From the NCBI GenBank assembly GCA_000004985.1, contig GG738856.1: a stretch of DNA of 64,000 bases. The stretch is one strand, 5' to 3'. Each line of letters begins with the position of its first letter. The first letter of the stretch is position 1. The translations under genes were made by a program, and so were the position numbers. The notes under the pieces were generated by a model, which was given only the letters and a program-made list of their open reading frames with translations, made no database searches and was not told where the DNA came from. This document shows positions 1-64,000 of the stretch, one piece after another. This stretch comes from Naegleria gruberi (taxonomy: Eukaryota).

Positions 1-2065
1 CTTCCAGTATGCAATCCAATCCTACATCTAAACAAGGGTTTTCCTTCTAAATCCCATTTTTCTCTCAATCTTCTCATAGCGGTTTGGCATTTGATAGCTG
101 CTCGACAAGCTGGAAGAGCTGTATTCATCATTGCTGAAGGTGCTCCCCACAAGGCCATTACCGAATCACCTAAAAGAATATAAGAGTTAATTATTTAACA
201 CACTACTTACCAATATACTTATCGAGAGTTCCTTGCTCTTTAACAATTTCTTCAGTCATGACATGAAAATATTCACTGACATGGGTGATTAACAATTGAG
301 GAGGAAGCTCTTCACTCCATGTTGTAAAGTTCTCCACATCTGAAAATAGAATGGTAATATTATCCAACATTGCTCCACCAAGTTTCATTTCAATTCCCTT
401 TTCGACCATTTCAACAATCAAGTGTTTTGGAACAAATCTCATAAATGATCTCAATGTTGTTTTCATCTTATCAAAAGCTTCACCAAGTTCAATAATTTCT
501 CTAATTCTAGTTTTTAAAGGTAAACTTCTATTTACCTCCAATCGAGAAATAGCCTTACTTTCATTGGAAAAGTAACCAAGAGGTCGAGAAACCTTCACTG
601 AAATATAGTAAGCTATAACAATACTAACAATCACGAAAATAACACTAACCACCACATTGAGGCCAGACATTAATAATAAATTTCCAATAAAGTCTGTCTC
701 TGGTGCTGAGATGAATACCAACCATTCAACATTGAACCCCTCTGAGGATGAAACAACATCAAAGCTCATTAAATTAACAGCTCCATAATGAAAACGATTC
801 AAGGACTTTCTACCAGCATAGACCTTCTCTGTGGTAGATGGAATAATGTTAACGATAATATGTCGTAGCATTTCATTTGGAATTTCTTCAGCTTCAGGAA
901 TACTTAATGAACCATCACTATTCTGAATGACCAATGTTTTTAAATCCTTGTAGGCAATAACTCTCTTCCTGTATGTTCCATCTCCATTCTTATTCAGCTC
1001 AATAATACCCAAAATTCCATTCGTAGAAAATTTAAATGATTGTACAAATTCCACGAGTTGCTTGATAACAACAGTAGTGCTGACAACACCAATATATTTT
1101 GAACTATTAAAGGGAGAGTAAATGGATTCCTGATATGAAACATAAACCTGTTCTTCCACATAATCAGCAACTTGAAGTGCTATTGGTGTTATTGCCTTTT
1201 CATAAATGTGAGATAATTTGTAATATTCGTCATTTCTTGGATCGTAAACTGATGGATAATCCTCTTTTTTTGCAATTGCAATAAATGTTCCATTTCTAGT
1301 CAATTGATACGTATCTAGATAGGTAGTATTCGAAGAGGGATTAAACACAAAGTAGAGCTTTTGTCGTTTTTCATAATACTGTCGATACCAAGGTAAATTA
1401 GTATCACTGGAATAATCTGAAGAGTCCACTGAATTGACATATAGATAATCTCCATTAGGAGGTGTAAAATCCATCAAAAAGACCAACAATTTATGTTGGG
1501 AGTGTGTCCTTGCCAATATTTTGAAAATTGTTTGATAATTTTCAGAACTGTAAAACAAATCATCACTTGTTTCCTTCATATAGTAATCATCAAATACTTG
1601 CTGACGTTGAGCAGCTGCCAATATAATACACGTATCCAAATAATTCGAAACATAGGTATTTGCCTTCTCTACTGCACTTGTAACAACGAGATTTTCAATC
1701 TGATTGGCAGTAATTAATGAGAAGGTAATTGAAATAATGGTCAATAAGAGAATTGGCGACAAAATCAATGTACACATAGCCCCCAGCAGTGAGAATTTAA
1801 AACTAATATAGAGAGTTTGCTGTTGGAGTCCATAAACACTGGTGGAAGCTTCCGTATCAGCATCAAACATTTCATTGCCGACTATAACTTGTCCAAATGA
1901 TGAAGGAGGCAATGAAACATTATTACTATTATTGGTGTTATTGGTGTTATTAATGTTATAAAGTGAATATTGCGAAAATCTTCCTTCTTCTGGAGCAGAA
2001 TTTTGTTGTTGGAAATGTTTCCTAGCTAGCTCGGGTTGTATTCTATTGCCTTTGCCAGTCATCAA
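1..2065 (-). CDS. ACG-like sensor adenylyl cyclase (class III cyclase, partial at window edge). Minus-strand exons 211..2062 and 1..169; intron 170..210, continues beyond position 1.
   Basis: Topology is TM, ~380-aa extracellular sensor domain, TM, HAMP-like linker, then cyclase. Class III motifs ILFSDVENFT and (across a 41-nt GTAAGT..TTTTAG intron) YIG|DSVMALWGAPS ... RCRIGLHTG. The real ATG is at 2062; the ORF-track start 2065 is a TTG. Resembles Dictyostelium ACG architecture (established knowledge). Confidence 0.7.
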
Positions 2066-3072
2066 TAATTGTTGTAATTGTTTTTCATAATATTAAATTA
2101 AATTAGCAGCAAGCAACGATCATCATTGTAGTGTAATGTTCAGAGATGGAAAAAGCATTTGATGGTGTTTGATGGAAATTAGAGTTTCAATATTTAATAA
2201 AAGGAGCACTGAGAGGTTGATGTCCACCTTCACTGATGAAATTACAATGATTGTTGTGATGAAAACTCATGATGTTGTACTACATTTTTTTAGTGCAGGC
2301 CAAGTTCTAACAAAACTGGAAGTTGAGGAAGTAATGGCAATGATACCAGTGCTTTGAATAGGAGCAGTTACACTTTTTGTTGTTGAGGAAGTAATTGAGC
2401 AATAGGTAGTTGATGAGGCAATTTCTCAGGTTGGATCATAAGACATACAAACAAGATTGTCATAGACTTGCAAGCGTTGAAGATCAACCTTAGATAAAAA
2501 GAACGAACTGATAAATGAATAATCGATTAATATTGTTCAATAATAATACATAACAATTTAACAGCAACTTTCTAATCGTGTAACTATGTGAGAGTTTCAA
2601 TCAAACAAATCAATGAATTTCTAAGGTTCTGATAATTGAAATTCAAAAGCCACAATATTAAAAAATTCCAACCTTGTTAAAAACTCAAAAGATTCTTTCT
2701 AGTTGCCCGATTTGAGGTGGCATTCTTCCATCACCCATCGATTTTCATCAAATCAACAACAGCATGCTTCTTCACAACTTGACCTGTGATGACGATGATG
2801 GAAGGACTATTATCACACACAACAAAAAAATTAGATCAAACGTTTGCCACCATCATAGCAAAGAGGGTAATTCATATTCGTTGTTGTTAACCATTATACC
2901 ACAATAGTAGTAGTAACATTGTTATCTTTGCTATTGAACAGTGTCTGCGGATTCTTGTTCATATATCTTTAAAGAATCCAGTAGTAGCAGTATAGATAAT
3001 CAAAAGGCTGCTTATCATATATTTTCCACTAAATATCTTTCCTAATCTAAACCCTATTTAATTTATTAAAAG

Positions 3073-6000
3073 ATGAACAACAATTCATCATCATCAACAA
3101 CCAATAGTAGTAGTAGTAGTTGGCAAGCAGTTCGTGAATGGCTCCTCGTGAATGATAAACAACAAGACACATGGGAACAAACTCTCATCAAAAAGTTGTT
3201 GAATTCCTCCTCCGATTTTAACAAGTCCATCCTCATTGTCGAAGATTCACTCCATGAAGGATCTTCCACATTGGAAAATCTATCCTCCATCTACTCTATC
3301 AAAAACACCACCCTCTCAGCAGCAGATTCCAATACTAGTATTTATGCTGTTTTCCAAGTAAGAATTGAAGGAATGACTTGTGGTAATTGTTCGGGATTGG
3401 TCACTAGAGTAATGAAAGGATATTTGAGTGACAGATTTAATTCAAGTCAAGAGAGTGTGATTGGAAACTATTTCCATCATGTGAGTCTGGAAAAGAAGAG
3501 ATTAGTTTGCATTGTTAGGAGTGATTGTTTGGATCCATCGAAAACACATGAGGATGAAATTATGCAAATCATAGCCCATATCAAGGATAATACTAGCTTT
3601 GATCCTTTTCCAATCAAGTCGTTTTATAAGACGCTGGAAGCAAATGCAAGTGTGTCAATTGTCAGAGCTGGTTTTGAAATTGATCATGAATTAATTACTG
3701 AAGAAGTTTTGCAAGGAAAAACAACAAGAAACAAAAGAGACACTGTCATTCTTGTAAGCGACAAGAAAGATATGGCTAAACAATCGTCACCACAAGAAAT
3801 ATCAAATGCTCTCAACGATGCTTTGAACAAAACACCAACATTAACAACATCAACCATGAAAAATGATGATGATGAATTCGAGGAAGTGATTGATTTGAAT
3901 AGAGACAGTTTGGATAATGAACCAAGTAGTTTTGCTGGTCTTTTGGATGATGAAAGTGATGAAGGAAAAATTCCAAAATCTGCCAGCAAGGCATCCTTCT
4001 TTGATTCAATTTTGAAAGCTGTTGGACTCTCACATAATATTTCTAATCCATATACACGAGTTGGATTTGATGAGGAGGCTAGTCAAGAGATTGAATTAGT
4101 GGACAATAGTGGAAGTTTAGATCTAAATGTAACAGGTATGCACTGTTCGTCATGTGTATCAAAAGTAGAGGGTACATTAAAGAAGGTGAATGGTATCAAG
4201 AAGGTTTCTGTTTCCTTGATGACCAACTCTGCCACTGTAGATTATGATCCAGCCCTTCTCACATCTCAAGAAATCATTGAGGAAATTGAGTCTATTGGGT
4301 TCCAAGCTTGTAAAAAACCACCAAAAACAAAGAAACAAGACGCAGTTGACCAATCCTTCCTTATTATCAATGAATGGAAGATCAAGTTTATTGTTTCCCT
4401 CCTCTTGACCATTCCTGTTGTTGTTTTGACCATGTCCAACAAGAGCAAATACTCTGGTCAAGAACTTCAAATGTTCAGATTCCGATTTTCTGCATGGGAA
4501 AAGATCAAATATGTATTACTGAATTATGGATGTATGCTCTTGACATTTATTATTCACTTTATTACTGGTTGGCATTACCACAAGAATGCCTTCAAAGCTT
4601 TGAGAAATTACTATGCCGACATGAATGTACTGATATCATTGAGTACTAATGCTGCCTTTTTCTATTCTATTATTTTATTATTTATTAGTACTTTGGAAAT
4701 GTTTGGAATTATTAATCAGACAGTATCCAAAGCACCATCCTATTTATTTGAAACTTGTGCCATGACTTTAATGTTCCAAAATCTTGGTAAATATCTGCAT
4801 TCTATTGCAAAGAACAAAACAACTGAATCTCTCTCAGCACTGGCTCAACTTCAACCTGCCAAGGCCAATATTGTTGAGAATGTGAAGGATGAATCTGCTC
4901 TATCTTTCAGTGCTAATACGAGAGAAGTTTTCGTTGAGGAAGTTTCTGTTGGAGACTATGTCATGGTCAAATGTGGACACACTATTCCTTGTGATGGAGA
5001 AGTTGTTCTTGGACAATGCTTTGTCAATGAGAGTATGCTCACAGGAGAATCAAAGAGAATTTACAAAAAGAAAGGAAGTAAGGTTCTAGGTGGTACTGTA
5101 AATGAACAATTTTCTGGCAGTGAAGATGGTGGAGTTATTATTGTGAAAATCACCAAGACTGGTCAAGATAGTGTGTTGGGACAAATTATCAACCTCGTAC
5201 AACAAGCTCAACACAATAAGGCTCCTATTCAAGAGTTTGCCGATAAGGTCTCTAAAGTTTTCGTTCCTATTGTGGTGGCCTTGTCTCTTTTCACCTTTGT
5301 AACTTGGTACTTCTTCTCTGTGACTGGTACTGTTAATAATGGAGCCAGTAGAGTTGATTCTATCATGTTTGCCCTCATCTTCTCCATGTCAGTTCTCAGT
5401 ATTTCCTGTCCTTGTGCGATTGGTTTGGCAACTCCAACAGCAGTTATGGTTGCAACAGGTATTGGAGCATCTAATGGTATTTTGGTGAAGGGAGGACTTC
5501 CATTAGAAATTGCACACAAGGTGAATTGCATTTGTTTTGACAAGACTGGTACAATTACTAAAGGAAAGGCTTCAGTTGTGAATTATGGATTCTTTGCTGA
5601 AGATGCTTCAAAGATTGGTATTAAGGAACAAGAGTTTTTCGAAATTCTTGTCGGAGCTGAAAGAGCTAGTGAACATCCTTTGGCTGAGGCTATTGTCAAG
5701 TATTTCTCACCAAAGATTGAACATCACGTCGATCATACTGACACTTCTCTCAGTATCATTGGAGGAAAAGGTTTAAGATACATCTATACAAATAAGAGTG
5801 ATATGAAGCAAAATACTGTTCTAATTGGTAAATCCTCATTCCTCAGTCAAGAAGGTGTCATTGTTACTGATACCAAAGATCAGAAATTTGAAAATACCAA
5901 GAAGAGTCTCAAGGAGGGCCATACTGTTGTTTTCTGTTCTGTAAATAATAATTTGATTGGTTATGTTGCTCTCTTTGATGAAATGAAACCTGAAGCCAGA

Positions 6001-6546
6001 GAAGTCATCAAGACATTGACTGAAGATTTTGGAATTAGGTGCATTGTTATGAGCGGTGACAACAAGCAAGCAGTTCAACAATCTGTTTCATTACTAGGCT
6101 CCAAATTGGAATACCTTCACGATAAGACACCAAGTGAAAAATGCCAATTTATTGAATCACTTAAAAAGCAAGGTTTTACTGTTGCTATGGTTGGAGATGG
6201 CATTAATGATTCACCATCTTTAAGTGCTGCTGATGTAGGCATTGCCATTGGTGACGGAACTGATGTTGCCATTAAGAGCTCTGACATCATCTTGTTAAAT
6301 TCTGATTTGAGAGATGTAGTCACAACCATTGACTTGTCTAAAAAGACCTTCTCTAGAATTAGACTCAATCACTTACTTTCTCTTGGATATAACTTGTTCA
6401 TGATTCCATTGGCATGTGGTGTATTGTGGCCTTTCTATGGTATTGTTTTGCCACCTTATTTATCTTCCATGTTAATGATGTTCTCCAGTTTGAGTGTTTT
6501 GGCAAGTAGTTTGTCTCTTCGTCTCACTTTCAATAAGAGAAAATAA
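3073..6546 (+). CDS. Copper-transporting P1B-type ATPase (ATP7-like)
   Basis: Two HMA metal-binding motifs (GMTCGNC, GMHCSSC). CPC motif (SISCPCAIGLATPT). Phosphorylation site DKTGTIT. Hinge motif MVGDGINDSPSL. Uninterrupted 1157-aa ORF with ATG at 3073. Confidence 0.9.
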   Translation: MNNNSSSSTTNSSSSSWQAVREWLLVNDKQQDTWEQTLIKKLLNSSSDFNKSILIVEDSLHEGSSTLENLSSIYSIKNTTLSAADSNTSIYAVFQVRIEGMTCGNCSGLVTRVMKGYLSDRFNSSQESVIGNYFHHVSLEKKRLVCIVRSDCLDPSKTHEDEIMQIIAHIKDNTSFDPFPIKSFYKTLEANASVSIVRAGFEIDHELITEEVLQGKTTRNKRDTVILVSDKKDMAKQSSPQEISNALNDALNKTPTLTTSTMKNDDDEFEEVIDLNRDSLDNEPSSFAGLLDDESDEGKIPKSASKASFFDSILKAVGLSHNISNPYTRVGFDEEASQEIELVDNSGSLDLNVTGMHCSSCVSKVEGTLKKVNGIKKVSVSLMTNSATVDYDPALLTSQEIIEEIESIGFQACKKPPKTKKQDAVDQSFLIINEWKIKFIVSLLLTIPVVVLTMSNKSKYSGQELQMFRFRFSAWEKIKYVLLNYGCMLLTFIIHFITGWHYHKNAFKALRNYYADMNVLISLSTNAAFFYSIILLFISTLEMFGIINQTVSKAPSYLFETCAMTLMFQNLGKYLHSIAKNKTTESLSALAQLQPAKANIVENVKDESALSFSANTREVFVEEVSVGDYVMVKCGHTIPCDGEVVLGQCFVNESMLTGESKRIYKKKGSKVLGGTVNEQFSGSEDGGVIIVKITKTGQDSVLGQIINLVQQAQHNKAPIQEFADKVSKVFVPIVVALSLFTFVTWYFFSVTGTVNNGASRVDSIMFALIFSMSVLSISCPCAIGLATPTAVMVATGIGASNGILVKGGLPLEIAHKVNCICFDKTGTITKGKASVVNYGFFAEDASKIGIKEQEFFEILVGAERASEHPLAEAIVKYFSPKIEHHVDHTDTSLSIIGGKGLRYIYTNKSDMKQNTVLIGKSSFLSQEGVIVTDTKDQKFENTKKSLKEGHTVVFCSVNNNLIGYVALFDEMKPEAREVIKTLTEDFGIRCIVMSGDNKQAVQQSVSLLGSKLEYLHDKTPSEKCQFIESLKKQGFTVAMVGDGINDSPSLSAADVGIAIGDGTDVAIKSSDIILLNSDLRDVVTTIDLSKKTFSRIRLNHLLSLGYNLFMIPLACGVLWPFYGIVLPPYLSSMLMMFSSLSVLASSLSLRLTFNKRK

Positions 6547-6600
6547 ATGAAAGATTAATTTATTTACAATGTATTTCTAATAATTTTAATAGTGCAATGA

Positions 6601-6960
6601 TTAATGTCCAAAACCATACAGAGTTCTTCCATGTCTTCTCAATGAATAGACAATATCCATCGATGTTACAGTTTTCCTTCTGGCATGCTCTGTATAGGTA
6701 ACAGCATCTCTAATAATTCCCTCCAAGAAATTCTTCAAAACTCCTCTGGTTTCATCATAGATTTGTCCAGAGATACGTTTCACACCACCTCTTCTGGCCA
6801 ATCGCCTAATGGCTGGCTTTGTAATGCCAGTAATATTATTTCTTATCACTCTATTTGTTCTCTGAGAGTAAAATGCATTGAGAAATTAAGTATTCTGTTG
6901 AACTACCTACTTTGAATCCACCCTTGCCAAGACCTTTACCTCCCTTTCCTCTTCCTGTCA
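6601..6960 (-). CDS. Histone H4 (divergent variant), 2 exons: 6910..6960 and 6601..6861, intron 6862..6909
   Basis: Exon 1 encodes [17 protein letters not shown]. Exon 2 encodes [92 protein letters not shown] donor and CTCTCAG acceptor. 103 aa in total. Confidence 0.8.
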
Positions 6961-7454
6961 TTTGATGTTGAGATTTTTTTGTTTTTATTTGGTTTTGTTA
7001 TTTTTGAGTAGGGAAATGAACTCTCAGTTTAACGAATGTTCCAAATTATTTCGTAATTAGGCAAAGTTGAGTAATATATTTACAATAAATGACAAAAGCA
7101 TTTACAGTTAGTAAGTTTATTTACAATTTGCGGAGTTACTAAGCGCCATGTAATTTTCTGCAGATAATTAAATCATGAAAATATTTTATCATACGAAAGA
7201 CTAAGTGTATGAATACTATTGGAAAGATCAGCAATTCTTGGATAATGTTAAAATGGAATGATTAAACTTATATGCAGTTTCGTATAGTTTTCAATTCCAA
7301 GTTCCATTTTCAATGAATGTTACCAATGCAAAATTTTGGTCAATTAGGTAACCCATCACTTCCGTTCCATTTCATTCAGTGTTAAACAAATCCAATACCT
7401 TCAAAATCAAAAAAAAATATAACAACATTCCTCTGTTTTTTCACTATTCGAAAC

Positions 7455-7844
7455 ATGGTCAGAATAACCGATTTCAAAAAGACATTCACTTGTCCAAAAT
7501 GTCAATCCCAAAACGATAACGCCACCATCAAACAAGCAGAAAATTATGTAGTCACAAGAGAATGCTCCTCATGCTCTCATCAGCAAACTCTTTTCATTCC
7601 AGCAACTTCAGGTTTAATTCCATTAGAAAGGTCAACCAAAGCTTGTACTGCCACATGTTCCTGCACACAATTCAGACCTACCCATAATGATGGAATTACT
7701 TGTGAGTGTGGACATTTGGGAAGTTATCATGGACATTCCTATGGTTTGGGTAGAGATTTAGTGATGAAGAGTTCACTCATTGATAATGGAATTCTTTCTT
7801 TTGATGTGGATAGTTGTGCTGATATGGTGGAGGATAATCAATAA
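7455..7844 (+). CDS. Hypothetical small Cys/His-rich protein (putative zinc-binding)
   Basis: 129-aa ORF with a real ATG. Contains CPKC...CSSC and CTATCSC...CECGH...H motifs. No recognisable family. Confidence 0.3.
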   Translation: MVRITDFKKTFTCPKCQSQNDNATIKQAENYVVTRECSSCSHQQTLFIPATSGLIPLERSTKACTATCSCTQFRPTHNDGITCECGHLGSYHGHSYGLGRDLVMKSSLIDNGILSFDVDSCADMVEDNQ

Positions 7845-8271
7845 TTTTAATAATTGAATGTAAATTTGATGATGAATGTGGATGATTGGTTCTTCAATAA
7901 AAAAATGTCTCACAACAGAACAGGCAAATTTGATGATGGAGAATAATTTTATTAATGTATTATTATATAATTAATATGAAAGTTTAAAATATATTAGCTG
8001 TTTTTCGGAATAATGTTTGGTGGCCAAGTAATGGCTTGATATGGTGCAAATTGTGCAACTGTAGTGGTTAAGCTTGCTCACTTACAAATCCTGTAAATTC
8101 TGATGGCGCCAAATCATCGTCCATGATTTCTTGTTTGAAAACACAAAAGAATTTGCCTTGATCAAAACGAGTTCATGCTTGCGAGGAATTCTTCAGCGAG
8201 CAAAAATCATATGCAACACAAGAATTCATCAACAAAAAAAATCAAACAACAACAATTGTCCTATTTTCACA

Positions 8272-11200
8272 ATGTTGAATAATAATAGAACATTTAAACC
8301 ACCAATAATTGATAATAATGTAACTCTTGGTTTGGGTCCTGACAGAATGGGTGTTTTATTCACGGATATGTTGACAGCCATTAGAATTCCTGCCAATCAT
8401 TGGTTATTAGCTTTGATCAGTGGTGGTAGTGGTGCTGATGATCAACAAGTGAGAGTAAAGCTTGTGCATGAAACGTTCCGATATGTAAATTCAGAACCAA
8501 CTCTTGAAATGAGCCAGGAAATTGACTTGCAGTTCCAAGTCATGTCACGATTGATTTGTATTCCACCAAATCAACAACAATTGATAGAATATTATAGAAA
8601 TACATTGCCATCAGCAGATTATCTTCTTTTTGAGAAGTATCACAAGTGGAATATAAGAATTGAATCGGTGGTTTACCAAAGATATGTGACTCTTGATGTT
8701 GTGTTAATTTGCCAAAATGAAAAAGAACTTCCAAAGAATTCATTGGAGTATTTAATGAAGACAGCTCCATACACGTTTAGAGATTTCCGTCTTCTTTATG
8801 AAAATTGTGAATTGTACAGTAATTTATTCAAGGTTGACTGCGAAATGTTTCAACAATTCTTTGGACGAAACTATCCTCTTGTTTGTACAGTCAAAGATGT
8901 AGATTCTAATCCAAATATTATTGGAAATAATAACATGTCCATTCAAAATTCATTCTCAAGATTTGCCAGAATATTAATGGATTTGAATTTGGGCAAATGT
9001 ATGATGATTGTGAAATTCGAAACTAAAGATGACAACATCAAAAGAAAGTGGTGCGAGAATGGGATAAGCTACGAAGGCCATTGCTACAAATTCTTTAGCA
9101 CTTCCAACTCTGGAATGAAAGGCAGCTCTGCAGTTTTTATCAACTCAACCTTACTCAACTTGGAAACTGTCAAACTTCTCGTTGGAAGCTCCTTCGACAA
9201 GGCATTACAGACAGGTGGTGTCAGAAAGGTAGCAAGCAGAATTGGTCTCAGTATTGGAACAAGCATTCAAAGTTTAGCAACTTTTGAATTTGATCAAATT
9301 TTCTGTCTTCCACAGAACATCGAAGATGAGTTTCCAATAACTGATGGTTCTGGATTAGCAAGATCTGATTTCTTTGAGGAGATTTTAGAAAAGACCTATG
9401 CCATTCCTTATTTCGAAATGGAAAAATTGGCAAAACATCCAGAAATGAAACTCTCCAGAAGGTTAGAAACTGATTACAAAAACGTGAGTGCCATTCAAGT
9501 GAGAATGCTTGGAGCCAAAGGAGTTTTACAAAAGATTCCAGATTCATTGTGGAAAGTATTGCAAGTCAAGTGGAAATTCCCAGATTCAACAAAGGTGATT
9601 TTGAGAAATTCAATGATCAAGTTTGAAACTGCTTATTACAAAAAGATTGATGTATTGAGTTATTCATCTGCTACGGGAGGGTCGATTTCAAGAGGAGTCA
9701 TGTCTTGCTTATTGGAGAGGACAGATCACAGAGAGGAAATGGAAGAAATTTTCATGAATGATCTCGACGATTATTTGAAAGAAATGGAGGACAATAGAAA
9801 TGATCCAATCTATGTCTGCAACTATCTTTTAACTGGAACAGGTAATACAAAGGAAGGATTGGCCAAACAATTGATTATGGCAGATCATCCACTCAATAAT
9901 TATTTCATTGATTCAGTAATTAGAGAAAATATCAAAACAAGACATTTGGGATTAGTCAATGATAATCTTTCTTTCAAAATCAACAGTCATTATTGTGTCA
10001 GTGCGTTGGGAGGTGTGGATGAAAGTGGGGAACTCAAAGAAGGTGAAATTCACATTAATTGTGATGCCTTTACAAATAGCCCATACTATCTGGAACTCGA
10101 TTACGTTTTAGTTTATAGAAATCCTTTGGGGTATGAGGGTGATATTCAAAAACTCAAAATTAAGAAAAATCCTCAATCAGAATTCCTCAAATCAAGACGA
10201 AACTCAATCACCTTTGCCATGTCCAAGGGCACTAGAAATCCTATTGGATTTATGCAAGGCGGTGATTTTGATGGTGACAGATACAATATCATTTTCCATC
10301 CAAAGATTGTGAAATATTTCAAGCAAGACGAAAGTTTGAATTTGGATTATAATAATAATGATATTTACGAACAATTTAAAAAGAATGAATCTATTTCCAG
10401 TCTGGAGACGATACCTGTTATGCAACCCAACACCAACCCAACCATTCAAGACATTATTGAAGAACACATTAACATGTTCACTGAAAATTCTCCAATAGGT
10501 ACTTTAAGTGGTTACACATCTAACCTTAGAGAAACAACTGATATTCCAAAGAAAAAGTTGGCTTCCAAGCTATTCGCAGATTGTATCGATTCTATTAAGG
10601 GAAGTTCATTCCCTTATGACCTGATTAACATTGTAAAATCGAAAATTCCTGAATGGGAAGAGTATTTGAATGAAAGAGTTAAGAAGAGTGAATTTTGGAA
10701 AGATGAAAATCTGTCAAATCCACAACCTAATCATTTAGTGTGTAGAATGTTTGATATGGTAGTACAATCGTTGAAGAAAATCACTGAAGATCCAATTAAT
10801 ACTCAACTCGATCCTGATTTTGAAACACCTAATCCAAAATATTTGAAATTCCATACTCAATGGAAACAAGAATTCGAAAATCTTTTCAAAGAATGGTGCA
10901 ATTATTGGACAAAGCAATTATCAGCCAATCCAGAAACAGAAAAGGACAAATCTGAAACTAAATCACACAAGAGAATTTTACTGAACAAAATTAAGGAAAT
11001 TCTTCCACTGCAAGAAGAAAAAAGTGAATCAATTGACTGGCGTGCAAAATTCAATGAAGGAACAGATGGCAATGATATGAGATGTGAAAAGGCAGCATTC
11101 TTTATGAGGTATAATCATGTGCAAAATCAGAAAGGTTTAATCAAGAGATTGCAAAGTCCTTTCGTCTATACTTGTTGCATGCTTTATTTGAATATTTACA

Positions 11201-11316
11201 AGCAATTCAAACAATTTGAAAAATTTGGAAAAATTCCACAGATTGTTTCATCCAATTACAAAGTTTCTCTCAAGAAACAACTTTCGAATATCACAAGAAC
11301 AACACCTGTAGAATAA
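8272..11316 (+). CDS. Eukaryotic-type RNA-dependent RNA polymerase (cellular RdRP/RDR domain protein)
   Basis: RDR-family signature blocks: YEGHCYKFFSTSNSGMKGSSAVFI, ARIGLSIGTSIQS, VSAIQVRMLGAKGVL, VYRNPLGYEGDIQ and the catalytic GGDFDGDRYNIIF (DbDGD). First ATG is at 8272; the frame is open from 8131. No helicase domain in this ORF. Confidence 0.75.
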   Translation: MLNNNRTFKPPIIDNNVTLGLGPDRMGVLFTDMLTAIRIPANHWLLALISGGSGADDQQVRVKLVHETFRYVNSEPTLEMSQEIDLQFQVMSRLICIPPNQQQLIEYYRNTLPSADYLLFEKYHKWNIRIESVVYQRYVTLDVVLICQNEKELPKNSLEYLMKTAPYTFRDFRLLYENCELYSNLFKVDCEMFQQFFGRNYPLVCTVKDVDSNPNIIGNNNMSIQNSFSRFARILMDLNLGKCMMIVKFETKDDNIKRKWCENGISYEGHCYKFFSTSNSGMKGSSAVFINSTLLNLETVKLLVGSSFDKALQTGGVRKVASRIGLSIGTSIQSLATFEFDQIFCLPQNIEDEFPITDGSGLARSDFFEEILEKTYAIPYFEMEKLAKHPEMKLSRRLETDYKNVSAIQVRMLGAKGVLQKIPDSLWKVLQVKWKFPDSTKVILRNSMIKFETAYYKKIDVLSYSSATGGSISRGVMSCLLERTDHREEMEEIFMNDLDDYLKEMEDNRNDPIYVCNYLLTGTGNTKEGLAKQLIMADHPLNNYFIDSVIRENIKTRHLGLVNDNLSFKINSHYCVSALGGVDESGELKEGEIHINCDAFTNSPYYLELDYVLVYRNPLGYEGDIQKLKIKKNPQSEFLKSRRNSITFAMSKGTRNPIGFMQGGDFDGDRYNIIFHPKIVKYFKQDESLNLDYNNNDIYEQFKKNESISSLETIPVMQPNTNPTIQDIIEEHINMFTENSPIGTLSGYTSNLRETTDIPKKKLASKLFADCIDSIKGSSFPYDLINIVKSKIPEWEEYLNERVKKSEFWKDENLSNPQPNHLVCRMFDMVVQSLKKITEDPINTQLDPDFETPNPKYLKFHTQWKQEFENLFKEWCNYWTKQLSANPETEKDKSETKSHKRILLNKIKEILPLQEEKSESIDWRAKFNEGTDGNDMRCEKAAFFMRYNHVQNQKGLIKRLQSPFVYTCCMLYLNIYKQFKQFEKFGKIPQIVSSNYKVSLKKQLSNITRTTPVE

Positions 11317-11532
11317 ATTGTTAATTATTTGTTTCAGAAATATTCATGTTACATGTACAAAGACTAGTTTTATGAATTTATTTGAAAATTAGTTTTCAAA
11401 CCTCCAAGCTAGAAGGTTCCATAAAACAATCTCTTCAATATATTTTTCACTTTCCGAATCCTTCGAATCTTTCACATGTCATCAAGTCACTTCCCCAATT
11501 TCACATCATTTCAAAAAAAACATTAAAAAAAA

Positions 11533-14500
11533 ATGTCTTCTACATGGAAACGTGTCCCTGAAAACACTCTCGGCACCGTCCTCTACTCACGTGCCAGTGA
11601 AGGTCGTTACCAAATTACACTCAACAAGGGAGATCGTGTTCGTGTGCAGGCAAAGAAAGATGGTTGGTTGTTGGTTGAGTTGATTGATCCATTTGAAGAG
11701 CAACAAGAATTGGTATCACCTAGAGGAGGTGTGTCTAATACTTCATCACCTACTGCTATTTCGAATAGTACTTCGTCTTCTTCGGATAATTTGGAAGGTG
11801 CTAGAAAATTTTCTATTCGAAAGGCATCAGTTGCGCCATCAACACAAACAACTAATCCACAACAACCAACAAGTAGAGTTTCGGCTGCTGCCTCTAAATT
11901 TGGTGGAACTACAACTCCTCCACCAAGACCTTCGAGACCAAATCCAAAATCTGCTGCTGCTTCGTCTCAACAAATATCCGAAAGTGATTCTCCTTCATTG
12001 GAACAGAAAAAATCACAACTTTTGAAACATATTGTTAGAATTGGTATCTATCCAGAGGTTTTAATTCGATTGGATTCTGATCAATCTTCACCAACTGCTC
12101 AAAATGAAAAGAGCAGAAAATTGCCAACTTTTGAACAAGCTGTCGAATTTTCTGAAAATCCATTGGCTCGTGAAATTTTGCAAGTTATTAGAGAATGGTC
12201 AAGTGAATTGATTAAATTAAAGAATGAGAATATGATGGAAGAATATTATGCAGTAAAACGTCAAATGGCAATTTTAGTTGGTTTGAGAAAGAAGATTACA
12301 GATTACAATTTCCAAAAAGATGCAGATGAGAATCAAAAAGAAGAAATTAGTCAAAAGGTCATTAAGGTTATTGAAGAGGGTTCTAGAAAGTTGAATTTGG
12401 ATTTGATTGTTCGTGTGAATGATGGTCCACAAAAAGGTCAACGTGCCAATGAATCCAACACTTCAGTTATTGATCTTTTTAATCAATATATGGATGTACA
12501 AGATAAGGAAGATATTGCAAAGAGAAATCGTAAAGTTCGTGAAGAATTGAAACATTTGAGATCTCAATTCCTTTCAAATCAATCAAAGAATAACGCAACC
12601 ACTCAACTTGAACAATTACAAAAGAAGGAAAATGATTTGGTTTTGAAATTGGATTCAAACTTCCCAATTAATGATCCACTCCAACGTGCAAGATTGAGAC
12701 ATGAACTTCCACGTGGAAATGTTCATCTCCTTCTCAATGTCGAAGCTTGTATGTTCACATTCGGTGAGGATGCTGAAATTTTCTTCTCCGTTTACAATTA
12801 CACTGAAAAGAGATACATTACAGAAGATTTTGCTTATCCTGTCACTCCACTAGGTATGCCACGTGACACTCGTCTCATTACCAACACAAAAACACTCTTT
12901 GCCGATATTTCCGAATCTCAATACCTTCAAGAATTGTATTTGGTTGTGAAAATCTATCGTAAAGGTAAAATGTTATTCGACATGAAGGCCAACACTAAAA
13001 AAACAGGTCTTCCTCCTATGGGTAGTGGAATGATGATGGCTAGTGCCTCAGCTGACGATATTGAAGAAGAAACCAGTTATAGAAGACCATTCTGTTGTAC
13101 ATTAATGCCAATTACTCCAGAAGTTATTGCAGAACACATGATGGATGAGAGAGAATTCCAACCTGGTACACTAGTTCTCTACACCACTCCAAAGGAAGAT
13201 TTATTCTCCAAATTGCCAGATATTATTATTGAAGGAGGTGGTCCAATTGAAAGAATTCCACAAGATAAGGCCATTGGTATTGGTATCTCATTGAAATTAT
13301 TCAACAAACCACTCGATAAGGTCTTGGAAGAAAATAAGGATACTCTCTCAATGCAATCTCAATGCTGTATTACAAAGTGTATAGATTTGCCAACTAGTTT
13401 CCATCCAAAAATTGATAGAAATGACATGTATATTACATTCACTAGAGGTAAATTCCTTGAAACTCGTAACGTCAAGATTATGACAAAGGTTTATTCAAAC
13501 TCTACAAAGAATACTATTCAATGTATTGATAGATATCAATGTCTATTCAAAACACCATTCACACACTATCACAGTTCAATTCTCTATCACGTTCCAAATC
13601 CTAATTGGAATGAAACATTCAAAATGTCGCTCTCTCAAGAAGCTCTCCTCAATTCAGTCCTCGTTATCATGCTCTCCAACTGTACTGCCAAGAAGAAGCA
13701 ACTGACTGAAAGATTCGGTGTTGCCTTCTTGAATTTGAAGGATGATTTGGGTATGGTTTCAAAGGGTGAAAATGACACTGGAATAATTCACGTTCCAGTT
13801 CACAAATACATCAAGGATATGGAAAAGAATATTTTCGAATATGTCAACTCCCCATCCAAGTTGGCACCTACCAAGGATTACATTGTTATCAAACTCAAAC
13901 TTTCCTCCACTCAAATGACACAAGATGCAACTCTTGATACTTTCATTCGTTGGGAAACCAAACAATATCCAACTCGTTTGATTTTGGATAACTTCAGCAA
14001 GCTTCCACTCTCAACAATTGCTCCATACTGCAAAGTTGTTTGCAATACCTTGTTTGATATTCTCACCAGAAAGAACGATTCAGAAACTTCCAAGTCAGTA
14101 TTCGAAACATTGCTTTCTCTTGCCAACAAATTGGTTCTTCCAGAAAATGCCGAACATCTTGCCATGTTTAAACAATATATTGCTGATTGTTTCGAACACA
14201 GTGATCCAGAAATTCACAAATGCTTCCTCGAATGTCTCATTTCCAATTTGGAGAACTTTGACGAAGAGGATGCCAAGGAAAGTTCTGAACAAGATGCTGT
14301 CAGAGATAAGGTAAAGACTGTTGTTACCATTGTAAAGGAAACTCTCCTGGGATTGCCACTCGTTTTGCTCTTCATTACAAAGAATAGAAGAAATTATGAA
14401 AAGGAAAATCTCAAAGGAGGTCTCTCCAATGAGGATTACTTCAAGACTGTGAAGGAAGTTTTTGAAAAGATTAGTAGAGTCATTTCAATTACATCTTGTC

Positions 14501-17448
14501 AAAAACTCTTTGATGCTCAAGATCAATTGATCAAATTATTGTCACCTTTCATTTTGAATGTTAATGAAGAGTTCCCAACTGCTAAGAAGACTAATATTGC
14601 CACATTGGTTAAAGATTTTATTGAATCCATTCCAAATACAGGTAGATTGGACACAGTTGAAGGAAAATTAGGTCTCATTCGTCAATGCTGTTCATCAGAC
14701 CTTCTCAAATCAAGAGAAACAAGAACTGTCATTTTGCCAATGATTTTGAATCAAGTTGAAAAGCAAAAAGCTGTTTCAAACTCATTGAGTAGACGTGTCT
14801 GTTCTGGAATTTTGGCTGACGTCTTGGCTACCATTCAAAGGGCTCTCGTTCAAAGAAATGACAGTTATACAGAAGTTAAGAAGGACATGTATCTCTTCTT
14901 GACTAAATTGCCATACATTAGAACAATGTTTAATGAACTTGCCAGAGAAAGTGAAGAAGCAGAAGGAAGAATTTCAAGATTTGGCAAACGTGACGATTTG
15001 GAATCCTTCCAAGAACACAGAGAATACGAAAGAATTCAACAAACCAGAGCTCAACTCTTCTCAGTTGTCTTGTGTATCTTCTACTTGACTGATTTTGACA
15101 TGATTCAAGAATATTTCCAACGTGACTTTACCGATGATGAAAAACTCCTCATTCAACAATACAAGGATGAAGATTTACATGAATTGGCCCACACCGATCA
15201 CTCCAAAGAAACTGGTATGAAGAGAAAGGTCCTTCCAAAGGAAGATGCTGCTTCTAGAGTGAAAGCTAAGAGAGTTTCTGATATTTTCGAATTGATTGAA
15301 TCAATGATTGATCATTCTCCAATTCCAGAATATTGGATTGCCTTCAACGTCTTTGCCTATCACAGTATTATGAAAACTATTGAAAACTTTTCAGAATATT
15401 TACAAAAACACCATGTCAGGACTTTCGATCCAAAGTTGTGGAATCGTTTATTCGATTTGTACTATAGATTTGCATTGTGTCCACGTTTGCAAATTGAAAA
15501 ATTCTCACTTTCCAAGCAAACCAAGTTTAATTTACATGGTGATTTGAGAGTTGACTGTGTCATCTTATTCAGAAAGGTATTCGAAAGTTTGTCAACTGAA
15601 CACCAATATTACTTTGTTCCTGATTTGATTGATAGAGTTTTGAGACTTGCTGCTTCAATTCCAAAACAAGAAATTTACGTTCAAACTCTTAATATTTATT
15701 ATAACATTCTCAAATTGGAATTCCAATCTGAAAAGAGTTTGAAACATACTCAAGGTTTGACAGCTGTTGTTTTCGATGAATTTATTGTCAATGATCGTCT
15801 CACAGATGATAAATTCAAGGAATTCTTCGTTGAAGTTTTGGATGAACGTTTCGAAAAGGACGAACTCTTAAAGACCGATGGTAAACAATTCATGAACCAC
15901 ACCAAGAGATTTATGGAACTCGTTGCCTCTGTCAAACGTTTCACTGATGACCAGGAAGATCAAAAGACAAGTGCCTTACTCCGTGTCATGCAATACGTTG
16001 CCTCCACTCAACAGGAAGAAATCTACTTCAAGTACATTCACATGCTTGCAAAGAATCATGAAATCAACTCTAATTTCATTGAAGCTGGTATGTCCATTTT
16101 GAGACATGCTGAAAAGTTGTCATTCACTGTTGCCAATCCAAAACTCTTGCCAGCTCTCTCACAAGAATATCCAGAGGAACCTGAATTCAGAAGAAAGGAG
16201 AAACTCTACCATCAAGCCATGCGTTACTTTGATTTGGGTAAGGATTGGGAAAGAGCTATCAAACTCTCACGTGAATTGGCACCAATTTATGAAACTCAAA
16301 CTTTCGAATATAAGAAATTGGCCGAACTTCTCAAATCTCAAAGTGAATGGTTCTCCAAGATCTTTGATCAGAAACGTTTCTTTGCCTCCTACTTCTTTGT
16401 TGGATACTATGGTAAAGGATTCGAACCATACGGTTTGCAAAATAAGGAATATGTCTATAGAGGAAATGAAGCTGAACGTTTGGTTGATTTTACTGAGAGA
16501 ATTACTAAGAGATTCCCTAATGCTGAAATGTTGCAACCTTTGGAAGATGCCCCAGAGGAGAAGAAACAAGCCGATGGACAATACATTCGTATCATTACTG
16601 TCTATCCATCCTCATATAAGGAAATTGAAACCAAGTGCACAACTGTTGCTAGAGAAATGACTGTCTCTAAGAATATTACCTCCTACGAATCATTCAATGA
16701 TATTAAGGTATTCAAGATGAGTAAGACCTATAAGGGACATCCAAAGGATAAGAAGATTAATGAAATTCGTGACTTGTTCACCGATTTCATTTTCTTCATT
16801 ATTGATAGTAATCAAGAATCAGCACCATCTCACCATGAAACTTCATTCCGTAAGAGTATTTCCTACATTAAACCAATGCCAATGGTTAAACCATCAACAG
16901 CAGCAAGTGGTGTTGGATCCGCTTCAGCTGAAGATGTGGAAATTATGATGACTGGTGATGCCTTTCCAACTATTGTACGTAGAAAGAATATCATTTCACG
17001 TAAGCAAGCAGTCTTGAATCCAATCGAAAATGCCATCAAGAATATTGAAGATAAGAATGTAGATCTCAATGAACTTGTTCTCAATCACATGGTAGATACC
17101 AAGCCAGATACTAAACAATTATCCATGTCTTTGAACGGTACCATTGACGCTGCTGTTCATGGTGGTATCAATAAGTATATTGATGCATTCTTTGTTCCTG
17201 ATTGGATCCAAGAAAATCCACAAGAAATTCACAATGTTAAGAGATTACAACGTGCTCTTGCAGTTCAATTGGAAGTTCTTGAAAAGGGTTTAGAAATGTA
17301 TCGTAAATTTGGTTCTGCTCAAACAAAGGCTCACGTCGATCACTTGTGTGTCATGCACAACAATATGAAAGAACAATTGGCTGAAACTATTTCATTCGAT
17401 TATGCCTATTACTTGACTGAGGAGTACAAAAAGAAAGCAAAGGAATAA
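11533..17448 (+). CDS. DOCK-family Rac/Cdc42 guanine-nucleotide exchange factor (DOCK180-like, N-terminal SH3, DHR-1/DHR-2)
   Basis: 1971-aa uninterrupted ORF. N-terminal SH3-like segment (RVRVQAKKDGWLLVELI). Central C2-like DHR-1 and C-terminal DHR-2 similarity. Size and layout typical of Dock proteins. Confidence 0.8.
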   Translation: MSSTWKRVPENTLGTVLYSRASEGRYQITLNKGDRVRVQAKKDGWLLVELIDPFEEQQELVSPRGGVSNTSSPTAISNSTSSSSDNLEGARKFSIRKASVAPSTQTTNPQQPTSRVSAAASKFGGTTTPPPRPSRPNPKSAAASSQQISESDSPSLEQKKSQLLKHIVRIGIYPEVLIRLDSDQSSPTAQNEKSRKLPTFEQAVEFSENPLAREILQVIREWSSELIKLKNENMMEEYYAVKRQMAILVGLRKKITDYNFQKDADENQKEEISQKVIKVIEEGSRKLNLDLIVRVNDGPQKGQRANESNTSVIDLFNQYMDVQDKEDIAKRNRKVREELKHLRSQFLSNQSKNNATTQLEQLQKKENDLVLKLDSNFPINDPLQRARLRHELPRGNVHLLLNVEACMFTFGEDAEIFFSVYNYTEKRYITEDFAYPVTPLGMPRDTRLITNTKTLFADISESQYLQELYLVVKIYRKGKMLFDMKANTKKTGLPPMGSGMMMASASADDIEEETSYRRPFCCTLMPITPEVIAEHMMDEREFQPGTLVLYTTPKEDLFSKLPDIIIEGGGPIERIPQDKAIGIGISLKLFNKPLDKVLEENKDTLSMQSQCCITKCIDLPTSFHPKIDRNDMYITFTRGKFLETRNVKIMTKVYSNSTKNTIQCIDRYQCLFKTPFTHYHSSILYHVPNPNWNETFKMSLSQEALLNSVLVIMLSNCTAKKKQLTERFGVAFLNLKDDLGMVSKGENDTGIIHVPVHKYIKDMEKNIFEYVNSPSKLAPTKDYIVIKLKLSSTQMTQDATLDTFIRWETKQYPTRLILDNFSKLPLSTIAPYCKVVCNTLFDILTRKNDSETSKSVFETLLSLANKLVLPENAEHLAMFKQYIADCFEHSDPEIHKCFLECLISNLENFDEEDAKESSEQDAVRDKVKTVVTIVKETLLGLPLVLLFITKNRRNYEKENLKGGLSNEDYFKTVKEVFEKISRVISITSCQKLFDAQDQLIKLLSPFILNVNEEFPTAKKTNIATLVKDFIESIPNTGRLDTVEGKLGLIRQCCSSDLLKSRETRTVILPMILNQVEKQKAVSNSLSRRVCSGILADVLATIQRALVQRNDSYTEVKKDMYLFLTKLPYIRTMFNELARESEEAEGRISRFGKRDDLESFQEHREYERIQQTRAQLFSVVLCIFYLTDFDMIQEYFQRDFTDDEKLLIQQYKDEDLHELAHTDHSKETGMKRKVLPKEDAASRVKAKRVSDIFELIESMIDHSPIPEYWIAFNVFAYHSIMKTIENFSEYLQKHHVRTFDPKLWNRLFDLYYRFALCPRLQIEKFSLSKQTKFNLHGDLRVDCVILFRKVFESLSTEHQYYFVPDLIDRVLRLAASIPKQEIYVQTLNIYYNILKLEFQSEKSLKHTQGLTAVVFDEFIVNDRLTDDKFKEFFVEVLDERFEKDELLKTDGKQFMNHTKRFMELVASVKRFTDDQEDQKTSALLRVMQYVASTQQEEIYFKYIHMLAKNHEINSNFIEAGMSILRHAEKLSFTVANPKLLPALSQEYPEEPEFRRKEKLYHQAMRYFDLGKDWERAIKLSRELAPIYETQTFEYKKLAELLKSQSEWFSKIFDQKRFFASYFFVGYYGKGFEPYGLQNKEYVYRGNEAERLVDFTERITKRFPNAEMLQPLEDAPEEKKQADGQYIRIITVYPSSYKEIETKCTTVAREMTVSKNITSYESFNDIKVFKMSKTYKGHPKDKKINEIRDLFTDFIFFIIDSNQESAPSHHETSFRKSISYIKPMPMVKPSTAASGVGSASAEDVEIMMTGDAFPTIVRRKNIISRKQAVLNPIENAIKNIEDKNVDLNELVLNHMVDTKPDTKQLSMSLNGTIDAAVHGGINKYIDAFFVPDWIQENPQEIHNVKRLQRALAVQLEVLEKGLEMYRKFGSAQTKAHVDHLCVMHNNMKEQLAETISFDYAYYLTEEYKKKAKE

Positions 17449-17568
17449 GCAACTGGACGATTCGGAAGCTGTGTAATAAAAGTTTCAAAATTATACCAAT
17501 CAATTGTACTTTTATTAAGGTAAAGAGAGTAAAAAAGTAGATTTAGAAGTTAATTAACTTAGGTTTAG

Positions 17569-19799
17569 TTACCTCTTTGCAGGTTCTCGAGGTTTTGTTT
17601 GTTTGGGGAGCTTTCTTTTCATTTGATAAGTAACTGTTGTGCTACCAACTGAGGGAGATGATATCTCATTTCTCCTTATCATTCCTTGATCGTATTGCTC
17701 CATTCTATGGACATTATTTACATCAGAGTTAAAGATATTCGCTAAGGAAGGATTCTTCTTGGCAAATTGGGATTGAGTTTGGGGTCTGCTACTGTTTTGG
17801 AAGGTAATAATGGTAGGTTGAGGTTTGGAAAGATTATTGGATTTAGAATCATTCTCAAGAATGATGAGTTTGTTGAAGGAGGAAGGCATTGCCGTTTGAG
17901 CTCTATCGCTCGATTGGTCAACCTTGATTTTTTGAATCAAAGGTTTAGGATTATTATTTGAAGTAGAAACAACATTTGAATTGTGTTGTTGGTTATTTGG
18001 ATTAGGTCTGAAGCCACCTGTAAAGTGCTGGTTATGACGTACTGGAAATTGTTTTTGAGGATGTTGTTGCTGTTGTTGAATTTCCAGATTCCTAGAGCTG
18101 TTTTCTCGAGAGAATATTTCTTGTGGCATTTGGGGCATTGAAGGTTTTTCATGTGCCTTAATTAACATGCCATTAGGAGCCAGGTTAAAGTAGCTGCTGT
18201 TTCTTCTCGGTTTTGGATGAAATGGGCTGATTAATACTGCATGATTCAATTCTTGACGTTTTTCTTGTCGGTCCCTTACTGTTGGAGTGCCTAGTTTGAG
18301 TATTTGTCTCGAATTTGATGATGAGGAGCTTGCAGTTGAAACTGCCGAATATGGGGTGAAAGCTCTATCTTGATCAGAGTCTCCCTCATCTATATCTTCC
18401 AACTCGTCAATTAATTTATCATGATTTCCGTAATTATCATTAATATACACAACATCTACATTAGTTTTGTCATTTCCTCGCTTCTTCTTATCCACATTTT
18501 CCTCAATCAAATATTGTTTAAAACAAGACATGATCTTTGGAACAACTGATTTCCATATTGAATCAAAAACTTCCCACTGTGCTTCATAGAAAACAGCTGA
18601 TTGAGCTTCAATTGGAGGGAATCCCTTGTTGAGCTGCACCTTGATCCTCTCTGCGAACTGAATGGATTGAGGGCTCTGTGGGGTTTCTCTAGGTGTTTTC
18701 TTCTTGTTAGCTCGGAAATTGGGAGTTGATTTGTTCAAAAAGGAGTCAGTTCCAAGAGGGTGTGGCAATTTCTTCTGAGCAATATCCATCACCAGAGTCT
18801 CCTCATAATCACCATCCTCTGCTATCACCTCTTCTACTTGCCCTCCAAAAGGACTCATTGTATTTGAGGGTGAAATGATTGGTTCTTGACTTTTATGAAT
18901 TACATCAAAACTGGAATCAGGCCTCACTCCCTCAATCGCTGTCGAAGAAACAAGAAAATGTGGAAACTTGGTTGACCACTGAGTGGCTATTTTCTCCATT
19001 GTTAACTGTTCCGTATTATTCTCTTTCAGTCTATTTTTCCTCTTATTTCTATTAGTTGTTGATGATGGTTTTGTCTTGGGTGATGCCTGTTTGTTGGAGG
19101 GCGAGAAACCATATAACTTTTCATCCAATTCATCAAGTACTGTTTTCAGTTTTTCTTCTGCTTCATTTTCCAAATCCTATTTTCTATTATGAGAGCTTGT
19201 TCGTGATTAAAACTTACAAATATGAATTCAAATGATGATTGCTCGGATCCAGCACTGTAATCGTGAAAGTTTGTATTAATTGTAGAAAATTCTGATGATG
19301 TTTGTGTTTTTGAACTACCATGAAAGAAGTTGCCTGAGGTTGGAGGATTGGTTGTTGAAGGAGAAAAGGTAGAGTCTCCATGCCTTTCAGATGTTGATGG
19401 TGATGATCGAGAGCTTTCGCAATCCTCTCCAACCAAAGACATATCAATTACTAAGGAATCCGTTGACTTGTACTTTTCATAGGATTGTCGTAACCTAGAT
19501 AGAGGTTGTTCCTGACTTTCCATAAATCTAACCTCTCTATGACCAGCTATCCGTTTAATACTCTCAAAAGATCCTCTCAATTCAACCACACTATTCGACG
19601 ATTTTGTCAAAGTTCCCTTGCTGTTATTCATTGTATTATTATTACTAGAATAATTATTGTTCATAATTAAGTGATGAATCTGTTGATGTTGTTGCTGCTG
19701 TTGTTGATGAGTAAATGTTGTTGTTGGAGCCTGCTGATGATGACTCGCAAAGCCTATCAGTGGAGGAGAGAAACCATCCCTCGTAAGGCTCTGTATCAT
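17569..19799 (-). CDS. Hypothetical low-complexity (Q/N/S-rich) protein; exons 19218..19799 and 17569..19176, intron 19177..19217
   Basis: The two ORF-track ORFs join in frame across a 41-nt GTAAGT...AATAG intron (..FEFIF|DLENEAEEKL..). Poly-Q N-terminus. No domain recognised. Confidence 0.45.
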
Positions 19800-20282
19800 T
19801 TTTTATAGTAGTGTGATGATTGTTGTTGTTTGGCGCCAAAAAAAATACGTTGAACAAAAACTGTAAAACACAAAGTACAACAACAATTGGAAAAGAAGGT
19901 GCTGATGATGAGTTGAATATTTAGTGTTGTGGCATCACGCCAAGTCTTAATGCTATATAGATATGCCGAATGGATGTACCTGATTATTCTTTTCGGTTAT
20001 GATTCGATATCTTTGTTGCAAATGGATAAGGATAAAACCTCCTATTAAGGATAAGGATGCCTCTATTTTACAGCTTATTTATATTTGTTAATTGAAACCA
20101 ATTCAAACAAAGCATGAGCATGAACTTTGTTTTGCTCAACGCAATATATATAAAAGTAATAATAACTAGAATATATTTTGAAAGTGTGAATTATTTCCTC
20201 ACCATAAAGAATAATGCTCTGTTTGAGGGATGATAATGATTCACAACAATATCTGATAAATTATTTCAAAAATGGCTTAATG

Positions 20283-21206
20283 TTACCAGCTTTCAATTGT
20301 AGAAATCCAACCATGATCATTTAGAAATTTGAATTGTGAATCACATTCAAACTCTTCAGTGAAGTGTGATAACCATTTAGTTTTGTCAATGGCCACCAAT
20401 TCTGCAGCAGTTTTATATTTTCCATCATGTAATTGATAGGGCATTTGGAAATAGGCCAAAACTATAGCTTGAATATCCTTTCGAAAGCATCTCTTGAAAT
20501 ATTCCTTCCAAATTTTGACATTTGGTTCCAATTTATCATTTGACATTTTTTTCCATGCTTGGAGGAATGGACTGGCAATTCTCAACGAGTTGGAGGTATA
20601 TTTCAAAAATATAAATCTGCAAATTGGTAGGAAAAAGTAATTGGTAGCATGAGGGAAATGTTTAAATAAATAGAATGGGTCATATTCCATTAAATATCTA
20701 TTCGAAAGAGGATCTCTGCAAAGATAATAATTTTCAAGTAATAAATGCTTAAAATCCTCGAAATACCTTGGTCTTGCATGGAATTTCTCTAACATACCCG
20801 AACGATTTCTTTCCAAATCTTTCAAAATATAATAATGTTGCTGTTTACGAATGACTTTCATCAAAATTGTCGTTCTATTTTCAATGCAATTATTCTTTCC
20901 AACTTTTTCAAAATCATCGCTCAATTCCATGAAAGAATTATTCTTGAATTGTTTCCTCTTTGTCTTACTCAAGTTTCGTCTTAGATTTTGAAGATATTTC
21001 AATTGGATCATCCACACCCTGTAGGCTTCCGAACTTTTCAAAAATTCATAAACTAGTGATGAGGAAATCAGCAAATTACGTAAATCATCCAAATTGCAAT
21101 ACGAATAAATATCCAATATTAACTCTGTGGGGAGAGAAATTATACTGATCGTCATCTCGGAATTATTTTGTGATGATGAATGTTCAATAGCATCTTGTTG
21201 AGACAT
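20283..21206 (-). CDS. F-box domain protein
   Basis: N-terminal LPTELILDIYSYCNLDDLRNLLISSS is an F-box-like motif. 307 aa, ATG at 21206. Confidence 0.5.
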   Translation of the reverse strand: MSQQDAIEHSSSQNNSEMTISIISLPTELILDIYSYCNLDDLRNLLISSSLVYEFLKSSEAYRVWMIQLKYLQNLRRNLSKTKRKQFKNNSFMELSDDFEKVGKNNCIENRTTILMKVIRKQQHYYILKDLERNRSGMLEKFHARPRYFEDFKHLLLENYYLCRDPLSNRYLMEYDPFYLFKHFPHATNYFFLPICRFIFLKYTSNSLRIASPFLQAWKKMSNDKLEPNVKIWKEYFKRCFRKDIQAIVLAYFQMPYQLHDGKYKTAAELVAIDKTKWLSHFTEEFECDSQFKFLNDHGWISTIESW

Positions 21207-21299
21207 TTTTTATTGATTTTTTAAATAGATAGATGAAATATAAATACCAACAATTGAAATAAGAATAATATTATTGGAGAGTTGTTTGATCATGATAAT

Positions 21300-22065
21300 T
21301 TATTCAAAAAGCTTTGGCCAAACCTTGACAATTTGTGTAATAACTTGAATGACTGGAATTCCTTCATTTGGTGGACCTTGTAATCCTTGTTCACAAACCC
21401 AACAAGCATTCCATCCCATATCAATAGATGCCATAATATTCTTTAAATTGTCATCAGCAAAGTAAATTTCCAATTGACCAGTAGCAACCATTTCCTTCCA
21501 ACTCAATTGATGTTGATCACATGAACCACTTGGAAGACCTGAAAGTTCAGCAGCCAATTCATAAGAGTGTGGATGAGGTTTCACAGAAAGGTCCAAATCT
21601 TCATAACAAACAACCTTATCAAAAAGTTCAGTGATTCCCAAATGATCCATCAATCTATTAGCATGTTTAGAATCAGAATTTGTGAATAAAATCAACTTGT
21701 CAATATTTGTTTTCAATTTTGAAATCATTGCATGCAATTCAACATCATTCTTGGTCACTCCATCCAATCCAAAACCCGAATGTACATAATGATAAAAAGT
21801 CAAAGGATCAACATCATATCCCTCATGAATTAATCCTCTCAGAGTTGTTCCGTGTTGTAAATATAAATTAATACTCTTTTCCATTGGATTTTCAATTGCT
21901 AAAACTTCACTCAAATATTGTGCAATACGATCCCTCACACACATTTACATTTGAACTCTTTGGATACAAACAATCATCCAAATCAAAGAAAAAATATCGG
22001 AGTGGTCGATTCTTGTTGGTGCTCTCGGAGGATGATGAAATTTCTGTGGTGGATGGTTGAGACAT
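21300..22065 (-). CDS. HAD-superfamily pyrimidine 5'-nucleotidase (SDT1-like); apparent +1 frameshift near 21936..21943
   Basis: Upstream frame encodes MSQPSTTEISSSSESTNKNRPLRYFFFDLDDCLYPKSSN, with HAD motif I DxDxC/T. It is out of frame with the downstream 214-aa ORF (RIAQYLSEVL...FTNSDSKHA...YFADD). The shift lies in a (TG)4 run. No plausible intron restores the frame. Confidence 0.55.
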
Positions 22066-22467
22066 TTTTTTTTAAAGTTGAAAAAGATTCTTGAATAATA
22101 ACCCACCACGATTTGATATATTTAAGTAATTAGTTGTTATCTATGCGTATCAGAGAATGAATTTAATTGAAGTCTGACTGGTGAAGTGTGGACCAAATTC
22201 ATAATTTGAATGTCATTGTAAAACTATCAATGTTAAACGTGAATTTTTACAATGCCAATCACATCCAAAACCTTCTTCGATTTCAAATCTTCACAACCAT
22301 GGCAATCACTGCACTAATAAGAAGAAAAACTTTAAAAAGGTTCTTTCACTTTTTAAATTTAAAAAAAAATTTAGAAAAAAATTTAACGGCTAGTTTCATT
22401 GTTTCCCTCCTTTGATATCAAACCCTTATCATCATCACACAACAATATTGATAATATTAATCTAAAG

Positions 22468-24282
22468 ATGCCACTCCCAGAAAAAGTTCGTAGATATACC
22501 TTCTACATTCTCGGAGGAGCCATCTGCCTAGCAATGACCAGTTTGATTTTGTATAACAATTATATTCTGATAGAACCACATTTACATACATTGTTCTGGA
22601 GTTTGTGTACGAGTATTCTACTGACCAAAGTAAAACAACCAATCAAGGCTTTCCTGGAGGGTTTCACCTCGGGGGTGAATATCAAACTTCGATTTGTCTT
22701 TCATTTGTTTTTCTGGGGGAATTACTTGTACTTCCTGGTGTACTTTTTGATGAGATGGTACACGTATAATGTTTCGGAGAGATTTGTGTTTACCATTTCG
22801 TTTATTATTGTTGGTGTGATTCTAATGTCGCCTTTTATATTGTCGGCTGATACACTGTCGACTATTATTGCAATGATATTGGCTTCATTTGTGTTGATTT
22901 CGATTACATTGTTGGTTGCTAGGACTGGTTATATGGAAAGTATGAAGGCAAGGTTTGTTTTTTCATTATTTCACTATTTTAATTATTGAATTTAATTGAC
23001 TTGTGCCTTAAATGATTAATTGTTCACATGTTTGTGAAATTCTATTTAATTAATGGTTAAATTATTGAAATATTAGCTCTGTAATTAAGGAATTTATTGA
23101 AAAGAATAAGGAAGTATTTCTAGAAAGTATGAATAACTATAAGGAAAACATAATCCCTCAAAATGTCACTGATATTAGTATCAAATCAGATAATGTAACG
23201 GTGTGGAAAACAGCTGAACGGTATTGTGACTTTATGCTGGGAGTAGCCAATAGTCAGTACGACTTTGTGAAAAATGTCACAAATCTAATTCATACCAAAA
23301 ATACGACAAATGACTCTATTGAGACGATATTGGGACCAAAGTTCTGTAAGAGTCAGGTTATGTACTTTCAAGATAATTTATACTCATTCATTCAATATGT
23401 ATTGAACTGGATGACTTCTAATATTAGTGTATTTGGCTACACACTTCAATCATTCTTCCAAACTCTGGTTGACTTGATTTCAAACTTTAAGGATTTTGTC
23501 TTTTCCTCCTTTATATTTATTTTATTTGTTTTCTACTTTGTTCAGAATGATGAATTCTTTATTGATAGCATGAAACGAATTTCACCACTCACTGAAGAAG
23601 AATCCACCATTCTCATTGACAGTATTGATACAAATATCATCAAAACTCTTTATTATTTATGCACGTTTGCCATTTGCAATTTTATAGTCACTACCTTGTC
23701 ATTCTATATTGTTGGCTTTGAAATTATTTTCATTTTTGGTATGTGTGTAATTATTTCAATAATTAATTACTTAAATTTTTATAATATTATTTCAATATTT
23801 TAAATTGAATTTAATGGAATAATTTGAAAATAGGTTTCTTGTCTGCATTCTTGTCAGTCATTCCAATTATTAGCAATTGGATTATTTGGATTCCTGCCAC
23901 AATCTTTGTCCTCTCGAGAGATGGTATCATTAGCTCCAATTGGATCATTATCTTTGCATCTCACATTTCACTCTACGTGATTGATAATATCATTTACACA
24001 AACTTTTTCAAGAAGCAACACCCAACCATGTTGGGAGTTTCCATTTTGTTAGGTGTATATGTTTTCAATCATTCAGGAATTATCAAGGGTCCTTTGTTTA
24101 TTACATTGGGAATGACATTTTTTGACATTGCCACAAAATATATCAATAAGGATAAGAAGGAAGATGGAGAAGATTCAGAAGGTGGAGGTTCTGGTTTGAG
24201 ACATCATCGTTCAAAGAGTTTCTTTGATTTGATTGCAGAAGATTGGAGCAGTATCAAATATGAAGATGATTCCAAAAAGTAA
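22468..24282 (+). CDS. AI-2E/TMEM245-family (UPF0118-like) multi-pass membrane protein; exons 22468..22956, 23111..23738, 23834..24282 (approximate)
   Basis: Many TM helices. C-terminal region IGFLSAFLSVIPIISNWIIWIPATIFVLS...GIIKGPLFITLGMTFF matches the conserved core of AI-2E/PerM/TMEM245 proteins. Exon 1/2 junction uses a weak GTTTGT donor and is the less certain one; exon 2/3 junction uses GTATGT...AATAG (exons 1/2 and 2/3). Confidence 0.5.
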
Positions 24283-24603
24283 TAAATTCAATGAAATCAT
24301 AACAAGTTGATTTGTTACATCGCACCAATTTCTAGTTATATCTTTCCAAGATGATAACAACAAAACCATCCATAGATTTTAAAGAATTAAATTTATTTTC
24401 CAAATGTATTTACCTAAATTTCACCACTATTATATAATACAAATCCTCATCCATTATTATTTGAAATCCCAATATGATGAATGATTCATACAAACGCGTT
24501 GAATAGATATAATAATAATGATGAAAATTTTATCTTCATCATTACAATTATCCAAACAACAATATCGTAAAATTAGTGATGATGAAAAAAGAGGGAGAAA
24601 GAA

Positions 24604-25140
24604 TTATTGGGAGGTAGTAGTAGCGTCGGTGGATGGAGTAGATTTCTTTTGATTAACAAGTTCTTCAAAATGTTGCTTTGGAACCTTTTCTGGGGCGTAG
24701 GCCAAAGTAGAAACATCCTTGTGTTCTGGGTTGAAGAAATGTCCTGGAGGATAGTGTCTCTTTTCTGGTTCACCAGTATAGTTTGGAGTGTGTGTTGGTC
24801 TGACACCAAATCCTTTTCTATTAGTTTCAGCTTCCGTTGGTGGTTCTTCTCTCAATCTATGAATCCACATATGCCATTCAGCTGGAATATCAGAGGCATC
24901 ATAAATTCTATCCTTACGAGCAAGCTCCACCCAACGTCCTCTGTTAAGTTCTGTTGGTAGTGTTGTTTGCCAATAAGTGTTTCCAAATTTATCTTTACCA
25001 ACAAGTTGTTTATCACCCTTTTCCCACCAAACTTCTCTGAGAACGTAGGCCTTTCTCAAGGTTTCCCTCCAGCCAAGAGTCTTGATGTCGTTCCAAAGCG
25101 AAACTTTAGCTAACCAGAATCCTCTAAAATAATTGGACAT
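24604..25140 (-). CDS. NADH:ubiquinone oxidoreductase subunit NDUFA12 (B17.2)-like
   Basis: LVGKDKFGNTYW...RGRWVEL and the hallmark PAEWHMWIHRLREEPPT (compare PPEWHRWLH..DDPPT). Confidence 0.6.
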   Translation of the reverse strand: MSNYFRGFWLAKVSLWNDIKTLGWRETLRKAYVLREVWWEKGDKQLVGKDKFGNTYWQTTLPTELNRGRWVELARKDRIYDASDIPAEWHMWIHRLREEPPTEAETNRKGFGVRPTHTPNYTGEPEKRHYPPGHFFNPEHKDVSTLAYAPEKVPKQHFEELVNQKKSTPSTDATTTSQ

Positions 25141-25551
25141 TTTTTTATCTGATTTGTATTTTATTATTTTTTTAAAAATATTAAAAATATTATCTTCACA
25201 TGTGTGAGATTGTAGTAAGCAAGAAGCTTATTCATTGTGTGTTTATTTGTTGGAAAGGAATGTTCTTCTATTGGGAATGCGATGGATGAAGATTTAGTTG
25301 AAGTAGATTCACGGAAGAAATTTAAAGAAATTTACTTGGGCAAAGCTTTAAAAAGTAATAGTTATTGATGATGATTTGGTAACTTTAATAAGAATTTCAA
25401 TAATTCATACTATTACTATCTTCTTGAGGATACTTTCAATTATTTGATGATAATTTTCTAAAAAGTTATCAGTTGAGCATGATGATGATAGCATTATGAT
25501 TCGGAATAAATACTTTGAATTAGCTATTCGATTCAAATTTGAATATCATCA

Positions 25552-25896
25552 TTACCACAACCATCCAAAGAGGGAGAAAGAAGAGGATGACGAGGATTTT
25601 GAACTTTCTCCATTCAACTTGTCCAACTTCTTATTATTTTGTTTGAGTTTGAAAGAGGCCTTTTCTACACCTTCTTCAATTTCTTCGAGGGTTGTTGTTT
25701 GATCATCCAATTCATTACCTATTGCTGTGGCAATATTCTTGACTCTTACCACGGAATTGTACAATCGATCGAGTTGTTCATCTTGACGATCTCTATGGGC
25801 TTTTTGAATTTTCAAATATTCTTCATAGTTAGAAGGAATGGTTTTTGAGGTAGTTGACAGATTGTTTTGGTTGGTAGAGGAAGATACTTTTGACAT
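25552..25896 (-). CDS. Q-SNARE (Bet1/GS15-like) coiled-coil protein
   Basis: Heptad SNARE motif LDRLYNSVVRVKNIATAIGNELDDQTTTLEEIEEGVEKASFKLKQ with a central Gln (Q layer). 114 aa. No transmembrane segment found downstream. Confidence 0.4.
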   Translation of the reverse strand: MSKVSSSTNQNNLSTTSKTIPSNYEEYLKIQKAHRDRQDEQLDRLYNSVVRVKNIATAIGNELDDQTTTLEEIEEGVEKASFKLKQNNKKLDKLNGESSKSSSSSSFSLFGWLW

Positions 25897-26116
25897 TTTA
25901 TTTGGAATGTTTATTGGAATGAGTGAACCTCATTAAATTCAATTTTCTAATTTATTTTTAGCTTACAACGGTCAATGGAACTCATTAACAACGATTAACC
26001 ACAACAAATAAAGGATAAGGAATAGAGAAAATACTTCTTGAGAAAAATAATAATTAAAATCTTCACACATGATGTTAGATTAGAGAATTTTATTATTTTA
26101 ATAGTAAAAATGTGAA

Positions 26117-26480
26117 GGGGTCTTGGCGCAGTCGGTATTATTAATAGATTTTAGGGTAGGTAACGCTCTCAATCTACCTCAACGTAACTTTAAATATAAA
26201 CTTTAAATATATTTTTAGAAAGGGTGGTTTGCGCTCTCAACTACTGTTACTCTTTCAGGTACTGTTGCTATTTCAACTACTGTTGCTCTTTAATGTACTG
26301 TTGCTATACTTTACATTGAATTGAATTTATTGATCAATTATTTCAACTTTTGAAGATTTCTTACTATTAATAATGTTATTTTTAGAGGGTGGGTTGCGCT
26401 TTAAGTAGGTCAACGCTTTAAGGCGGTAGCGCGTAGGTCTCATAATCCTAAGGTCGTGAGTTCGATCCTCACAGACCCCA
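26117..26480 (+). tRNA. Elongator tRNA-Met (anticodon CAT at 26441..26443) gene split in the D-loop: 5' part 26117..26136, 3' part 26428..26480
   Basis: Joining the two parts gives a perfect 73-nt cloverleaf: GGGGTCT-TG-GCGC-AGTCGGTA-GCGC-G-TAGGT-CTCATAA-TCCTA-AGGTC-GTGAG-TTCGATC-CTCAC-AGACCCC-A. The 7-bp acceptor stem is fully complementary. A box and B box are present. The parts are separated by 291 nt. Confidence 0.75.
26137..26427. mobile_element. 291-bp insertion/intervening sequence inside the tRNA-Met D-loop, flanked by a CGGT direct duplication (26133..26136 and 26424..26427)
   Basis: Contains three degenerate copies of a ~35-40-nt unit beginning GGGT(A/G)GGT..CGCT.T.AA (26155.., 26222.., 26388..). 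These resemble the tRNA 5' acceptor/D-arm. Also a 4x ~19-nt minisatellite (TACTGTTGCT..) at 26240..26320. Confidence 0.55.
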
Positions 26481-26482
26481 AC

Positions 26483-26489
26483 TTTTTTT
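26483..26489 (+). terminator. Pol III T-run terminator immediately 3' of the tRNA
   Basis: TTTTTTT begins 3 nt after the discriminator base. Confidence 0.6.
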
Positions 26490-26572
26490 ACATTTTTTTT
26501 TATTATAATTGCCAACATTATTTCAACAAGCTAAAAATACTATTGTATTTCCATCTTTCCAAACTTAAAAAA

Positions 26573-29500
26573 ATGTCTAAACAACCTCAAGCCAAACAAG
26601 TCCTTGCCATTGTAGAAAAGATCGGAACAAAGATCGCCATTGCTAATGGAGGCAAGAGTTTGGAAAATCTTTTGGATAATCATCTCGTTCAATTGTTGAC
26701 CCTGTTGGGTTTTCCAGAGGCTTCTGTGAGGAATAAAGTTATTGAAGTTTTGAGTAATACTGTAAATAAGAGAGTCAAACTTGAATCAACAACAATTAAA
26801 TTGCCATTTGGTAAGATTTTGGAATTGTTTCAAAAGGAAATATCAAATTCTTTTATTAAGAATTTTGCTGTAATATATCTGGATATGGGATTCCCTCAAT
26901 TGTCACCAAGTGAAATGACTGAATATTTACCAACATTCTTCCAAGTACTTCCATTATTGAATTCCAATCCAAGCGACAATACATCAGTCTCTAACAAACA
27001 GCATCAAGCAATGTTTCTAAGATTTATTGTGGAAGCTGTTTGCAATCTAACCTATCCAGAAAAGGAGGAGGATGCATTGGAAAAGTTTCAGGAAATTAGA
27101 AATTGTGGAACATCTACATTGGACATTTTTATTGACTTTGCCATAGATTTCATGCTATATAAACCATCCCAGAAATCCGTCGGAAGTATGCAAACAATCT
27201 ATCCTAATGGCTTGAATGTTATCAAAATTAAGAGAATTTTGGGAAGTAGGGAAACTATCGAAGCTCAAGAACTTCAAAAACGAAAGATGAACCTTTTGGA
27301 ATTCTTTACAAAGAGTGCATGCTTTTCAGAGAATCAACAATTTCTCGTTCTAGTGATTGGTATGTCTCAACAAGAGTCAACTGATCAATTGGGATCAAGA
27401 TGTGAAGTTCTCATCAAGAAGCTTTCCCCAGACTATGAGGAACCAACCTTCATTCAAAAGCTCTTCTCCATATATTTGGGAGATTCTTCGAATGGTATTT
27501 CTCAAGCATCTCTTCCTCTCAAGTATAAGATTTTATCTTATTTATGCAAGTCTACACTGGCAGCCAATCACTTCCCTCAAACTCACCTCGTACTAATGGA
27601 TTCTCTTTTCAGTGAATATGCTGGAATGAAACTGAGAGGATTTGGTATGCAATTTTTCATGTGGGTCATTCAAGAAGGAACAGCCATTGAACAAGAATAC
27701 GGCTCAGAAGTATTCAGATCCATTTTATCAAACATTTCACGATTGTCTTCATCAACCAATTCTTCGACATTCTCCATGAATGAAATTGCCATGTTGAAAG
27801 AGAATATGTATACAGCTCTAGGTAGTTTTGCAAGAAAATTCCCTCACTTTGTTATGGACAGATTTGATTTAGTGGAGAGATATTTTGATGCTATTGCATT
27901 CGAAGATACAAGAATTCGTGTTGCCATCTTGCAAGGTCTCTCCAATTTAATTTATGCTTTCAAAGTTAATTTTATGAATAATTCTGAAGAGGAAACTAGA
28001 GCTGTTCGTGTTAGATTTGAAAACTTATTCTATAGTTGGGTTGTTGAGAGAAATACAGGCTTAAGTGATCTTTTGACTGGAAAATCTACTCATCAAAATA
28101 TGCAACTCTCTGCTAAATCAGCTGTAAACTCAGCTGTTTTGAGATGTGCCAACAGTTTATTCCCATTTGATAATGTAGTTTCTAGGTTTTTATGTTTATT
28201 CTGCACAGCTGGAGGATTTGGATCTGGTGATAATGTCTCCTTGAGCCACCAAATCAGAGAGGAATGTTTAAAAGGAACAGATTTGGATAAATTCACAAAG
28301 GCAAGACAATTGGATCACTGGGTTATTAACAAGAAGGGTTCAGATAGCAGTGAAAGCTCAGAAGAAAATGTGAACAAGCTTCCAATGTTTCTTACTGTCA
28401 AGTTTAGTTTCCCAACTTTTAAATCAGTTGTTGGATATATTTTTGATTTCATGACCAAGTTTGATCCAGCCATAACCAAGTCCAACACTATGCCTGCCCT
28501 GAACAAGATTGTTGCTCCTTCTGCACACTCAGCAATGATCAAGTTTTGCTTTGACTGTCTAGCAGAAGAATGTAAATTACAAAATGTTTCCATGTTGGAA
28601 AGAATTGAGAAAATGTCACAAGAAATGCTTGATGACAATGTCAAGGATGACTTTGAAAAATTCTTATACGTTATTGAAAAATCATTCGATGATAAGGTAT
28701 TGCTCTACTCTGGAACAACCTCCAATGCTACAGAATTATTGTTAGAAGCTTCTGAAACTTTGCTTAGACTCCTTCTTTCATTGAAAGACAAACCAGATTA
28801 TGTCAAGTATATTTCTAGAAGATTTAGCTTCTTGCTCGATGAAAAGGGTCCATTCCTTTTTGATTTAATGCTGGGAAGTTATAATGATATTGCCAGAGAG
28901 AAATTCTCTAAATTTATTGCCCTTCTCTTTATCTTTATTCGTCAAGATCCAGAAAAGTCATCCCAATGTGAAAAACTTATAGGAATTTGGAAAGATTACA
29001 TTGAAAAGCAATTCGGCAACGCTAACACGATGTCTGATCATAAGGGTGAAGTATGCGCTCTTGGAAGCATCTTGACTTTGGGTAGTATTATCAGTCTTAA
29101 TTATGCTTCTCAATCCTCATCATCAACAGAGCCATACTTGTTGGATGCATTCAAACTTATTTTAAGTATTTTGAGTAAGATTCCATTGACAAACTTGAGA
29201 GAACCTCTTCACCAAGCTTGTTATTTGGCTGTTGGTGAAATGGGATATAGTGGAGTTTTGCAAGACTACTTCGCAAATTATTTCACCCCAACCATTGATG
29301 AATTACAATTTGAGGTTAGTGCAACTCTTCCATCGAAGGAAATTAACTCTATGGATGATTTGGTGACCTTATTTGTAAAACTTGTTGAAAGATATGCATC
29401 ATCCACTCGTCAAAAGAACTCATCAACAACTAATGAAAAGATTTTAGAAAGATTGATTATAACTGTAGGAAAAGTTTGTGTTGGATCTAATAAGAATAAT

Positions 29501-32500
29501 GATCCAAAGGTTGCTGATCACGTTGCAGCTATTATCACTGTTCTCTTCCAATTGAACAATGTCAAAACTACAAGTATTCCAACAACAGGCACTGGTGGCT
29601 CATCAAATAGCAGTGAAATGACTGCTACTGCACCACAAGCTGCCTTCGATGAGAATATTTCATTTACTGTTGGTGAATCGCTTGCCTTGATTGGAGGTGG
29701 TTTGAAGCATTGTGAACTTGCTAAGGATGATCCATACTTTGTAATCTACAATCAAAAGAATGCATTTTCTTCAGATGAAGAAGAAACTGAACATTATGAT
29801 GGCAACTTGAGAACAGTTCTCAGTAGATTGGTTCGTGAGTGTGTATTAAATCCAAAGAAGATTGTTCGTCAAGCTTCTAGCATTTGGTTATTGGCAGTGA
29901 CAAAATACAGTGGTCAATCCAATGCTTTATTCAAGAAGTACATCAAGGAAGTCCAAAGAGCTTTCTCTCTCCTTGTTACTGAAAATAATGAAGTTACCTC
30001 TGAAGTTGCAGGTAAGGGCCTGGGTTATGTCTATGAAATGGCAGAGAATACAGACAGAAAACAACTTGTCGACTCCTTAATGAACTATTTGATCGGAAAC
30101 AAAAAGCCACAAAACCTTGCTATTATTGAAGAGCCGGAGGAGCTCATGCTTTTCCCAGCTGGTGAGGAGCATCAAAAGGGTGGTAAGAATGCACCAACAT
30201 TGTCAACCTATAAGGAACTTGTTGATGCAGCAACAGATATTGGTAGACCTGAGATGATTTACCAACTTTTGGCTGTATCCAATCACAATGCTATTTGGAA
30301 TGCAAAGAAAGCTTATGCATTCTCTATGACCTCAATTCTTGGAAATCTGTCTGGTACCTCCCTCTTGGAAGATAAGGAGTTTGAAAAGAGTTTACCTCAA
30401 CTTGTTCCAAAACTTTTCAGATTCCTCTTTGATCCAAATCCAACAATCAGTGGTTCTATGAAGGAAATGTGGAAATCCCTTTTCGGAAGTGAAAATGACA
30501 AGACCAAACAAAATATGATCATTTCTAAATATTTGCCAAGAATTATGAAGGAATTATTGAATGGATTGAATCAAGAACTTTGGAGAATCAGAGAAGCTTG
30601 TTGTTATGCTATTTGTGAATTGATTGGTGGTAGCAGTTCAAAGACCTTTGAAGAAATGGCGCCATTTATCAAAGACTCATTCCAAAAAGTTTGGAGAGTA
30701 ACAGATGATGTCAAAGACACTTGCAGAAAGGCAGCTCAAAGTGCCCTCACAAAACTCAGCAACTTTGTTATCAAGGCATGTAATCCAACCTATACAAGCA
30801 AGAGAGAAAATGTTTCTCGTGCTCTTGCTATTGCGATTCCATTGTTGTTGCACGAAGGTTTGATTTTCCCATTCAAGGATGTTGTTCATTCTAGTTTGGC
30901 TACTTTGAAGGAAGTAGTTCATGTATCAACTCACTATATCAGACCACATATTCACGAAATTGTTTCAACATTATTGCAACAAATGTCTGTTCTTGAACCA
31001 GCTCAATTCAACTATATTCAAATGAATGCAGCAGAGTACGGTATTTCTGTGGAGCAATTGGAAAGTTTGAGATTGTCTGCCATGTCCAGAGGAGGTCCAC
31101 TGTCTGAAATCATTATGGATTGTGAAAGACATGTTGATGAAAGTGTTCTTCAAACACTTGTTCCAAGTCTTTTGGAAGTACTCCAGGTTGGTGTTGGTCT
31201 TCAAACAAGAGCCCACTGTGCCAAGTTTATTGCCTCTTTGGGTAAATTCCATGGAAGGTATCTGAAAGACTTTGTCAATCCTCTTGATGTTGCCATCATG
31301 AGTGCAATCAGACAAACAGAATCAATGGCTGAGAAGAAAGAGTTGGCTACAGCTCTTTCCCAAGTTGTTAAGAATGGTAAAGTCTCAGAGGCAAAACGTG
31401 TCTTGGTTGAAATCCTTAACATGTACACACAAGAGGGTGAGGAAAATGAGAATGAAAATTCTGCAGATGAGTTGAGAATGATGAGTGCCTTAATTTTGGA
31501 ACAAATCAGTAAGAATTGTACCATTCTCTTGAAGAGATTCTACGACATTGCACTCCCAATCATGTTCATTGCCAGACACGACAAGAGTGAGAGAGTTAGG
31601 AAAATGTGGGACTCTGTCTGGGAAGAATCTACCAATACCTCTGTTAAGAGTACTTTGGAAATCCATATCAAGGTGATTGTTGACAGATGTATTCAATTGT
31701 TGGGCCACCCAACTTGGGAATTGAAGAGACAAGGAGGTAGTGCTCTGCAAGAAGTTGCAAGTGCTTTGGGTATTCTGCTTAATGAAAAACCACAAGAAAG
31801 AGAACAAATGATTACAGCTCTCCTCAATTCTATCACTGGTCGTTTGTGGGAAGGAAAGATTGTACTTCTCAAGGCTCTTGGAAGTGTTTGTGAAACATTT
31901 GTTTCAAAGGAAAATCAACAAGTTTCTCAAGAGATGAAAATTTTGGATATTCTTCAAAAGGAATGTAAGAAGAAGGATGTAGATTATAGATTGGAAGCTC
32001 TCAAAGCCTATCATTCAGCCGTGAAGAATGCTCACTTTGCCAAATTTATCACACAAGAAATTTATGAAACTTCTAAGAGTTTCTTCTTGGAAGAGATGAG
32101 TAATATGGAAAAGGAAGAACAAGAGGAAATTAAGGTTGAGAATGAAAATAAGATTGCCATGGTAAATGATGACAAGACTCACTATCAAGAAAAGATGAAG
32201 AGAGATATCAAGTCAAGCAAGAGAGAAACTTCCTGTGTTCAAATTATTCACATACTTTCTTATCTTATTCCTGCCACTTCTCAAGTTGAACAAAGAAGAA
32301 AAGCAGTTGATTGGATTTTAGACGAATTATTGGCACCAAGACTTGTGCAATATCTCACACCAAATATTAACAATGCACTCTTGACAGCATTACTCCAATT
32401 TGTAAAGTTGAGAATTGCCCTTAAGGCAGAAGATCCATCAGTTCTTGATTTGACAGAACAAAAGAGAGTCTTTGAATTGGCAATCTTCAACTTGGATCCA

Positions 32501-32698
32501 AACAATAGACAAATTCATGTGAGACCAAATGCCTTCAATACTCTCAAGGATTTAATGACTCAGCTAGCAGATAATAATCTTTTATTAGATGAAACCAAAC
32601 AATTCATTAGACAACAATTGAACGAAGATTTCTTGAAGAGAGTATTGGAACCACTTTTGCATGACCAAATTCAAAACTTTGCTAATACCAAACTTTAA
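26573..32698 (+). CDS. ECM29-like proteasome adaptor (giant HEAT-repeat protein)
   Basis: 2041 aa from ATG 26573. The N-terminal LLTLLGFPEASVRNKVIEVLSNTVNKRV matches the conserved ECM29 N-terminal ...SPxASVRxxVxxxLxNxxxRI block. HEAT-like repeats throughout. The ORF-track start 26456 lies inside the tRNA and is an alternative-start artefact. Confidence 0.6.
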   Translation: MSKQPQAKQVLAIVEKIGTKIAIANGGKSLENLLDNHLVQLLTLLGFPEASVRNKVIEVLSNTVNKRVKLESTTIKLPFGKILELFQKEISNSFIKNFAVIYLDMGFPQLSPSEMTEYLPTFFQVLPLLNSNPSDNTSVSNKQHQAMFLRFIVEAVCNLTYPEKEEDALEKFQEIRNCGTSTLDIFIDFAIDFMLYKPSQKSVGSMQTIYPNGLNVIKIKRILGSRETIEAQELQKRKMNLLEFFTKSACFSENQQFLVLVIGMSQQESTDQLGSRCEVLIKKLSPDYEEPTFIQKLFSIYLGDSSNGISQASLPLKYKILSYLCKSTLAANHFPQTHLVLMDSLFSEYAGMKLRGFGMQFFMWVIQEGTAIEQEYGSEVFRSILSNISRLSSSTNSSTFSMNEIAMLKENMYTALGSFARKFPHFVMDRFDLVERYFDAIAFEDTRIRVAILQGLSNLIYAFKVNFMNNSEEETRAVRVRFENLFYSWVVERNTGLSDLLTGKSTHQNMQLSAKSAVNSAVLRCANSLFPFDNVVSRFLCLFCTAGGFGSGDNVSLSHQIREECLKGTDLDKFTKARQLDHWVINKKGSDSSESSEENVNKLPMFLTVKFSFPTFKSVVGYIFDFMTKFDPAITKSNTMPALNKIVAPSAHSAMIKFCFDCLAEECKLQNVSMLERIEKMSQEMLDDNVKDDFEKFLYVIEKSFDDKVLLYSGTTSNATELLLEASETLLRLLLSLKDKPDYVKYISRRFSFLLDEKGPFLFDLMLGSYNDIAREKFSKFIALLFIFIRQDPEKSSQCEKLIGIWKDYIEKQFGNANTMSDHKGEVCALGSILTLGSIISLNYASQSSSSTEPYLLDAFKLILSILSKIPLTNLREPLHQACYLAVGEMGYSGVLQDYFANYFTPTIDELQFEVSATLPSKEINSMDDLVTLFVKLVERYASSTRQKNSSTTNEKILERLIITVGKVCVGSNKNNDPKVADHVAAIITVLFQLNNVKTTSIPTTGTGGSSNSSEMTATAPQAAFDENISFTVGESLALIGGGLKHCELAKDDPYFVIYNQKNAFSSDEEETEHYDGNLRTVLSRLVRECVLNPKKIVRQASSIWLLAVTKYSGQSNALFKKYIKEVQRAFSLLVTENNEVTSEVAGKGLGYVYEMAENTDRKQLVDSLMNYLIGNKKPQNLAIIEEPEELMLFPAGEEHQKGGKNAPTLSTYKELVDAATDIGRPEMIYQLLAVSNHNAIWNAKKAYAFSMTSILGNLSGTSLLEDKEFEKSLPQLVPKLFRFLFDPNPTISGSMKEMWKSLFGSENDKTKQNMIISKYLPRIMKELLNGLNQELWRIREACCYAICELIGGSSSKTFEEMAPFIKDSFQKVWRVTDDVKDTCRKAAQSALTKLSNFVIKACNPTYTSKRENVSRALAIAIPLLLHEGLIFPFKDVVHSSLATLKEVVHVSTHYIRPHIHEIVSTLLQQMSVLEPAQFNYIQMNAAEYGISVEQLESLRLSAMSRGGPLSEIIMDCERHVDESVLQTLVPSLLEVLQVGVGLQTRAHCAKFIASLGKFHGRYLKDFVNPLDVAIMSAIRQTESMAEKKELATALSQVVKNGKVSEAKRVLVEILNMYTQEGEENENENSADELRMMSALILEQISKNCTILLKRFYDIALPIMFIARHDKSERVRKMWDSVWEESTNTSVKSTLEIHIKVIVDRCIQLLGHPTWELKRQGGSALQEVASALGILLNEKPQEREQMITALLNSITGRLWEGKIVLLKALGSVCETFVSKENQQVSQEMKILDILQKECKKKDVDYRLEALKAYHSAVKNAHFAKFITQEIYETSKSFFLEEMSNMEKEEQEEIKVENENKIAMVNDDKTHYQEKMKRDIKSSKRETSCVQIIHILSYLIPATSQVEQRRKAVDWILDELLAPRLVQYLTPNINNALLTALLQFVKLRIALKAEDPSVLDLTEQKRVFELAIFNLDPNNRQIHVRPNAFNTLKDLMTQLADNNLLLDETKQFIRQQLNEDFLKRVLEPLLHDQIQNFANTKL

Positions 32699-32758
32699 AC
32701 CTTACATAAAGATGGAACTATTAAAACGTTCAAAATATAAGTAAAATAGTTAATAAAT

Positions 32759-34357
32759 TTATTTTTGTGGTTGTTCGAAGGATTTAACAACTCTCTTAAT
32801 GATTCCAATACATTCTCTCAATTGTTCTTCAGTAATAACGAGAGGAGGAGCAAAACGAATGACATTGTCATGAGTTTGTTTGGCTAACAAACCATTTTCC
32901 TTGAAAGCAGTACACAAATCATAAGAATTCTTTCCGTGCATCTTGGAGTGATTCATAACGAAGGCATTCAAGAGACCCTTTCCTCTAACTTGTTCAACAA
33001 TACCACCTTCATGAATGAGTTCACTACATTCTTGTCTGAAAATTTCACCAAGTCTAGCAGCATTTTCAATCATCTTTTCTTCTTGCAAAACTTCGAGAGC
33101 AGTCAAAGAAACAGCACAACCAAGTGGATTACCGCCATAAGTGGAACCGTGAGTACCTGGTTCAAAAACATCCATAACCTTACTATCAGCAAGAATACAA
33201 GAAACTGGGAAAACACCACCTGACAAGGCCTTACCTAAAATGACAATATCTGGCTTGTCACCATTCATTCTGTCAAATGCATAATCAGAACATAACATTT
33301 TACCAGTTCTTCCCAAACCAGTTTGAATTTCATCACAAATCAACAAGACATTGTGTTCCTTACACAATTGTTGAACTTGCTTAAGGTATCCTTCACCTGG
33401 AACACGAACACCAGCTTCACCTTGAATTGGTTCAATCAAGAATGCAGCAACATTCTTTCCAAACTTTTCCAATAATTCTCTCAAAGAATCAATATCATCA
33501 TACTTGGCAGTCAAAACACCTGGAATGAATGGACCGAAACCATCTCTAGTTTCATCAGAATCACTCAAACTGATAATACCAAGAGTTCTACCATGGAAAT
33601 TTCCAGAACAACCAATAATAATAGCTTCATTATCTGGAATACCCTTAACTTCATAACCCCACTTTCTGGCAGCCTTAAGAGCTGTTTCAACAGCTTCAGC
33701 TCCTGTATTCATTGGAAGAACCTTTTCATAACCAAATAATTTAGTGACATATTGAGCCCATTGACCGAAAACATTGTTATAGAATGCACGAGATGAGAGT
33801 GTGAGTTTTTGGGCTTGTGTAATGAGAGTTTGAATAATCTTTGGGTGACAGTGTCCTTGATTGACGGCACTGTAAGCTGAGAGGAAATCATAATATTTAC
33901 GACCTTCTGGATCTTGAACAACAACACCATCAGCCTTTTCAAAGACAACCTTCAATGGATGATAGCTGGATGTTGTGTAAGATTTTTGTTATTCAATTAA
34001 TATTGCATTAATAAATATCATCATGATTCAATTCGGACATGAAACATTAAGTTAATCCAATCAATTTTAAATCCGAAAATCCGAAAATTATTGTTAATAA
34101 TTGATGAATGTAAATAATAATAATAACGAATGATGATGATGAATAACATGTTGCATAAATATAATTTAGATAAATATACTAAATTCCACCACTAATAGTA
34201 CATACTTGTGAGCAGAGAAATCGCTTTCCATCTTGATAACTTCTGCACTGTTCAACTTTTTAATATCATATTGGCATGAACGAAGGGTAGAAAATTCTCT
34301 TCTTATACTTCCGGTTGTTGTGCTCTTCAAAATTCTAAGTGCTTGTCTGTTCAACAT
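32759..34357 (-). CDS. Ornithine aminotransferase (class III PLP aminotransferase); exons 34206..34357 and 32759..33965
   Basis: Exon 1 (MLNRQ...SDFSAH + AA) joins exon 2 (C-TAT-CAT-CCA...) via GTATGT..TCCAG to give ..FSAHN|YHPLKVVFEKADGVVVQDPEGRKYYDFLSAYSAVNQGHCHP. Near-identical to OAT over the whole length, including the PLP-lysine region DEIQTGLGRTG and the ILGKALSGG block. Confidence 0.9.
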
Positions 34358-34722
34358 ATTTTGTGGTGGTGGAGAATTGTTTGATTTTTTTTAGAGTTTG
34401 CAGCAGTGGATTTTTTGGTCTTAATTGTGGCGTTTAATACTTGAGAGAACATAACAACAACTCAAATTCAATCTGTGTGAATGAAAAGTAAAATGTCAGA
34501 TAGAGTTGGAAAAAACACCTTGTTAGTAATGAATATTGGTTTATAACATTGTAACTGAGAGAATCATTTAGTAGAACCACGGATATTAAGTGACCTGACC
34601 AAATTGCAAAAGTTGACCTAACCATTGGAAATTAACGATCTGTTTTGAAAATGAGCGAATTATAATCTTATTGGTAATCATTTCTTTTTACATGCAATTT
34701 GGGTTTTATTGTAACTCAAAAT

Positions 34723-36816
34723 TTATTGATGTGTCGACTTGAAACTTTCCACAATCTTTTCAATTCGTTTCATCCACTCTTGTTTCTCACTTTCATTCTC
34801 AGCTCTTATAGCCCACTCTTTAATGTCATCTTCCTCAACTCTAATCTTATAAATTTTAAAACTATACTCCTTCTTTGGATAATCAACAAGTATTACATCC
34901 TTTCCAAAGTCAAATTGAGCTTCAAGCTTCTTTTTACAAATTTCATCATCCTCGAATAATAACAATTGGGTTGCAGTTAGAACAGCATACCTTCTTTTCC
35001 ATGATTTAACCTTTGTTCTTTTCGAAACAAATCCTTTCATTAATATTTGTGATTCATCGACGAGCCCATGTTGCTTGATCTTCTCTGGTTTCAGATCATT
35101 TCTCTCCTTTAACTTTTGGAAGAGAGGTTTCAACACCTCATCGTACTTTTCAATCATCAGGGCTATTATCCTTGTGCCCTTTGTTTGAAGAACAAGGTTG
35201 TTAGACAAGCTTGCTGAACCATCTTGGAATAGGTTTGGAGCAAAAATAATTGCAAGATTGTGTGCTGTCATTTGATTAACATCACTCTTTCTGTGAATAT
35301 TGTACAATAAGTGTAATAATCTATTAAGCAACAGGCAATTATAATATGGGATTATTGAAACATCAGAAAATAGTTTTGTCAGTTCTTTCATAATATCATC
35401 ATCCTTGTCCATTTGAAGCACTTTCTTGAAAACCTCAAATGATTCTGGTGTTAATAGCTTGGCTTGTCTGATATACTTTTTAGTCAGGCCAGTTATTACG
35501 TGAATGTTCAGAGTTCTTAAGTCTACAACCTTACCAGCATCCATCTTTTTAATTAATGCTTCCATTTCTTTCACATTACCTCCAATTCTGAACAATCCTT
35601 CTACGTTCATCTTTTCAGAGATTACAACCATCATTTCTTCAATGATAGCTGGAATTTCGTGTCCTAACTCACTCTTTCTCGACATTACTGTATTTAATTC
35701 CACACCAAATTCCTTACTATCTCCTCTTTTGAATAGTGTTGTGAAGAAATCCTTTGGAACTGTTCCATATCTTCCTCCTTTCATAAAATCATTTCTAATA
35801 CTTTTCTTTCGTTTAACCGAGACCCTTCTTGTGGAAGGTGATGTTGGCGATAATGTAGAATTGGAATCGAGATCACCACTGTTTTTTCTCGTATAGACAG
35901 GTGGTGAGCTGGTACTACTACTTGATTGAGTGACATTGCCTTCCTCATCGATGGTGCAAGTGATTCGTGAAGGTTCCAAAAACCTTCCCATGCTCAATCT
36001 GGCAGGTTGCTTGGTGGAATCATCTGTAGAGTTTGGAATATCTTCATACTCGGGTGTCTCCTCGTGATCACTTGCTGGAGTGGAATACTCTGGCTCACTG
36101 TCATACTCAGACATTGTACCAATAGATGATTTTGAAGGAGTTAGGATATCAAAGTTTTCATTGCCGAGATCATTGATATCTTTAGTATACTCTACTCCAC
36201 CATCTTCATCCTCTTGAAGTTCATCCATTTCTACTCCAGCTTGTTTAAGCAAATCTGAAAACTCCATCACTGAGTTACAACTCAAGTGCTTAGATCTCTT
36301 CTCAACTTTAGATAAGCTATTAGTCACCAGATCAGTGATATGGGCGTATGGTGTTTTGTGTACAAGTTGAGAAAATGGTGATAGTAATGGTGTTCCATCT
36401 TGGGGTGTTGTTTGATCTCCTTCTTGGTGTTGTTGTTCTTCTTCCACTGGCAAGGATGATTCAATATTTGGTTGAAAATCCTCTGTGCTTGTCTCTTCAT
36501 CAACAGAGGTGGTAAATTTCTCAATTTTGGCTGATTTTGGGCTTTGGATATTGGAAAAAGCTTCTTCTGAGTTGAATGATGGTACTGAAGGTGCTGATGA
36601 AGGTGTTTTTGTTGTTGTTTTTATATTGATTGAGCCATGTTTTTCTGAGAAGGAACCTCCTTGCTCATCTCGAATTAATTCATCAGGAGGTAGGGCTGTA
36701 AAGGGAGAATATCTTCTTGATCTTCTAGGCATTGAATTGAGGGCCTTCTCTTCTTCGGCATCCAGAATACTAGTATCATTATTTGTGGGAACTTCGGACA
36801 TGATGTGTTTGTACAA
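34723..36816 (-). CDS. RhoGAP domain protein with C-terminal PH domain
   Basis: RhoGAP core EGLFRIGGN...MTAHNLAIIFAPNLF. C-terminal PH-like region (MKGFVSKRTKVKSWKRRYAVLTATQLLLFED). Real ATG probably at 36801 (MSEVP); the ORF-track start is a TTG. Confidence 0.8.
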   Translation of the reverse strand: MYKHIMSEVPTNNDTSILDAEEEKALNSMPRRSRRYSPFTALPPDELIRDEQGGSFSEKHGSINIKTTTKTPSSAPSVPSFNSEEAFSNIQSPKSAKIEKFTTSVDEETSTEDFQPNIESSLPVEEEQQHQEGDQTTPQDGTPLLSPFSQLVHKTPYAHITDLVTNSLSKVEKRSKHLSCNSVMEFSDLLKQAGVEMDELQEDEDGGVEYTKDINDLGNENFDILTPSKSSIGTMSEYDSEPEYSTPASDHEETPEYEDIPNSTDDSTKQPARLSMGRFLEPSRITCTIDEEGNVTQSSSSTSSPPVYTRKNSGDLDSNSTLSPTSPSTRRVSVKRKKSIRNDFMKGGRYGTVPKDFFTTLFKRGDSKEFGVELNTVMSRKSELGHEIPAIIEEMMVVISEKMNVEGLFRIGGNVKEMEALIKKMDAGKVVDLRTLNIHVITGLTKKYIRQAKLLTPESFEVFKKVLQMDKDDDIMKELTKLFSDVSIIPYYNCLLLNRLLHLLYNIHRKSDVNQMTAHNLAIIFAPNLFQDGSASLSNNLVLQTKGTRIIALMIEKYDEVLKPLFQKLKERNDLKPEKIKQHGLVDESQILMKGFVSKRTKVKSWKRRYAVLTATQLLLFEDDEICKKKLEAQFDFGKDVILVDYPKKEYSFKIYKIRVEEDDIKEWAIRAENESEKQEWMKRIEKIVESFKSTHQ

Positions 36817-37160
36817 AATGATATACAGATAAGCTACAGTGCTAATGTTGATATTATCCTCAATATTTGTATTATATTAATGAATATATCCAATTATGTG
36901 AATTTTAATCTTTTTCTAATATTACAACAATGATGATTTTGTGGTGTGTTCGTTGATAAAAAACATGGACGAGTCAACAATAACGCTATTTTTTTACAGT
37001 TTGGATACCTTAATGATAAGAGTTAAGGATTGAGCAATGATGAATGCGCATTTTCATCCGAAAACGATTTTTGCCAACGTGATGTGAACAAAGCAACAAA
37101 CGGTTAGAAGTAATGTTGATTGCTATTAAAATAAAATAGAAATACAAAGGATGTGTGCAT

Positions 37161-39195
37161 TTATTCATCATCAATGAGGATGGCATCTTCATCAACGACA
37201 GCTTTGGAAACCTTAGTTGGATTAGTGTCTTCAGAGAGATTCTCTGAGACTTCTTCTCTCTTTCTCTTGAATTCGTTTCTTCTCTCTTCGAGCATTTTAC
37301 GTTGGATTTCTTGATCAGTTACACATACCAGAGCATTCTCGTCATCGTCTAAACTGATGGTTTCTGAGGATGATGTTGGGGCACTAGTAGAAGCAGCAGG
37401 AGTAGCAGCCTCTGTTGTTGATGTAGCATTATTTCCTCCATCCACACTGAAATCTTCCACTTCAATCTTTGTATTATTCTTTATAAAGACCTTCCATGTA
37501 ATGTCCTGTGAAAAATCTTCAACTAAGAGTTCAGTATTGTCAACAATACCCAACTCCTTAAGAGTCTTTTGTTGTCTCTTTTGAATACTTTCAATTTGGT
37601 TTTCCTCCAAGTCTTCACCACATTCATAAATGAGATCGTCATTGGCGAGGATAGATGGCTCAACTAGAGCAAGCTTAGATTTGAGAATATCTTCAACAAA
37701 TTTTTGTAATGACATCTTGTCACAATTTGCAACAACTGTCACCGAGTTGGATGAGCAAACATAGCAATTAGAATTTTTAGAGTCTTTTACAAGAGGGAAA
37801 ATGATGGTTTGTTTTCTGCTCTTTGTAATTGGTCTTTCCAAAATGTCAACCCACACACAATCCTTGATGTGGTTGACGTCTTCCTTTCCTTGATTTTCAA
37901 AAATACTCTTCATTGTTTTGAATGCTTCACATACCAAGAAACCTGAAACAATGGCATTGGTTGTTGCTATAGCAGGAACAATATTACCAGCCATTGACTT
38001 GATATCAAATTTGGAAGCAGGTGGGATGTGGAAATTGAAAGCTCTCAAATTAGATGCTGATGTGACCAAGACGAGTGCATCTTCATCGTCCTTATCGAAT
38101 GAAAGTGTTTGACCAGATTGATCACGTCTCTTTTTGAGAGCAATTACACTTTTCTTAAAGTTATCAACACATTCCCTGATGGTCCAAACTCTTTGTTCCT
38201 TAACACCAACCTTTTCAGTGGTGACAGTGCTTGCTGATTGTTCGAGCTTGGTAATGTATTCTTCAGTGAGTCCTTCTGGGACTTTTCCAGTACTCCACAC
38301 GTTCTTGTCCTTCATTTGTGACAATTCGATAATGTCAGAAACAAAGACCTTATTTAAAATCTTATTTTCAAAATCTTGGCTTTCCTTAAGAATTTCCTCA
38401 AATCCACTTGAAATATCATCACCTGGTGCAACAGCTCCGAACAAACGACTACAGAAATTATGAATTGAATTGTTGGAAATATCATCAGTAAGAGGATTAG
38501 AATAAATTAAATACACTTACTCGAATAACAATTTAGCCCAAACAACGCAGTGAATCATCTTTGAAGGATTGGATCTAATAGTACAAACAGCAAAAGTCTT
38601 TTCAGCATTTCTATTACCTCCACATTCATAGCATGCGGAATACCCCTTTTGATAGACCTTAGCTTGACCCAAATAACCAGCAGTACCACCATCAAAAAGT
38701 GGAACATTAGCTGCCAGACATAATCTATTGACATGTCTTCTGGCATCAATATTATCCAAAGCATTAATAACAATCTTGAATTGTTTAAAAAAGTCCAATC
38801 CATAATCTGAATGTTTGATATTTCCGTGATGGGCAATAATGTTACAGGCTGGATTAAATGTCAAGGCTGTTTCCTTGGCAATCTTTGATTTTGATTCTCC
38901 AACATGTTTTTGTCTAAAGAGGAATTGTCTGTTCAAATTACTAATATCAATAGTATCCAAATCAATCTATTTACATAGTAATAACACGAATTTTTTGGCA
39001 ATTAATTAATCAACACATCAAAATCCTTACAATTTCTATATTTTCAAATCCAGACAAGACAAGATTCTTCAATAATTCACATCCGATACCACCAGCACCA
39101 ACCACAAGAATTTTACTTGTTCTAATGAATTCAATCAAGCCTTCTCCGTAGATTAACTTGAGACCAGCATATCTATCACTAGTGTTTAGACTCAT
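37161..39195 (-). CDS. uba2: SUMO-activating enzyme subunit 2 (UBA2/SAE2); exons 39031..39195, 38521..38966, 37161..38448
   Basis: [69 protein letters not shown], catalytic Cys region [40 protein letters not shown]. Junctions ENIEI|IDLD (GTAAGG..AATAG) and LLF-D|RLFGAV (GTAAGT..CTGTAG). About 632 aa, matching SAE2 end to end. Confidence 0.85.
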
Positions 39196-39534
39196 TTTTT
39201 GTGTAGCTGTTGTTCATCACGGAACAAGAATAATTGTATTAATAAAAAATTAAATAATTTGTGTGATGAAGAATTTTGTATGGTAGCTGGCAAGTAGAGA
39301 GTAATAAGGAGTTCATAAAGGAATACTAACAGGTATGGATAATTGGATAATGACTATTGGCTCACAATTTATCTTCTGTCCAATGAACAATAGAAATGGT
39401 TTGATTTTACGTTATTTAATTTCTTATTGAAGACACAAGAGAAAAAAATACAACCAAAAGAATTAGTGTGAGTGTTCTCATCATAATAACAATGGATTTA
39501 TTAATAGTAATATAATAATTTTAATAATAGTATC

Positions 39535-40421
39535 ATGTCCGCAACAAGCCCATTATCACCAGAACAACAACAATTGTTCCAACAATACATGAAGCAACAT
39601 AATTTGGATACCTTGTTCAATGACCTGACCAAGACTCTTGTCGAAAAACAACCTTTGGATCCTGTTCAATTCATGATTGAAGAATTGCAAAGAAAAGATC
39701 CAAAGAATCAATCTAGAAAGGTTGTCTTTGTTTTGGGTATGTGTTGGTGATTTTATTTCATTCCGAACTAACATCATTTACTCGCAAATTATTATTACCA
39801 TATTTTGTTATTCCATCATTATTTCATCTTCTTCATCATCACTGCAAAATTCAAAATAATAATAATAACAACAATAACAACAATATAGGAGGACCTGGTT
39901 CCGGTAAGGGTACTCAATGTGCCAGACTTGTTGAAAAGTATAAATTTGCTCACTTCAGTGCTGGTGATTTGTTGAGAGCTGAAACATCAAAGGATACCGA
40001 AGAAGGTAAAATGATTAGCAGTTACATCAAGGAAGGTAAAATTGTTCCTGGTGAAGTTACCATTGCTCTCTTGAAGAAGGCTATCATGAATCATGAAGAT
40101 CCAAACACTGTCTTCTTGATTGATGGTTTCCCTCGTGAAATGAAGCAAGCTGTCGATTTTGAAAGACAAATCTGCTTCTGTCAATTCGTTTTGTTCTTTG
40201 ATTGCCCAGAAGAAGTTTTGGAAAAACGTTTATTGGAAAGAGGAAAGACTAGTGGTCGTTCCGATGATAACCTCGAAAGTATCCAGAAGAGATTCCAAAC
40301 CTATATTAACCAAACTATGCCAGTTGTTACCTATTTCAGAGCATATAATAAGGTCAGAACTATTGACAGTTCCAAGTCTGTTGATTTGGTCTTTGAAGAT
40401 GTCTGCAAATTATTCGACTAG
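39535..40421 (+). CDS. Adenylate/UMP-CMP kinase with N-terminal Dpy-30/RIIa-like dimerisation segment; exons 39535..39736 and 39889..40421
   Basis: Exon 1 ends ..KVVFVLG. GTATGT...ATATAG intron. Exon 2 continues GPGSGKGTQCARLVEKYKFAHFSAGDLLRAE (P-loop), LIDGFPRE, ...RSDDN. The intron carries an (AAT/AAC)n tract. Confidence 0.8.
39856..39885. repeat. (AAT/AAC)n microsatellite inside the kinase intron
   Basis: aataataataacaacaataacaacaat; read through as poly-Asn in the ORF track. Confidence 0.6.
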
Positions 40422-40474
40422 ATTTTGAGGAATATAAATTGTAATTTAAATTTTGTAATTTTAAGTACCTAGGT

Positions 40475-41834
40475 TTATTTTACAAGGAAGCTTTCTATTG
40501 GATAATCTTCTCCAGAGACAATATTGTAGTGTTTGCCTCTCGTTTGATTATGGTAAATGAATTCTAAACGTTTCACATTTTGTAAATTATTTTCATTTTG
40601 TAGAATGATATCTTTCTTTCCATGCATCTTTTCATTTAATTCAGTTCGTCCCTTTCTCTTCATTAGTGAATCATTGAAATTAGTCGAAATATTGATCGAA
40701 TCTTCAGCTGGCTTTAGTGTTACCCTCCCAAGATCTGAATTTGCCTTACTTTGGAGCACTTGACAAATAAATTATGTTATTCTATTCGAATATTTCTCCA
40801 ACAACTTACATTCTTTCCTTGTCACAGTATGCACCATAGCTCTATTTTGTTTGTCTTTCAATTGTTGACTACTTTTAGCAAATACACCATAATCATCCTC
40901 AGCATTCAATACTCCACTTCTGTATCCATTTTCAACCACTCTCATGAGCTTGAATTTTTGTCTTCGAACATCTCGACTCATCTTGAGGAATTCCTCTCTT
41001 TCTAGTTCTGCCTTATGGAGATTCTTCAATTGCCTTGGGCCAATTTGCTTGTTGAATCCTCCATCCTCATTGAAAATATTTTCTTCCTCTCCATGCAATT
41101 TGAGAGCTTTCCTCAATTCACTCTTTTCCAAATATTTCAATTCAGATTTCCTTGGCTTTCCATTCTTAAACTCTTCCCTAGAGAGGAGCATGACACTATT
41201 GTTTTTATCCCTTTCGTTCAAGGAAGAGAAAATCTTATCATCCTTACGATTCTTTTCTGAAACATCCTCTTCCTGTATTAAATAATCCTTAATGTATTGT
41301 TGGGCTGGTTTATCAAATTTCGACATTAATATTTCATTGAATGATCTTGTTATGGACGGCTTGTTCGATATCGACGACAGCATTCTCCCAGCTAATAGGA
41401 TCTCTCAGTGCCTTATTTTCCGATTTGAAATGTTTATAAAAGTCGACTCCTGATGTATCTGTTTCTAGAAGGGGTATTGGAAAATCAATATCATTCGGAG
41501 ATTGAGAAAATGGATAGGATCTTAATGGAGGAACCACCTTTGATTGATGGACTTGATGAAGAGGAGGTAGGGAATTATATACATGACCATTTTGAAAGAA
41601 CCTCATATCAGAGTTTTTTGATGCAGGCACTGCTCCAATATCATCTAAACCTGGAGAAGGAGTCTGCTGTTGTAGTTGATGTTGCAACAACGAGGGATGA
41701 TTTCCATATCGTTGAGCACTAATCACACTGTCCTTGTAATTCCTTATATTCGGAGAGATGGATCTCTTCACGAAGGCTTCAAATCCCTTTGGATTGGGTT
41801 TTGTCGTCGAGGTTTGATAGGAAGAGGGAGGCAT
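40475..41834 (-). CDS. Hypothetical charged/coiled-coil protein(s); two ORFs (41337..41834 and 40772..41326) separated by a stop and 8 nt. This suggests one gene with a frameshift, or an unresolved junction.
   Basis: ATG at 41834 (MPPSSYQ...NKIIQ*) is followed 8 nt later by ATG 41326 (MSKFDKPAQQYIK...). A further in-frame ORF 40475..40759 may be a 3' exon. No domain recognised. Confidence 0.3.
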
Positions 41835-42102
41835 TCAATTTTTTTTCATATATTAAGAGATAACGTGAATAGATTTCAATAACTGCAACTGTAAATTTCC
41901 TGATTGGGACTGTTCTTGAGTGATGAGAATTGAAAAAAATTGAAATGTTAATTAAGGGATTTTCTATTCAATTGAATGAACTTAGCCTTGAAACAATTGA
42001 TTGTAATGAGTTCTTCTGTGAGTTGATGCTCATACGAATCTTTTATTAGAAGTTCTTTCACTGTGCTCTATTATTATCGATCTTCCTCAACAAGAAGAAA
42101 AA

Positions 42103-45100
42103 ATGGCCCAAGAACAAAAAGACAATCACGAAACCAATCATCATCAAGTAAATAGTGATGCAGCATCAGCAGCACAAGTATCGGGATCTTCTGAAAATAC
42201 AAGTGTGAGCAAGGCATCAGTGGCAACCACACAATTGTTCAATTCGGCTATTAATTCTTTTGTTTCTCAAATGGCAGGATCAAAGCCTTCTTCCGATCAA
42301 CAACCATCATCAAATAATAATAGTAATACTAATAGTAACATAACTGAACATTTTGTTGGTTTATCGAATCAAGGAGCGACATGTTATTTAAATTCATTGA
42401 TCCAATCATTGTACCATACACCAGAGTTTCGTCGAATGATTTTGGAGTGGAGATATAATCCTGATAAAGATCCAAGCAAGGAAAGATGTATTCCATATCA
42501 ATTACAAAGACTTTTTGCATATTTGGCTTTATCTAAACGTAAAGCAGTGCCAACTACACACTTGACTAAATCTTTTGGTACGTTATTTCAATCTAATCAG
42601 CTTGTTTTAATTATCATTTTCTTGATCAGGCTGGACACAATCGGATGCTTTCGTTCAACATGATGTACAAGAATTGAATAGAATTTTGTTCGATGCTATC
42701 GATGTATCATTAGCAACTGATAAATTATCTCAAGAAAACCCAATGGAAGGAAAACAAGAAATTGGCAAATTGGCTCACTTTGAAAATATTTTGATTAGTG
42801 AAATGTATAGTGGTATTATGATTGATTATATCGAGGCCAAGGATGAAAGAAGAGAAAATGGACAACCATACGGAAGAGTCAGAGAAGATCTCTATATGGA
42901 TTTGCAACTTGTTGTTCGTGGTATTTCATCAGTTGAAGAGGCTTTGGATTCTTATATTAAACCTGAAATTATGGATGGTGACAATCAGTGGATCTGTGAA
43001 GAATTACAAGACAAGAAAGTTGATGCAGTCAAGGGATTAAAGTTCAAGACTATTCCATACATTTTCACATTGCATCTCAAGAGATTTGACTATGACTACA
43101 CAACATGGAATAGAATCAAATTGGGTAACATGGTAACCTTCCCATTTGAACTCGATGTTTCTAAATATCTGGAGGATAACACTCAAAACGCAATATATGA
43201 ATTATTTGGAGTATTGGTGCACAGTGGTACTTCATCAGGAGGTCACTATTATGCCTACATCAAGAGTTTCTCCTCTGACAAGTGGTACAACTTTAATGAT
43301 AGTAATGTTTCTGAAATTGATAGAGAACAAGTGAAAGTAATGTTTGGTAACAATGACAGCTCTTCTACTGGTAGATTTGCCTCATCAACCAATGCCTACA
43401 TGCTTTTGTATCGTAAAAGGGATGAGAAATTGAATATTAATTCTGTTGACATGTCTATTATTCCAGAAGATTTGAAGGAAGAAGTTGAAAAAGATAATGA
43501 ACAAATTGAGGAGGAGGTCAGAAAGTCAGAGGAATTACGATCAAATATTACAATTAGAGTTAAATCAGAAAACCAACCAATCTTGAACTTGAGTGTAAAG
43601 AAGACAGATACAATGCAACAAGTTTTGGAAAAGGTGTATGAAGCCATGTCAAAAAGAGAGAATTTCTTTACTCGCTTCCATAATTGTAGATTAAGAAAGT
43701 ATGATATCATGAAACAAACCCCAACATCGTCATTCCAAAATCATGCAGATCAACCAATTTCAAGATTCTGTCATTTCAATGGAGCTTTAATTTATCTTGA
43801 GACTAAAGAATCTGACGAAGAATGGAAAGAAATTGCAGAAACCATTTCTGTTTATATCTGTCCTTTCAATCAAGATATTAATGAATTTGATCAACCAAGA
43901 TCCCTCAAAATAACAACAGTACAAACACTTGACGAAATCAAGATGAGAATAGAAGAAGAACTTCAAAGAGAAAAGTATCCTCATGAAAAAATTAATCTTG
44001 TAATTTCTAGAGGTGATGAAGTGATTATTTTCCACAATGAAGAGGAAAGATCCAAATCTATTGAATCTGGTTTGAATATTGCAAATACTGATCTTATTTA
44101 TGTGGAAGCATTGGAAGATCCACTCCAAAATGTTGAATCTAAAATCATTCAAAAATTGGAAGAAATGAAGTATTGTTTTGACATTTTGGTCAATACCATT
44201 GAAAGTCCAAACGATTATACAACCTCTGTAACTGTAGACAAGAGAACTACTGTTGGTGACTTGAAGAAGAAAATTGCAGATATGATGAAGGTAGGAGTAG
44301 ATGATTTCAGACTCTGTTCCAAGACTAGATTCCAACCAATTAAGGAGAATTTACTCATTTCTGAGTGTTCTGAAGTTTTTGAATATTGTCAGCTTCATGT
44401 TGAAAAGGGACAAGCTTTGAAGGATGGAGAATACATTATTCAACTCTATGTTCACTTACCTTGGCTTTCAGAACAACTTCCACAAGAATCTAGAACTGAA
44501 GTAGATATTAATCCTGACAAGATGGTAGCTGAGCCATCTCCAGATTGTCAAGTTATGACTTGCGAACCTCCACCATCATCAACTGCTCTTGTTTTGGCAG
44601 CAGAGAATGGACCAGTTTACAATCCATCTGTGAAGCTTTTGGATAGAATGAACAAGTTGAAGGAAGAAATGAGACTTGTCGATAAGGTTGTTATCAGTGC
44701 TCAAGAAACTTTGGGAAGTTTCAAACAAAGAATATTCGAAAAATACTTTTCCGATCCAGAATCTGACCAATTTGTCCCATTAGAGTTAATGAGATTGAGA
44801 ATGAAACTTGGAGTTTTCTTCCAAAAGATTTTGATCAATGACGAAAAGACATTGAAGGAAAATATTCCAGACCTTGCTAACAATAAGCAAATTGTTGTTC
44901 AATTTCTGGAAAAGCCAGAAAATTTGAAAGAAGGTGATTTGACTATCAAGGTTCAAAGGTGGCAACCATTATCTTGGAGTTTCTATGGAGGTTCAGATGC
45001 CAAATTTGAAGTAATTATTCCAAAGCAACAAGAACCACTCACACCTCAAGTATTCAGATCACTCATTTATAATGCCCTGAAGGATACTGTCTTGTCAGAT

Positions 45101-45574
45101 GTTCCTCCTGAAAGAGTTGACCAAATTGGTATTTCCCGTGCACCACACCAATTTGATTACTTTATCATTAAGGAATGCATTCAAGTTGCAATTTTGAATT
45201 ATGAGGAAATTGATACACTCAAGGATTTACACAAGCCACCTTTCATTTTGGCTCAAGACGATATTATGATCATTAGACTAAAGGATGAACTCGATAAGTA
45301 TGATATGACTGAACTAAAGACTAAGAGAGCATCAGCACCAAGTAGTACTGGCCGTGTTGAGAAGGCTCTCAAGATTAATGTTATTGATAAGGAAACTGAA
45401 CAAAAAGAAGAGGAAGAAAGAAAAAAGCAACAAGAGCAACAACAAGCTTCATCCACCAGTGCTAGTGGTGAACAAACTACTGTCAATGGTGGTGATAAGA
45501 TGGTTGACGATACAGCTCCAACCAGTACTGGAACTGAAGAAAATCCAAAGAAGAAAATGAAATCAGACGAATGA
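42103..45574 (+). CDS. Ubiquitin carboxyl-terminal hydrolase (USP family, USP7/USP47-like); exons 42103..42577 and 42630..45574
   Basis: Cys box GLSNQGATCYLNSLIQSLYHT. Junction SFG|WTQSDAFVQHDVQELNRILFD across GTACGT..GATCAG. His box YELFGVLVHSGTSSGGHYYAYIKS...KWYNFNDSNV. Long C-terminal region. Confidence 0.85.
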
Positions 45575-45634
45575 CAAACAAGCTCTACTCTTGAAGAAAA
45601 CCCAAAAAAGAAAATGAAATCAGAGTAAAATTAT

Positions 45635-46770
45635 TTAATCATCATTCAAGTATTTTCTCACATCATCGTTGGATTCGTAGGCCCAGCCTAAATTACTTGT
45701 AGCCGATTCAAGAATTGATGTGTTATCACCTTCACAAGCTCCAAACACATATCCACTTGCTCTGTCTACTGCTTTCAATACTCTCAGAACGCTCTCCTTA
45801 TCTTGAATATTCAGAGTGCAAAATGAAACGAGTGAATAATCCTCAATCACATCAGCCATTAGCTTGTTCAACCTCTTGAACCTATTTCTGTAATTTTTAA
45901 CTTTGTTTTGTGGAGTATCCTCATCATCTTGCATAATATCCTCTTCTTCCTCTTCTTCAGCGTTATTGACATTGCACTTTTCACCATGTTCATGATCTGC
46001 TTCACAAACAGGTTTCTTTCCCATATTTCTTACCAAATAGGATAAATCCTGAACCTGTGTATAAAAGTCAATATCAAAAGCCAGTTTTCCATATTGTTGA
46101 ATCAAGTCAACCTTGGACAAAACATTTACATGAGGAAGTTCCAATCTGATCATTATCGACAAGGAAACCATCAAAATTGAAATATATTTCGATGGATCTG
46201 TACAATGATGAGCATCCACTAAATTAACAGCACACAATCTGAAATGCCAGCCATTTGTTAACTTGTCACAAATATCCCTCACAACATTGTAATGTGTATA
46301 TAATTCAATTTGTCCAGGCATATCAAAAATTACATAATACGAATCATCTTCAATATATGGTTTTAACTCTGTTTTTAACCAATCATCCATATGTTCCTTT
46401 AAATATTCTATACAATAAACAAGTCCACCATTTGGTCCTAATTTTAATTCCTCCATCACAGGTTCTATCGAAACTAAATCTTGAATATCCACAGCACATT
46501 CATATTTATATCCTTCATTGGCAGGATCCAAATTTACTACAATTACTTTTCTTCCAATTCCTTTCAAAAATTGTTGCATTCCATCACAATATGTACTCTA
46601 TTAATATTAATAATTAAATCATCATTATTAATCATATGATGAGAATTACAAATATTAACGTCAATACAAAAATTATTATCATTTCATCATGGTCAATATA
46701 TTAGAATTAATCGGAATCTTCTTACCTTACCACTTCCAGGTGGTCCACAAACGATTTGACCAAAAGGCAT
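45635..46770 (-). CDS. gpn2: GPN-loop GTPase 2 (GPN2); exons 46726..46770 and 45635..46597
   Basis: MPFGQIVCGPPGSGK|STYCDGMQQFLKGIGRKVIVVNLDPANEG.YECAVD, GPNGGLVYCIEYL, FDMPGQIELYTH, HLVD/HHCTDPSKYIS, YGKLAFDIDFYT. 128-nt GTAAGG..TAATAG intron. Confidence 0.85.
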
Positions 46771-46892
46771 TTTTTTTCTATGAATGAAAAAGATGAAGTT
46801 TTGTTTTTTCGGAAGATGAGGATGAACAAATTATTTCATCATCCGAAAAATAATTTTAATTCGTGGCGTGATGACAATAGAAAGAAGAAAAA

Positions 46893-48104
46893 ATGGTTTC
46901 ATTCAATCACAAAGAGTTTCAAGAACCTGTAAAGATTATTTTGAGTGATTTCCTTGATGATTCAACAAGGAATCTTAATAGAATGCTCCGATCGAAATTA
47001 ATGATCAATTCGCAACAACGTTTGGTTGATTTTCTGTTTCGTCTCTTATCCACCGAATATCCACCGCCACCCTCTTCATCCACACCATTGTTGTTGAGTG
47101 ATAATGGTAATAGTGAATCGGAGAAGGCTTCCTTGCCATGTTGTAAATTGAGTGAGGAAGAAATTTTGCAAATTTGTTCGATGGTGAGTTGTTTTTGTAT
47201 TATGATGATCATTATATTAATTCAATATATTTAACAATATATTAATTAATTGATTATAATTAAATATATTTAATAGTCGAGTAGATATTATGAAAATGTT
47301 CCGAATGTTATTAGATTAAATTCACCTTTATCAATTTGTGGAACAATCAAGGGATCTTTTTCGAGTTTGGACAAGATTTTGGATGAATGTAAAATTGTGG
47401 ATCGAGAAAAACATACTGTAAATTATCAATGTAATGGATTATTGGTTTTGGGAGGATTTTCATTGACTCCATTCATATCAGGTCCTTACAAATTGCCAAG
47501 ATATGCCTACTTTACTGTTGAGGTCGTTTTGGTATTGTACTGTTTGAAATTGTTAATGCCTGAAAAGGTGCATCTATTGAGGGGAAGTGTGGAAAATAGG
47601 TGGGTTAACTTTGGAAATTTTCATGATGTTTGTTTGGAAAGATTTGGAAAAGAGTCTGGAAAGAGGGTTTACAATGCAATTTCAGATATATTCCTGGACT
47701 TACCATTGGTAGCAATTGTGGATAATCAAGTCATGTGTGTAAATTCTGGGCTACCTTTCGGAGGACTGAAAGAAATAGAGGATGAAGAGAGAAGAATTGG
47801 ATTGGAGAGTGCAGAATATACCAGTGCCGTGTCAGCATGTACAATGCATGAGGCTGAAGAGGTTCATGGATGGAAACTGAAACCACTGGCCAGTGAGTTA
47901 TTATTCGGCCCAGATATAACTAAAAAGTTTTTGGAGGAGGAAAATTTGAAATTGTTAATTTCTGGAAAATTGTTGTGTGATTCTACCTCTACAGCTCATG
48001 ATGGATTAGTGCTCATGGTGAGTAGCTTCCCAAGAGATGGACTACTGGGTGGTGTTATCCATCTAGAACGTAATTGCAAGTATAGAGTATTTTCATTCAA
48101 ATGA
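46893..48104 (+). CDS. PPP-family (calcineurin-like) Ser/Thr phosphatase homologue with degenerate catalytic motifs (pseudophosphatase); exons 46893..47183 and about 47352..48104
   Basis: PPP fold signposts with catalytic residues replaced. GDxHG is not recognisable (LVLGGFSL). GNHE reads LLRGSVE. HGG reads NSGLPFGG. RAHQ is absent. The intron acceptor is approximate. Confidence 0.5.
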
Positions 48105-48300
48105 AAGTTTACAATGACATGCATTTGATACAAACTAGCTGAAATTTAGATTATTTACATGAAAAGATTCGTAGATTGTAAATGAGCTTTACAATAACGA
48201 AAATTTGATACAAAACTGCAATTTTACAATCATTCATTATTGGTCACAGATCAATAGATATTTCAAGATTTCATCTTGAGTGAAAAATCTTTCCATTGCA
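48104..48300. repeat. Degenerate tandem duplication containing TTTACAAT..TTTGATACAAA(A)CTG units in an intergenic region
   Basis: tttacaatgacatgcatttgatacaaactag... and tttacaataacgaaaatttgatacaaaactg... about 80 nt apart. Confidence 0.35.
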
Positions 48301-48975
48301 TGATCAACAATACAACCAATATCTCCTTCTAAAAATGTAACTTATTGGATCATGAAAAACTGTACAGAAATCAACCAACCCAAATGCATGAAAGATTACA
48401 ATTTTCTAATGATAGGAGAATTAGGTCAATTTCAAATCTCCATAATTAACATTTTACATTGTAAACATTCGATTGTAAAGTCAATTTCAATTTTCGCACA
48501 GAGTATTATCTATTACCAGCTAAAGAGAAATTGAGAAGCTCGCATAGACCTTATCTTTGTACTGATCAATAATGAATCTACCCAATTTCCTTTCAATTCG
48601 TTCATCAACAAAAAAGCCAAGTCATAATTCGTGCTTTCCCAAAAAGCAAAATCATTTCTTTCTCTCGCTCAATTTTTTAAAAATAAATTACGCATAAAGC
48701 GAAAGTTACCTTGGTTTACTTTTCCCGCCAATTTTTTTACTTGTTCCTTGATCAACCAAAAACTCCCGAAAAGCAATAAATAGGGCTCGGTTTTGAGGTC
48801 ATCAGGAAAATAAAACTTTAAAAAAAAACAACGAAAACAAATCACTCGAGTTTCTCTCCAAGAAGCCTTTGTAAGATATCATACCTGTAACCAAGTTTGC
48901 TTTTTGTAATCATATTACCACCACACTCTGTGTAAATTATAACAATACCTGTATTTTAAAACAATCCTTAGAAAA

Positions 48976-49461
48976 ATGTACAAGAATTTGATCAATATTA
49001 CTTCATTTGCTATTAGAAAGTCATCGACAACAAGTGGTTGTCATAAGGCTGGAAGCTTTGTCATGCCAACAGTTCATAGCTATCATCACAGTTTTAGAAA
49101 TAGAGATTTGGAAAGAGTTGCCTCCTGTGTTGGCCATTCTCAAGATGTTACCGTCGATCAAAGCAACCTTTCGTATAGTATTCAACAATTAATTGACAAG
49201 TTGGAAAAGCTTGCCAAACTGGATCCACAATTGAAGAAGATTTTGCAAGATTATTCATCTGATGTTTCTATGACAAGAACTGCTAGAATGAACAAGTTGA
49301 CTGCCCAACGTTTATTCGAATGCAACTTAAAGGTTCAACATTACCTCAGTGCACACGTTGGCACTCAAGAATTGAGATTCTTGTCAATGGTAAACTCTGA
49401 TCTCGCTGATGAATGCTCTGTTATCAACAAGCGTTTGCAAAAACACATCTTTTCCACATAA
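48976..49461 (+). CDS. Hypothetical protein (161 aa)
   Basis: Uninterrupted ORF with a real ATG, flanked by long AT-rich intergenic DNA. No recognisable motif. Confidence 0.3.
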   Translation: MYKNLINITSFAIRKSSTTSGCHKAGSFVMPTVHSYHHSFRNRDLERVASCVGHSQDVTVDQSNLSYSIQQLIDKLEKLAKLDPQLKKILQDYSSDVSMTRTARMNKLTAQRLFECNLKVQHYLSAHVGTQELRFLSMVNSDLADECSVINKRLQKHIFST

Positions 49462-50030
49462 TCATTGTACTTTTACTCCAAACACCAACTTGTAAATAAT
49501 ATTACTGAATGTTTGAACATCAAGAAAACAATACAACCCTCTCTAGAGAATTAGTAGTTCGTTAAAGAATGGGAAAATAGCACAATAAAATCGCTTAAAA
49601 TGTTTGACAGTTCACTTTACATTTGACATTTTTCTAAATCCAATCCCTGACACAATCAGTCTTTTATGTTATCTTTTTCAATTATGGAATTTTATGCTTT
49701 TGAAATATTGTAATCATGTAACCATCATTTGTAGACTCGACAAGGTACATCATTTTACTGTAGAAACATTATTGTAATCTCTTCTTTGTTTGAGGTTGTT
49801 GAAAATCATAATGACATATGTTTTTGATTTCTTGTGACAGATCCACTTATCAAAACCTCAACATCTGCTAGGGGGATCTAGAGATTGTTATCGTATTATC
49901 TTGGCATGTACTTATTCGAAGACTTCTCACCCTTAGTAGAAATCTAAAAATACAATCTTTACCTTCAAAAATTACAACTGTTGAGGTTGTATGATATCCA
50001 AGAACTTGGCAGAAAAAACTACTCGAAAAA

Positions 50031-52537
50031 ATGACTAAAGTTCAACCTGTTCATGATGACAATAAGAAGGTAAGTTTCAAAACAACTTTACTAACATTCA
50101 AATCAAGCAAAATAAAAATGAAGATTTGCTTCTCTTAGATGGTGAAAAGGAAAAGCTTTGCGAAAGAAAGAAAATCATTCTCAAATCTTGCATTTCCATG
50201 AGATTAATCATTACCTTATTAATCATTCTCCTCTTGACGGCATGCTCCATCCTTACCTGGTTAGCTTCCTTCATTGGATCTATAACTGCCTTAGAAGAAT
50301 TATCCCAGAATCTTGTTTCTAGAGTTGGAGAGAAGGCCATTACTTACATTGATAGTCAACTGGATCCTGTTGTGAAACTTTCATCAAGTTTTGCAGCTGA
50401 CATTACCAACGGATCAATTTCTCTTCAACCCTCCATTAGCAACTTGTATCAAAAAGCAACAATCTACAAAGCATCAAGTGTTGGTGTTTTCTATTCACAA
50501 AGTTTGTACTCTGTTGTTTGGGCAGGTGTTTATCCGAATGAAGTATTGACCTATTCAGAGGCAATTCCTGGTCTAGTTTATTGGAAATTGGATGCTAGCA
50601 ATGGAAATGTGGTCTCAGTGTTCAAAAATACGTCTACTATTCCTTTTTCAATCACTTCTCAAGCGTTCTGGGCTGGAAGTTTTGCATTATTCAACTCAAC
50701 TGGTGCTGAAACGATTCTTGGAGCTCCGTATGTGGTAATCAATTCAGGAGTAGTGATTTATTGTTCTACAAAGATTTACGATCCAGTATTGATGGTTCAA
50801 GGAACAAAAAAAGTTATTGGAATTGCAAAAGTCAACTTGACCTTAAAGACCGTTCAGGATTTTTTACAGAAATTGTCCGTGATTGGAAATGGATACATAA
50901 TATTATCAGAAACGAATAACAATGTGATCGGAGCTTCTATTAACTCAACTGCAACTGATGGAGTGTCTAGAATTTCCTTATTTGACCTTACTGATAAAAA
51001 CGCTGGTCAACTGATGACAGATCTCAAAAATCAATATGGAGATATGAGCAAAGTTCCATCCTATAGCCAAATAACTAGTAAGGGAGTAGAATATTTCGTT
51101 TCCAAAATGGACTACCAATATCTCAATGTTCGTTGGAATCTGTATATGGTAATTTACAAATCTGATATCCAAAGAGTTACCAATATTAATACTGGTATCT
51201 CAGTTGCTGTTGCAGTTGTAGTTATTGGAGTGGGTATCATTTGTGGTGTCTTTATTGGACATATTGTAACGAAACCTCTCAGATTCCTTGAAGATCAATT
51301 TTCAAAAATCAAAACTTTTGATTTGAATTCTTGTAATTTCATTTCAAGCCAATTCAAAGAAGTTGATAGAATTTATGAGCATTTGTATGATATGGTCACT
51401 TGGCTTAATGAATTCAAGTCCTTCCTCCCAGAGAGTGTCTTTAATCAACTCAAACATATGGAACTAGTTGAAGATTCGAAACAGCACTCAGCAACTATTC
51501 GACAAAGCGTCCATGATTCACAAGCCATGATGTCCAGTGCTCAACTATCTTCCAAGCATTCTGGAAAATCAAGTAATCTCCAATCTGGCTTGGGAGGAAT
51601 TACTTCTGGAGGTTTATTTAAGGTTGGATTATCCACGAATAAGGTAACAATAGTCTGTGTTAAACTATTTGGGTTTTCTAATGAGAATTCCATGCATGAT
51701 TTATCGTTGCTATTCTCAAAGATTGCTTCCTGCCTTTCAAACTTGTCCAAAACTATGCAAGTCACTGATATGAAGATTAATTCTGTCGATGAATTTCAAT
51801 TATGTTTTACAAATGACAAGAAGAAGAAATCAGAATTTTTGGCCTTAGATGCAAGTTTGAAAATTGCAAAGGCATTGAATAATATTACTGGAAAGTCGGG
51901 TCAGAAAATTGATTATTCAATTGGTGTTTGTTCTGATTTGGCAAATATTGGAAATTTGGGAACTAGTTCACTAAGATATTTTTCAATTGTTGGTTCTGTG
52001 GTTGACAATGCCAAGATAATTGCATTATTGGGACATTCTAGTGCTAGCAGAGTTCTTGTGGATGGAAATACTCTGACTAATGTCAAGGAACAATTCGTAT
52101 ACAAACCTGTGGATCGATTGGAAATGGAACTACACTCTAAAAAGACAATTTGTTCGATTTTTGAAGTGATTAGAGAGAATGTTGTTAATCAAGATGAATG
52201 GCTATACGAATTGGATCAATCGAATAGTAATAATAAGTATTTAGAGTTACAATCTATTTTCCATCAACTATTCGAAAGTTCATCATCCATTTCATTCGAA
52301 ACTTTGAATGATTTCCGATCTAAACTTTCCCAATTCATGAATGAACATCCACAAGAAAGTTCAAACATGACCAAGACTTTAGAATTCTTAGAAATGGTTT
52401 TACAATGCTCTTCAGAATCTCAATCCCATGAAATGCTAAATAATTACAAAACTGTTTTGGAGAAACATTTGACCACTCTTTCTAAATACACCTATTCTGA
52501 TTCCGATGTTATTGTAACCAAAATTAAAATTGATTAA
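50031..52537 (+). CDS. ACG-like sensor/transmembrane protein with degenerate (probably inactive) class III cyclase-homology domain; exons 50031..50069 and 50108..52537
   Basis: Same TM-sensor-TM-HAMP-like layout as the gene at 1..2065 (ITALEELSQNLVSRVGEKAITYI vs ITANQIENLVVTSAVEKANTYV; LKTVQDFLQKLSVIGNGYIILSETNNNVIG vs IKQLVEFVQSFKFSTNGILGIIELNKNGDG; TKPLRFL vs SRPLGYF). The cyclase-like region (VTIVCVKLFGFSNE ... IDYSIGVCSDLANIGNLGTSSLRYFSIVGSVVDNAKIIA) lacks the metal-binding Asp and the GD motif. A 5' mini-exon MTKVQPVHDDNKK plus a 38-nt GTAAGT..CAAG intron is proposed; alternatively the start is internal (MRLIITLL..). Confidence 0.55.
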
Positions 52538-52597
52538 AGTAACTTTGAATATCAATATGTTAGAATTCAGTTCAGTTTTTTCTCAAATTCCAATAAT

Positions 52598-55500
52598 TTA
52601 ATTGTCCACAATCCTTTCATTCCATTCCTCAATCTTTTGTAAAATTTCATTAATGTTTGGTCTTTCCTTTGGGTCATGACTCCATGATTGTCTAATGAGT
52701 AAAGTCATTTCAAAAATGATATCCGAGTGGTAGTTCAACACTTCGTTCCTAGGTAGGAATGTTTCACACCAAGTTTGACATTCCTCTGCAGTAGAAAATG
52801 GAATGACAGGTCTCAATCCTTCTTCACAAACACTCTTATGGAATTGATATGAGCTATTAAATACATTTGGTTTGGATAATTTCAATTTTTGAAGAGCTCT
52901 TGCGTCCATACTTTGATATGGTTCTGTTATTTCGAATATTAATTGCCACATTACAATAGCCAAACTGTAAATATCAATTGATCGAGCATCATTTCTACCA
53001 ATATCTCCCGAAAAGAGTTCAGGACTGTTTCACCACCATATTATTGATATTGCACAATTATAAATCCATTCAGAAAAAAACTAACCTCATATAATTACTC
53101 GTTCCAATATGATTGGTGAGGGCTGAAATGCTGTGAGAAGACAAGACTCTTCCCAATCCAAAATCACACAACTTGGCAGTTCCATTCTTGTCTAAAAGAA
53201 TATTTGCTGGTTTCAAATCTCTGAATAATTGTGGACTAATTAAAAAATACTGAGATAGATCAAACATACCTGTGGACAATAAAGTTCGGCTCCAAACAAT
53301 GTAGATAATTGATTCCACTGGCTACATTGAGTAGAATGGACAGTTTCAGTTGAAGTGAACACTTCAATTGGTGTAATTCCAAGCTTCTAATCAAGGATTC
53401 CAAACTCTTATCCATATATTCCATTGCAATAAACCTCTTTGTGGGTGTTGATGAAATACCATAAAAATTGATAATGTTGGGATGTCTCAATTTGGACAAT
53501 AGAATGGCTTCAAATTTGAAATCATCTTCTGAAATATTAATATTATTCAAGTCAAATACTTTGACAGCAATAATAATTCCATTATATTTGGTTGAAAAGA
53601 CACTTCCCATTCCTCCTTCTCCAAGTCTCTGAGTTAAAAATGGTAAATTAGAACTAAGAATATGAATAACGTACCTTAATTGGTTTGTCCATGTGTAACA
53701 GCTCAACAGGAATAATAAAATTCTGCTCCTCCTCACTGGTTGGCTTGGATCCAGAGCCATTACTTGTATATTCCATTTCAGATTGAGATAAGAGTCTTTG
53801 ATCTAAAGTGAGGTCAGTATCATTTATCCTCTTTTGCTTTCTGTACTTCCTTGTGATGAAAATCAAGACAACTGAAATGATTGCAATGACCAATGCAAAA
53901 AATCCTATCAGTCCAAGAACAATTCCCAACATTAAATTGCTGTATTCACATCTCTCTCCACCAAAGCCTTCCTTACATTCGCACATATCATGCTTTACAC
54001 AATTTCCATTACGATTGCAAGCTTCAGATCCAGATATTCCAAAACAAATTGCAATTTGACATGAAACACCTGTATATCCAATACTACAATTACAATTATT
54101 TGGAGAAATACAAGTTCCATTAGAAGAACAAACAGACTGGCTTTCACTGGAAATCCCATTACAAATAGGATATTGACATTGAGAGCCAGAAAATCCAGCA
54201 TGGCACACACACTTGTTATATTCAACACACGTTCCATTTCCGCCATTGCACGAAGTGCTTTCATTTGAAGCAATGCCAAAGCATGTGGCTATACATTCTG
54301 TCATTGTCATACTAAGGACATACCCATCTTTGCAGTAGGGTTTCATCTTGTATATGACATTATATTTGGAATCTGAAATGTAGATTTCACCTTTTCCATC
54401 ATTGGAAAATGTAATACCTTCAGGAATTCCCAATGGAGCACTCACTGCTGACAATTCCATATTAGAATAGTATAGACCTCCATAGGATGTGTCTGTTCCA
54501 TTTCCAGCAATTGTTGTAATTATTCCATCTTTGATTCTTCTAATTCTACCATTGTTAGAATCTGAGAAAATGATATCCTCGTATGGAGGAATGAGCTTTA
54601 AAAATGTTGGACTGTTAAGTTGGGCGTTTTTAGCAGGTAGTCCATCTCCACTAAATCCCTTAATACCTGTTCCAGCCAATGTTGAAATTGTTCCATTTTT
54701 GTAAACTATTCTAATTCGGTGATTGTTTCGGTCAGAAAATATGATGTCCCCTGTGATTTTTGAATAAGCAATACCAGATGGGTAGGCCAAAGATGTTTGT
54801 AATGAATTAATATCATCTGCATAGAATCCATATCCACCATTTCCAGCGATTGTGTGCACAATTCCATTTCTAATCATCCTAATCATGTTATTCGTTACAT
54901 CAGTGAAATAAATGTCATTATTTGGTGCGATGGTCAATCCAAGACAATTTCCAATAGCATTTTCAGAAGGACCTAAATCTCCAACTCCTCCAGCAAGTAT
55001 TTCTATTGTCTTTTTCATAGTATAGACTCGAATTTTATCATTTCTAGTATCGGCCACTAGTACCATCTTCTCCTCTAAGGAATTTGCTACTGCATGAACA
55101 GACATAGGCCCATTAATTTTGGCAGTAAGTGCTGAATCGCCATCTCCCTCAAATCCAGGAAATCCTGTCTGGCTAACAACTGTTCTAATGTTGAAATCAG
55201 TTGTTGAAATGGCCCTAATCTTATTGTTAAATGTATCAGCTTCAAGAAATGTTAATTATTGAATGGATAGAAAAACAGAACTTACCAACATAAATGTCTG
55301 AATACCCATAACTGACACTGTGAGGATAAAAGAGCTGACTTCTGATAGCTGGACCTTCATCACCACTACTTCCATCAATTCCTGTTCCTGCAAGTGTTTT
55401 TACTGTTACATCTGTAATCACTCTAATTCTATGATTATTTGTATCCTTTTAGTAACTTGTTAATGTTTCCAATATGTGATAAAACTTACAGCAACAATTA

Positions 55501-57518
55501 AACCCATTTGTGCTGAAATGACACCCATTGGGTTATTGAATTGAGTTTCGAGTGGTAATTTACCATCTCCATTGTAACCTGGTTCTCCAGATCCAGCAAC
55601 TGTTGAAACTATTCCAGTAGATAACGTAATTTTACGAATAACATGATTATTAGAGTCTGCAACATAAATAGCACTATATTCAGCATGTATTCCTGAAGGG
55701 TGGTTGAAAGTGCTGTTCAATGCTATTCCATCTATATGTCCTTTAATACCTGGTTGACCAGCAATAAGTGAAACAGTTTTTGATAGCAAGTGAATACGCC
55801 ACACACAGTGATTACTATCCGAGAAGAATATATATGTTTCTCCTTCACGTCTAAGTGTAGTAATGCCAGATGGTCCACTAATTCCATGATCCTTCTTATT
55901 TGCAATTGTTGAAATAGTTCCATTTGTTGAGCTGATCATTAACACACGATCATTACTCGTATCTGACACAAAAATCAAAATATCATTTGAAGAGGCAAAA
56001 GAGGAGACTCCTGATGGTCTGTTCAGTACTGAGGATTTGACATTGGTTGGTGCATCTCTTGAAGTGGAAAATTTGTTTCCAAATAAAATGGAATGGCTAG
56101 CAGTATTTGATTTGTTGAGTTTGACAAGAAAGTTTACAGTCCAATAACTAATATCATTTGAAATTAGTAAATTTGAATTCAAGTCCAATGCTATTGAGTA
56201 TGGGTTAGAAATTATTGGTGTTGCTCGATACGGTTCATCTTGTGAGAGTGGAACTAATGTATTTTCAACTATTCCAATATTTCCATCTGAGAGTGTGTAA
56301 TTGAGTATTGATGCGGATCCAGATTCCAGAATTAATAACGATGGAGAGCCGCTACTATCTGAATAGATCAAATCTTTGGGTGACCTTAGTAAAAATGGTG
56401 CTTTCATATCTTTTGCATTCATATTAAAAACTCTCATTCCATTCTTTGAAAATAGAGATGAAATAATGCCAGTTTTCAAATCAATTTGTCTTATATGGTT
56501 AATTCCTATCAACCACAATTTACTTCCAATAACAGAAAGTGAATTCAAAAAATTAATGGAAGCGTCAGTGGCTAAACCTCCATCCCCTGAATCTCCTGAT
56601 GTTATAAAAGCACCACCTATTGATGTAGTATTCATTCCAATGATGGAAGATCCCGAGTACTTGACAGTGGTTTTAAATATTTGAAAGTCTGGAAACTTAA
56701 AATAGTAAAAAGACTCGACACTGTCAATAATTTCATTATTGTCAAGCTCAAATGTCAAAAAGTTGCTGCTGCCACTAAGTGAGATGATTGTCGTTATGTT
56801 TCCACTTGTATGATGTAATTTCCTTATAGTGTACAAAGCAGCAATGTACAAATCATTGTTTGAATTGACATGAATAGAATTAATATGTAACAAGTCGTCA
56901 AATCCTGGAATCTTTTTCACAGAGGACTGTCTCTCATCGATTTCATAAATTCTCGTATAATCTGAATAGTAAATAAGAATCAGGTCATTCTTTTTGTGAA
57001 CAGAAAGTAAACCCAACAAGCAAAATGTCATTTCACTCAATTGTGTAGTTGTTTGCGAATCACAATCACAGGATCGACCACCAGCTATAATCACAGAACT
57101 CCCACTAGTAGCATTATATTTAACTAGATTACAAACACCAGCTTCTTCCTTCATACAGTAAAATATATCATTTCCATTCTCATTGATTGGTTTAGCCAAA
57201 TATCCAACAGTTTCCAAAATTGTTTCCACACCCCCATCTGTTAAATTTAATCTCATCAATGACCACACCGATGTAGAAACATATCCACCGAGGTAGACTA
57301 TTTGTTCGGGATGTTGAAATGATTCATAAACCATCTTGACTTCATACTTGAGCCATGGTTTTGTCTTGTTGCTGGTGGCCAAGTAATGGCTTGATGGTAT
57401 ATTGGACACCAACACTAGAACCATCAGTGGGAGAGGTGTATCCACTCGCAACCATCACCAGCATCCAAGTTATGGCAATGAGAAAATAAAGATTGTAATG
57501 GATTTGCTGTCGTCTCAT
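52598..57518 (-). CDS. Receptor-like protein kinase: signal peptide, multiple NHL repeats, EGF-like repeats, TM, Ser/Thr(-Tyr-like) kinase. Minus-strand exons about 55490..57424(57518), 55286..55445, 53675..55239, 53270..53628, 53086..53220, 52598..53024.
   Basis: NHL repeats (..NHRIRIV.., ..NGRIRRI.., ..NHVIRKI..). Cys-rich EGF-like modules (CNGGNGTCVEYNKCVCHAGFSGSQC...). TM LGIVLGLIGFFALVIAIISVVLIFI. Kinase subdomains LGEGGMGSVF, AVKVF, HRDLKPANILL, DFGLGR, SPELFSG, WSHDPKERP. Introns 44-61 nt with GTAAGT/GTACGT/GTATGT/GTTAGT donors; phases checked against the ORF track. The 5' end is uncertain (see finding). Confidence 0.7.
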
Positions 57519-57982
57519 TTTTTTGTGAACATTCAATCCCATTTTGATATTCGGATCAAATTCCTTGTAAAAGTTTAAATCCACATCATCATCATATGAG
57601 ACATAGATAATATTATCTAATTTCAGACAGAAAAATATTATTAATATTTTGCAAGAGTGGACCAATGATAGTACGAAAAGGTGGCATGAATTAATTGCTG
57701 GAAAACAACCAATTTATAATCCATCATGAAAATTTCTTCTACTATTTAATTCTGATTTAGCAGGGTGATGAAATCATGATGAGTAATTACCCATTGTTTT
57801 TTTTTTGTTGAATATTTAACGGTCGGAACAAACAACTTTCAGCGGTTTTGGTTGGCGCGAAATTACCCTTCCTTTATGAGTGAATGTTAGTGAACCAAGA
57901 GAATGTTGAGTCATAAGTGGATGTAGAGCAATAAATATTCAGAAATAGTATCAAAACTGATTGAATGTTAGGAAGTTTCCAT

Positions 57983-58816
57983 TTATTTGTTAAACAATGT
58001 TTTTAGAGAATAGAGAACCAAGCCAGTCAACCCAATTTTCACAATTGTTTTCAATACTTTCCAAATAATAAACAAAGTTGGAGAAAGAGTTTCCTTCAAC
58101 ATTTCATCAATATCCAACTTGGTTGGGATTTCTCTTTTAGAATTGAGATTAAAACTTCTATTTCCTTGAAGTTTTTCATCGAATAGAGATCGCAATAGGA
58201 AAGAGGCAACATCCTGACGAGTAACTTTGGATGTGCCTTTCGGATAATTATTATCCTCTCCAAATTCGAAATCTAGAGTTATTGGTGAGTCCACCAATTG
58301 AGGAGGTCTTACAATGGCATAAGTAATTTTGGAATCTTTGGTCAATTGGCACAAAGCTCTTTCAGAATTTGCCAAATCTTGATAAACATTGTGGATAATA
58401 TACTTTTTAAGGATATTATCAAAAAACCATGATTGTTTCACATCGAGAATGCCAGCCGACGTAATAATTGCAATTCTCATTGGCTTATCCTGTTTTAACA
58501 TTGCTTTAACTGTATTTGAAACTCCAGTTTCTACTAACGTTGTCTTTCCAATAGTTTTTGATCCGAGTGAACTAATCACATGAGTAACTGATGAACTAAT
58601 CAACTCTTCCACATCTTCCAAACGAGTAGCATCTCCCTTCACAATTGTCATCAATTCTCCAAAATCCTTCTTCAAATACGAAAGCATACTAGGATTCCTG
58701 GCCAACACTCTCACTTTCATTCTATTCGAAAGGAGTAGTAAGAGACATTGCTTGCCAACTCCTTGAGTAGCTCCAAGAAGTGCAATTTCACCAACAGTTG
58801 AATTAAATTGAGACAT
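57983..58816 (-). CDS. NAD(P)-binding Rossmann-fold protein (NmrA/atypical-SDR/BLVRB-like) with hydrophobic C-terminus
   Basis: N-terminal IALLGATQGVGKQ dinucleotide-binding motif. 277 aa. C-terminal hydrophobic stretch LFIIWKVLKTIVKIGLTGLVLY. Confidence 0.5.
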   Translation of the reverse strand: MSQFNSTVGEIALLGATQGVGKQCLLLLLSNRMKVRVLARNPSMLSYLKKDFGELMTIVKGDATRLEDVEELISSSVTHVISSLGSKTIGKTTLVETGVSNTVKAMLKQDKPMRIAIITSAGILDVKQSWFFDNILKKYIIHNVYQDLANSERALCQLTKDSKITYAIVRPPQLVDSPITLDFEFGEDNNYPKGTSKVTRQDVASFLLRSLFDEKLQGNRSFNLNSKREIPTKLDIDEMLKETLSPTLFIIWKVLKTIVKIGLTGLVLYSLKTLFNK

Positions 58817-59541
58817 TTTTTAATGTTTAAGTTGGGCTGAGTTGAATAAGATTGATTTTGAATGGAATTGAAATGTGCGATCAGCGGATGTATTAGTAAA
58901 ATATCCATCTCTCAACAAGAAACATTTATTCCGCCACGCCTCTTGAATATGGTTCATCTGGTTGGTTGGACATTTTGATTCTTACGTTTACTTCCAATTA
59001 GAAAAATCTTGTTTAATTTTGAGTTGATGAAGATAGCTTAACAATTTCACTCGGAGTTTGATAAGAGTTTGAAGATTGCTCACAAATAACAACACTTTGT
59101 GTTTCTGTTTCAGTAGTTGATGACATTTCTCAAATTATTAAAAAGCTATCACTGTATTTCAAGTAATCTTAATTTTTTTTGGATAGAAATTGATAATTTC
59201 ATGCTCCTGTATATAAAGCTGTAAATTACAAAAGAAGCGCTGAATTGTGAACTCTCGGAAGTTGGCTACCTTAAAATCTTAATTCCAATTCGGATCAAGT
59301 TCAAAGATCAGAGTCATCACATTGTTGAATACACTCTTCAACTTCAATTTGAATGAATCAAAGTCCTTTGAATTTCCTTCCGTTCTGTCCACCTTATTTT
59401 ACCTTAATGATTTCTCTCTCTGAGTAAAATCCTCCAATTCTGCTGTGTTGTGGTGTTACATAGATCACAACCCAGCAGAATATTAAAACGCTAAGAATTC
59501 ATCAAATTGCCCGAACAGAGAGAATTTCAATAACAAACAAA

Positions 59542-60042
59542 ATGTTGTCATCAACATGCAAATCGTCAAGCACCTTAATCATGTTCGAAATTCTTCTCCT
59601 CATTGTTTTATTACTCAACAGAGAAAGAGTAAATGCACAGACGTGTAAAGTTGGCACCTTCCTTAATCCAACTCCTTGTACCAATTGTTCTGTTTGCTCT
59701 GGAGCTGCATCTTCTTCATGTTGCACACTTGATAATGATGCAGTGGTCAGAGGAGTATTACAATTGATTGATCCTACCAATGAGAGTTGTCTGAATAAGA
59801 TGAAGGAATATCTGTGTGCAATGTGTGATCCGAAGAATCAGAAATTTGTTGTGAATGGAAAATTAAACATGTGCCGTTCGAGATGTTTGGAGAGTAATGA
59901 TTTGTGTGGGGTTTCGGCAACCATGACTTGTTCTTCCAATTCGGATAACAATTGTTGGAGTGCAGCTGTATCGTTGAATGTTGTCAGCTATCGAATGCTA
60001 CTACCCATCTCTTTATTAATCTTCTTAATGTTTGTTCATTAA
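59542..60042 (+). CDS. Secreted/GPI-anchored cysteine-rich small protein
   Basis: Signal peptide (MFEILLLIVLLLN...NAQ). 14+ Cys. C-terminal hydrophobic tail (LLPISLLIFLMFV) typical of a GPI signal. Confidence 0.4.
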   Translation: MLSSTCKSSSTLIMFEILLLIVLLLNRERVNAQTCKVGTFLNPTPCTNCSVCSGAASSSCCTLDNDAVVRGVLQLIDPTNESCLNKMKEYLCAMCDPKNQKFVVNGKLNMCRSRCLESNDLCGVSATMTCSSNSDNNCWSAAVSLNVVSYRMLLPISLLIFLMFVH

Positions 60043-60387
60043 AGATTTAATAAATATTACCAAATAACGAGGAAATTCCATAGACCAACGCACTCACCAA
60101 ACAGAAACAACAACAATCGTTATATTATATAGATTATTGATTTATTGGTGATGATTTCATCTCCGTGCTTGACATCATTATGGAATCAAAACGATGGGGC
60201 AGAAAAATATTGCAATTGAACAAACATCATGCCGGCTGATTCACCAAAAGATTGTCAAGTTTGAGCTAGGACTTTGAATTTAATACAATTTGATTTTATT
60301 CGAAAGTTCACTTTAGTAAATATTGTAAAGTGTTGATTAGTTTGACATGACACCGTAACTGCGCAAGATAATTACTTCTTTACTAAC

Positions 60388-61299
60388 ATGTTCAGCATCA
60401 TAATCAAAAAAATGGCATCAAACAACCGAAACTTTTTCGTCTTGTTTGCTTGTGTGATGAGTTTAGTCTTCCTACAACTCGTTTCGGCCAAGTTAACCAT
60501 CCAACCAGAAAGCAATTCTTGGTGGATTCAACTTCACTCTACCGAACCAGCCAAATACATTAAAGTTTCGTATAAAACTTCTTCAGGCCAAAGAGTTTCG
60601 GTTACTGCAAAACGTCCAAGTTGGGATTCAGCACATAACTATTTCACATGCAGCGCACCAGCAGAAATTCCAAACAATGCACTCACCACCTTTACTCTTA
60701 TCAAAATGAATGGAAAGCGTCAAACCATGTCCATGAAATTCTATAATCGAAACTCTGTTTCTTCTTCTGGAGCTAGCTCTCACTCTGGTGGACACAGCCA
60801 TGGATCCAACCCTTCTAGCAGCGGCAGTGGTCATAAAATTGCCTATGCCACATGGTATGACCAAACAGCTGCTGGAACTCCAGTTTGTGGATTCAAAACT
60901 AAATATTGTGGAGCTCCCTCAGATCAATTCGAAGGTCTTGGCGAAAGAGTTGGACCATGTTCTGGTGGATCTGCCAGTTCCACATGTCAAAATTGTCAAC
61001 GTGGCTACTGTTATGGTCCTAAATGTGTAGCTCCACATTGTAAACATGGTGGTTGTAATAAGAAACTCAAAATTTGGTGTGTGGACACAGCTCAAGGAGC
61101 TTGCAAAACCACCAAACCAATCATCATGACCATTAATAATATTTGTCCGAAAAGACATCCTTGCAATACATGTAAGGGAGGTGAAAATCCGTGTGCCAGA
61201 AAGGATCACTTGGATTTGTGTGAGAGTACCTTCTTTGCCATTGCAAATCATCAACCAAGAGCTAAGGGATTGAAAATTGCCTTTGAATTGGTTCATTAA
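60388..61299 (+). CDS. Secreted protein with C-terminal double-psi beta-barrel (expansin/RlpA/barwin-like) domain and His/Ser/Gly-rich linker
   Basis: Signal peptide. Linker SHSGGHSHGSNPSSSGSGH. DPBB-like GHKIAYATWYD..AAGTPVCGF..YCGAP...; C-terminal ..LCESTFFAIAN...GLKIAFELV. Confidence 0.45.
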   Translation: MFSIIIKKMASNNRNFFVLFACVMSLVFLQLVSAKLTIQPESNSWWIQLHSTEPAKYIKVSYKTSSGQRVSVTAKRPSWDSAHNYFTCSAPAEIPNNALTTFTLIKMNGKRQTMSMKFYNRNSVSSSGASSHSGGHSHGSNPSSSGSGHKIAYATWYDQTAAGTPVCGFKTKYCGAPSDQFEGLGERVGPCSGGSASSTCQNCQRGYCYGPKCVAPHCKHGGCNKKLKIWCVDTAQGACKTTKPIIMTINNICPKRHPCNTCKGGENPCARKDHLDLCESTFFAIANHQPRAKGLKIAFELVH

Positions 61300-61605
61300 A
61301 TATTTTTAATATTTATTAAAACGATGATTTTTTATACTATTGTAAGTCAATACATGTAAAATTTGATAAAAAATATAATTGCAAAAAAGAAAGGAAACTG
61401 GAATTGATTGAAAATGGAATTCGGTTGATTGTAAGATCTTTGGGATTACAATTGACAAGCTGTGTGGGTAGGAAAACTGAAGATGTGAGTGATTGACATT
61501 TAGAGAGATATAACATTTTGTTAAAGAGATAACACCTTTACAATAATAATATGGATAATAAAATTGGAAAGATTATATTAGAATCATAAATAAAATATCA
61601 AAAAA

Positions 61606-62043
61606 ATGACAACACTAACAATCAATACCAATTTCATTTTAGAGGGTTTTAAAAGCTTCCGTAAATCCCTTACTACATCACCTCTCTTTACAAAATCACC
61701 TCCCGCTAAAACTATTCGAAACCTCAATACATCCAATCATTCGAATAATGATAGAGACCACGACGATTACTTCTTTCACGAAGAAGAATTACAAAAGAGA
61801 AGAGAATTACAAGTAAAGAAAATACCGGAAAGAAAAAAGGAAGAATTCGAAAGAAGAGTAAAGAGACGAAAGGTTTCGATTGGTTCCGCCAAGTATAAAC
61901 CAGTTGTAATTGTGGAGGTAAAGAGATCAAACTTGCAAATTATTAGTTCCTTAAACTTGGAAACTCGACAAGATTTTGATGAGAAACCAAAAATGGTGAT
62001 GAGAGAAAGAAGTAGAACTGCCGCACCTTTACTTCACCTTTAG
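61606..62043 (+). CDS. Hypothetical basic K/R/E-rich protein (145 aa)
   Basis: ORF with ATG. Charged low-complexity sequence. No domain. Confidence 0.25.
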   Translation: MTTLTINTNFILEGFKSFRKSLTTSPLFTKSPPAKTIRNLNTSNHSNNDRDHDDYFFHEEELQKRRELQVKKIPERKKEEFERRVKRRKVSIGSAKYKPVVIVEVKRSNLQIISSLNLETRQDFDEKPKMVMRERSRTAAPLLHL

Positions 62044-62188
62044 ACGAAACTTGCAGAAGAAAGGTTTTGGAGCTTATTAAAATGGTTGGCCCATTTACAG
62101 AAAAACAGAATCTTTCTCTAATAAATAGAATAACTTGCGAGAATTAAAATTATTTTTGTAATTTTTGTAATTTAATAAAAAAATTTAA

Positions 62189-63970
62189 TTAAAGATCTGC
62201 ATCTTCAATCAGAGAATTTTCAATAAGAATAAACAATGCCTCCAAATCATCTTGTTTTTGTAAGAGTTCAATACTTGCAGTGTCTAATCTGAAAGATTTA
62301 TCTCTCAATCGAATAAATCTGATGGCCTTAACAAGAATGTCAAAGATGATGTGTTTGTGGGCCTTGTATGTCTTATTCCTCAATCGATCAATCATTGAAT
62401 TAATATCACAGAATAGTGAGAGAATAAAGACTGCATGCATGATGAATTTTCTCGTATCAACGTCATCGTTGGAAGAAATTGTGAGAATATAATCGAAAAG
62501 AGTGGAAACTACATTGTCGTTCACTCGTTCAGATTTGAGCATACCAATGGCCTTAATGGCATGTAAACGAAGAATGACCATTGATCTTCCTTCCTCGATG
62601 ATTCTCAATAAGAGAGATTGAACTACCTTTTCATCGTTATAATTTGCAACGTATCCTAAAGATTCGGCACAGAGAGCTCTGATTACTTCTGGAACTTCAC
62701 GATTTTCCAAACGTTCCATCAAGTGTTGGACAATGTTTTGTGCACCCCTTTCTGATTTTCTACCCAACAAACGAACTGAAACTTCCACCACACCAATGTC
62801 AGTATGTTTCAATAATTGAATAAAAGTATCAATGACTGCTTGATTGTTTGTATGACTAATCTTTTCCAAAGTTGTTGTACATGAGGTAATAACTTCCTCT
62901 GATTCTGAGAGAAGTCGCTTACAAAGAATTTCAATGATTTTCTGATCACCTTTCTTTGCAATTTGAGCAAGAGCAATGGCACTCTGTTCTCTGTTTACAT
63001 CCTTGGATGATCTGTTTGAAAATTGTTCCAAGAGTGCACAAATGACAACTTCATCCTCCTTTGGAGCTGAATATCCAAGTGCACAAATAATTCTGTCAGG
63101 TTGAGATGAGGTCTTTAACATTTGAAGGAGTTTGCTAACAAGGGCAGGATCCTTTCTTTGACTGATAGATCCCAAGGCCATTGCAACTCGGTATGCAATT
63201 GACTTTCTTTCATTTTCCAACATGTTCAATAATCTGTACTGAATAACAGGCAACAAATCAGGAATAACAACTGCAGAGAATGCTTCACTGACAATCATGT
63301 CATCAAAACTGCTTTCTTTCAAACAATCAATGAGTGTATCAATAATTTCCATGTCACCCTTTTCGGCTAATTTACCCAAGCAAATACAAGCTTCATAACA
63401 CTTGTTCGAAACCTTGGTCAATTCAGAAATAACAAGCGGATCACCATATTTTGCAACAGATCCCAATCCAATACAAGCAACCTTTCTAAAGTTGTAATCG
63501 TTCAACATTGGAATCAACATGTTAATAATTGTCGAATCTTCTTTCTCTGCAACCTTTGTAATTGCTTCAATGGCTGCTTCAATAAGAGGAACGTTGGCTT
63601 TGTTGCTTGTACCCTTTGGAGTATTGTTAATAATATTAGTTAGGGCTGAAATAACCGCCTTGTCACCTCTATCAGCCAATTTACCAATACAAATGCAAAG
63701 TCTCTTTCTAATATTGATATCCTTGGTTTCTTCCAATTTCTTAATGAGAATCGAGACGAATTTTTGTTCTCCCTTTGGCATAATAATTGAAAGTGCATGA
63801 ATAGCATATTCGTTGGTTTCTACGTGTTGTAAAAGCCCATCACCAATCTTTTCGAATAATTGATTGTACATGAACGATCTAGTAATTGCCTTATTTCTCA
63901 AATCTTCTGATTTGTGAATGAGTCCTTGCACAATCATTGAGACATTCTCATCAGTCTTTAATTGCTTCAT
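62189..63970 (-). CDS. HEAT-repeat (PBS-lyase/E-Z type) protein
   Basis: About 12 repeats of the ~30-aa pattern ..V(R)..A..ALG.IAkkGD..VI..L...L.D...; ATG at 63970. Confidence 0.5.
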   Translation of the reverse strand: MKQLKTDENVSMIVQGLIHKSEDLRNKAITRSFMYNQLFEKIGDGLLQHVETNEYAIHALSIIMPKGEQKFVSILIKKLEETKDINIRKRLCICIGKLADRGDKAVISALTNIINNTPKGTSNKANVPLIEAAIEAITKVAEKEDSTIINMLIPMLNDYNFRKVACIGLGSVAKYGDPLVISELTKVSNKCYEACICLGKLAEKGDMEIIDTLIDCLKESSFDDMIVSEAFSAVVIPDLLPVIQYRLLNMLENERKSIAYRVAMALGSISQRKDPALVSKLLQMLKTSSQPDRIICALGYSAPKEDEVVICALLEQFSNRSSKDVNREQSAIALAQIAKKGDQKIIEILCKRLLSESEEVITSCTTTLEKISHTNNQAVIDTFIQLLKHTDIGVVEVSVRLLGRKSERGAQNIVQHLMERLENREVPEVIRALCAESLGYVANYNDEKVVQSLLLRIIEEGRSMVILRLHAIKAIGMLKSERVNDNVVSTLFDYILTISSNDDVDTRKFIMHAVFILSLFCDINSMIDRLRNKTYKAHKHIIFDILVKAIRFIRLRDKSFRLDTASIELLQKQDDLEALFILIENSLIEDADL

Positions 63971-64000
63971 AATCTTGGAGTATTCTTGATGCTCAGATTT

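What the first reader, a model, noticed from the sequence alone, without database searches (positions are those of the whole stretch)
1..2065. ACG-like sensor adenylyl cyclase with a pseudo-cyclase paralogue 48 kb away
The gene at 1..2065 has a TM / ~380-aa extracellular sensor / TM / HAMP-like / class III cyclase layout with intact catalytic motifs (FSDVENFT; GDSVMALWGAP). It resembles the osmosensing germination cyclase ACG of Dictyostelium (established knowledge). The gene at 50031..52537 shares the same sensor layout and clear sequence similarity in the sensor and juxtamembrane regions. Its cyclase-homology domain has lost the metal-binding Asp (CVKLFGFS instead of FSD..FT) and the GD motif. 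Class III cyclases act as dimers, so a degenerate paralogue could be a regulatory or heterodimeric partner, a receptor that has lost enzymatic output, or a decaying duplicate.
Basis: partly seen in the sequence, partly recalled or inferred. Interest (0 to 1): 0.6.

Follow-up and report, generated by a model that had tools for sequence, protein, structure and literature searches.

The report
Sensor cyclase plus dead-cyclase receptor
Two Naegleria gruberi membrane receptors share one bacterial-type plan (double-Cache sensor, HAMP, class III cyclase domain): one looks like a working adenylyl cyclase, and the other belongs to a conserved family whose cyclase domain has lost its catalytic residues, so it probably signals without making cAMP.

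Summary
The window is Naegleria gruberi. Gene 1 lies on the minus strand (exons 2062..211 and 169..1, 41-nt intron) and is cut off by the window edge. It is a TM / dCache_1 / TM / HAMP / class IIIb cyclase with both metal-binding Asp and the adenine-specifying Lys intact. Its closest relatives outside Heterolobosea are ~700-aa bacterial dCache-HAMP cyclases, colinear from end to end. It is not Dictyostelium ACG, which has a CHASE sensor and occurs only in dictyostelids.

Gene 2 (50031/50198..52537, plus strand) has the same layout. Pairwise BLAST between the two is weak (E=0.016), but profile-profile comparison is decisive (hhalign prob 99.9, E=3e-31; sensor alone E=8e-9). Its C-terminal domain has the cyclase fold (Foldseek E~1e-12, TM 0.7-0.8). 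The first metal Asp is replaced by Lys, and the substrate Lys, phosphate Arg, and transition-state Asn and Arg are not conserved. Only an invariant Glu might stand in for the second Asp.

Gene 2 belongs to a family restricted to Naegleria and Willaertia. In a syntenic N. fowleri / N. lovaniensis orthologue pair, the dead cyclase domain has dN/dS = 0.14. This is a maintained pseudoenzyme receptor, not a decaying copy. The 48-kb proximity to gene 1 looks coincidental.

The parts
1..2062 (-). Gene 1: dCache-HAMP class IIIb adenylyl cyclase. Exon 1 is 2062..211, the intron is 210..170, and exon 2 is 169..1. The 3' end is truncated by the window edge.
   Evidence: The exon junction restores TLDKYIGDSVMALWGAP, matching orthologues.
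2033..2044 (-). Gene 1 N-terminal RIQP, an instance of the [KR][VI]xP motif shared by heterolobosean members of both families.
1712..1768 (-). Gene 1 TM1 (aa 99-117)
   Evidence: Kyte-Doolittle scan
656..1711 (-). Gene 1 extracellular sensor (aa 118-469), dCache_1 type
   Evidence: Pfam dCache_1 E=0.003 for gene 1 itself. 13 of 15 aligned relatives match dCache_1, best 3.5e-25. An exhaustive search with this region found 1234 relatives.
599..655 (-). Gene 1 TM2 (aa 470-488)
383..598 (-). Gene 1 HAMP plus the helix leading into the cyclase domain (aa 489-560, includes FVPKHL)
   Evidence: Pfam HAMP E=0.03. Alignment with bacterial HAMP-cyclases.
1..382 (-). Gene 1 cyclase domain, N-terminal ~60% (aa 561-673). 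D575 in FSDVENFT, K615 and D619 in KYIGD, R667 in RIGLHTG.
   Evidence: PF00211 E=9e-10, profile positions 6-109 of 183. Residue positions.
50031..50069 (+). Gene 2 candidate first exon, MTKVQPVHDDNKK (contains KVQP)
   Evidence: The N-terminus is conserved in relatives. It is omitted from the public 779-aa model P0001.
50198..52537 (+). Gene 2 main ORF (779 aa from Met 50198, stop at 52535-52537), 100% identical to an N. gruberi 'predicted protein'
50204..50260 (+). Gene 2 TM1 (aa 3-21)
50261..51202 (+). Gene 2 extracellular dCache-type sensor (aa 22-335)
   Evidence: AlphaFold pLDDT 87.4. The Foldseek top 50 hits are all dCache ligand-binding domains, E~1e-9. hhalign against the gene 1 sensor family: prob 95.8, E=8e-9.
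51203..51259 (+). Gene 2 TM2 (aa 336-354)
51260..51457 (+). Gene 2 HAMP plus linker helix (aa 355-420, includes WLNEFKSFLPESVFNQL). This is the most conserved segment of the family.
   Evidence: 65% mean pairwise identity. hhalign prob 97.2. dN/dS 0.10 in orthologues.
51458..51607 (+). Gene 2 Ser-rich, poorly conserved linker (aa 421-470) inserted between the linker helix and the cyclase-like domain
   Evidence: 16% identity and variable length. dN/dS 0.52.
51608..52183 (+). Gene 2 pseudo-cyclase domain (aa 471-662). K489 occupies the first metal-Asp position. D531/E532 sit at the beta2-beta3 hairpin tip. S574 replaces the phosphate-binding Arg. In 'VVDNAKII', D604 aligns to the catalytic Asn and I608 to the catalytic Arg.
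52184..52534 (+). Gene 2 C-terminal helical tail (aa 663-779)
   Evidence: Four helices in the model. Homology to the gene 1 family tail is not significant (prob 33).

Best explanation
Both genes descend from one receptor design: an N-terminal cytoplasmic stretch, TM1, an extracellular double-Cache (dCache_1) ligand-binding domain, TM2, HAMP, a linker helix, a class III cyclase-homology domain (CHD) and a helical tail.

Gene 1 is a working example. As in the bacterial homologues it matches end to end, a homodimer binds an unknown small ligand outside the cell. The change passes through TM2, HAMP and the linker helix to the CHD dimer, which makes cAMP from ATP. Both metal Asp and the adenine-specifying Lys are present. 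Thr, Asn and Arg are seen in the N. lovaniensis orthologue but lie beyond the window edge here.

Gene 2 belongs to a separate, heterolobosean-restricted family that kept the sensor, TM2 and especially the HAMP/linker helix. It acquired a flexible Ser-rich spacer, and its CHD cannot perform two-metal catalysis because Lys replaces the first Asp and no substrate Lys or catalytic Arg/Asn/Arg remains. Its most likely role is a ligand-binding receptor whose dead CHD, still under purifying selection, serves as a dimeric structural or interaction module rather than an enzyme.

Shown: architecture, folds, homology, residue losses, selection.
Inferred: ligand gating, dimerisation, catalytic activity of gene 1, non-enzymatic output of gene 2.
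For: - Organism and identity.
- Gene 1 domains and motifs.
- Gene 1 relatives: full-length orthologues exist in N. lovaniensis (P0022, 48% identity), N. fowleri (P0210) and Willaertia magna (P0060). Bacterial/metagenomic dCache-HAMP cyclases are colinear with it, down to the C-terminal 'ERC..PP..WDG...K' tail. Among the 15 aligned proteins, 13 match dCache_1 and 14 match PF00211.
- Homology between gene 2 and gene 1 families: hhalign prob 99.9, E=3e-31; domain by domain.
- Gene 2 CHD homology.
- Gene 2 CHD fold: pLDDT 78, pTM 0.79. The Foldseek top 50 hits are all class III cyclases, target-normalised TM 0.7-0.82.
- Gene 2 sensor fold: dCache.
- Residue table across 9 family members versus 3 canonical cyclases: Asp1 becomes K/H/R/E, Lys becomes E/D, phosphate Arg becomes S/C/A, Thr becomes S/F, Asn is variable, Arg becomes K/I/N/T.
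- Constraint: CHD identity is 48% against 16% for the linker. dN/dS for the CHD is 0.14, sensor 0.075, HAMP 0.10 and linker 0.52 in a syntenic N. fowleri / N. lovaniensis pair.
Against: - There are no expression, localisation or enzymatic data for either gene.
- Gene 1 is incomplete in the window and absent from the protein collections searched, so the second half of its active site is inferred from orthologues.
- The status of the second metal site in gene 2 is ambiguous. MAFFT and hhalign delete 'IGDA' and align E532 to the substrate Lys. HMMER and the model's secondary structure place the D531-E532 pair at the hairpin tip where GD normally sits. E532 is nearly invariant.
- The alignment used for the CHD model contained three true cyclases, which could bias the fold. 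The family-only profile still found only cyclases in PDB.
- The dN/dS was measured on relatives of gene 2 (42-46% identical), not on gene 2 itself.
- No partner or output for the dead domain is known.
Confidence: 0.62

Rival explanations
1. Gene 2-type proteins are ligand-controlled negative regulators. Their dead CHD pairs with the CHD of an active receptor cyclase (possibly gene 1-type) and forms a dimer with no complete active site, lowering cAMP output.
For: - Class III active sites form across the dimer interface (established knowledge).
- Gene 2 lacks both half-sets of catalytic residues, so any mixed dimer would be dead.
- The flexible spacer could let the CHD reach other subunits.
- In Leishmania, the receptor-cyclase paralogue rac-B1 negatively regulates rac-A (PMC4413820).
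- Both families have the same taxonomic range, Naegleria plus Willaertia.
Against: - The two families are only ~13% identical through the sensor, TM, HAMP and linker helix that normally zip the dimer. Full-length heterodimers therefore seem unlikely.
- No interaction data exist.
- The genes are neither adjacent nor co-oriented.
Confidence: 0.2
2. Gene 2 is still an enzyme with an unconventional active site, for example one using the invariant Glu at the hairpin tip, or with a different substrate or product.
For: - E532 is nearly invariant and D531 is D/E across the family.
- The domain is under purifying selection.
- Some class III cyclases tolerate non-canonical substrate-specifying residues (established knowledge).
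Against: - The first metal Asp is replaced by a basic residue in 8 of 9 members tabulated (Glu in the ninth).
- The phosphate-binding Arg, substrate Lys and transition-state Asn/Arg are all absent in gene 2.
- Loss of either metal Asp abolishes activity in the class III cyclases tested (established knowledge).
Confidence: 0.06
3. Gene 2 is a decaying duplicate of a cyclase gene.
For: - Catalytic residues are lost.
- The public model has no Pfam domain.
- The first-exon splice is out of frame with the canonical sites.
Against: - The 779-aa ORF is uninterrupted.
- At least 11 relatives exist in four species.
- The same substitutions are shared family-wide.
- CHD dN/dS is 0.14 in orthologues.
Confidence: 0.02
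4. The two genes form a functional pair because they lie 48 kb apart.
For: They are the only two CHD-bearing genes in the window.
Against: - About ten unrelated genes lie between them: Cu-ATPase, RdRP, DOCK, ECM29, aminotransferase, RhoGAP, SUMO-E1, UCH and others.
- Naegleria carries at least 81 cyclases (PMC9928731). In a ~41-Mb genome (size from memory) a second cyclase-like gene within 64 kb is expected in roughly one window in seven.
- The N. fowleri and N. lovaniensis family members have different neighbours.
Confidence: 0.05

Closest known systems
Bacterial dCache_1-HAMP-class IIIb adenylyl cyclases (~700 aa; e.g. Legionella israelensis protein P0023, metagenomic P0024, P0063-P0074)
   Same: Gene 1 aligns with them from TM1 through the sensor, TM2, HAMP, 'RSFxKYVP' linker, CHD (FSDI..FT, DKYIGD) and, in its orthologues, the C-terminal 'ERC..PP..WDG...K' tail. 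Gene 2's family matches the same plan at profile level.
   Different: - The heterolobosean proteins add an ~85-aa N-terminal cytoplasmic extension with a [KR][VI]xP motif. Gene 1 also has a spliceosomal intron.
- Gene 1 has DPRNDEYY where the bacterial proteins have DPRxRPWY.
- Legionella is no closer to gene 1 than other bacteria are (23-27% identity for all), so no specific donor is indicated.
- Gene 2's CHD is catalytically degenerate and is preceded by an inserted spacer.
Dictyostelium adenylyl cyclase G (ACG)
   Same: The topology is the same: TM, extracellular sensor, TM, cytosolic class III cyclase. The sensors belong to the same broad Cache-like superfamily (one relative of gene 1 also matches CHASE weakly, E=5e-4).
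   Different: ACG's sensor is a CHASE domain and ACG is found only in dictyostelids (PMC4399386). Gene 1's sensor is dCache_1, and gene 1 has no CHASE hit at E<=1. Osmosensing cannot be inferred.
Leishmania receptor adenylate cyclases RAC-A / RAC-B
   Same: This is a discobid protist with receptor-cyclase paralogues, one of which negatively regulates the other (PMC4413820). It is a precedent for a regulatory, non-producing paralogue.
   Different: Trypanosomatid RACs have a single TM and a periplasmic-binding-protein-type ectodomain (PMC7719234), not dCache-HAMP. They sit in a tandem array, whereas gene 1 and gene 2 are dispersed and very divergent.
Pseudo-symmetric degenerate sites of heterodimeric class III cyclases (mammalian tmAC C1/C2, soluble AC C1/C2, soluble GC alpha/beta)
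   Same: These are CHDs that lack part of the catalytic set yet are retained as obligatory dimer partners. The best PDB sequence match of the gene 2 family profile is the soluble AC (ADCY10), with its best-scoring stretch in the second catalytic domain.
   Different: In those enzymes each domain keeps one complementary half-set, so one site stays active (established knowledge). Gene 2 lacks both half-sets.
Degenerate GGDEF/EAL domains in bacterial receptors (functional analogy only)
   Same: A nucleotide-cyclase-type output domain is kept under selection after losing catalysis and is re-used as a binding or regulatory module (established knowledge).
   Different: They belong to a different domain family. 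There is no evidence that gene 2 binds nucleotides.

Membership tests
Class III nucleotidyl cyclase (PF00211), gene 1 | Significant match to the catalytic-domain profile | tested here: met
   E=9e-10, 38.8 bits against a cut-off of 21.9. Profile positions 6-109 of 183; the rest lies beyond the window.
Class III nucleotidyl cyclase (PF00211), gene 1 | Two metal-binding Asp and the substrate-specifying Lys | tested here: met
   D575 (FSDVENFT), D619 and K615 (KYIGD)
Class III nucleotidyl cyclase (PF00211), gene 1 | Second specificity residue and transition-state Asn/Arg | not testable with these tools
   They lie beyond window position 1. All three are present in orthologue P0022 (YTAIGDNVNLASR). 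Attempts to fetch the flanking DNA failed.
Class III nucleotidyl cyclase, gene 2 (as a homologous domain) | Cyclase-homology fold and sequence homology | tested here: met
   - Pfam 20.3 bits, just under the cut-off.
- Family profile against PDB: only cyclases, best 3e-6.
- Class IIIb HMM: E=2.4e-9.
- Foldseek: E~1e-12, TM 0.7-0.82.
Class III nucleotidyl cyclase, gene 2 (as an enzyme) | Canonical catalytic residues (Asp, Asp, Lys, Arg, Thr/Asp, Asn, Arg) | tested here: not met
   Observed residues are K, (deleted or E), E, S, S, D, I in gene 2, and the positions are similarly degenerate in all 9 members. Only the second Asp position is ambiguous.
ACG (Dictyostelium adenylyl cyclase G) | CHASE extracellular domain | tested here: not met
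   No PF03924 hit at E<=1 for gene 1 or gene 2. The sensor is dCache_1. ACG is defined by CHASE (PMC4399386).
ACG (Dictyostelium adenylyl cyclase G) | TM-sensor-TM-cyclase topology | tested here: met
ACG (Dictyostelium adenylyl cyclase G) | Activation by high osmolarity | not testable with these tools
   Requires an enzyme assay.
dCache_1 extracellular sensors | Profile match | tested here: inconclusive
   Gene 1 (E=0.003) and gene 2 (E=0.003) are each below the 45-bit cut-off. However, 13 of 15 gene 1 relatives match (best 3.5e-25) and 7 of 12 gene 2 relatives match weakly.
dCache_1 extracellular sensors | Long N-terminal helix followed by two PAS-like modules (fold) | tested here: met
   Gene 2 model: pLDDT 87.4, helix 2-47 followed by two alpha/beta modules. 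The top 50 PDB hits are all dCache domains such as PctC, PctA, CtaA, Tlp3 and Mlp24. Gene 1's sensor was not modelled; its assignment rests on sequence.
HAMP domain | Profile match directly after TM2 | tested here: inconclusive
   Gene 1 E=0.03. One relative matches at 1e-4. The segment is homologous between the two families (prob 97.2).

The most novel reading that the evidence does not exclude
Heteroloboseans maintain a dedicated family of dCache-HAMP 'pseudo-cyclase' receptors. They sense extracellular ligands but signal without making cyclic nucleotide. Two routes are possible: the dead cyclase dimer acts as a scaffold, or it poisons active receptor cyclases in a ligand-dependent way. Both the active and the dead receptors would be routed to the flagellar or surface membrane by a conserved N-terminal [KR]VxP signal of the polycystin-2 type.
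Probability: 0.2. Interest if true: 0.7.

Novelty: new variant of a known kind. Interest (0 to 1): 0.45.

Why it matters
- Naegleria's very large cyclase repertoire is usually counted as enzymes. This shows that at least one conserved sub-family (four N. gruberi members, plus members in N. fowleri, N. lovaniensis and Willaertia) consists of receptors with a dead output domain under purifying selection.
- It gives a clean natural system for asking what a cyclase-homology domain does when it is not a cyclase, and how HAMP and linker-helix signals are read out without catalysis.
- Gene 1 documents a bacterial-type dCache-HAMP cyclase working plan in a eukaryote, with an intron and a eukaryote-specific N-terminal extension.
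- The shared N-terminal [KR]VxP motif is a testable candidate trafficking signal. This is relevant because a related species, N. fowleri, is a pathogen.

Tried and rejected
- The first homologue search with full-length gene 1 returned only short cyclase-domain hits, apparently swamped by the Asn-rich N-terminus. Repeating it without that region found the orthologues.
- I tried to obtain DNA upstream of window position 1 to complete gene 1. Exact look-ups of the neighbouring Cu-ATPase ORF and of P0001 were both not on record.
- A Legionella-specific gene transfer was considered because L. israelensis was the best named bacterial hit. I rejected it as a specific link because all bacterial homologues are equally distant, 23-27% identity.
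- Homology of the C-terminal tails of the two families is not significant (prob 33).
- Synteny between gene 2 and the N. fowleri / N. lovaniensis members: none.
- Literature searches for described pseudo-cyclase receptors, or for these Naegleria proteins, found nothing specific. The Saran & Schaap ACG paper is not held.
- I tried to settle the Asp2 position by alignment.
- No tRNA genes are in the window.
Full report
**What is there**

The window is from Naegleria gruberi. The ORF at 50198..52534 is 100% identical to an N. gruberi 'predicted protein' of 779 aa, P0001. G+C is ~35% throughout.

Gene 1 lies on the minus strand.
- Its ATG is at 2062. Exon 1 runs to 211.
- A 41-nt GTAAGT...TTTTAG intron spans 210..170. 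Exon 2 (169..1) runs off the window.
- The junction restores ...TLDKYIG|DSVMALWGAP..., exactly as in orthologues.
- 673 residues are visible.

Hydropathy gives two TM helices in gene 1 (aa 99-117 and 470-488) flanking a 352-aa extracellular region. Pfam finds the class III cyclase domain (PF00211, E=9e-10, profile positions 6-109 of 183, truncated by the window edge). It also finds weak dCache_1 and HAMP matches.

Gene 2 has TM helices at aa 3-21 and 336-354, a 314-aa extracellular region and a 425-aa cytosolic part.

**Gene 1 is a bacterial-type dCache-HAMP adenylyl cyclase, not an ACG relative**

After I removed the Asn-rich N-terminus, a homologue search found three kinds of relative:
- a full-length N. 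lovaniensis orthologue (P0022, 840 aa, 48% identity, 100% coverage);
- dCache_1 + cyclase proteins from Legionella israelensis and a metagenome (26-30% identity over 71-87% of the query);
- many cyclase-domain-only hits.

An exhaustive search with the sensor-to-HAMP region alone gave 1234 relatives at E<=1e-3. The best are from Willaertia magna (P0060) and a cluster holding an N. fowleri protein (P0210). The rest are mostly ~700-aa proteins.

The alignment of 15 of these is colinear from TM1 to the last residues. That includes the 'RSFxKYVP' helix, FSDI..FT, DKYIGD, RIG..TG, YT..GD.VN.ASR and a C-terminal 'ERC..PP..WDG...K' tail, which the heterolobosean orthologues keep. Of the 15 proteins, 13 match dCache_1 (best 3.5e-25), 9 match MCP-like_PDC_1 and 14 match PF00211.

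In gene 1 the two metal Asp (D575, D619), the adenine-specifying Lys (K615) and the phosphate Arg (R667) are present. The Thr, Asn and Arg that complete a class IIIb site lie beyond the window edge but are present in P0022.

[quoted passage not shown] Gene 1 has no CHASE hit at E<=1. The resemblance to ACG is therefore one of topology and sensor superfamily, not family membership, and osmosensing cannot be inferred.

Gene 1 itself is missing from the protein collections searched, so it appears to be unannotated in the reference proteome.

**Gene 2 has the same plan**

Pairwise BLASTP between the two proteins is weak: the best HSP has E=0.016, plus a colinear 22%-identity stretch. Gene 2 has eleven relatives, all in Naegleria (gruberi, fowleri, lovaniensis), Willaertia magna or unnamed environmental assemblies.

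Profile-profile comparison of this family with the gene 1 family gives prob 99.9, E=3.1e-31 over 650 aligned columns, from TM1 into the tail. Domain by domain:

| Region | hhalign probability | E-value |
|---|---|---|
| Sensor (270 columns) | 95.8 | 8e-9 |
| HAMP + linker helix | 97.2 | 3e-11 |
| C-terminal tail | 33 | not significant |

An AlphaFold model of the gene 2 sensor (pLDDT 87.4, pTM 0.82) shows a long N-terminal helix followed by two alpha/beta modules. Its 50 best PDB matches are all dCache ligand-binding domains of chemoreceptors and histidine kinases, including PctC, PctA, CtaA, Tlp3 and Mlp24, at E~1e-9.

**Gene 2's C-terminal domain is a cyclase-homology domain**

- nothing at E<=1 on the full-length protein;
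- E=4.5e-4 and 20.3 bits on the isolated domain, just under the curated 21.9 bits and covering profile positions 6-174 of 183;
- 7 of 10 family members match.

Stronger tests agree.
- A profile of the family's domain alone, searched against all PDB sequences, returned 30 hits. All are class III cyclases; the best is soluble AC at 3e-6.
- A class IIIb HMM built from gene 1's relatives hits gene 2 at E=2.4e-9 over positions 3-191 of 191. It hits nothing else in the six-frame translation of the window apart from gene 1.
- An AlphaFold model of aa 466-779 (pLDDT 78.3, pTM 0.79) has the beta-alpha-beta-beta-alpha-beta order of a CHD. Its top 50 Foldseek hits are all class III cyclase domains, including Rv1625c, RhGC, CyaB and CyaC, at E~1e-12 with target-normalised TM 0.65-0.82.
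- One caveat: that model's alignment included three true cyclases.

**The catalytic residues are gone**

The table compares nine family members with three canonical cyclases, using the MAFFT alignment.

| Catalytic position | Canonical | Gene 2 | Gene 2 family |
|---|---|---|---|
| First metal Asp | D | K489 | K/H/R (E in one member) |
| Substrate Lys | K | E | E/D |
| Phosphate Arg | R | S | S/C/A |
| Second specificity residue | T | S | S/F |
| Transition-state Asn | N | D | variable |
| Transition-state Arg | R | I | K/I/N/T |

The second metal Asp is the one open point.
- MAFFT and hhalign align SVDEF----QLCF to TLDKYIGDAVMAF, which deletes 'IGDA'.
- HMMER aligns VDEFQLCF to iGDavmaf, which places E532 on the Asp.
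- The model's secondary structure (beta2 DMKINS, turn V-D, beta3 EFQLCFT) puts D531/E532 at the hairpin tip where GD normally sits.
- E532 is nearly invariant in the family.

Even if that Glu is equivalent to the Asp, a Lys at the first metal position, together with the loss of the Arg, Lys, Asn and Arg, is incompatible with the two-metal mechanism of class III cyclases (established knowledge). Because neither the Asp/Asp half-set nor the Lys/Thr/Asn/Arg half-set survives, a heterodimer with an active subunit could not form a complete site. Gene 2 cannot play the C1 or C2 role of mammalian cyclases. It could only be inert or inhibitory.

**It is maintained, not decaying**

Mean pairwise identity within the gene 2 family, by region:

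| Region | Identity |
|---|---|
| Sensor | 0.43 |
| TM2 | 0.56 |
| HAMP + linker helix | 0.65 |
| Ser-rich spacer | 0.16 |
| Pseudo-CHD | 0.48 |
| Tail | 0.34 |

For a direct test I fetched the genes for the N. fowleri (P0003) and N. lovaniensis (P0004) members. They are syntenic: both are followed by an RCC1/WD40 gene and an M20 peptidase. I mapped their exons and computed Nei-Gojobori dN/dS:

| Region | dN/dS |
|---|---|
| Sensor | 0.075 |
| TM2 + HAMP + linker helix | 0.10 |
| Spacer | 0.52 |
| Pseudo-CHD (189 codons, dS 0.83) | 0.14 |
| Tail | 0.28 |

The dead domain is under clear purifying selection. These are relatives of gene 2, not gene 2 itself. Gene 2 has an intact 779-codon ORF.

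**How it most likely works**

Gene 1 (inferred from its bacterial homologues and from class III cyclase structural biology): a homodimer binds a ligand at the dCache domain. The signal passes through TM2, HAMP and the linker helix and adjusts the CHD dimer that makes cAMP. The ligand is unknown. Gene 1 has DPRNDEYY where the bacterial proteins have DPRxRPWY.

Gene 2: the sensor, TM2 and especially the HAMP/linker helix are conserved, so ligand-driven conformational signalling is probably retained. A fast-evolving 50-90-residue Ser-rich spacer now separates the helix from the CHD. The CHD cannot catalyse.

I favour a receptor whose pseudo-CHD dimer is a structural or interaction module (about 0.45 within the overall picture). 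The main rival is a ligand-dependent inhibitor that forms dead dimers with active cyclases (about 0.2). Leishmania rac-B1, which negatively regulates rac-A, is a precedent for that rival (PMC4413820). Residual unconventional catalysis (~0.06) and pseudogene decay (~0.02) are unlikely.

**Linkage**

The genes between the two are unrelated: Cu-ATPase, RNA-dependent RNA polymerase, DOCK, ECM29, a class III aminotransferase, RhoGAP-PH, SUMO-E1, a ubiquitin hydrolase, and an EGF/NHL protein just beyond gene 2. The genus has at least 81 cyclases (PMC9928731), and the two proteins are ~13% identical. The 48-kb spacing is best read as coincidence.

**Novelty**

Gene 1 is a new, apparently unannotated member of a known kind. 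Gene 2's family is a new variant: a receptor with a class III cyclase domain that is degenerate in both half-sites yet conserved. I found no description of it in the literature searched. Some members are auto-named 'Guanylate cyclase domain-containing protein', and gene 2 itself is only a 'predicted protein' with no Pfam domain.

Interest is moderate. It is a tidy pseudoenzyme case in an organism known for cyclase expansion, with no functional data yet.

Noticed in passing
window 2033-2044 (-) and 50037-50048 (+); relatives P0003, P0005, P0007, P0008, P0010, P0012, P0022, P0060, P0061: An N-terminal [KR][VI]xP motif starts within the first 7 residues (RIQP, KVQP, KVHP, RVHP, KVVP, KVYP, KISP). 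It occurs in every heterolobosean member of BOTH families whose N-terminus is modelled. None of the 11 bacterial homologues has it at the N-terminus. Composition-based chance is ~0.5% per protein. It resembles the N-terminal RVxP ciliary-targeting motif of polycystin-2 (PMC3044124). It is a candidate flagellar or surface trafficking signal.
   Followed up: partly
window 50031-50150 (+): Gene 2's conserved first exon (MTKVQPVHDDNKK) is followed by a canonical GTAAGT donor at 50070, and a strong TCTCTTAG acceptor ends at 50138. Joining these two shifts the frame and stops after 33 codons. An in-frame product needs either the weaker donor GT at 50074 or the acceptor AG at 50148-50149. The public model starts at Met 50198 and omits the exon. 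Possible explanations are a uORF, an unusual splice or a 1-nt assembly error. RNA data are needed.
   Followed up: partly
window 1-2062 (-): Gene 1's own protein was not returned by any homologue search of the public protein collections; the best match is 48% identical, from N. lovaniensis. It seems to be unannotated in the N. gruberi reference, perhaps because it abuts a scaffold end or gap at window position 1.
   Followed up: partly
gene 1 family alignment A3 (relatives of window 1-2062): The heterolobosean gene 1 orthologues keep the bacterial C-terminal tail to the last residue ('..ERC....PP..WDG....K'), and overall colinearity is complete. This suggests a bacterial origin of the family. 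Gene 1 now carries an intron and a eukaryote-specific N-terminal extension. No phylogeny was run.
   Followed up: partly
window 51458-51607 (+): A Ser-rich, length-variable spacer lies between the conserved 'FLPExVFNQL' helix and the pseudo-cyclase domain: 16% identity in the family and dN/dS 0.52 in orthologues. In canonical cyclases this junction is a short rigid helix, so the coupling must differ here. The spacer could carry phosphorylation sites.
   Followed up: partly
protein P0006 (N. gruberi paralogue of gene 2): The public model is 1272 aa, with a GT10 fucosyltransferase domain (PF00852) fused upstream of the receptor. The receptor part begins after an internal Met followed by KITP. 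It is probably two neighbouring genes merged by the gene caller.
   Followed up: no
window 50198-52534 (+): Method note. hmmscan of the full-length gene 2 protein reports no PF00211 match even at E<=1, while the excised domain scores 20.3 bits, E=4.5e-4. Whole-protein scans can therefore miss this family, which may explain its 'no domain' annotation.
   Followed up: yes
window 8131-11316 (+) and 52598-53760 (-): Two neighbouring genes stand out. One is a cellular RNA-dependent RNA polymerase (PF05183, E=6e-49). The other is a multi-exon protein-kinase-like gene convergent with gene 2, immediately downstream (kinase motifs in the ORF translations). No link to the finding was established.
   Followed up: no

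Follow-up and report, generated by a model that had tools for sequence, protein, structure and literature searches.

The stretch of DNA analysed here, which we call the window, covers 64,000 nucleotides of Naegleria gruberi contig GG738856.1. Its minus strand carries, from 6961 down to 6601, a two-exon histone H4 gene interrupted by a single GT-AG intron after codon 17. The first-pass annotation had already recognised a divergent, intron-containing H4 at this place, and the spliced product is indeed 100% identical over its full length (103 amino acids) to XP_002679793.1 (EFC47049.1, UniProt D2V7R9), annotated as 'histone H4 [Naegleria gruberi]' in the NCBI/JGI model and located on a scaffold of 602,266 bp. 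Our gene model is thus the same as the existing annotation, and the window is nuclear DNA of N. gruberi. Two details of the first pass need correction: the gene had been ended at 6960, one base short of the ATG at 6961, and the intron, correctly placed after codon 17, is 49 rather than 48 nucleotides long. The gene and its surroundings comprise the following features.

3073-6546, plus strand: copper-transporting P-type ATPase gene, convergent to the H4 gene
6559-6564, minus strand: AATAAA, poly(A)-signal-like hexamer in the H4 3' flank
6585-6590, minus strand: ATTAAA, poly(A)-signal-like hexamer in the H4 3' flank
6601..6861, minus strand: H4 exon 2, residues 18-103 and TAA stop, with T18/N19/R20, N24 and the entire histone fold
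6862..6910, minus strand: H4 intron, phase 0, 49 nucleotides, GTAGGT...CTCTCAG, 33% G+C
6911..6961, minus strand: H4 exon 1, ATG at 6961 plus 16 codons (17 codons in all), with the K5/K8/K12/K16 cassette and F replacing A15
6962..7454, no strand assigned: upstream intergenic region of 493 bp, presumed H4 promoter, common to the divergent Zn-ribbon ORF
7455..7844, plus strand: small Cys-rich ORF of 129 amino acids with a weak Zn-ribbon match, divergent from the H4 gene and sharing its presumed promoter region
8131-11316, plus strand: eukaryotic RNA-dependent RNA polymerase gene (PF05183, E=6e-49), about 1.2 kb upstream of the H4 gene

Unspliced, the frame stops after 36 amino acids, and among the GT-AG splices that we tried only the 49-nucleotide one gives a 103-residue product collinear with H4 and free of indels. 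An A-rich leader lies immediately 5' of the ATG. At the other end, 54 bp (6547-6600) separate the stop codon of H4 from that of the copper ATPase, and the 3' flank of the H4 gene falls within this interval; the 3' UTRs of the two genes probably overlap as antisense transcripts. Between 6300 and 7500 we found no match to the histone 3' stem-loop (Rfam RF00032) at E<=10, nor to any other RNA family. This absence does not discriminate between kinds of H4 gene, since canonical Naegleria histone mRNAs may themselves lack a stem-loop. A DOCK-family protein is encoded beyond the RNA-dependent RNA polymerase gene, and the neighbours of the H4 gene are ordinary cellular genes. Searches of the 64-kb window with human histone queries found no further histone gene, and neither did searches with the H3, H3 variant, H2A.X-type and H2A.Z sequences of N. 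gruberi.

Exon 2 alone matches H4 with E=4e-43 in tblastn, far beyond chance, and the full product matches H4 chains of the PDB over residues 1-102 with E=6e-51 in phmmer. The Pfam families PF15511 and PF02969 score above their cut-offs, PF00125 just below. The alignment with human H4 is collinear over the full length, histone fold included, without gaps and with 80% identity, and the N-terminal cassette K5/K8/K12/K16 is present, residues 1-14 being those of canonical H4 except for S1T. The basic patch, on the other hand, reads K16-R17-T18-N19-R20 in place of K16-R17-H18-R19-K20. The segment from 6961 to 6601 is thus a genuine, intact, spliced histone H4 gene of N. gruberi.

How unusual is this H4? 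Human H4 has a different residue at 20 of the 102 mature positions. The first pass had counted about 19 and listed 12 substitutions; all 12 hold, and S1T, L22I, Q27T, E52D, V65I, A83S, V86I and A89S are to be added. The divergence had been taken as exceptional, which by itself it is not when protists are considered: their H4s are often only 82-88% identical to the human protein (86% in Percolomonas, 82% in Carpediemonas, 86% in Blepharisma), so that the Naegleria protein stands at the low end of the protist range. We compared the substitutions with about 216 H4 sequences fetched during our searches. Eleven of the 20 differences are shared with other protist H4s (T1, I22, T27, Q49, D52, N60, G64, I65, R77, S83 and I86). 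The nine that are unusual in this set (A15F, H18T, R19N, K20R, D24N, A89S, K91R, Q93H and G102H) all fall in residues 15-24 or 89-102, and the combination of T18, N19 and R20 occurs in no other of the 216 sequences. R20 taken singly, which the first pass had correctly noticed here, is also carried by the protein named H4 in Blepharisma, a heterotrich ciliate, and by related metagenomic sequences.

Changes gather at two places. The first cluster covers residues 15-24 (F15, T18, N19, R20, I22 and N24), and the second lies in the C-terminal region that packs against H2A-H2B (I86, S89, R91, H93 and H102); exon 2 ends in TLYGFGH and carries the altered S89, R91, H93 and H102. Measured against the nearest H4 that we could find (P0054, described below), synonymous sites are saturated (pS 0.79), and pN, in segments that were chosen after inspecting the data, rises from 0 (residues 1-14) to 0.074 (fold) and 0.46 (residues 17-24). 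Change relative to P0054 is concentrated in the basic patch rather than spread evenly over the protein. Judged from the sequences compared, this pattern appears selective rather than random.

A search of 5.8 billion protein clusters returned no relative more than 87% identical, either with the full-length protein or with exon 2 alone, a query designed to catch ORF fragments of intron-containing orthologues. The Naegleria H4 itself comes from one gene and forms a 90% cluster on its own; no orthologue with the same diagnostic residues was found in the protein clusters searched. Of the checks named by the first pass, the database comparison gives the N. gruberi 'histone H4' as its match, and the orthologue look-up gives nothing above 87%. 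What these searches return are cluster representatives; the canonical H4s sit inside very large 90% clusters, and among the hits they are drowned out by mispredicted multi-domain proteins and by thousands of clusters of equal score. In a metagenome scan based on the conserved KPAIRRLA pattern, the matches listed were mostly canonical H4, and the best among them was a ciliate-like sequence 87% identical to ours; environmental orthologues may lie beyond the matches listed. The supplements of Marinov and Lynch contain no Naegleria sequences, and our literature search found no mention of the D2V7R9 protein, of a Naegleria H4 variant or of Naegleria H4K20.

We also looked among the fetched sequences for a canonical H4 of Naegleria, picking candidates for rare residues held in common with the window H4. 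None was retained. The nearest relative, P0054 (on ENA contig L001), is 86% identical, intronless and keeps K20; it uses CGT for 6 of its 15 arginine codons, unlike the H3 genes of Naegleria. P0160 adjoins an H2B gene on a contig of 53% G+C whose other ORFs are nearly all without family matches. P0147 lies on a 909-kb contig, and the same H4 is found on a second contig beside a capsid gene of nucleocytoplasmic large DNA viruses (NCLDV). P0061 lies on a gene-poor contig bearing a retrotransposon, P0080 in histone quartet repeats of a marine metagenome, and P0157 was seen only on contigs of about 1 kb.

Some of these sequences deserve a description of their own. The H4 P0160 forms a divergent H2B-H4 pair at 9366-10315 of two gene-dense, possibly viral contigs (L088 and L089, from Logan SRR23867094 and SRR23867091), and has D24N and L49Q in common with the Naegleria H4. 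P0147 is near-canonical, 88% identical to human H4 and 89% to that of Percolomonas, and stands next to another histone gene on its two carriers (L094, the 909-kb contig of JGI 3300042922, and L095, from Logan SRR35179700, about 9147-10309). L095 also carries an NCLDV major-capsid gene, at a distance of about 2 kb from the H4. Apparently we have here a giant virus whose core histones are eukaryote-like. Finally, P0164 (contigs L082-L087 of JGI metagenomes) and P0162 are H4-like proteins with a short tail, MKGIGTGGVKRTRRLIRESITGV, that lacks the N-terminal cassette. They have T18, R20, I22, T27 and S89 in common with the Naegleria H4, and their T18 and R20 indicate that H18T together with K20R arose more than once.

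Is this protein the ordinary H4 of the species or a variant that stands beside it? Histone H3 provided a control. We took the canonical H3 sequence of N. gruberi from the supplement of bioRxiv 10.1101/2021.11.30.470311. Three genes (EFC36852, EFC42318 and EFC49702) encode this exact protein, and its 90% cluster also contains the H3 of N. fowleri (three genes), N. lovaniensis and Willaertia magna; the genomes of these three species are therefore in the database searched. It is identical at 136 of 138 positions (about 99%) to the H3 common to N. fowleri, N. lovaniensis and Willaertia. Canonical histones in this clade are therefore nearly invariant and multi-copy. In addition, N. gruberi H3 is about 90% identical to human H3.3 as against only 80% for the window H4 and human H4. 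H4 normally evolves more slowly than H3.

Gene structure and codon usage differ in the same comparison. The canonical H3 genes of the clade (L098-L105) are dispersed, intronless and never adjacent to H4: each of the eight loci fetched, from N. fowleri, N. lovaniensis, W. magna and one ENA metagenome contig, stands alone, with no H4 partner within 10 kb. Head-to-head H3-H4 pairs are common in other eukaryotes. The first-pass annotation had taken the absence of an H3 partner as a sign of a variant; no other histone is indeed present in the window, but solitude is not diagnostic where canonical H3 genes are solitary too. The window H4 has an intron, whereas H3 genes are intronless both in their N. 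gruberi-type form, found on two environmental contigs (L096 and L097), and in the sister species. N. gruberi-type H3 genes have 13 C-ending against 8 T-ending codons, with AAG and AAA at 13:4 (L096) or 12:5. The window H4 has 4 C-ending against 21 T-ending codons, AAG and AAA at 4:4, and a GC3 of 0.29, equal to that of its neighbouring genes. The codon contrast is significant (Fisher p=0.002), with the proviso that it compares short genes for two different proteins, and the bias, shared by the H3 genes of N. fowleri and N. lovaniensis, is absent from the two W. magna genes.

H3 is thus three-copy and about 99% conserved, while the H4 is single, has no relative above 87% and follows background codon usage. 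For these reasons the window H4 is probably a paralogue that coexists with a canonical H4, whose presence the H3 control suggests. The first-pass proposal of a lineage-specific variant is well supported to that extent, by an indirect route. A single-copy, species-restricted H4 variant is the most likely description, and in kind we would call it a lineage-specific H4 whose tail lacks K20 and most of the basic patch. For the fuller reading, in which this intact, intron-containing, single-copy paralogue of N. gruberi is not the bulk replication-coupled H4 and has the effects on nucleosomes proposed below, we estimate a probability of about 0.7.

A paralogue need not have a role of its own, and a young duplicate, weakly expressed, tolerated and drifting in the manner of fungal H4E, would also be single-copy, without a detected orthologue and of background codon usage; an H4 variant with no detectable function has been described (PMC10878826). 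Against this, the reading frame, both splice sites, the four tail lysines and the fold residues are intact, and the nine unusual changes spare the fold core. K20R and K91R preserve charge at known modification sites, which, in segments admittedly chosen post hoc, suggests constraint together with directed change. We therefore consider plain drift unlikely.

Alternatively, the window H4 could be the only or main H4 of N. gruberi, a lineage-wide canonical protein that has drifted in the absence of Dot1 and of K20 methyltransferases. The annotation plainly calls it 'histone H4', it was the sole Naegleria-named protein in our H4 searches of cluster representatives, and N. gruberi has few histone genes, its sole H2A.X-type H2A (EFC47077) lying on the same 602-kb scaffold. 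Dot1 is reported missing from the species, other protist H4s are also only 82-88% identical to human H4, and that of Blepharisma has R20. The H3 control speaks against this interpretation, since a canonical H4 would be expected to behave like the canonical H3, present in three copies and about 99% conserved in Naegleria and Willaertia, whereas the window H4 occurs once and lacks any relative above 87%, even in a database that includes those genomes. The presence of an intron and codon usage at background level likewise set it apart from the biased, intronless N. gruberi-type H3 genes. An ordinary, drifted H4 is in our opinion improbable.

We give very little credence to a gene-model artefact (a wrong exon join) or a giant-virus insertion: giant-virus contigs with a near-canonical H4 do exist in databases, but exon 1 is an exact H4 N-terminus, splicing yields 103 residues without an indel and agrees with the JGI/NCBI model, the G+C content and codon usage are those of the host neighbours, which are ordinary cellular genes (copper ATPase, RNA-dependent RNA polymerase, DOCK), and viral H4s, at 77-80% identity, are no nearer to the protein than cellular H4s are.

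Returning to the variant as the preferred reading, what might it do? With its fold and K5, K8, K12 and K16 preserved, it is predicted to behave as other H4s do in pairing with H3 and in nucleosome assembly. K20 of H4 is a methylation site, K91 is a site of acetylation and ubiquitylation where the H3-H4 tetramer meets the H2A-H2B dimer, and R17-H18-R19 is the epitope that both activates remodellers of the ISWI type and binds the acidic patch formed by H2A-H2B on a neighbouring nucleosome. In the Naegleria protein, R20 and R91 would keep the positive charge while making lysine methylation, acetylation and ubiquitylation impossible at these positions. T18 and N19, in place of H18 and R19, would remove most of the R17-H18-R19 epitope; T18 may add a phospho-acceptor, and F15 would put a bulky residue beside K16. 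Nucleosomes containing the variant might then be blind to signalling based on K20 and K91, poorer substrates for ISWI and less prone to fibre compaction. Its expression is probably lower than that of the canonical histone genes and differently regulated.

According to bioRxiv 10.1101/2021.11.30.470311, N. gruberi lacks a Dot1 orthologue, and KMT5B/C arose as opisthokont innovations. Selection to keep K20 and the basic patch may for this reason be relaxed in the lineage to begin with.

A second tail variant is encoded in the same genome. The H3 variant EFC37152 (D2W1A7) of N. gruberi has the fold of canonical H3 and the tail ARTKQTAYRGVGQK, with R8Y, K9R, S10G, T11V, G13Q and other changes, so that its ARKS module is destroyed. 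One gene encodes it, on a different scaffold from the H4, and the protein is alone in its 90% cluster. N. gruberi thus seems, from these protein sequences, to possess a private tail variant of H3 and another of H4, both with arginine in the place of a classical heterochromatin lysine. The two cases are alike in that the fold is unchanged and the tail modification module rewritten, though in different histones. That the two proteins are partners is speculation. It is a long shot that they form a dedicated nucleosome type, one devoid of the two classical heterochromatin methyl marks, resistant to compaction and perhaps confined to a special compartment. Naegleria has extrachromosomal rDNA circles, and such chromatin might be found there, or at a particular stage of the life cycle (cyst or flagellate).

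To our knowledge no other histone has as few known variants as H4, and each of these is a separate lineage-specific case. The first pass had called such variants extremely rare; rare they are, but there are precedents, and documented examples include H4V of Trypanosoma brucei, hominid H4G, a variant in Oikopleura, the bracovirus H4 and fungal H4E (PMC10878826). TbH4V, found at transcription termination sites, is comparable: it and the Naegleria H4 would both be lineage-restricted H4 paralogues of Discoba with the fold kept. According to the summary in PMC10878826, TbH4V has about 80% identity with the canonical H4 of its species; it differs from our case in that the canonical H4 of trypanosomes is itself highly divergent.

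Fungal H4E, known from Pezizomycotina and Glomeromycota, is similar as an extra H4 gene whose exon structure differs from that of the canonical genes, with divergence at both termini and an altered pattern of lysine and arginine (PMC10878826). However, H4E proteins have long terminal extensions, have often lost tail lysines (frequently K16) and are encoded with about seven introns, and the Naegleria H4, with 103 amino acids, no extensions, K5/8/12/16 in place and one intron, lies outside their definition. Deletion or overexpression of H4E produced no phenotype (PMC10878826). Hominid H4G, going by its description in PMC6895281, resembles the Naegleria protein as a variant restricted to a species or clade, in an unrelated lineage.

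The H4 of heterotrich ciliates (P0212 from Blepharisma, and the metagenomic P0158 and P0159) has several residues in common with the Naegleria protein, namely R20, I22, E52D and, in some sequences, Q93H. The presence of R20 in these proteins indicates that the nucleosome can work without K20. Heterotrichs differ in two respects: the protein bears the name H4 in five Blepharisma species (UniRef, n=5) and looks like the lineage's own H4, and its residues 18 and 19 are kept or basic (KKRHRRVIRE), in contrast to the T18/N19 of Naegleria, which lower the charge and for which no orthologue was detected.

Axenic culture of Naegleria is possible, and proteomics data on its histones exist (PXD031991). 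A minor H4 species with distinct peptides is thus a testable prediction. If the protein is a variant, as we favour, it would be a case from a free-living heterolobosean that keeps the acetylation cassette and the fold and dispenses with K20, K91 and H18-R19. Nature would then have supplied a separation-of-function allele that affects precisely the residues on which ISWI, docking to the acidic patch and K20 readers depend. If, instead, it were the only H4 of the species, a free-living eukaryote would be able to dispense with H4K20 and with the canonical basic patch.

What the first reader, a model, noticed from the sequence alone, without database searches (positions are those of the whole stretch)
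26117..26489. Elongator tRNA-Met gene interrupted in the D-loop by a 291-bp element with target-site-like duplication and tRNA-5'-like internal repeats
The two halves (26117..26136 and 26428..26480) join into a flawless 73-nt tRNA-Met(CAU) with a fully paired acceptor stem, A and B boxes and a T-run terminator. They are separated at position 20/21 of the D-loop, not at the canonical 37/38 intron site. The intervening DNA ends with CGGT, duplicating the CGGT just before the break; this looks like a 4-bp target-site duplication. Internally it carries three degenerate copies of a GGGT(G/A)GGT.GCGCT-like unit resembling the tRNA acceptor/D-arm, plus a 4x ~19-nt minisatellite. Possible explanations are a small non-autonomous (possibly tRNA-derived, Pol III) mobile element inserted into its target tRNA gene, or a non-canonical D-loop intervening sequence. 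Known dictyostelid tRNA-targeting retroelements insert beside tRNA genes, not within them (established knowledge), so this would be unusual.
Basis: seen in the sequence. Interest (0 to 1): 0.75.

Follow-up and report, generated by a model that had tools for sequence, protein, structure and literature searches.

The report
Insertion-broken tRNA-Met gene in Naegleria
One copy of the elongator methionine tRNA gene of the amoeba Naegleria gruberi is cut in two by 291 bp of AT-rich repetitive DNA, and it is most likely an ordinary, recently disrupted gene copy rather than a new kind of tRNA intron.

Summary
Joining 26117..26136 to 26428..26480 gives a flawless 73-nt elongator tRNA-Met(CAU), which ARAGORN finds only after the 291 bp are removed. 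CGGT flanks both junctions. The insert holds three copies of an AGGGTGGKTTGCGCT-like unit and an 18-nt x 4.3 minisatellite.

Three parts of the interpretation need correcting:
- The window is Naegleria gruberi nuclear DNA (the ECM29 gene is 100% identical to NAEGRDRAFT_57411), not a dictyostelid.
- The internal units resemble the tRNA 5' half no more than chance allows.
- Elements that insert inside tRNA genes are already known (Dada DNA transposons).

Against a spliced intron:
- No bulge-helix-bulge motif fits any of the five possible junction registers.
- No ribozyme or group I match was found.
- The insert is not unusually structured (z = -1.0).
- It carries four T4/T5 runs that should stop RNA polymerase III before the 3' half.

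About 125 uninterrupted tRNA-Met genes sharing the same 40-nt core were seen in other eukaryotes, some with the identical D-arm. The joined form is therefore the ancestral state.

Best reading: a recent insertion, by a small mobile element or by microhomology-mediated DNA capture, inactivated one copy of a multicopy gene family. The source of the insert is unresolved, because no second copy lies in any DNA I could reach and the rest of the N. gruberi genome was not searchable.

The parts
26117..26136 (+). 5' part of tRNA-Met(CAU): acceptor 5' strand, D-stem 5' strand and D-loop up to position 20. It contains an intact A box (TGGCGCAGTCGG).
   Evidence: It is the only match in the window at up to 3 mismatches.
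26133..26136 (+). Left copy of the junction duplication CGGT (extended form AGTCGGT, 26130..26136).
26137..26427 (+). 291-bp intervening DNA. It is 31% G+C, non-coding, with stops in all six frames.
   Evidence: No second copy in the window or in L001-L003. Fold z-score -0.99 on the + strand and -0.39 on the - strand.
26137..26147 (+). Left arm of an 11-nt perfect inverted repeat (ATTATTAATAG). It begins at the first base of the insert.
   Evidence: repeat I10. An inverted repeat this long at an insert end is seen in 0.1% of shuffles.
26364..26374 (+). Right arm of the inverted repeat (CTATTAATAAT). It ends 53 nt before the 3' junction.
   Evidence: The two arms pair in the fold constrained to the cloverleaf.
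26153..26172 (+). Internal unit U1 (AGGGTAGGTAACGCTCTCAA).
26221..26240 (+). Internal unit U2 (AGGGTGGTTTGCGCTCTCAA).
26386..26405 (+). Internal unit U3 (AGGGTGGGTTGCGCTTTAAG).
26229..26305 (+). Minisatellite of 18 nt x 4.3 copies (consensus TTGCTCTTTCAAGTACTG).
26397..26427 (+). 17-nt tandem pair, CGCTTTAAGTAGGT / CGCTTTAAGGCGGT. The second copy ends in the right CGGT (26424..26427).
   Evidence: repeat D6.
26149..26152 (+). T4 run in the insert, 13 nt past the 5' junction; the first of four Pol III terminator-like runs that lie before the 3' half.
26212..26216 (+). T5 run in the insert, second of the four terminator-like runs.
26348..26351 (+). T4 run in the insert, third of the four terminator-like runs.
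26379..26383 (+). T5 run in the insert, last of the four terminator-like runs.
26428..26480 (+). 3' part of tRNA-Met(CAU): A21, D-stem 3' strand, anticodon arm (CAT), variable loop, T-arm with B box, acceptor 3' strand and discriminator A.
   Evidence: Its 40-nt core is identical in about 125 uninterrupted tRNA-Met genes on more than 120 metagenome contigs.
26483..26501 (+). The gene's own Pol III terminator: T7, then ACA, then T9.

Best explanation
This is one copy of the multicopy elongator tRNA-Met gene family of Naegleria gruberi. It was broken in its D-loop by the insertion of 291 bp of AT-rich, internally repetitive, non-coding DNA.

The 4-bp CGGT duplication (6 of 7 over AGTCGGT / AGGCGGT) is the scar of the insertion event. 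It marks either a staggered-cut integration by a small non-autonomous mobile element, or capture of a DNA fragment at a double-strand break through microhomology.

The copy is most likely dead. RNA polymerase III starting from the still-intact A box would meet a T4 run 13 nt into the insert and T5 runs further on. In addition, no known RNA-level excision signal brackets the insert. Both halves are still perfect, so the event is recent. It would be tolerated because N. gruberi has roughly 900 tDNAs.

Shown here: the precise join, the duplication, the internal repeats, the T runs, and the absence of a BHB motif or ribozyme.

Inferred: that it was an insertion event, that the copy is inactive, that the event is recent, and what the agent was.
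For: - Removing exactly 291 bp restores a perfect 73-nt tRNA-Met.
- The restored D-arm TGGCGCAGTCGGTAGCGC is identical to that of uninterrupted tRNA-Met genes in other eukaryotes (L010, L084, L118). All of about 125 genes sharing the 40-nt core are uninterrupted. The joined form is therefore ancestral and the 291 bp are an addition.
- The chance of the junction duplication CGGT is about 0.002-0.004.
- No strict or relaxed BHB motif fits any of the 5 possible registers; the central helix reaches at most 2 of 4 pairs.
- There is no Rfam match other than the tRNA 3' part, even at E <= 10.
- The insert folds no better than shuffles.
- Four runs of T4-T5 lie in the insert on the tRNA strand.
- The insert has minisatellite and tandem-repeat content.
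- N. gruberi has about 924 tDNAs (PMC2888827, read), so losing one copy is cheap.
- DNA transposons that land inside tRNA genes of tDNA-rich genomes are documented (PMC3706591, PMC8869645).
Against: - Both halves carry no degenerative change at all. That fits a functional, selected gene as well as it fits a recent event.
- The insert's first 11 nt pair perfectly with an internal segment (0.1% of shuffles). In a cloverleaf-constrained fold the insert ends are drawn together next to the D-stem, which is what an excisable intervening sequence might look like.
- No second copy of the insert, no terminal inverted repeats at both ends, no poly(A) tail and no transposase relative were found. A mobile-element origin is therefore unproven.
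- How strictly Naegleria Pol III terminates at T4/T5 is not known.
- Ectopic tRNA introns of the Guillardia nucleomorph reportedly mostly lack a BHB motif (PMC3728597). Absence of a BHB motif is therefore not absolute proof against splicing.
Confidence: 0.66

Rival explanations
1. It is a functional, non-canonical D-loop intervening sequence. The whole 364-nt precursor is transcribed, the 291 nt are removed at the RNA level, and the exons are ligated to give a working tRNA-Met.
For: - The exons are perfect and the join is exact.
- An 11-12 bp closing helix plus U16-C17-G18 pairing with CGG bring the two junctions together next to the D-stem in the constrained fold.
- Ectopic tRNA introns, including ones in the D-arm, exist in a eukaryotic nucleus (Cyanidioschyzon merolae). 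Nucleomorph ectopic introns often lack a BHB motif (PMC3728597).
Against: - No BHB or relaxed BHB motif fits any register.
- At 291 nt the insert is far longer than the C. merolae ectopic introns; the one length quoted in the text I read is 22 nt (PMC3728597), and my recollection is that they run to a few tens of nt.
- Four T4/T5 runs lie on the transcribed strand.
- Minisatellite content and a near-random folding energy.
- No ribozyme match.
- From established knowledge, the eukaryotic Sen endonuclease 'ruler' mode works only at position 37/38.
Confidence: 0.1
2. It is not a transposon. The 291 bp are filler DNA captured or templated during repair of a double-strand break in the tRNA gene, and later expanded by replication slippage (the 13-, 17- and 18-nt tandem repeats). 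CGGT is repair microhomology, not a target-site duplication. This is a sub-case of the best explanation that differs only in the agent.
For: - There is a single copy in all DNA that could be reached.
- Inverted repeats are not present at both ends, and there is no tail or coding capacity.
- Three separate short tandem arrays lie inside the insert.
- The microhomology length of 4 nt is typical of end joining (established knowledge).
Against: - The source of the captured DNA was not found. The insert shares no more k-mers with the tRNA or its flanks than chance allows.
- The 11-nt terminal inverted repeat and the three dispersed units look more like an organised element than like random filler.
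Confidence: 0.25
3. It is a self-splicing (group I-like) or spliceosomal-type intron. If the break is placed at 16/17, the 5' exon ends in U and the intervening sequence ends in G. If it is placed at 26131..26422, the boundaries are GT..AG and the product is a valid 72-nt tRNA-Met.
For: - The U/G boundary rule can be met because of the CGGT ambiguity.
- The GT..AG excision product is called tRNA-Met by ARAGORN.
- Recalled, not checked here: mRNA-type introns occur in the Pol III-transcribed U6 genes of some yeasts.
Against: - There is no match to Rfam's group I intron model or to any ribozyme family, even at E <= 10.
- The sequence is AT-rich with a minisatellite and has no stable core.
- GTCGGT is a poor 5' splice site.
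- The exact 73-nt ancestral join cannot be produced with GT..AG ends.
- As far as I know, no spliceosomal intron has been reported in any tRNA gene.
Confidence: 0.02
4. It is an assembly or cloning artefact that joined unrelated DNA inside a tRNA gene.
For: Nothing specific. It cannot be excluded without reads.
Against: - Both junctions fall inside one 73-nt gene, in the same orientation.
- The two exon pieces are exactly complementary in content.
- The flanks are unique sequence. A chimera would not restore a perfect gene on deletion.
Confidence: 0.02

Closest known systems
Dada DNA transposons (tRNA-, U6-, U1- and 5S-gene-specific; fish, invertebrates, Perkinsus marinus; PMC3706591, PMC8869645)
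   Same: - They insert inside tRNA genes of genomes with many tDNA copies.
- They leave short direct duplications of gene sequence.
- They lack terminal inverted repeats and have short sub-terminal repeats.
- The disrupted copies are tolerated because the family is large.
- TGGCGC at nt 8-13 of tRNA-Met is a known Dada target, and TTGCGC, a proposed ancestral Dada target sequence that often replaces the target at Dada-tA junctions, occurs in units U2 and U3 of the insert.
   Different: - Dada elements are 4.7-11 kb and encode a DDE transposase; this insert is 291 bp and non-coding.
- The Dada duplication is 6-7 bp at nt 8-13 or in the anticodon stem. Here it is 4 bp (6 of 7 at best) at nt 14-20.
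- No Dada transposase was found in the window.
Ectopic BHB tRNA introns of Cyanidioschyzon merolae, nucleomorphs and Archaea (PMC3728597)
   Same: An intervening sequence at a non-37/38 position, including the D-arm, in a gene whose exons join to a perfect tRNA.
   Different: - Those introns are short (22 nt in the one example quoted in the text read; a few tens of nt by my recollection).
- In C. merolae and Archaea they are bracketed by hBHBh', hBH or HBh' motifs.
- They occur in most tRNA genes of the genome, and their splicing has been shown experimentally.
- Here the sequence is 291 nt with no such motif in any register, and it contains T runs.
MITE or other short non-autonomous transposon insertions
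   Same: Size of about 0.2-0.3 kb, AT-rich, non-coding, with foldback potential (11-nt inverted repeat) and a short flanking duplication.
   Different: The second inverted-repeat arm is internal, 53 nt from the end. A 4-bp CGGT duplication fits no superfamily that I could test. Copy number is unknown.
Split and permuted tRNA genes (Nanoarchaeum, C. merolae, prasinophytes; PMC3978253)
   Same: The tRNA information is stored in separated pieces.
   Different: Those pieces are separately transcribed or permuted, and they are joined through BHB motifs formed by complementary leader and trailer sequences. Here the halves are collinear, 291 bp apart, and have no such motif.

Membership tests
Eukaryotic elongator tRNA-Met(CAU) gene | Cloverleaf with a CAU anticodon, A and B boxes, the U31:U39 mismatch and a downstream T-run | tested here: met
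   Met only after the 291 bp are removed: ARAGORN calls tRNA-Met, 73 nt. The 40-nt core is identical to about 125 uninterrupted tRNA-Met genes. T7 and T9 runs follow.
BHB-type (endonuclease-spliced) tRNA intron | Two 3-nt bulges separated by a 4-bp helix, or a relaxed hBH / HBh' form, at the exon-intron junctions | tested here: not met
   All 5 registers allowed by the CGGT ambiguity were checked. The central helix has at most 2 of 4 pairs, and in no register is a central helix of more than one pair flanked by a helix of two consecutive pairs.
BHB-type (endonuclease-spliced) tRNA intron | The precursor is transcribed through the intron by Pol III, so the intron has no internal terminator | tested here: not met
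   T4, T5, T4 and T5 runs lie at 26149, 26212, 26348 and 26379 on the tRNA strand. How efficiently these terminate transcription in Naegleria is not testable here.
Group I self-splicing intron | Conserved catalytic core (P3-P8) detectable with a covariance model | tested here: not met
   The Rfam scan of 25950..26650 at E <= 10 returned only the tRNA 3' part. The fold z-score is -0.99.
Dada transposon | A 6-7 bp target-site duplication at a family-specific site inside a small-RNA gene | tested here: inconclusive
   The exact duplication is 4 bp, or 6 of 7 over AGTCGGT / AGGCGGT. The site, nt 14-20, is not one of the described Dada sites (nt 8-13 or the anticodon stem).
Dada transposon | A DDE transposase, or sequence identity of the termini to an autonomous Dada element (for a non-autonomous copy) | tested here: not met
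   There is no coding capacity, no Dada-like ORF in the window or loci, and no Naegleria-labelled hit to a Dada profile among 52 mostly unnamed hits (sensitivity is limited). Identity of the termini is not testable without the genome.
MITE / non-autonomous DNA transposon | Terminal inverted repeats at both ends | tested here: inconclusive
   There is an 11-nt perfect inverted repeat whose first arm sits exactly at the 5' end (0.1% of shuffles). The partner arm lies 53 nt inside the 3' end.
MITE / non-autonomous DNA transposon | Multiple dispersed copies, each with its own target-site duplication | not testable with these tools
   Only 64 kb of N. gruberi DNA was available, with no second copy there or in the loci of related species.
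tRNA-derived SINE | A tRNA-related head with internal A and B boxes, and a 3' tail (A-rich or simple repeat) | tested here: not met
   The similarity of the units to the tRNA is at chance level. ARAGORN finds nothing in the insert. Neither strand ends in a tail.

The most novel reading that the evidence does not exclude
The 291 bp belong to an undescribed family of small elements in Naegleria that home to the D-loop (nt 14-20, AGTCGGT) of tRNA genes. This would be a new target specificity, possibly Dada-like. Alternatively, and less likely, they are a large BHB-less D-loop intervening sequence that is excised to yield a working tRNA-Met. That would be the first such case in a free-living heterolobosean nucleus.
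Probability: 0.12. Interest if true: 0.7.

Novelty: new member of a known kind. Interest (0 to 1): 0.3.

Why it matters
If it is what it appears to be, this is a minor annotation point. Standard tRNA finders miss the locus, which should be labelled as an interrupted tRNA-Met pseudogene upstream of ECM29.

It would matter more in two cases. The first is if a genome-wide search showed the insert to be a dispersed element with a preference for tRNA D-loops; that would add a protist lineage and a new target site to the small set of transposons that live inside small-RNA genes. The second is if RNA data showed excision; that would extend ectopic tRNA introns to Heterolobosea and to a BHB-independent mechanism.

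Tried and rejected
1. Dictyostelid context. Rejected: ECM29 at 26573..32698 is 100% identical to N. gruberi NAEGRDRAFT_57411.

2. Orthologous-locus comparison. The ECM29 loci of N. lovaniensis, a Naegleria-like metagenome contig and Willaertia magna were fetched. They hold no tRNA at all. Only ECM29 itself is shared with the window, so no empty or filled orthologous site exists to compare.

3. Exact-protein look-ups of three window proteins, to reach more N. gruberi DNA. None is on record.

4. First ECM29 homologue search with the N-terminal 600 aa at E <= 1e-20. It returned nothing, and the full-length query was needed.

5. Metagenome scan with the 40-nt tRNA core. It returned only uninterrupted genes of other eukaryotes, none with the Naegleria acceptor stem. 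This was useful as a baseline but gave no second split gene.

6. The idea that the insert is built from scrambled pieces of the tRNA itself (GTAGGTC, GCGC..GGT). Shared k-mers and alignment scores are at chance level.

7. BHB, group I and GT-AG readings. Rejected or very unlikely.

8. Solo LTR. No rotation of the insert starts with TG and ends with CA (read from the sequence).

9. Helitron and SINE. No matching ends or tail.

10. Dada hypothesis. No transposase in the window, and no Naegleria-labelled hit to a Perkinsus Dada profile.

11. Literature. Nothing was found on Naegleria tRNA introns or on elements that target tRNA genes in Naegleria.

Full report
**What is there**

The 20 nt at 26117..26136 and the 53 nt at 26428..26480 together make GGGGTCTTGGCGCAGTCGGT|AGCGCGTAGGTCTCATAATCCTAAGGTCGTGAGTTCGATCCTCACAGACCCCA. 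ARAGORN accepts the joined sequence as a 73-nt tRNA-Met(CAU) with every stem paired. The one exception is U31:U39. That mismatch is part of the 40-nt core shared with about 125 other eukaryotic elongator tRNA-Met genes.

On the native sequence no tool finds the gene:
- Rfam finds nothing at gathering score.
- At a permissive threshold Rfam sees only the 3' part, 26427..26472, at 24.9 bits against a gathering score of 29.

T7 and T9 runs follow the gene. CGGT ends both the 5' piece and the intervening DNA. The break could therefore sit anywhere between tRNA positions 16/17 and 20/21. The chance of that 4-nt coincidence is 0.002-0.004, and the match extends to 6 of 7 (AGTCGGT / AGGCGGT).

**Where it is**

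The window is not dictyostelid. The 2041-aa ORF starting 93 nt downstream of the tRNA (26573..32698) has ECM29_N and HEAT_ECM29 domains. It is 100% identical to NAEGRDRAFT_57411 of Naegleria gruberi. Its homologues are 68% identical in N. lovaniensis and 47% in Willaertia magna.

Neighbouring ORFs are NDUFA12 and an ornithine-type class-III aminotransferase. This is nuclear DNA of a heterolobosean amoeba with 31-39% G+C. N. gruberi is reported to have about 924 tDNAs (PMC2888827).

**Anatomy of the 291 bp**

- The insert is 31% G+C, with stops in all six frames.
- It has three copies of an AGGGTGGKTTGCGCT-like unit at 26153, 26221 and 26386. The motif is found nowhere else in the 64 kb.
- It has an 18-nt x 4.3 minisatellite at 26229..26305, a 13-nt x 2 repeat at 26186..26211, and a 17-nt tandem pair whose second copy supplies the right-hand CGGT.
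- Its first 11 nt (ATTATTAATAG) are perfectly complementary to 26364..26374. An inverted repeat this long, anchored at an insert end, appears in 0.1% of shuffles even when five registers and both ends are allowed. The partner arm lies 53 nt short of the 3' junction, however.

- The best local alignment of the 5' half to the insert scores 12, against a shuffle mean of 11.4.
- The whole tRNA scores 14, against a shuffle mean of 13.9.
- Shared 6- to 8-mers are at expectation.

The units are repeats of each other. The best off-diagonal self-match scores 25, above all 200 shuffles. They are not demonstrably tRNA-derived.

**Is it an intron?**

I tested each known route by which an intervening sequence leaves a tRNA.

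1. Endonuclease splicing needs a bulge-helix-bulge motif or a relaxed form of it. From established knowledge, at non-37/38 sites this is the only mode available, because the eukaryotic 'ruler' mode is tied to the anticodon stem. I wrote out the outer, central and inner helices for all five registers permitted by the CGGT ambiguity. None has more than 2 of 4 central pairs, and in no register is a central helix of more than one pair flanked by a helix of two consecutive pairs.
2. Self-splicing. No group I intron or other ribozyme family matches, even at E <= 10. The insert folds no better than shuffled sequence, with z = -0.99 on the tRNA strand and -0.39 on the other.
3. GT..AG excision of 26131..26422 does give a valid 72-nt tRNA-Met. 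However, GTCGGT is a poor donor site, the ancestral 73-nt join cannot be made with GT..AG ends, and I know of no spliceosomal intron reported in any tRNA gene.
4. The insert carries T4, T5, T4 and T5 runs on the transcribed strand, the first only 13 nt past the junction. Such runs are Pol III terminators in the eukaryotes studied (established knowledge). Their strength in Naegleria is unknown.

Two points count for an intron reading. The exons are flawless. And in a fold constrained to the cloverleaf, the insert ends are drawn together by the 11-12 bp AU helix plus a U16-C17-G18: CGG pairing. Also, ectopic introns of the Guillardia nucleomorph reportedly often lack a BHB motif (PMC3728597), so the negative BHB test is strong but not absolute.

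**Is the joined form ancestral?**

Yes. A scan of metagenome contigs with the 40-nt core returned more than 120 contigs from other eukaryotes. In every gene whose 5' flank lay within the contig (about 125), the 5' part lies directly upstream and uninterrupted. Several of them (L010, L084, L118) have exactly the D-arm TGGCGCAGTCGGTAGCGC that the join restores. The 291 bp are therefore an addition to a standard gene.

**Comparative evidence**

There is none for this locus. The ECM29 loci of N. lovaniensis (26 kb), a Naegleria-like metagenome contig (7.7 kb) and Willaertia magna (26 kb) contain no tRNA, whole or split. They share only ECM29 with the window. The insert has no second copy in the window or in the first-fetched versions of those loci, L001-L003. 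The rest of the N. gruberi genome is not in any DNA collection I could search, and exact-protein look-ups of window proteins found no record.

**What it most likely is**

It is a recently insertion-inactivated copy of a multicopy tRNA gene. The junction duplication fits either a staggered-cut integration or microhomology-mediated capture, and I cannot decide between them.
- For an element: the terminal inverted repeat, three organised units and the short flanking duplication.
- Against: no partner inverted repeat at the 3' end, no tail, no coding capacity, and no other copy in reach.

The closest documented precedent for DNA that lands inside tRNA genes is the Dada superfamily. Its features are a 6-7 bp duplication, no terminal inverted repeats, targets at nt 8-13 (including TGGCGC of tRNA-Met) or the anticodon stem, and hosts rich in tDNAs, including the protist Perkinsus (PMC3706591, PMC8869645). 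I noted that TTGCGC, a proposed ancestral Dada target sequence that often replaces the target at Dada-tA junctions, occurs in units U2 and U3.

Membership in Dada fails, however:
- The insert is 291 bp, not 4.7-11 kb.
- The site is nt 14-20.
- The exact duplication is 4 bp.
- There is no Dada-like ORF in the window.
- A profile of three Perkinsus Dada transposases returned 52 proteins, none labelled Naegleria. Sensitivity is limited and most of the hits are unnamed.

**Verdict**

It is wrong on the organism, wrong on the tRNA-likeness of the internal repeats, and wrong on how unprecedented an insertion within a tRNA gene is.

I rate interest as low to moderate. A genome-wide BLAST of the insert and a count of intact tRNA-Met genes would settle the matter in minutes. 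RNA evidence for excision would be the only route to a surprising result.

Noticed in passing
window 26573..32698 (+): An intron-less 2041-aa ECM29 proteasome-adaptor homologue, 100% identical to N. gruberi NAEGRDRAFT_57411. This identifies the window as Naegleria gruberi nuclear DNA. Its start codon lies only 93 nt downstream of the tRNA 3' end, so the broken tRNA sits in the presumed ECM29 promoter / 5' region.
   Followed up: yes
window 20000..36000 compared with L001/L124, L002, L003/L125: Gene order around ECM29 is not conserved between N. gruberi, N. lovaniensis, a Naegleria-like metagenome contig and Willaertia magna. Only ECM29 itself aligns. In N. lovaniensis the upstream neighbour is NIP7. 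In N. gruberi it is a 113-aa ORF with no Pfam hit, followed by NDUFA12.
   Followed up: partly
L004..L123 (metagenome contigs): The 40-nt anticodon-arm-to-T-arm core of this tRNA-Met is identical in more than 120 contigs from varied, mostly marine, eukaryotes with different acceptor stems. Some contigs carry several copies: L084 and L118 have three within about 7 kb, and L028 has two.
   Followed up: partly
L054 (position about 1097, - strand) and L022: These are variant tRNA-Met genes with the same core. L054 has a D-arm about 6 nt shorter (GTGGCAGTAGCGGCAGCGC). L022 has an extra base in the D-arm region. They are probably pseudogenes or atypical D-arms.
   Followed up: no
window 26321..26346: A near-perfect AT-rich palindrome (TTGAATTTATTGATCAATTATTTCAA) centred on GATC lies inside the insert. 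Part of it is also complementary to 25930..25944, upstream of the tRNA (15 nt, 93%).
   Followed up: no
window 32759..33955 (-): The class-III aminotransferase (ornithine aminotransferase-like) ORF has no ATG at its start. It matches the Pfam profile from position 11, so its 5' end probably lies in a separate exon.
   Followed up: no
P0023..P0074: A profile of three Perkinsus Dada transposases finds 52 relatives. These include proteins of the diatom Thalassiosira sp. and Perkinsus olseni, and many unnamed ENA assembly proteins of about 390 aa. Dada-like genes appear to be widespread in protist and metagenome data.
   Followed up: no

What the first reader, a model, noticed from the sequence alone, without database searches (positions are those of the whole stretch)
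46893..48104. PPP-family phosphatase homologue lacking the catalytic motifs (candidate pseudophosphatase)
The protein follows the PP1/PP2A-like fold landmarks, but the GDxHG, GNHE (LLRGSVE) and HGG (NSGLPFGG) metal- and phosphate-binding His/Asp/Asn residues are substituted. RAHQ is absent. This predicts no phosphatase activity. Inactive PPP homologues can act as scaffolds or regulators.
Basis: partly seen in the sequence, partly recalled or inferred. Interest (0 to 1): 0.5.

Follow-up and report, generated by a model that had tools for sequence, protein, structure and literature searches.

The report
Dead PP2A-like phosphatase gene in Naegleria
This is a real two-exon Naegleria gruberi gene for a protein that keeps the shape of a PP2A/PP1-type protein phosphatase but has lost every residue needed for catalysis; a wild relative carries the same dead gene, so it is a conserved but uncharacterised pseudophosphatase, a kind that is already known.

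Summary
Window 46893-48104 (+) holds a two-exon gene (46893-47183 and 47277-48104, with a 93-nt GT-AG phase-0 intron) encoding 372 aa. The window is Naegleria gruberi NEG-M, where NCBI annotates only an 80-aa partial protein at this locus. The protein is a significant PPP homologue: Pfam Metallophos scores above its cut-off, human PP2Ac matches at E 1e-21, and an AlphaFold model (pLDDT 87.6) matches PP2Ac and PP1 with TM-scores of 0.8-0.9. All six metal ligands, the general-acid His and a phosphate-binding Arg are replaced, while the structural Gly/Arg/Glu residues of the motifs are kept. One full-length orthologue (34% identity) was rebuilt from metagenome contigs of an uncultured Naegleria/Willaertia-like heterolobosean. 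It shares the intron position, an insertion of about 10 residues in the GDxVDRG loop and a conserved N-terminal helix, and it is dead at the same eight positions, mostly with different residues. Catalysis was therefore lost before the two species split, and the gene has been kept under selection since. It lacks the PP2A C-terminal tail and most alpha4-contact residues, so it is probably a non-catalytic binding module with its own partners, not a PP2A decoy. That function is inferred. Verdict: a new member of a known, little-studied kind, of moderate interest.

The parts
46893..47183 (+). Exon 1 (codons 1-97). It holds the N-terminal extension, a long helix, a Pro/Ser-rich linker, and the first helix of the PPP domain up to ...EEILQICSM.
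   Evidence: This ATG is the first start codon after an in-frame stop. The exon is 291 nt, so the intron is phase 0. The codon-usage score in frame 0 is +0.26 against -0.7 off-frame.
47184..47276 (+). 93-nt GT...AG intron, phase 0.
   Evidence: The boundaries are GTGAGT...TTAATAG. The codon-usage score is -0.56, which is non-coding-like. The environmental orthologue has a 38-nt GT-AG intron at the homologous codon: ICDM|ASRYYESVPNV against ICSM|SSRYYENVPNV.
47277..48104 (+). Exon 2 (codons 98-372 plus the stop codon). It holds the rest of the PPP catalytic-fold domain.
   Evidence: The protein ends at the position of PP2Ac residue ~290, so there is no TPDYFL tail.
46962..47054 (+). N-terminal helix (residues 24-54), conserved in the orthologue. 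The conserved pattern V[KR][IL]IL.D.L..R.L..MLR begins a little upstream, at residue 13.
   Evidence: The AF2 model has a helix at 23-52 with pLDDT 73-94. The alignment with the L002 orthologue shows the conservation.
47058..47132 (+). Pro/Ser-rich low-complexity linker (residues 56-80). The orthologue lacks it.
   Evidence: pLDDT is about 61 here, and the alignment A3 shows a gap in the orthologue.
47340..47354 (+). Remnant of GDxHG: GTIKG (D57 to T, H59 to K).
47451..47510 (+). Remnant of GDxVDRG: GGFS plus an insertion of about 10 residues (GGFSLTPFISGPYKLPRYAY). D85 is G, and D88/R89 are lost.
   Evidence: pLDDT is 59 over residues 161-170. The orthologue has the equivalent insertion, NFSAPYYEHEHDATMFE.
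47583..47594 (+). Remnant of GNHE: GSVE (N117 to S, H118 to V). The structural R199, G200 and E203 are kept.
47742..47750 (+). Remnant of HGG: NSG (H167 to N).
47883..47897 (+). PLASE in place of PRGAG. The phosphate-binding R214 is L.
47961..47972 (+). SGKL in place of RAHQ. Metal ligand H241 is lost.
47514..47753 (+). Extent of the only public gene model at this locus: an 80-aa 'predicted protein, partial' (EFC46927.1 / XP_002679671.1), equal to residues 177-256.

Best explanation
Shown: this is a genuine, selectively maintained protein-coding gene of Naegleria gruberi. It encodes a stand-alone PPP-fold domain that derives from the PP2A/PP1 superfamily and is closest in sequence to type-2A catalytic subunits. 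The domain cannot bind the two catalytic metals or the substrate phosphate. The structural residues of each motif are retained (G119/G123, G156, R199-G200-x-x-E203, G255), while each chemically active side chain is replaced.

Shown: an orthologue in an uncultured Naegleria/Willaertia-like heterolobosean shares three derived features: the phase-0 intron site, the insertion in the GDxVDRG loop, and the N-terminal helix. It is dead at the same eight positions, with the same residue at only one of them.

Inferred from this: catalysis was lost before the two lineages split, no alternative active-site chemistry has been conserved, and selection acts on the fold and on other surfaces.

Inferred mechanism: the protein is a non-catalytic protein-binding or scaffold module with lineage-specific partners. 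A family-specific cluster (W206, L237-D238, R269-R270-x-x-L273) sits at the PP2Ac 'helix switch / loop switch' packing site next to the former active site. It probably stabilises the metal-free fold. Together with the loop insertion it may form the new binding surface.

It is unlikely to join PP2A-type holoenzymes or to sequester alpha4/Tap42.
For: - Gene reality: the spliced ORF is intact with canonical splice sites. Codon usage is +0.21 bits/codon in frame, within the range of 18 neighbouring genes (0.14-0.67), and -0.6 off-frame.
- Homology.
- Fold: the AF2 model has pLDDT 87.6 and pTM 0.87. Foldseek against PDB gives PP2Ac at E 5e-25 with target TM 0.78-0.89, and PP1 and PP5 score similarly.
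- Dead site: the eight catalytic columns read TKGSVNLK in the query, CANSYSSD in the orthologue and DHDNHHRH in active PPPs.
- Orthologue: P0008/P0156 on contigs L001/L002 is 34% identical over its full length. It is the NJ sister of the query.
- Selection on the protein: 48 of 87 identical, degenerate amino-acid positions use different codons.
- Host of the orthologue: the neighbouring kinase on L001 best matches N. fowleri (52%), N. gruberi (47%) and Willaertia magna (44%).
- Family-specific conserved residues. Their mapping onto the PP2Ac helix/loop-switch residues: using PMC3644067.
- Precedent for essential non-catalytic PPP-type proteins: PfPPP8 (PMC10317984).
Against: - There is no expression, localisation or interaction evidence. 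The scaffold role is inferred only from loss of catalysis combined with conservation.
- Only two family members are known, so the conservation statistics are thin.
- The AF2 model was built from an alignment dominated by active PPPs, so it is not independent proof of the fold.
- The exhaustive library search found no annotated orthologue from N. fowleri or Willaertia. Either the family is patchy or the gene is routinely missed, as it largely is in N. gruberi.
- The orthologue lacks the last beta-strands and the SAPNY-loop equivalent, so the C-terminal part may not be essential.
Confidence: 0.7

Rival explanations
1. PP2A-partner decoy. The dead subunit mimics metal-free, latent PP2Ac and sequesters the PP2A scaffold (PR65/A), alpha4/Tap42, TIPRL or PTPA, and so tunes PP2A-family biogenesis.
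For: The closest sequence and fold matches are PP2Ac. Metal-free PP2Ac is the form that alpha4 prefers (PMC3644067). R185/L186, N44, D131 and D148 equivalents are retained in the query.
Against: - Only 3 of 11 alpha4-contacting PP2Ac residues are kept in the query and about 2 of 11 in the orthologue. The equivalent of Y130, part of the Y130D/D131R pair whose mutation abolishes binding, is H in one and W in the other.
- The protein stops about 20 residues before the TPDYFL tail used for methylation and B-subunit assembly.
- The segment after the GDxHG remnant (GSFSSLDKILDECK...) has diverged from PP2Ac and carries insertions. From memory, not tested here, this segment is where PP2Ac faces the A subunit.
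- The margin of PP2Ac over other PPP subfamilies is only 12-20 bits.
Confidence: 0.12
2. Non-functional relic. This would be a unitary pseudogene or a neutrally drifting paralogue that still happens to have an open frame.
For: - All catalytic residues are gone.
- The public annotation gives only an 80-aa partial model.
- No annotated orthologue was seen in N. fowleri or Willaertia.
- At 34% identity it evolves faster than the kinase encoded beside the orthologue on L001, which is 47% identical to its N. gruberi homologue.
Against: - With about 7% stop-codon frequency at this base composition, 276 open codons have a chance of about 1e-9 (own calculation from the composition).
- The gene is only about 25% identical to active PPPs, so the divergence is old, yet the ORF, the splice sites and gene-like codon usage persist.
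- A second species keeps an intact ORF, the same intron site and the same loop insertion, with 55% of codons changed at identical residues.
- Fold-determining residues are retained selectively.
Confidence: 0.08
3. Still an enzyme. It would be a hydrolase or phosphatase using non-canonical chemistry. Yeast Ppn2, for example, is active despite an atypical GDxVDRG motif.
For: Motif-based calls of 'pseudo' can be wrong (Ppn2 case, PMC13216928). The query has Lys at the H59 and H241 positions, which could attract anions.
Against: All six metal ligands, the general acid and R214 are lost, not just one motif. The replacements differ between the orthologues at 7 of 8 positions (T/C, K/A, G/N, V/Y, N/S, L/S, K/D), so no alternative catalytic set is conserved.
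Confidence: 0.05
4. Gene-model or assembly artefact. The two ORFs would be unrelated, or the exon junction would be wrong.
For: The exact spliced protein is not in the public protein collection.
Against: The homology to PP2Ac is continuous across the junction. The orthologue has the same junction, seen on two independent metagenome contigs from ENA and JGI samples. The surrounding ORFs match the N. gruberi reference exactly.
Confidence: 0.02

Closest known systems
PP2A catalytic subunit (PPP2CA) and the type-2A clade (PP2A/PP4/PP6)
   Same: These are the best sequence matches (E 1e-21, about 25% identity) and among the best fold matches (target TM 0.78-0.89). The order of secondary-structure elements and motif positions is the same, and the structural Gly/Arg/Glu residues of the motifs are kept.
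   Different: All metal ligands, the general acid and R214 are replaced. The GDxVDRG loop carries an insertion of about 10 residues. There is an N-terminal extension of about 40 residues plus a low-complexity linker. There is no C-terminal TPDYFL tail. The alpha4 interface is mostly not conserved.
PfPPP8 family (Plasmodium basal-complex PPP-type pseudophosphatase; PMC10317984)
   Same: Both are PPP-fold proteins predicted or shown to lack activity, conserved within a protist lineage and presumed to act through binding.
   Different: PfPPP8 has substitutions essentially in one motif (GDxxDRG to GNLINRG), with the others intact. It belongs to an apicomplexan/chromerid family and is a component of the basal complex. 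The Naegleria protein has lost every catalytic motif, consists of a bare domain, and has a type-2A subunit as its nearest active relative. No orthology to PfPPP8 was tested.
Kinetoplastid-specific PPPs and PP2B-like predicted pseudophosphatases (TriTryp phosphatome; PMC2175518)
   Same: Both are long-branch PPP paralogues in Discoba with substitutions at catalytic residues, predicted to be inactive and uncharacterised.
   Different: These are different lineage-specific families. None of the top library hits that shared the query's signature came from a named kinetoplastid.
Degenerate PP2A-like paralogues of ciliates and metamonads (e.g. Tetrahymena XP_001025214, Euplotes CAI2376964, Trichomonas XP_001330801, Streblomastix KAA6384640)
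   Same: They are type-2A/PPP-like proteins with 2-8 of the 8 catalytic positions substituted. They are annotated simply as Ser/Thr phosphatases.
   Different: They lack the loop insertion, the RGS-x-EN-x-W signature and the N-terminal helix. Several still end in a DYF-type tail (P0009, P0023). In the NJ tree only P0156 pairs specifically with the query.

Membership tests
PPP superfamily (calcineurin-like metallophosphoesterase fold, PF00149) | Significant profile match to Metallophos / PPP catalytic domains | tested here: met
   PF00149 scores 25.1 bits against a gathering cut-off of 21.5. PP2Ac matches at E 1.1e-21.
PPP superfamily (calcineurin-like metallophosphoesterase fold, PF00149) | Alpha/beta sandwich fold of PPP catalytic subunits | tested here: met
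   The AF2 model has pLDDT 87.6. Foldseek target TM is 0.78-0.89 to PP2Ac, PP1 and PP5. The model depends on an alignment of PPPs.
Active PPP phosphatases | GDxHG motif (metal ligands Asp and His) | tested here: not met
   The query has GTIKG and the orthologue has GCMAG.
Active PPP phosphatases | GDxVDRG motif (bridging Asp, phosphate-binding Arg) | tested here: not met
   The query has GGFS plus an insertion and the orthologue has GNFS plus an insertion.
Active PPP phosphatases | GNHE motif (metal ligand Asn, general-acid His) | tested here: not met
   The query has GSVE and the orthologue has GSYE.
Active PPP phosphatases | HGG and RAHQ histidines (metal ligands) and the second phosphate-binding Arg | tested here: not met
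   The query has NSG, SGKL and PLASE. The orthologue has SSG, CSDI and PSVS.
PP2A-type (PP2A/PP4/PP6) catalytic subunits | Closest by sequence to type-2A subunits, ahead of PP1, PP2B and PP5 | tested here: inconclusive
   PP2Ac scores 80 bits, against 69 (BSU1), 66 (PP2B), 60 (PP1) and 58 (PP5). PP2A/PP4-like sequences lead the library hits by only a few bits. The NJ placement is dominated by long branches.
PP2A-type (PP2A/PP4/PP6) catalytic subunits | Conserved C-terminal tail ending in DYFL (carboxymethylated Leu) | tested here: not met
   The protein ends at ...CKYRVFSFK, aligned to PP2Ac residue ~290. The orthologue also lacks the tail.
PP2A-type (PP2A/PP4/PP6) catalytic subunits | alpha4/Tap42 contact residues (E33, E37, T40, N44, Y130, D131, W143, K144, D148, D151, Y152; PMC3644067) | tested here: not met
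   3 of 11 are retained in the query and about 2 of 11 in the orthologue.
PP2A-type (PP2A/PP4/PP6) catalytic subunits | Binding to the PR65/A scaffold subunit | not testable with these tools
   No complex prediction and no N. gruberi PR65 sequence were available.
Pseudophosphatase (general definition: phosphatase fold, catalytic residues lost, gene maintained) | Loss of catalytic residues together with evidence of purifying selection | tested here: met
   Eight of eight catalytic columns are substituted. The orthologue keeps an intact ORF, the shared intron and the shared insertion, and 55% of codons are changed at identical residues.
Pseudophosphatase (general definition: phosphatase fold, catalytic residues lost, gene maintained) | Experimentally shown absence of activity, and expression of the protein | not testable with these tools
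   This needs a biochemical assay and transcript or proteome data.
PfPPP8 pseudophosphatase family | Orthology to PfPPP8/TgBCC5 (large basal-complex proteins with only the GDxxDRG motif altered) | not tested
The architecture described in PMC10317984 differs: a single altered motif, against all motifs altered here.

The most novel reading that the evidence does not exclude
A heterolobosean-specific protein family has turned the metal-free PP2A fold into a new recognition module. The former catalytic cleft, rebuilt by the conserved loop insertion and the W206/L237/D238/R270 cluster, would bind a specific partner, possibly phosphorylated or acidic. That binding would regulate a Naegleria-specific process such as the amoeba-to-flagellate switch. 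This would make it the second functionally defined PPP-type pseudophosphatase family, and the first in which every catalytic motif has been erased.
Probability: 0.15. Interest if true: 0.55.

Novelty: new member of a known kind. Interest (0 to 1): 0.3.

Why it matters
PPP-type pseudophosphatases are almost unstudied. The PfPPP8 paper (2023, PMC10317984) describes PfPPP8 as the first one characterised experimentally, and none has been reported in the human PPP-like family (PMC13216928). This locus adds a cleanly defined example: a complete loss of catalytic chemistry, retention of the fold's structural residues, and an orthologue showing that the dead state is old and maintained. It also corrects a truncated public gene model in the N. 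gruberi reference, from 80 aa partial to 372 aa. The library search further suggests that dead PP2A-like paralogues are common in protists but are annotated as ordinary phosphatases, which affects phosphatome counts. None of this overturns current understanding. The function is unknown, and the finding is one more lineage-specific pseudoenzyme.

Tried and rejected
- AF2 on the single sequence gave a useless model (pLDDT 32). It was replaced by the run with a 149-sequence alignment.
- The word-indexed protein search with the query alone found nothing. With the two-member profile it found only the known orthologue and one weak hit.
Look-up of the neighbouring gene P0005 was also empty.
- Both metagenome scans, one with peptide patterns and one with an exact 31-mer from L001, found nothing.
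- The afdb50 fold library was unavailable, so I could not survey AlphaFold DB for Naegleria or Willaertia orthologues.
- Synteny gave nothing. The L001/L002 flanks share nothing with the window beyond the gene itself. The regions beside the BUB1-like kinase in N. fowleri (L003) and Willaertia (L004) hold no PPP-like gene.
- The best library hit, P0007, is a tandemly duplicated ordinary PP2Ac and not an orthologue.
- I considered a link to the ciliary central-apparatus protein FAP15, a PDB hit at E 3e-17. I dropped it because it scores below PP2Ac and the papers gave no sign that it is a pseudophosphatase.
- I considered the alpha4-decoy idea and down-weighted it after mapping the interface residues.
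- The PPP phylogeny paper PMC8249667 mentions neither Naegleria nor pseudophosphatases. No Naegleria phosphatome paper was found.

Full report
**Source and gene model.** Several long ORFs of the window are exact matches to Naegleria gruberi NEG-M proteins on a 602-kb scaffold, for example EFC46922.1. This is therefore compact, intron-poor eukaryotic DNA with about 35% G+C. Unspliced, the finding's coordinates hold two ORFs, 46893-47234 and 47367-48104. A canonical intron, GTGAGT at 47184 to TTAATAG ending at 47276, 93 nt and phase 0, joins 46893-47183 to 47277-48104. The result is one 372-codon frame.

Three things support this splice:
- The homology to PP2Ac is gap-free across the junction (query 82-130 against PP2Ac 19-67).
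- The intron has a non-coding codon score of -0.56, while both exons score +0.2 to +0.26 in frame and about -0.6 to -0.75 off-frame. That is within the range of 18 neighbouring genes (0.14-0.67).
- An orthologue has an intron at the same codon (see below).

The public annotation here is only an 80-aa 'predicted protein, partial' (EFC46927.1). It equals residues 177-256, window 47514-47753. The gene diverges from a GPN-loop GTPase gene on the minus strand, whose ATG at 46770 lies 122 bp away.

**Is it a PPP homologue?** Yes.
- Pfam Metallophos passes its gathering score (25.1 against 21.5 bits, E 2.8e-5).
- phmmer against PDB sequences puts human PP2Ac first (E 1.1e-21, 80 bits over residues 82-369). 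BSU1, calcineurin, PP1 and PP5 follow.
- Human PP2Ac used as a tblastn query hits only this locus in the window (E 7e-22).
- An exhaustive HMMER search of 1.84 billion cluster representatives gave 3221 hits at E<=1e-3.
- AlphaFold2 on the single sequence failed (pLDDT 32). With a 149-sequence alignment (A1) the model has pLDDT 87.6 and pTM 0.87.
- Foldseek against the PDB returns PP2Ac (E 5e-25), PP1 and PP5, with target-normalised TM-scores of 0.78-0.89.

Because the alignment consists of PPPs, the model shows that the sequence is compatible with the fold. It is not independent proof.

**Are the catalytic residues gone?** All of them are. In human PP2Ac numbering the changes are D57T, H59K, D85G, N117S, H118V, H167N and R214L. 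H241 is K or G depending on the alignment, and D88/R89 fall inside an insertion. The motifs read as follows:
- GTIKG for GDxHG
- GGFS plus about 10 extra residues for GDxVDRG
- GSVE for GNHE
- NSG for HGG
- PLASE for PRGAG
- SGKL for RAHQ

(Window coordinates of these remnants are.)

By contrast, the residues that shape the loops are retained: G119, G123, G156, R199, G200, E203, G255, P240, F236, W296, F307 and G308. The scaffold has been kept and the chemistry removed. The protein is a bare domain with four distinguishing features:
- an N-terminal extension with a long helix (residues 23-52, pLDDT 73-94);
- a Pro/Ser-rich linker (56-80);
- a low-confidence insertion at the edge of the former active site (pLDDT 59 over 161-170);
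- no PP2A-type C-terminal tail, since it stops at the equivalent of PP2Ac residue ~290.

**Orthologue survey.** Apart from the 80-aa self fragment and a tandemly duplicated ordinary PP2Ac (P0007), the best library hit is P0008/P0156 (E 7.5e-22). It lies on an ENA metagenome contig (L001, 3944 bp) and a JGI contig (L002, 2459 bp). From L002 I rebuilt a full-length two-exon gene.

- It is 34% identical to the query over the full length.
- It has a 38-nt GT-AG phase-0 intron at the homologous codon (...EEICDM|ASRYYESVPNV against ...LQICSM|SSRYYENVPNV).
- It has an insertion of equivalent length in the GDxVDRG loop, with F-S-x-x-P-[FY] shared.
- It has a conserved N-terminal helix (V[KR][IL]IL.D.L..R.L..MLR).
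- It shares family-specific residues that are rare in other PPPs: S124, S159, T177, S201, N204, W206, L237, D238, R270 and L273.
- It pairs with the query in a neighbour-joining tree of 147 PPPs.

Its eight catalytic columns read CANSYSSD against the query's TKGSVNLK. It is dead at the same positions, but the residue is the same at only one of them (S at N117). Of 87 identical amino acids with degenerate codons, 48 use different codons, so identity is maintained at the protein level.

The kinase gene next to it on L001 best matches N. fowleri (52%), N. gruberi (47%) and Willaertia magna (44%). This places the contig in a vahlkampfiid heterolobosean. Loss of catalysis therefore predates the split of two fairly distant heteroloboseans, and the gene has been kept since.

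I found no annotated orthologue from N. fowleri or Willaertia. There was also none beside the syntenic kinase in either genome. Because the N. gruberi gene is itself largely missed by annotation, this absence is weak evidence.

**How it probably works.** Catalysis can be excluded with high confidence. No metal ligand, general acid or second phosphate-binding Arg remains, and the two orthologues do not share replacement chemistry. A hidden alternative active site is therefore unlikely.

A specific PP2A-decoy role is not favoured:
- The tail needed for methylation and B-subunit assembly is absent.
- Of the 11 PP2Ac residues that contact alpha4 (Jiang et al. 2013, PMC3644067), only N44, D131 and D148 equivalents survive in the query, and fewer in the orthologue.

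The same paper shows that metal-free PP2Ac is partly unfolded. It also shows that the 'helix switch' (residues 120-126), D148-Y152 and the 'loop switch' (183-195) pack together beside the active site. The family-specific conserved residues W206, L237-D238 and R269-R270-x-x-L273 fall exactly in those three segments. I infer that they form a compensatory packing cluster that stabilises a metal-free fold. With the conserved loop insertion, they may form a new surface.

My best account is therefore a non-catalytic binding or scaffold module with lineage-specific partners. The loss of activity and the selection are shown. The binding role is inferred.

**Comparison with what is known.** PPP-type pseudophosphatases are a recognised but sparsely studied kind.
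- Kinetoplastid kPPPs and a PP2B-like group were predicted to be inactive in 2007 (PMC2175518).
- PfPPP8 was presented in 2023 as the first experimentally characterised PPP-type pseudophosphatase. It is altered in one motif only and is essential for the Plasmodium basal complex (PMC10317984).

Among the top 149 library relatives of the query, 38 carry two or more substitutions at the eight catalytic columns. The named ones come from Tetrahymena, Euplotes, Trichomonas and Streblomastix, and are annotated as ordinary phosphatases. This sample is biased by the degenerate query, but it shows that such paralogues are common in protists. The Naegleria protein is a new, small family within this kind, not a new kind.

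**Verdict.** The finding is a new member of a known kind. The gene-model correction and the evidence for ancient, maintained loss of catalysis are useful, but the function is unknown and nothing here challenges current understanding. I score interest at 0.3.

Noticed in passing
window 47514-47753 (within 46893-48104): The public N. gruberi annotation at this locus is only an 80-aa 'predicted protein, partial' (EFC46927.1 / XP_002679671.1). The full two-exon 372-aa protein is absent from the 15-billion-protein collection.
   Followed up: yes
window 45635-46770 (minus strand): A GPN-loop GTPase gene (Pfam ATP_bind_1, E 3e-65) diverges from the pseudophosphatase gene. Its first exon (MPFGQIVCGPPGSGK, ATG at 46770) is followed by a GT intron, and only 122 bp separate the two start codons, which suggests a shared bidirectional promoter region.
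   Followed up: partly
proteins P0009, P0012, P0014, P0023, P0030, P0032, P0046, P0057, P0083, P0129 and others (library hits): 38 of the 149 closest PPP relatives have 2-8 of 8 catalytic positions substituted. The named ones are from Tetrahymena, Euplotes, Trichomonas and Streblomastix and are annotated as ordinary Ser/Thr phosphatases. Many sit on contigs of about 1.1 kb, a size that fits ciliate nanochromosomes. Dead PP2A-like paralogues therefore seem widespread in protists.
   Followed up: partly
L001 927-3449 (minus); L003 10001-12499; L004 10001-12517: The gene next to the environmental orthologue encodes an 840-aa BUB1-like kinase with homologues in N. fowleri (52%), N. gruberi (47%) and Willaertia magna (44%). 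The acyl-CoA oxidase gene upstream of it is syntenic between N. fowleri and Willaertia, but the pseudophosphatase is not adjacent in either.
   Followed up: partly
protein P0007 (library): This 574-aa protein consists of two nearly identical PP2Ac copies fused head to tail. It is probably an assembly or gene-model artefact, and the doubled domains inflate its score (E 2e-35).
   Followed up: no
window 8131-11316 (+), 53654-55105 (-), 62189-63970 (-): Other genes in the window include an RNA-dependent RNA polymerase (Pfam RdRP, E 6e-49), an NHL-repeat/EGF-repeat protein and a HEAT-repeat protein. Two long ORFs, 50126-52537 (+) and 48976-49461 (+), have no Pfam match.
   Followed up: no
window 203-2065 (-) and 50126-52537 (+): These are two long ORFs with predicted membrane-receptor-like layouts. 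The first ends in a sequence resembling the start of a class III nucleotidyl-cyclase domain (…ITILFSDVENFTTWSE…). I did not check this with a profile.
   Followed up: no

What the first reader, a model, noticed from the sequence alone, without database searches (positions are those of the whole stretch)
52598..57665. NHL-repeat/EGF receptor-like kinase with an unresolved 5' end (competing start codons in two frames)
This six-exon gene encodes an extracellular NHL beta-propeller region, tandem EGF-like modules, one TM helix and a cytoplasmic protein kinase (HRDLKPANILL, DFGLGR). That receptor-kinase architecture is uncommon outside animals and plants. At the 5' end the best signal peptide (MRRQQIHYNLYFLIAITWMLVMVASG, ATG 57518) is in a different frame from the long exon-A frame. 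The exon-A frame has only an internal ATG at 57424 followed by a weak hydrophobic stretch, and no canonical intron reconciles the two frames. This points to a frameshift, a sequencing error or an unusual start.
Basis: partly seen in the sequence, partly recalled or inferred. Interest (0 to 1): 0.5.

Follow-up and report, generated by a model that had tools for sequence, protein, structure and literature searches.

The report
Naegleria receptor kinase with 2-bp frameshift
This is an already catalogued but uncharacterised Naegleria gruberi gene for a membrane receptor kinase, and its confusing start comes from two missing bases in this genome copy that cut the secretion signal off from the rest of the protein.

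Summary
A six-exon, minus-strand gene (CDS 57542..52598) encodes signal peptide, about 1000 aa of NHL-type beta-propeller blades, three EGF-like modules, one TM helix and a complete TKL-like Ser/Thr kinase.

The window is the Naegleria gruberi NEG-M reference. The gene is NAEGRDRAFT_64922 (XP_002679804.1, 'predicted protein'). That RefSeq model lacks both the N-terminus and the last exon.

The two-frame 5' end is now explained. A syntenic metagenome contig, 98.7% identical, reads GACACAAAACC where the window reads GACAAAACC (between 57363 and 57362). With those two bases, one ORF runs from ATG 57542 through the signal peptide into the propeller region. A 51%-identical N. gruberi paralogue (XP_002673836.1) matches the signal-peptide frame before the indel and the long-exon frame after it.

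It is the only indel in 4.7 kb of CDS, and pN/pS is 0.17. So this is either a recent loss-of-function deletion in NEG-M or an assembly error. It is not an unusual start, a cryptic intron or recoding. Which of the two cannot be decided without reads.

Relatives with the same design occur in N. gruberi (at least three genes with the full design, plus one EGF-only relative) and N. lovaniensis. Interest is low: an ordinary lesion in an unstudied, lineage-specific receptor-kinase family.

The parts
52598..57542 (-). Whole coding region of NAEGRDRAFT_64922 from first ATG (57542) to stop TAA (52600-52598). Exons: 57542-55490, 55445-55286, 55239-53675, 53628-53270, 53220-53086, 53024-52598. Repaired with 2 bp, it encodes 1566 aa.
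   Evidence: Identified via cluster members XP_002679804.1/EFC47060.1.
57362..57365 (-). Frameshift site. The window reads CAAG-ACAAAACC. The related allele L001 reads CAAGACACAAAACC, so 2 bp (one AC unit) are missing between 57363 and 57362.
   Evidence: blastn alignment of window vs L001. Inserting AC gives one uninterrupted 4701-nt CDS.
57342..57344 (-). Premature TGA that ends the signal-peptide frame in the window allele. The product is the 66-aa peptide MGLNVHKK...GHQQQDKTMAQV.
57441..57542 (-). Signal peptide region MGLNVHKKMRRQQIHYNLYFLIAITWMLVMVASG. A second in-frame ATG is at 57518. It has a basic n-region and a hydrophobic core, and ASG|Y fits the -3/-1 rule.
   Evidence: Hydropathy. 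Continuous with the mature protein in P0001. Analogous signal peptides in the paralogues P0123, the L004 gene and P0309. The cleavage site is inferred, as no SignalP was available.
57332..57424 (-). Neither is followed by a signal peptide.
56015..57440 (-). Divergent N-terminal beta-propeller-like region (aa 35-510). It is shared with paralogue XP_002673836.1 at about 51% identity.
   Evidence: The AF2 model shows 4-stranded blades here but at low confidence.
54335..56014 (-). Canonical NHL (teneurin-type) repeat region, aa 511-1040. It spans introns 1 and 2 (55489-55446, 55285-55240) and has 7 strict [hydrophobic]-A/S/T-D-x2-N-x2-I-R motifs.
   Evidence: Pfam NHL. Motif scan. PDB sequence hits: teneurin-like protein 9pt5 E=2.8e-71, NHLRC2 4e-30, SOQ1. 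AF2 pLDDT above 80 over ectodomain residues about 450-700, and Foldseek match to 6g7w with TMt 0.75.
53942..54334 (-). Three EGF-like modules (20 Cys, aa 1041-1171).
   Evidence: Pfam EGF_2 and EGF_Teneurin above cut-off; EGF_TEN below its cut-off. Cys spacing.
53855..53935 (-). Single transmembrane helix LMLGIVLGLIGFFALVIAIISVVLIFI, followed by the basic stretch TRKYRKQKR (positive-inside, so type I topology).
   Evidence: Kyte-Doolittle maximum 3.25. It is the only internal hydrophobic segment.
52631..53689 (-). Protein kinase domain (aa 1256-1556), spanning introns 3-5. Motifs present: GEGGMGSV, VAVK (K1283), HRDLKPANILL (D1381), DFG (D1399), SPE and DIYSLA. It is an RD-type, Ser/Thr-type catalytic loop.
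   Evidence: Pfam Pkinase 3.8e-45. Motif positions. Best PDB hits CTR1, TAK1, TNNI3K, SOBIR1, IRAK4.
53025..53085 (-). Intron 5 (61 nt). The RefSeq model reads into it (...SNYMRLVFF*) and so loses exon 6, which is 142 aa of the kinase C-lobe.
   Evidence: The spliced product matches the paralogue (YMSPELFSG...). L003 has a 1-nt deletion inside this intron, which shows it is non-coding.

Best explanation
What the gene is. The locus is the Naegleria gruberi NEG-M gene NAEGRDRAFT_64922. It encodes a type I single-pass receptor-like Ser/Thr kinase with this layout:
- a cleavable signal peptide;
- an ectodomain of about 1000 aa built from roughly 16-17 NHL-type beta-propeller blades, probably three propellers;
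- three EGF-like modules;
- one TM helix;
- a 55-aa juxtamembrane segment;
- a catalytically complete RD-type kinase of TKL character.

Why there are two 5' frames. The window sequence lacks 2 bp (one AC of GACACAAAACC, between 57363 and 57362) compared with the ancestral intact reading frame. The signal-peptide ORF therefore ends after 66 codons, and the remaining 1500 codons sit in the +1 frame. The true start is ATG 57542 (or 57518), not 57424 or the RefSeq start at 57334.

Shown here: the indel, the intact allele, the paralogue support for both frames, the domain content and the splice structure.

Inferred:
- The deletion is either a recent loss-of-function mutation in NEG-M, possibly on one haplotype, or an assembly error. 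I put these at roughly even odds.
- The intact protein works like other receptor kinases. A ligand binds the propeller/EGF ectodomain, this drives oligomerisation, the activation loop (SSHSISALTNHIGTSNYMSPE) is trans-phosphorylated, and the kinase signals downstream.
- The frameshifted allele, if real, is a null. Without its signal peptide, a 1100-aa N-terminal domain cannot be translocated.
For: Identity of the locus:
- Cluster members XP_002679804.1 / D2V7U0 [Naegleria gruberi] match the window-encoded protein.

The indel:
- L001 covers 58293-55382 and includes the 3' end of the upstream NAD-binding gene, so it is the same locus. It is 98.67% identical and carries the 2 extra bases.
- Its product P0001 reads ...GHQQQDTKPWLKYEVKMVYESFQH... 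in one ORF.
- Inserting AC gives a 4701-nt CDS with a single terminal stop.

Paralogue support:
- P0123 aligns to frame 1 up to the indel and to the exon-A frame after it.

Selective constraint:
- There are 29 CDS substitutions against L001/L003: 18 synonymous and 11 non-synonymous, giving pN/pS 0.17.
- This is the only CDS indel in 4.7 kb. By my count from the table, there are about 8 indel events in about 750 nt of introns and intergenic DNA.

Domains, TM and motifs.

Kinase character:
- Best PDB hits are CTR1, TAK1, TNNI3K, SOBIR1 and IRAK4.
- Named database hits are plant Raf-like kinases EDR1 and SIS8.

Propeller fold.

Same architecture, with a signal peptide, in relatives:
- XP_002673836.1.
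- The L004 gene.
- N. lovaniensis XP_044551476.1.
Against: - There are no reads or transcripts, so a real mutation cannot be separated from an assembly error.
- The intact allele comes from a metagenome assembly (ENA ERZ929261) of an N. gruberi-like organism, not from NEG-M itself.
- Neither ORF product of the frameshifted allele is on record in any other assembly. A JGI metagenome pattern scan found nothing.
- The AF2 ectodomain model is poor overall (pLDDT 58), so the blade and propeller count is approximate.
- Signal-peptide cleavage, kinase activity, ligand and topology are untested.
- The TKL assignment rests on best hits, not on a phylogeny.
Confidence: 0.88

Rival explanations
1. Unusual but genuine start. 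Translation begins at ATG 57424 (MVLVLVSN...) or at 57334 (the RefSeq model, MVYESFQH...). The upstream signal-peptide ORF would then be a coincidental or regulatory uORF.
For: These ATGs exist in the long frame, and RefSeq uses 57334.
Against: - Neither N-terminus has a signal sequence. The only hydrophobic segments are the upstream signal peptide and the TM helix, so the propeller/EGF ectodomain could not reach the surface.
- The frame-1 peptide VQYTIKPLLG is conserved in the paralogue (VKYTIQPLFG).
- The near-identical allele fuses the two frames.
- All three complete relatives start with a signal peptide.
Confidence: 0.04
2. A short unconventional intron removes 3n+1 bases and joins the signal-peptide frame to the exon-A frame. 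Candidates are 57445-57415 (31 nt, GTGGAT..CTAG) and 57413-57365 (49 nt, GTTGGT..CAAG).
For: 40 GT/GC..AG pairs formally restore an open frame. The 49-nt candidate falls within the gene's intron size range of 44-61 nt.
Against: - The candidate donors do not resemble the gene's donors (GTAAGT, GTACGT, GTATGT, GTTAGT).
- The candidates are 47-52% GC, against 25-28% for the real introns.
- They would delete or replace the residues conserved with the paralogue.
- The same splice would break the frame in the intact allele L001.
- Real introns carry non-3n indels between alleles. This stretch carries only the 2-bp gap.
Confidence: 0.02
3. Programmed +1 ribosomal frameshifting, for example at GTA-TGA-A at 57347-57341, fuses the two frames during translation.
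For: The required shift is +1. A stop codon in the 0 frame is placed so that skipping one base enters the long frame.
Against: - There is no known shift-prone motif or stimulatory element here.
- The exon-A-frame residues KPWLKY upstream of that stop are conserved with the paralogue, so the frames are meant to join at the indel, not at the stop.
- The sister allele needs no recoding.
- None of the paralogues needs recoding.
Confidence: 0.01
4. The NHL/EGF region and the kinase are two separate genes.
For: Prokaryote-style gene callers split the metagenome orthologues into several ORFs.
Against: - Exon 3 (55239-53675) is one continuous ORF that runs from NHL repeats through the EGF modules, the TM helix and the juxtamembrane segment to the first residues of the kinase domain, just upstream of its glycine loop.
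- The splits coincide with the short introns.
- RefSeq proteins XP_002673836.1 and XP_044551476.1 carry both parts.
Confidence: 0.01

Closest known systems
Naegleria gruberi XP_002673836.1 (D2VPZ6, 'protein kinase', 1543 aa) and N. lovaniensis XP_044551476.1 (1239 aa)
   Same: Same order of parts: signal peptide, NHL/TEN_NHL propellers, EGF, TM, kinase. The kinase carries the same long C-lobe insert (...GLRPxIPFS...W...). Identity to XP_002673836.1 is 51% over the N-terminal 645 aa.
   Different: These are paralogue or orthologue-level relatives and are themselves uncharacterised. N. lovaniensis has one EGF module, and the L004 gene has four. The window copy is the only one with a broken 5' frame.
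Mycobacterium tuberculosis PknD (Ser/Thr receptor kinase with an extracellular six-bladed NHL beta-propeller sensor); comparison from my own knowledge, not tested here
   Same: A Hanks-type Ser/Thr kinase joined through one TM helix to an extracellular NHL beta-propeller that is presumed to bind a ligand.
   Different: PknD has the opposite topology (N-terminal kinase inside, C-terminal propeller outside). It has a single propeller, no EGF modules and no signal peptide, and it is bacterial. It did not appear among the sequence hits to solved structures.
Teneurins and teneurin-like proteins (PDB 9pt5, 9ifo)
   Same: These are the best solved-structure sequence match to the NHL region (E=2.8e-71). 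The EGF modules hit the teneurin-type models EGF_Teneurin and EGF_TEN.
   Different: No Pfam family other than kinase, NHL/propeller and EGF models was hit, so nothing matches a YD/Rhs shell or a toxin domain. EGF_TEN scores 39 bits, below its 65-bit cut-off. Teneurins are, from my own knowledge, type II proteins without a kinase. Only the domains are shared, not family membership.
Animal propeller-plus-EGF receptors: Sevenless/ROS1 receptor tyrosine kinase and the LRP4/LRP6/LDLR family
   Same: The ectodomains are built from several six-bladed beta-propellers interspersed with or followed by EGF modules, then a single TM helix. Sevenless also has a cytoplasmic kinase. These were top Foldseek hits to the model (8s9p LRP4, LRP2, LRP6, 9bfq Sevenless).
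   Different: Those propellers are YWTD-type, not NHL. Sevenless is a tyrosine kinase, whereas here the catalytic loop HRDLKPAN is Ser/Thr-type. The resemblance is analogy, and the structural model is low-confidence.
Plant Raf-like MAPKKKs (CTR1, EDR1) and TAK1/MLK, IRAK/RLK-Pelle kinases (TKL group)
   Same: These are the closest kinase-domain sequences (CTR1 E=2.6e-31, TAK1 2.8e-26, SOBIR1 2.5e-24, IRAK4 1.6e-23; EDR1 and SIS8).
   Different: CTR1 and TAK1 are, from my own knowledge, soluble proteins. Plant RLKs use LRR, LysM or lectin ectodomains. Identity is only about 30-40%, and no phylogeny was made.

Membership tests
Eukaryotic protein kinase superfamily (Pfam PF00069), catalytically competent | Pkinase profile match above the gathering score | tested here: met
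   154.8 bits against a cut-off of 31.7, covering profile positions 4-260 of 263.
Eukaryotic protein kinase superfamily (Pfam PF00069), catalytically competent | Gly-rich loop, VAIK Lys, alphaC Glu, HRD Asp, DFG and APE-like motifs all present | tested here: met
   GEGGMGSV 1263, K1283, FEAILL, HRDLKPANILL 1379, DFG 1399, SPE 1425. The SPE motif and the C-lobe need exon 6, which RefSeq omits.
TKL group kinases | Kinase domain groups with TKL families (MLK/Raf/IRAK/RIPK/LRRK) rather than with other groups | tested here: inconclusive
   The best PDB hits are nearly all TKL: CTR1, TAK1, TNNI3K, SOBIR1, IRAK4, DLK, ZAK, RIPK2 and Roco4. This is a best-hit test only; no tree was made.
RLK/Pelle (plant receptor-like kinase / IRAK) family | Kinase domain specifically closest to RLK/Pelle/IRAK members | tested here: not met
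   SOBIR1, IRAK4 and CERK1 score lower (86-89 bits) than the soluble kinases CTR1 (112 bits) and TAK1 (95 bits). The gene works like an RLK but is not shown to be one.
Receptor tyrosine kinases | Tyr-kinase catalytic loop HRDL(A/R)A(A/R)N and TK-group affinity | tested here: not met
   The catalytic loop is HRDLKPAN, which is Ser/Thr-type. Pkinase scores above PK_Tyr_Ser-Thr.
Type I single-pass receptor kinase architecture | N-terminal signal peptide, one TM helix, ectodomain N-terminal and kinase C-terminal to the TM helix | tested here: met
   This is met for the repaired or ancestral ORF. It is not met for the window sequence as it stands, because the signal peptide is out of frame. Signal-peptide cleavage was not tested, as no SignalP was available.
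NHL-repeat beta-propeller | NHL profile above the gathering score and a six-bladed propeller fold | tested here: met
   NHL 54.2 bits against 20. Seven strict motifs. AF2 confident segment, with Foldseek match to the NHLRC2 NHL domain 6g7w at TMt 0.75, rmsd 3.3.
Teneurin family | EGF_TEN above the cut-off | tested here: not met
   EGF_TEN scores 39.1 bits against a cut-off of 65.
Teneurin family | YD-repeat shell/Tox-GHH and type II topology | tested here: not met
   No YD/Rhs family appears among the Pfam hits, and the topology is type I.

The most novel reading that the evidence does not exclude
Naegleria would carry a genus-specific family of receptor kinases whose ectodomains are assembled from teneurin-type NHL propellers and EGF modules. 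This would be an independent invention of the 'multi-propeller + EGF + kinase' receptor design known from animal Sevenless/ROS1 and LRPs, perhaps used to sense prey bacteria or other cells.

On this reading, the 2-bp deletion is a genuine loss-of-function allele that arose in the long-term axenic laboratory strain NEG-M, where such sensing is dispensable.
Probability: 0.25. Interest if true: 0.45.

Novelty: new member of a known kind. Interest (0 to 1): 0.2.

Why it matters
Practical value. The RefSeq/UniProt model of NAEGRDRAFT_64922 (1359 aa) is wrong at both ends. It lacks the signal peptide and 142 aa of the kinase C-lobe, so automated surveys would classify it as a soluble, truncated kinase. 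A corrected 1566-aa model places it in a small Naegleria family of NHL/EGF receptor-like kinases.

Biological value. I found no paper describing receptor Ser/Thr kinases of this type in Heterolobosea. If the deletion is real, NEG-M is a natural knockout, or a heterozygote, for one member. The frameshift itself is an ordinary lesion or error and not a new mechanism.

Tried and rejected
- Independent sightings of the frameshifted allele. I looked up the exact 66-aa and 654-aa ORF products in public assemblies; neither is on record. So there is no independent confirmation of the deletion.
- JGI metagenome scan. The pattern GGCCACCAGCAACAAG-N{1,8}-AAACCATGGCTCAAG gave 0 hits.
- Lookup of P0128 (NAEGRDRAFT_32030). 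Its context was not on record.
- Family census by exhaustive HMMER. A search with aa 367-1566 was swamped by giant bacterial and eukaryotic NHL/EGF repeat proteins. Only P0309 and P0384 among the top 150 reach into the kinase. The family's distribution outside Naegleria is therefore not established.
- AF2 on the 1111-aa ectodomain with an 18-sequence alignment. The overall pLDDT was only 58. The EGF region and the first 50 residues are unmodelled, so I use the model only for the all-beta blade pattern and the confident propeller.
- Literature. There are no papers for PRJEB11402 and none combining NHL repeat, EGF, kinase and Naegleria.
- Other genes and RNAs. There are no tandem paralogues in the window, and no tRNA or Rfam hits.
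- Explanations considered and rejected: a cryptic intron, +1 recoding, internal initiation and a two-gene model. See the rival explanations.

Full report
**1. What is there**

The region lies in AT-rich (about 35% GC), intron-poor eukaryotic DNA. On the minus strand, five short GT..AG introns split one gene into six exons:

- Introns: 55489-55446, 55285-55240, 53674-53629, 53269-53221 and 53085-53025.
- They are 44-61 nt long and 25-28% GC.
- Their donors are GTAAGT, GTAAGT, GTACGT, GTATGT and GTTAGT.
- The ORF ends at TAA 52600-52598.

My first guess for the intron 1 acceptor gave a stop codon. Moving it to 55446 restores the NHL motif ...LIVADTNNHRIRVI....

Comparison with two metagenome alleles supports the introns. 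Every indel except one falls in the predicted introns or the intergenic spacers, including non-3n indels in introns 1 and 5.

**2. Identity**

A protein search with the N-terminal 645 aa found two close relatives:

- P0001 is 99% identical and comes from an ENA metagenome contig.
- P0002 is 51% identical and comes from the same sample.

Their 90% clusters contain Naegleria gruberi RefSeq proteins. XP_002679804.1 (NAEGRDRAFT_64922, 'predicted protein', 1359 aa, D2V7U0) is the window gene. XP_002673836.1 ('protein kinase', 1543 aa, D2VPZ6) is a paralogue. So the window is the NEG-M reference genome.

The RefSeq model starts at MVYESFQH (ATG 57334). It ends ...SNYMRLVFF*, meaning it reads into intron 5 and loses exon 6. 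The spliced sequence YMSPELFSGDIGRNDARSIDIYSLAIVMWQL matches the paralogue's YMSPELFSGEIGRDDARSIDIYSLSIIMWQL.

**3. The 5' puzzle**

- The signal-peptide frame starts at ATG 57542 (MGLNVHKK) with a second ATG at 57518 (MRRQQIHY...). It stops at TGA 57344-57342.
- The long frame is +1 relative to it, and its first ATG is 57424.

Contig L001 settles the question.

- It spans window 58293-55382. This includes the 3' end of the upstream NAD(P)H-binding gene, so it is the orthologous locus.
- It is 98.67% identical to the window.
- It reads CAAGACACAAAACC where the window reads CAAG--ACAAAACC.
- With those two bases, one ORF encodes MGLNVHKKMRRQQIHYNLYFLIAITW.LVM..SGYTSPTDGSSVGVQYTIKPLLGHQQQDTKPWLKYEVKMVYESFQH....
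- Inserting AC between 57363 and 57362 gives a 4701-nt CDS of 1566 aa with a single terminal stop.

The paralogue provides independent support. Its sequence ...TASSTGYTPVKYTIQPLFGQKNTSWLDYDIRKVYPSFQH... aligns to frame 1 before the indel (YTI.PL.G) and to the exon-A frame after it (WL.Y...VY.SFQH).

The window allele is therefore derived from an intact frame by loss of one AC unit.

**4. Rivals for the 5' end**

- *Cryptic intron.* Forty GT/GC..AG pairs formally restore the frame. This includes a 31-nt candidate (57445-57415) and a 49-nt candidate (57413-57365). Their donors (GTGGAT, GTTGGT) and composition (52% and 47% GC) do not match the gene's introns. They would remove residues conserved with the paralogue. 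They would also break the frame in the intact allele.
- *Programmed +1 frameshift at GTA-TGA-A.* This is formally possible but nothing supports it. The conserved KPWLKY lies upstream of that stop in the +1 frame.
- *Internal initiation at 57424 or 57334.* This gives a protein with no signal sequence.
- *Two separate genes.* This is excluded. Exon 3 is one ORF running from NHL repeats through the EGF modules, the TM helix and the juxtamembrane segment to the start of the kinase domain.

**5. Real mutation or assembly error?**

Across the whole gene, the window differs from L001 and L003 (99.0% identical, 55520-52033) as follows:

- There are 29 CDS substitutions: 18 synonymous and 11 non-synonymous, giving pN/pS of 0.17.
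- There is exactly one CDS indel in 4.7 kb.
- By my count from the table, there are about 8 indel events in about 750 nt of non-coding DNA.

The gene has therefore been under purifying selection, and the frameshift is either very recent or artefactual.

I found no independent NEG-M data. The ORF products of the frameshifted allele are not on record elsewhere, and a JGI metagenome pattern scan found nothing. I cannot decide between the two and rate them about equal.

A real lesion would be plausible in a strain kept axenically. A pangenome paper reports ploidy variation and loss of heterozygosity in the N. fowleri and N. lovaniensis strains it analysed (PMC9928731). A heterozygous deletion captured by the consensus is therefore conceivable.

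**6. The protein**

- *Domains.* Pfam finds NHL, EGF_2 and EGF_Teneurin above their cut-offs and EGF_TEN below its cut-off. It also finds Pkinase at 3.8e-45.
- *Membrane segments.* Only two hydrophobic segments exist: the signal peptide (aa 14-36) and a TM helix (aa 1174-1200) followed by TRKYRKQKR. This predicts type I topology.
- *Ectodomain.* It has 14 N-glycosylation sequons, seven strict NHL motifs (aa 627-972) and 20 Cys in three EGF-like modules.
- *Structure model.* The AF2 model of the ectodomain is weak overall (pLDDT 58) but confident over one propeller. It shows 4-stranded blades throughout, about 16-17 in total. Foldseek returns multi-propeller/EGF receptors (LRP4, LRP2, LRP6, Sevenless) and NHL propellers (NHLRC2 6g7w at TMt 0.75, and SOQ1).
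- *Sequence relatives of the NHL region.* It is closest to solved 'teneurin-like proteins' (E=2.8e-71).
- *Kinase.* It has every catalytic motif: GEGGMGSV, K1283, HRDLKPANILL, DFG and SPE. It is RD-type with a Ser/Thr-type catalytic loop. It is closest to the TKL kinases CTR1, TAK1, TNNI3K, SOBIR1 and IRAK4 and to the plant Raf-like kinases EDR1 and SIS8.

**7. Mechanism (inferred)**

The intact protein should be a surface receptor. The propeller/EGF ectodomain would bind an unknown ligand. Clustering would then trans-phosphorylate the Ser/Thr-rich activation loop of the RD kinase. As assembled, the window allele would produce a 66-aa secreted peptide and, at best, an internally initiated cytosolic protein. 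Functionally, that is a null.

**8. Family and novelty**

The same design occurs in several relatives:

- XP_002673836.1 has a signal peptide, NHL, EGF, TM and kinase.
- A third N. gruberi-like gene on L004 has a signal peptide, NHL region, four EGF modules, a TM helix and a kinase.
- NAEGRDRAFT_32030 is probably a fragment of a related gene.
- NAEGRDRAFT_63569 has an EGF-only ectodomain plus a kinase.
- N. lovaniensis XP_044551476.1 has a signal peptide, TEN_NHL, one EGF module, a TM helix and a kinase.

Kinase-less NHL/EGF proteins also exist in N. lovaniensis.

Single-pass TM Ser/Thr/Tyr kinases are reported to make up a large proportion of the TM kinases of most protists (PMC10463195). The architecture class is therefore not rare. 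No paper I could find describes this particular NHL+EGF combination in Naegleria. I rate it a new, uncharacterised member of a known kind. The gene itself is already in public databases.

**9. Surroundings**

The neighbours are ordinary eukaryotic genes:

- NAD(P)H-binding protein (57986-58816, minus strand).
- Cu-ATPase (3073-6543).
- RdRP (8131-11313).
- DOCK GEF (11533-17445).
- ECM29 (26456-32695).
- USP (42674-45571).
- RhoGAP-PH (34726-36816).
- HEAT/Arm protein (62192-63970).

There is no paralogue in the window, and there are no tRNAs or Rfam RNAs.

**Verdict**

The finding is of low general interest (0.2). Its main value is a corrected gene model.

Noticed in passing
window 53025-53085 and 57334; RefSeq XP_002679804.1: The public gene model is mis-annotated at both ends. 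It starts at the second downstream Met (57334). It also reads through intron 5 to a stop (...SNYMRLVFF*), which drops exon 6 (53024-52598), or 142 aa of the kinase C-lobe.
   Followed up: yes
window 55446-55489 (intron 1); L001 and L003 overlap at 55520-55382: The two metagenome contigs that tile the gene overlap in intron 1 but differ from each other there. Relative to the window, L001 has +5 nt and L003 has -4 nt. This suggests two haplotypes or strains of an N. gruberi-like amoeba in sample ERZ929261, which probably explains why the assembly broke at this point.
   Followed up: partly
window 50126-52537 (+): This is an 803-aa ORF with no Pfam match at E<=1e-5. It is convergent with the kinase gene, and only about 60 bp separate the two stop codons. 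That 60-bp spacer holds several indels between alleles.
   Followed up: no
window 57575-57604 (minus strand): A short upstream ORF, ATGTCTCATATGATGATGATGTGGATTTAA (MSHMMMMWI*), lies 33 bp upstream of ATG 57542 in another frame. It could be a uORF if the 5' UTR extends that far.
   Followed up: no
window 8131-11313 (+): A eukaryotic-type RNA-dependent RNA polymerase gene (Pfam RdRP, 5.7e-49), which points to RNAi machinery in this genome region.
   Followed up: no
L004 (ENA ERZ929261 k127_28152) 449-4816; P0384 = XP_002681046.1: There are further members of the Naegleria receptor-kinase family with different ectodomains. The L004 gene has a signal peptide, a different NHL region and four EGF modules. 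NAEGRDRAFT_63569 has an ectodomain made only of many tandem EGF modules and a kinase with large inserts.
   Followed up: partly
window 57799-57810 and 57735: The 5' intergenic spacer shows length polymorphism between alleles: a poly-A run with a 2-nt difference and a 4-nt AATT indel. This contrasts with the indel-free CDS.
   Followed up: partly
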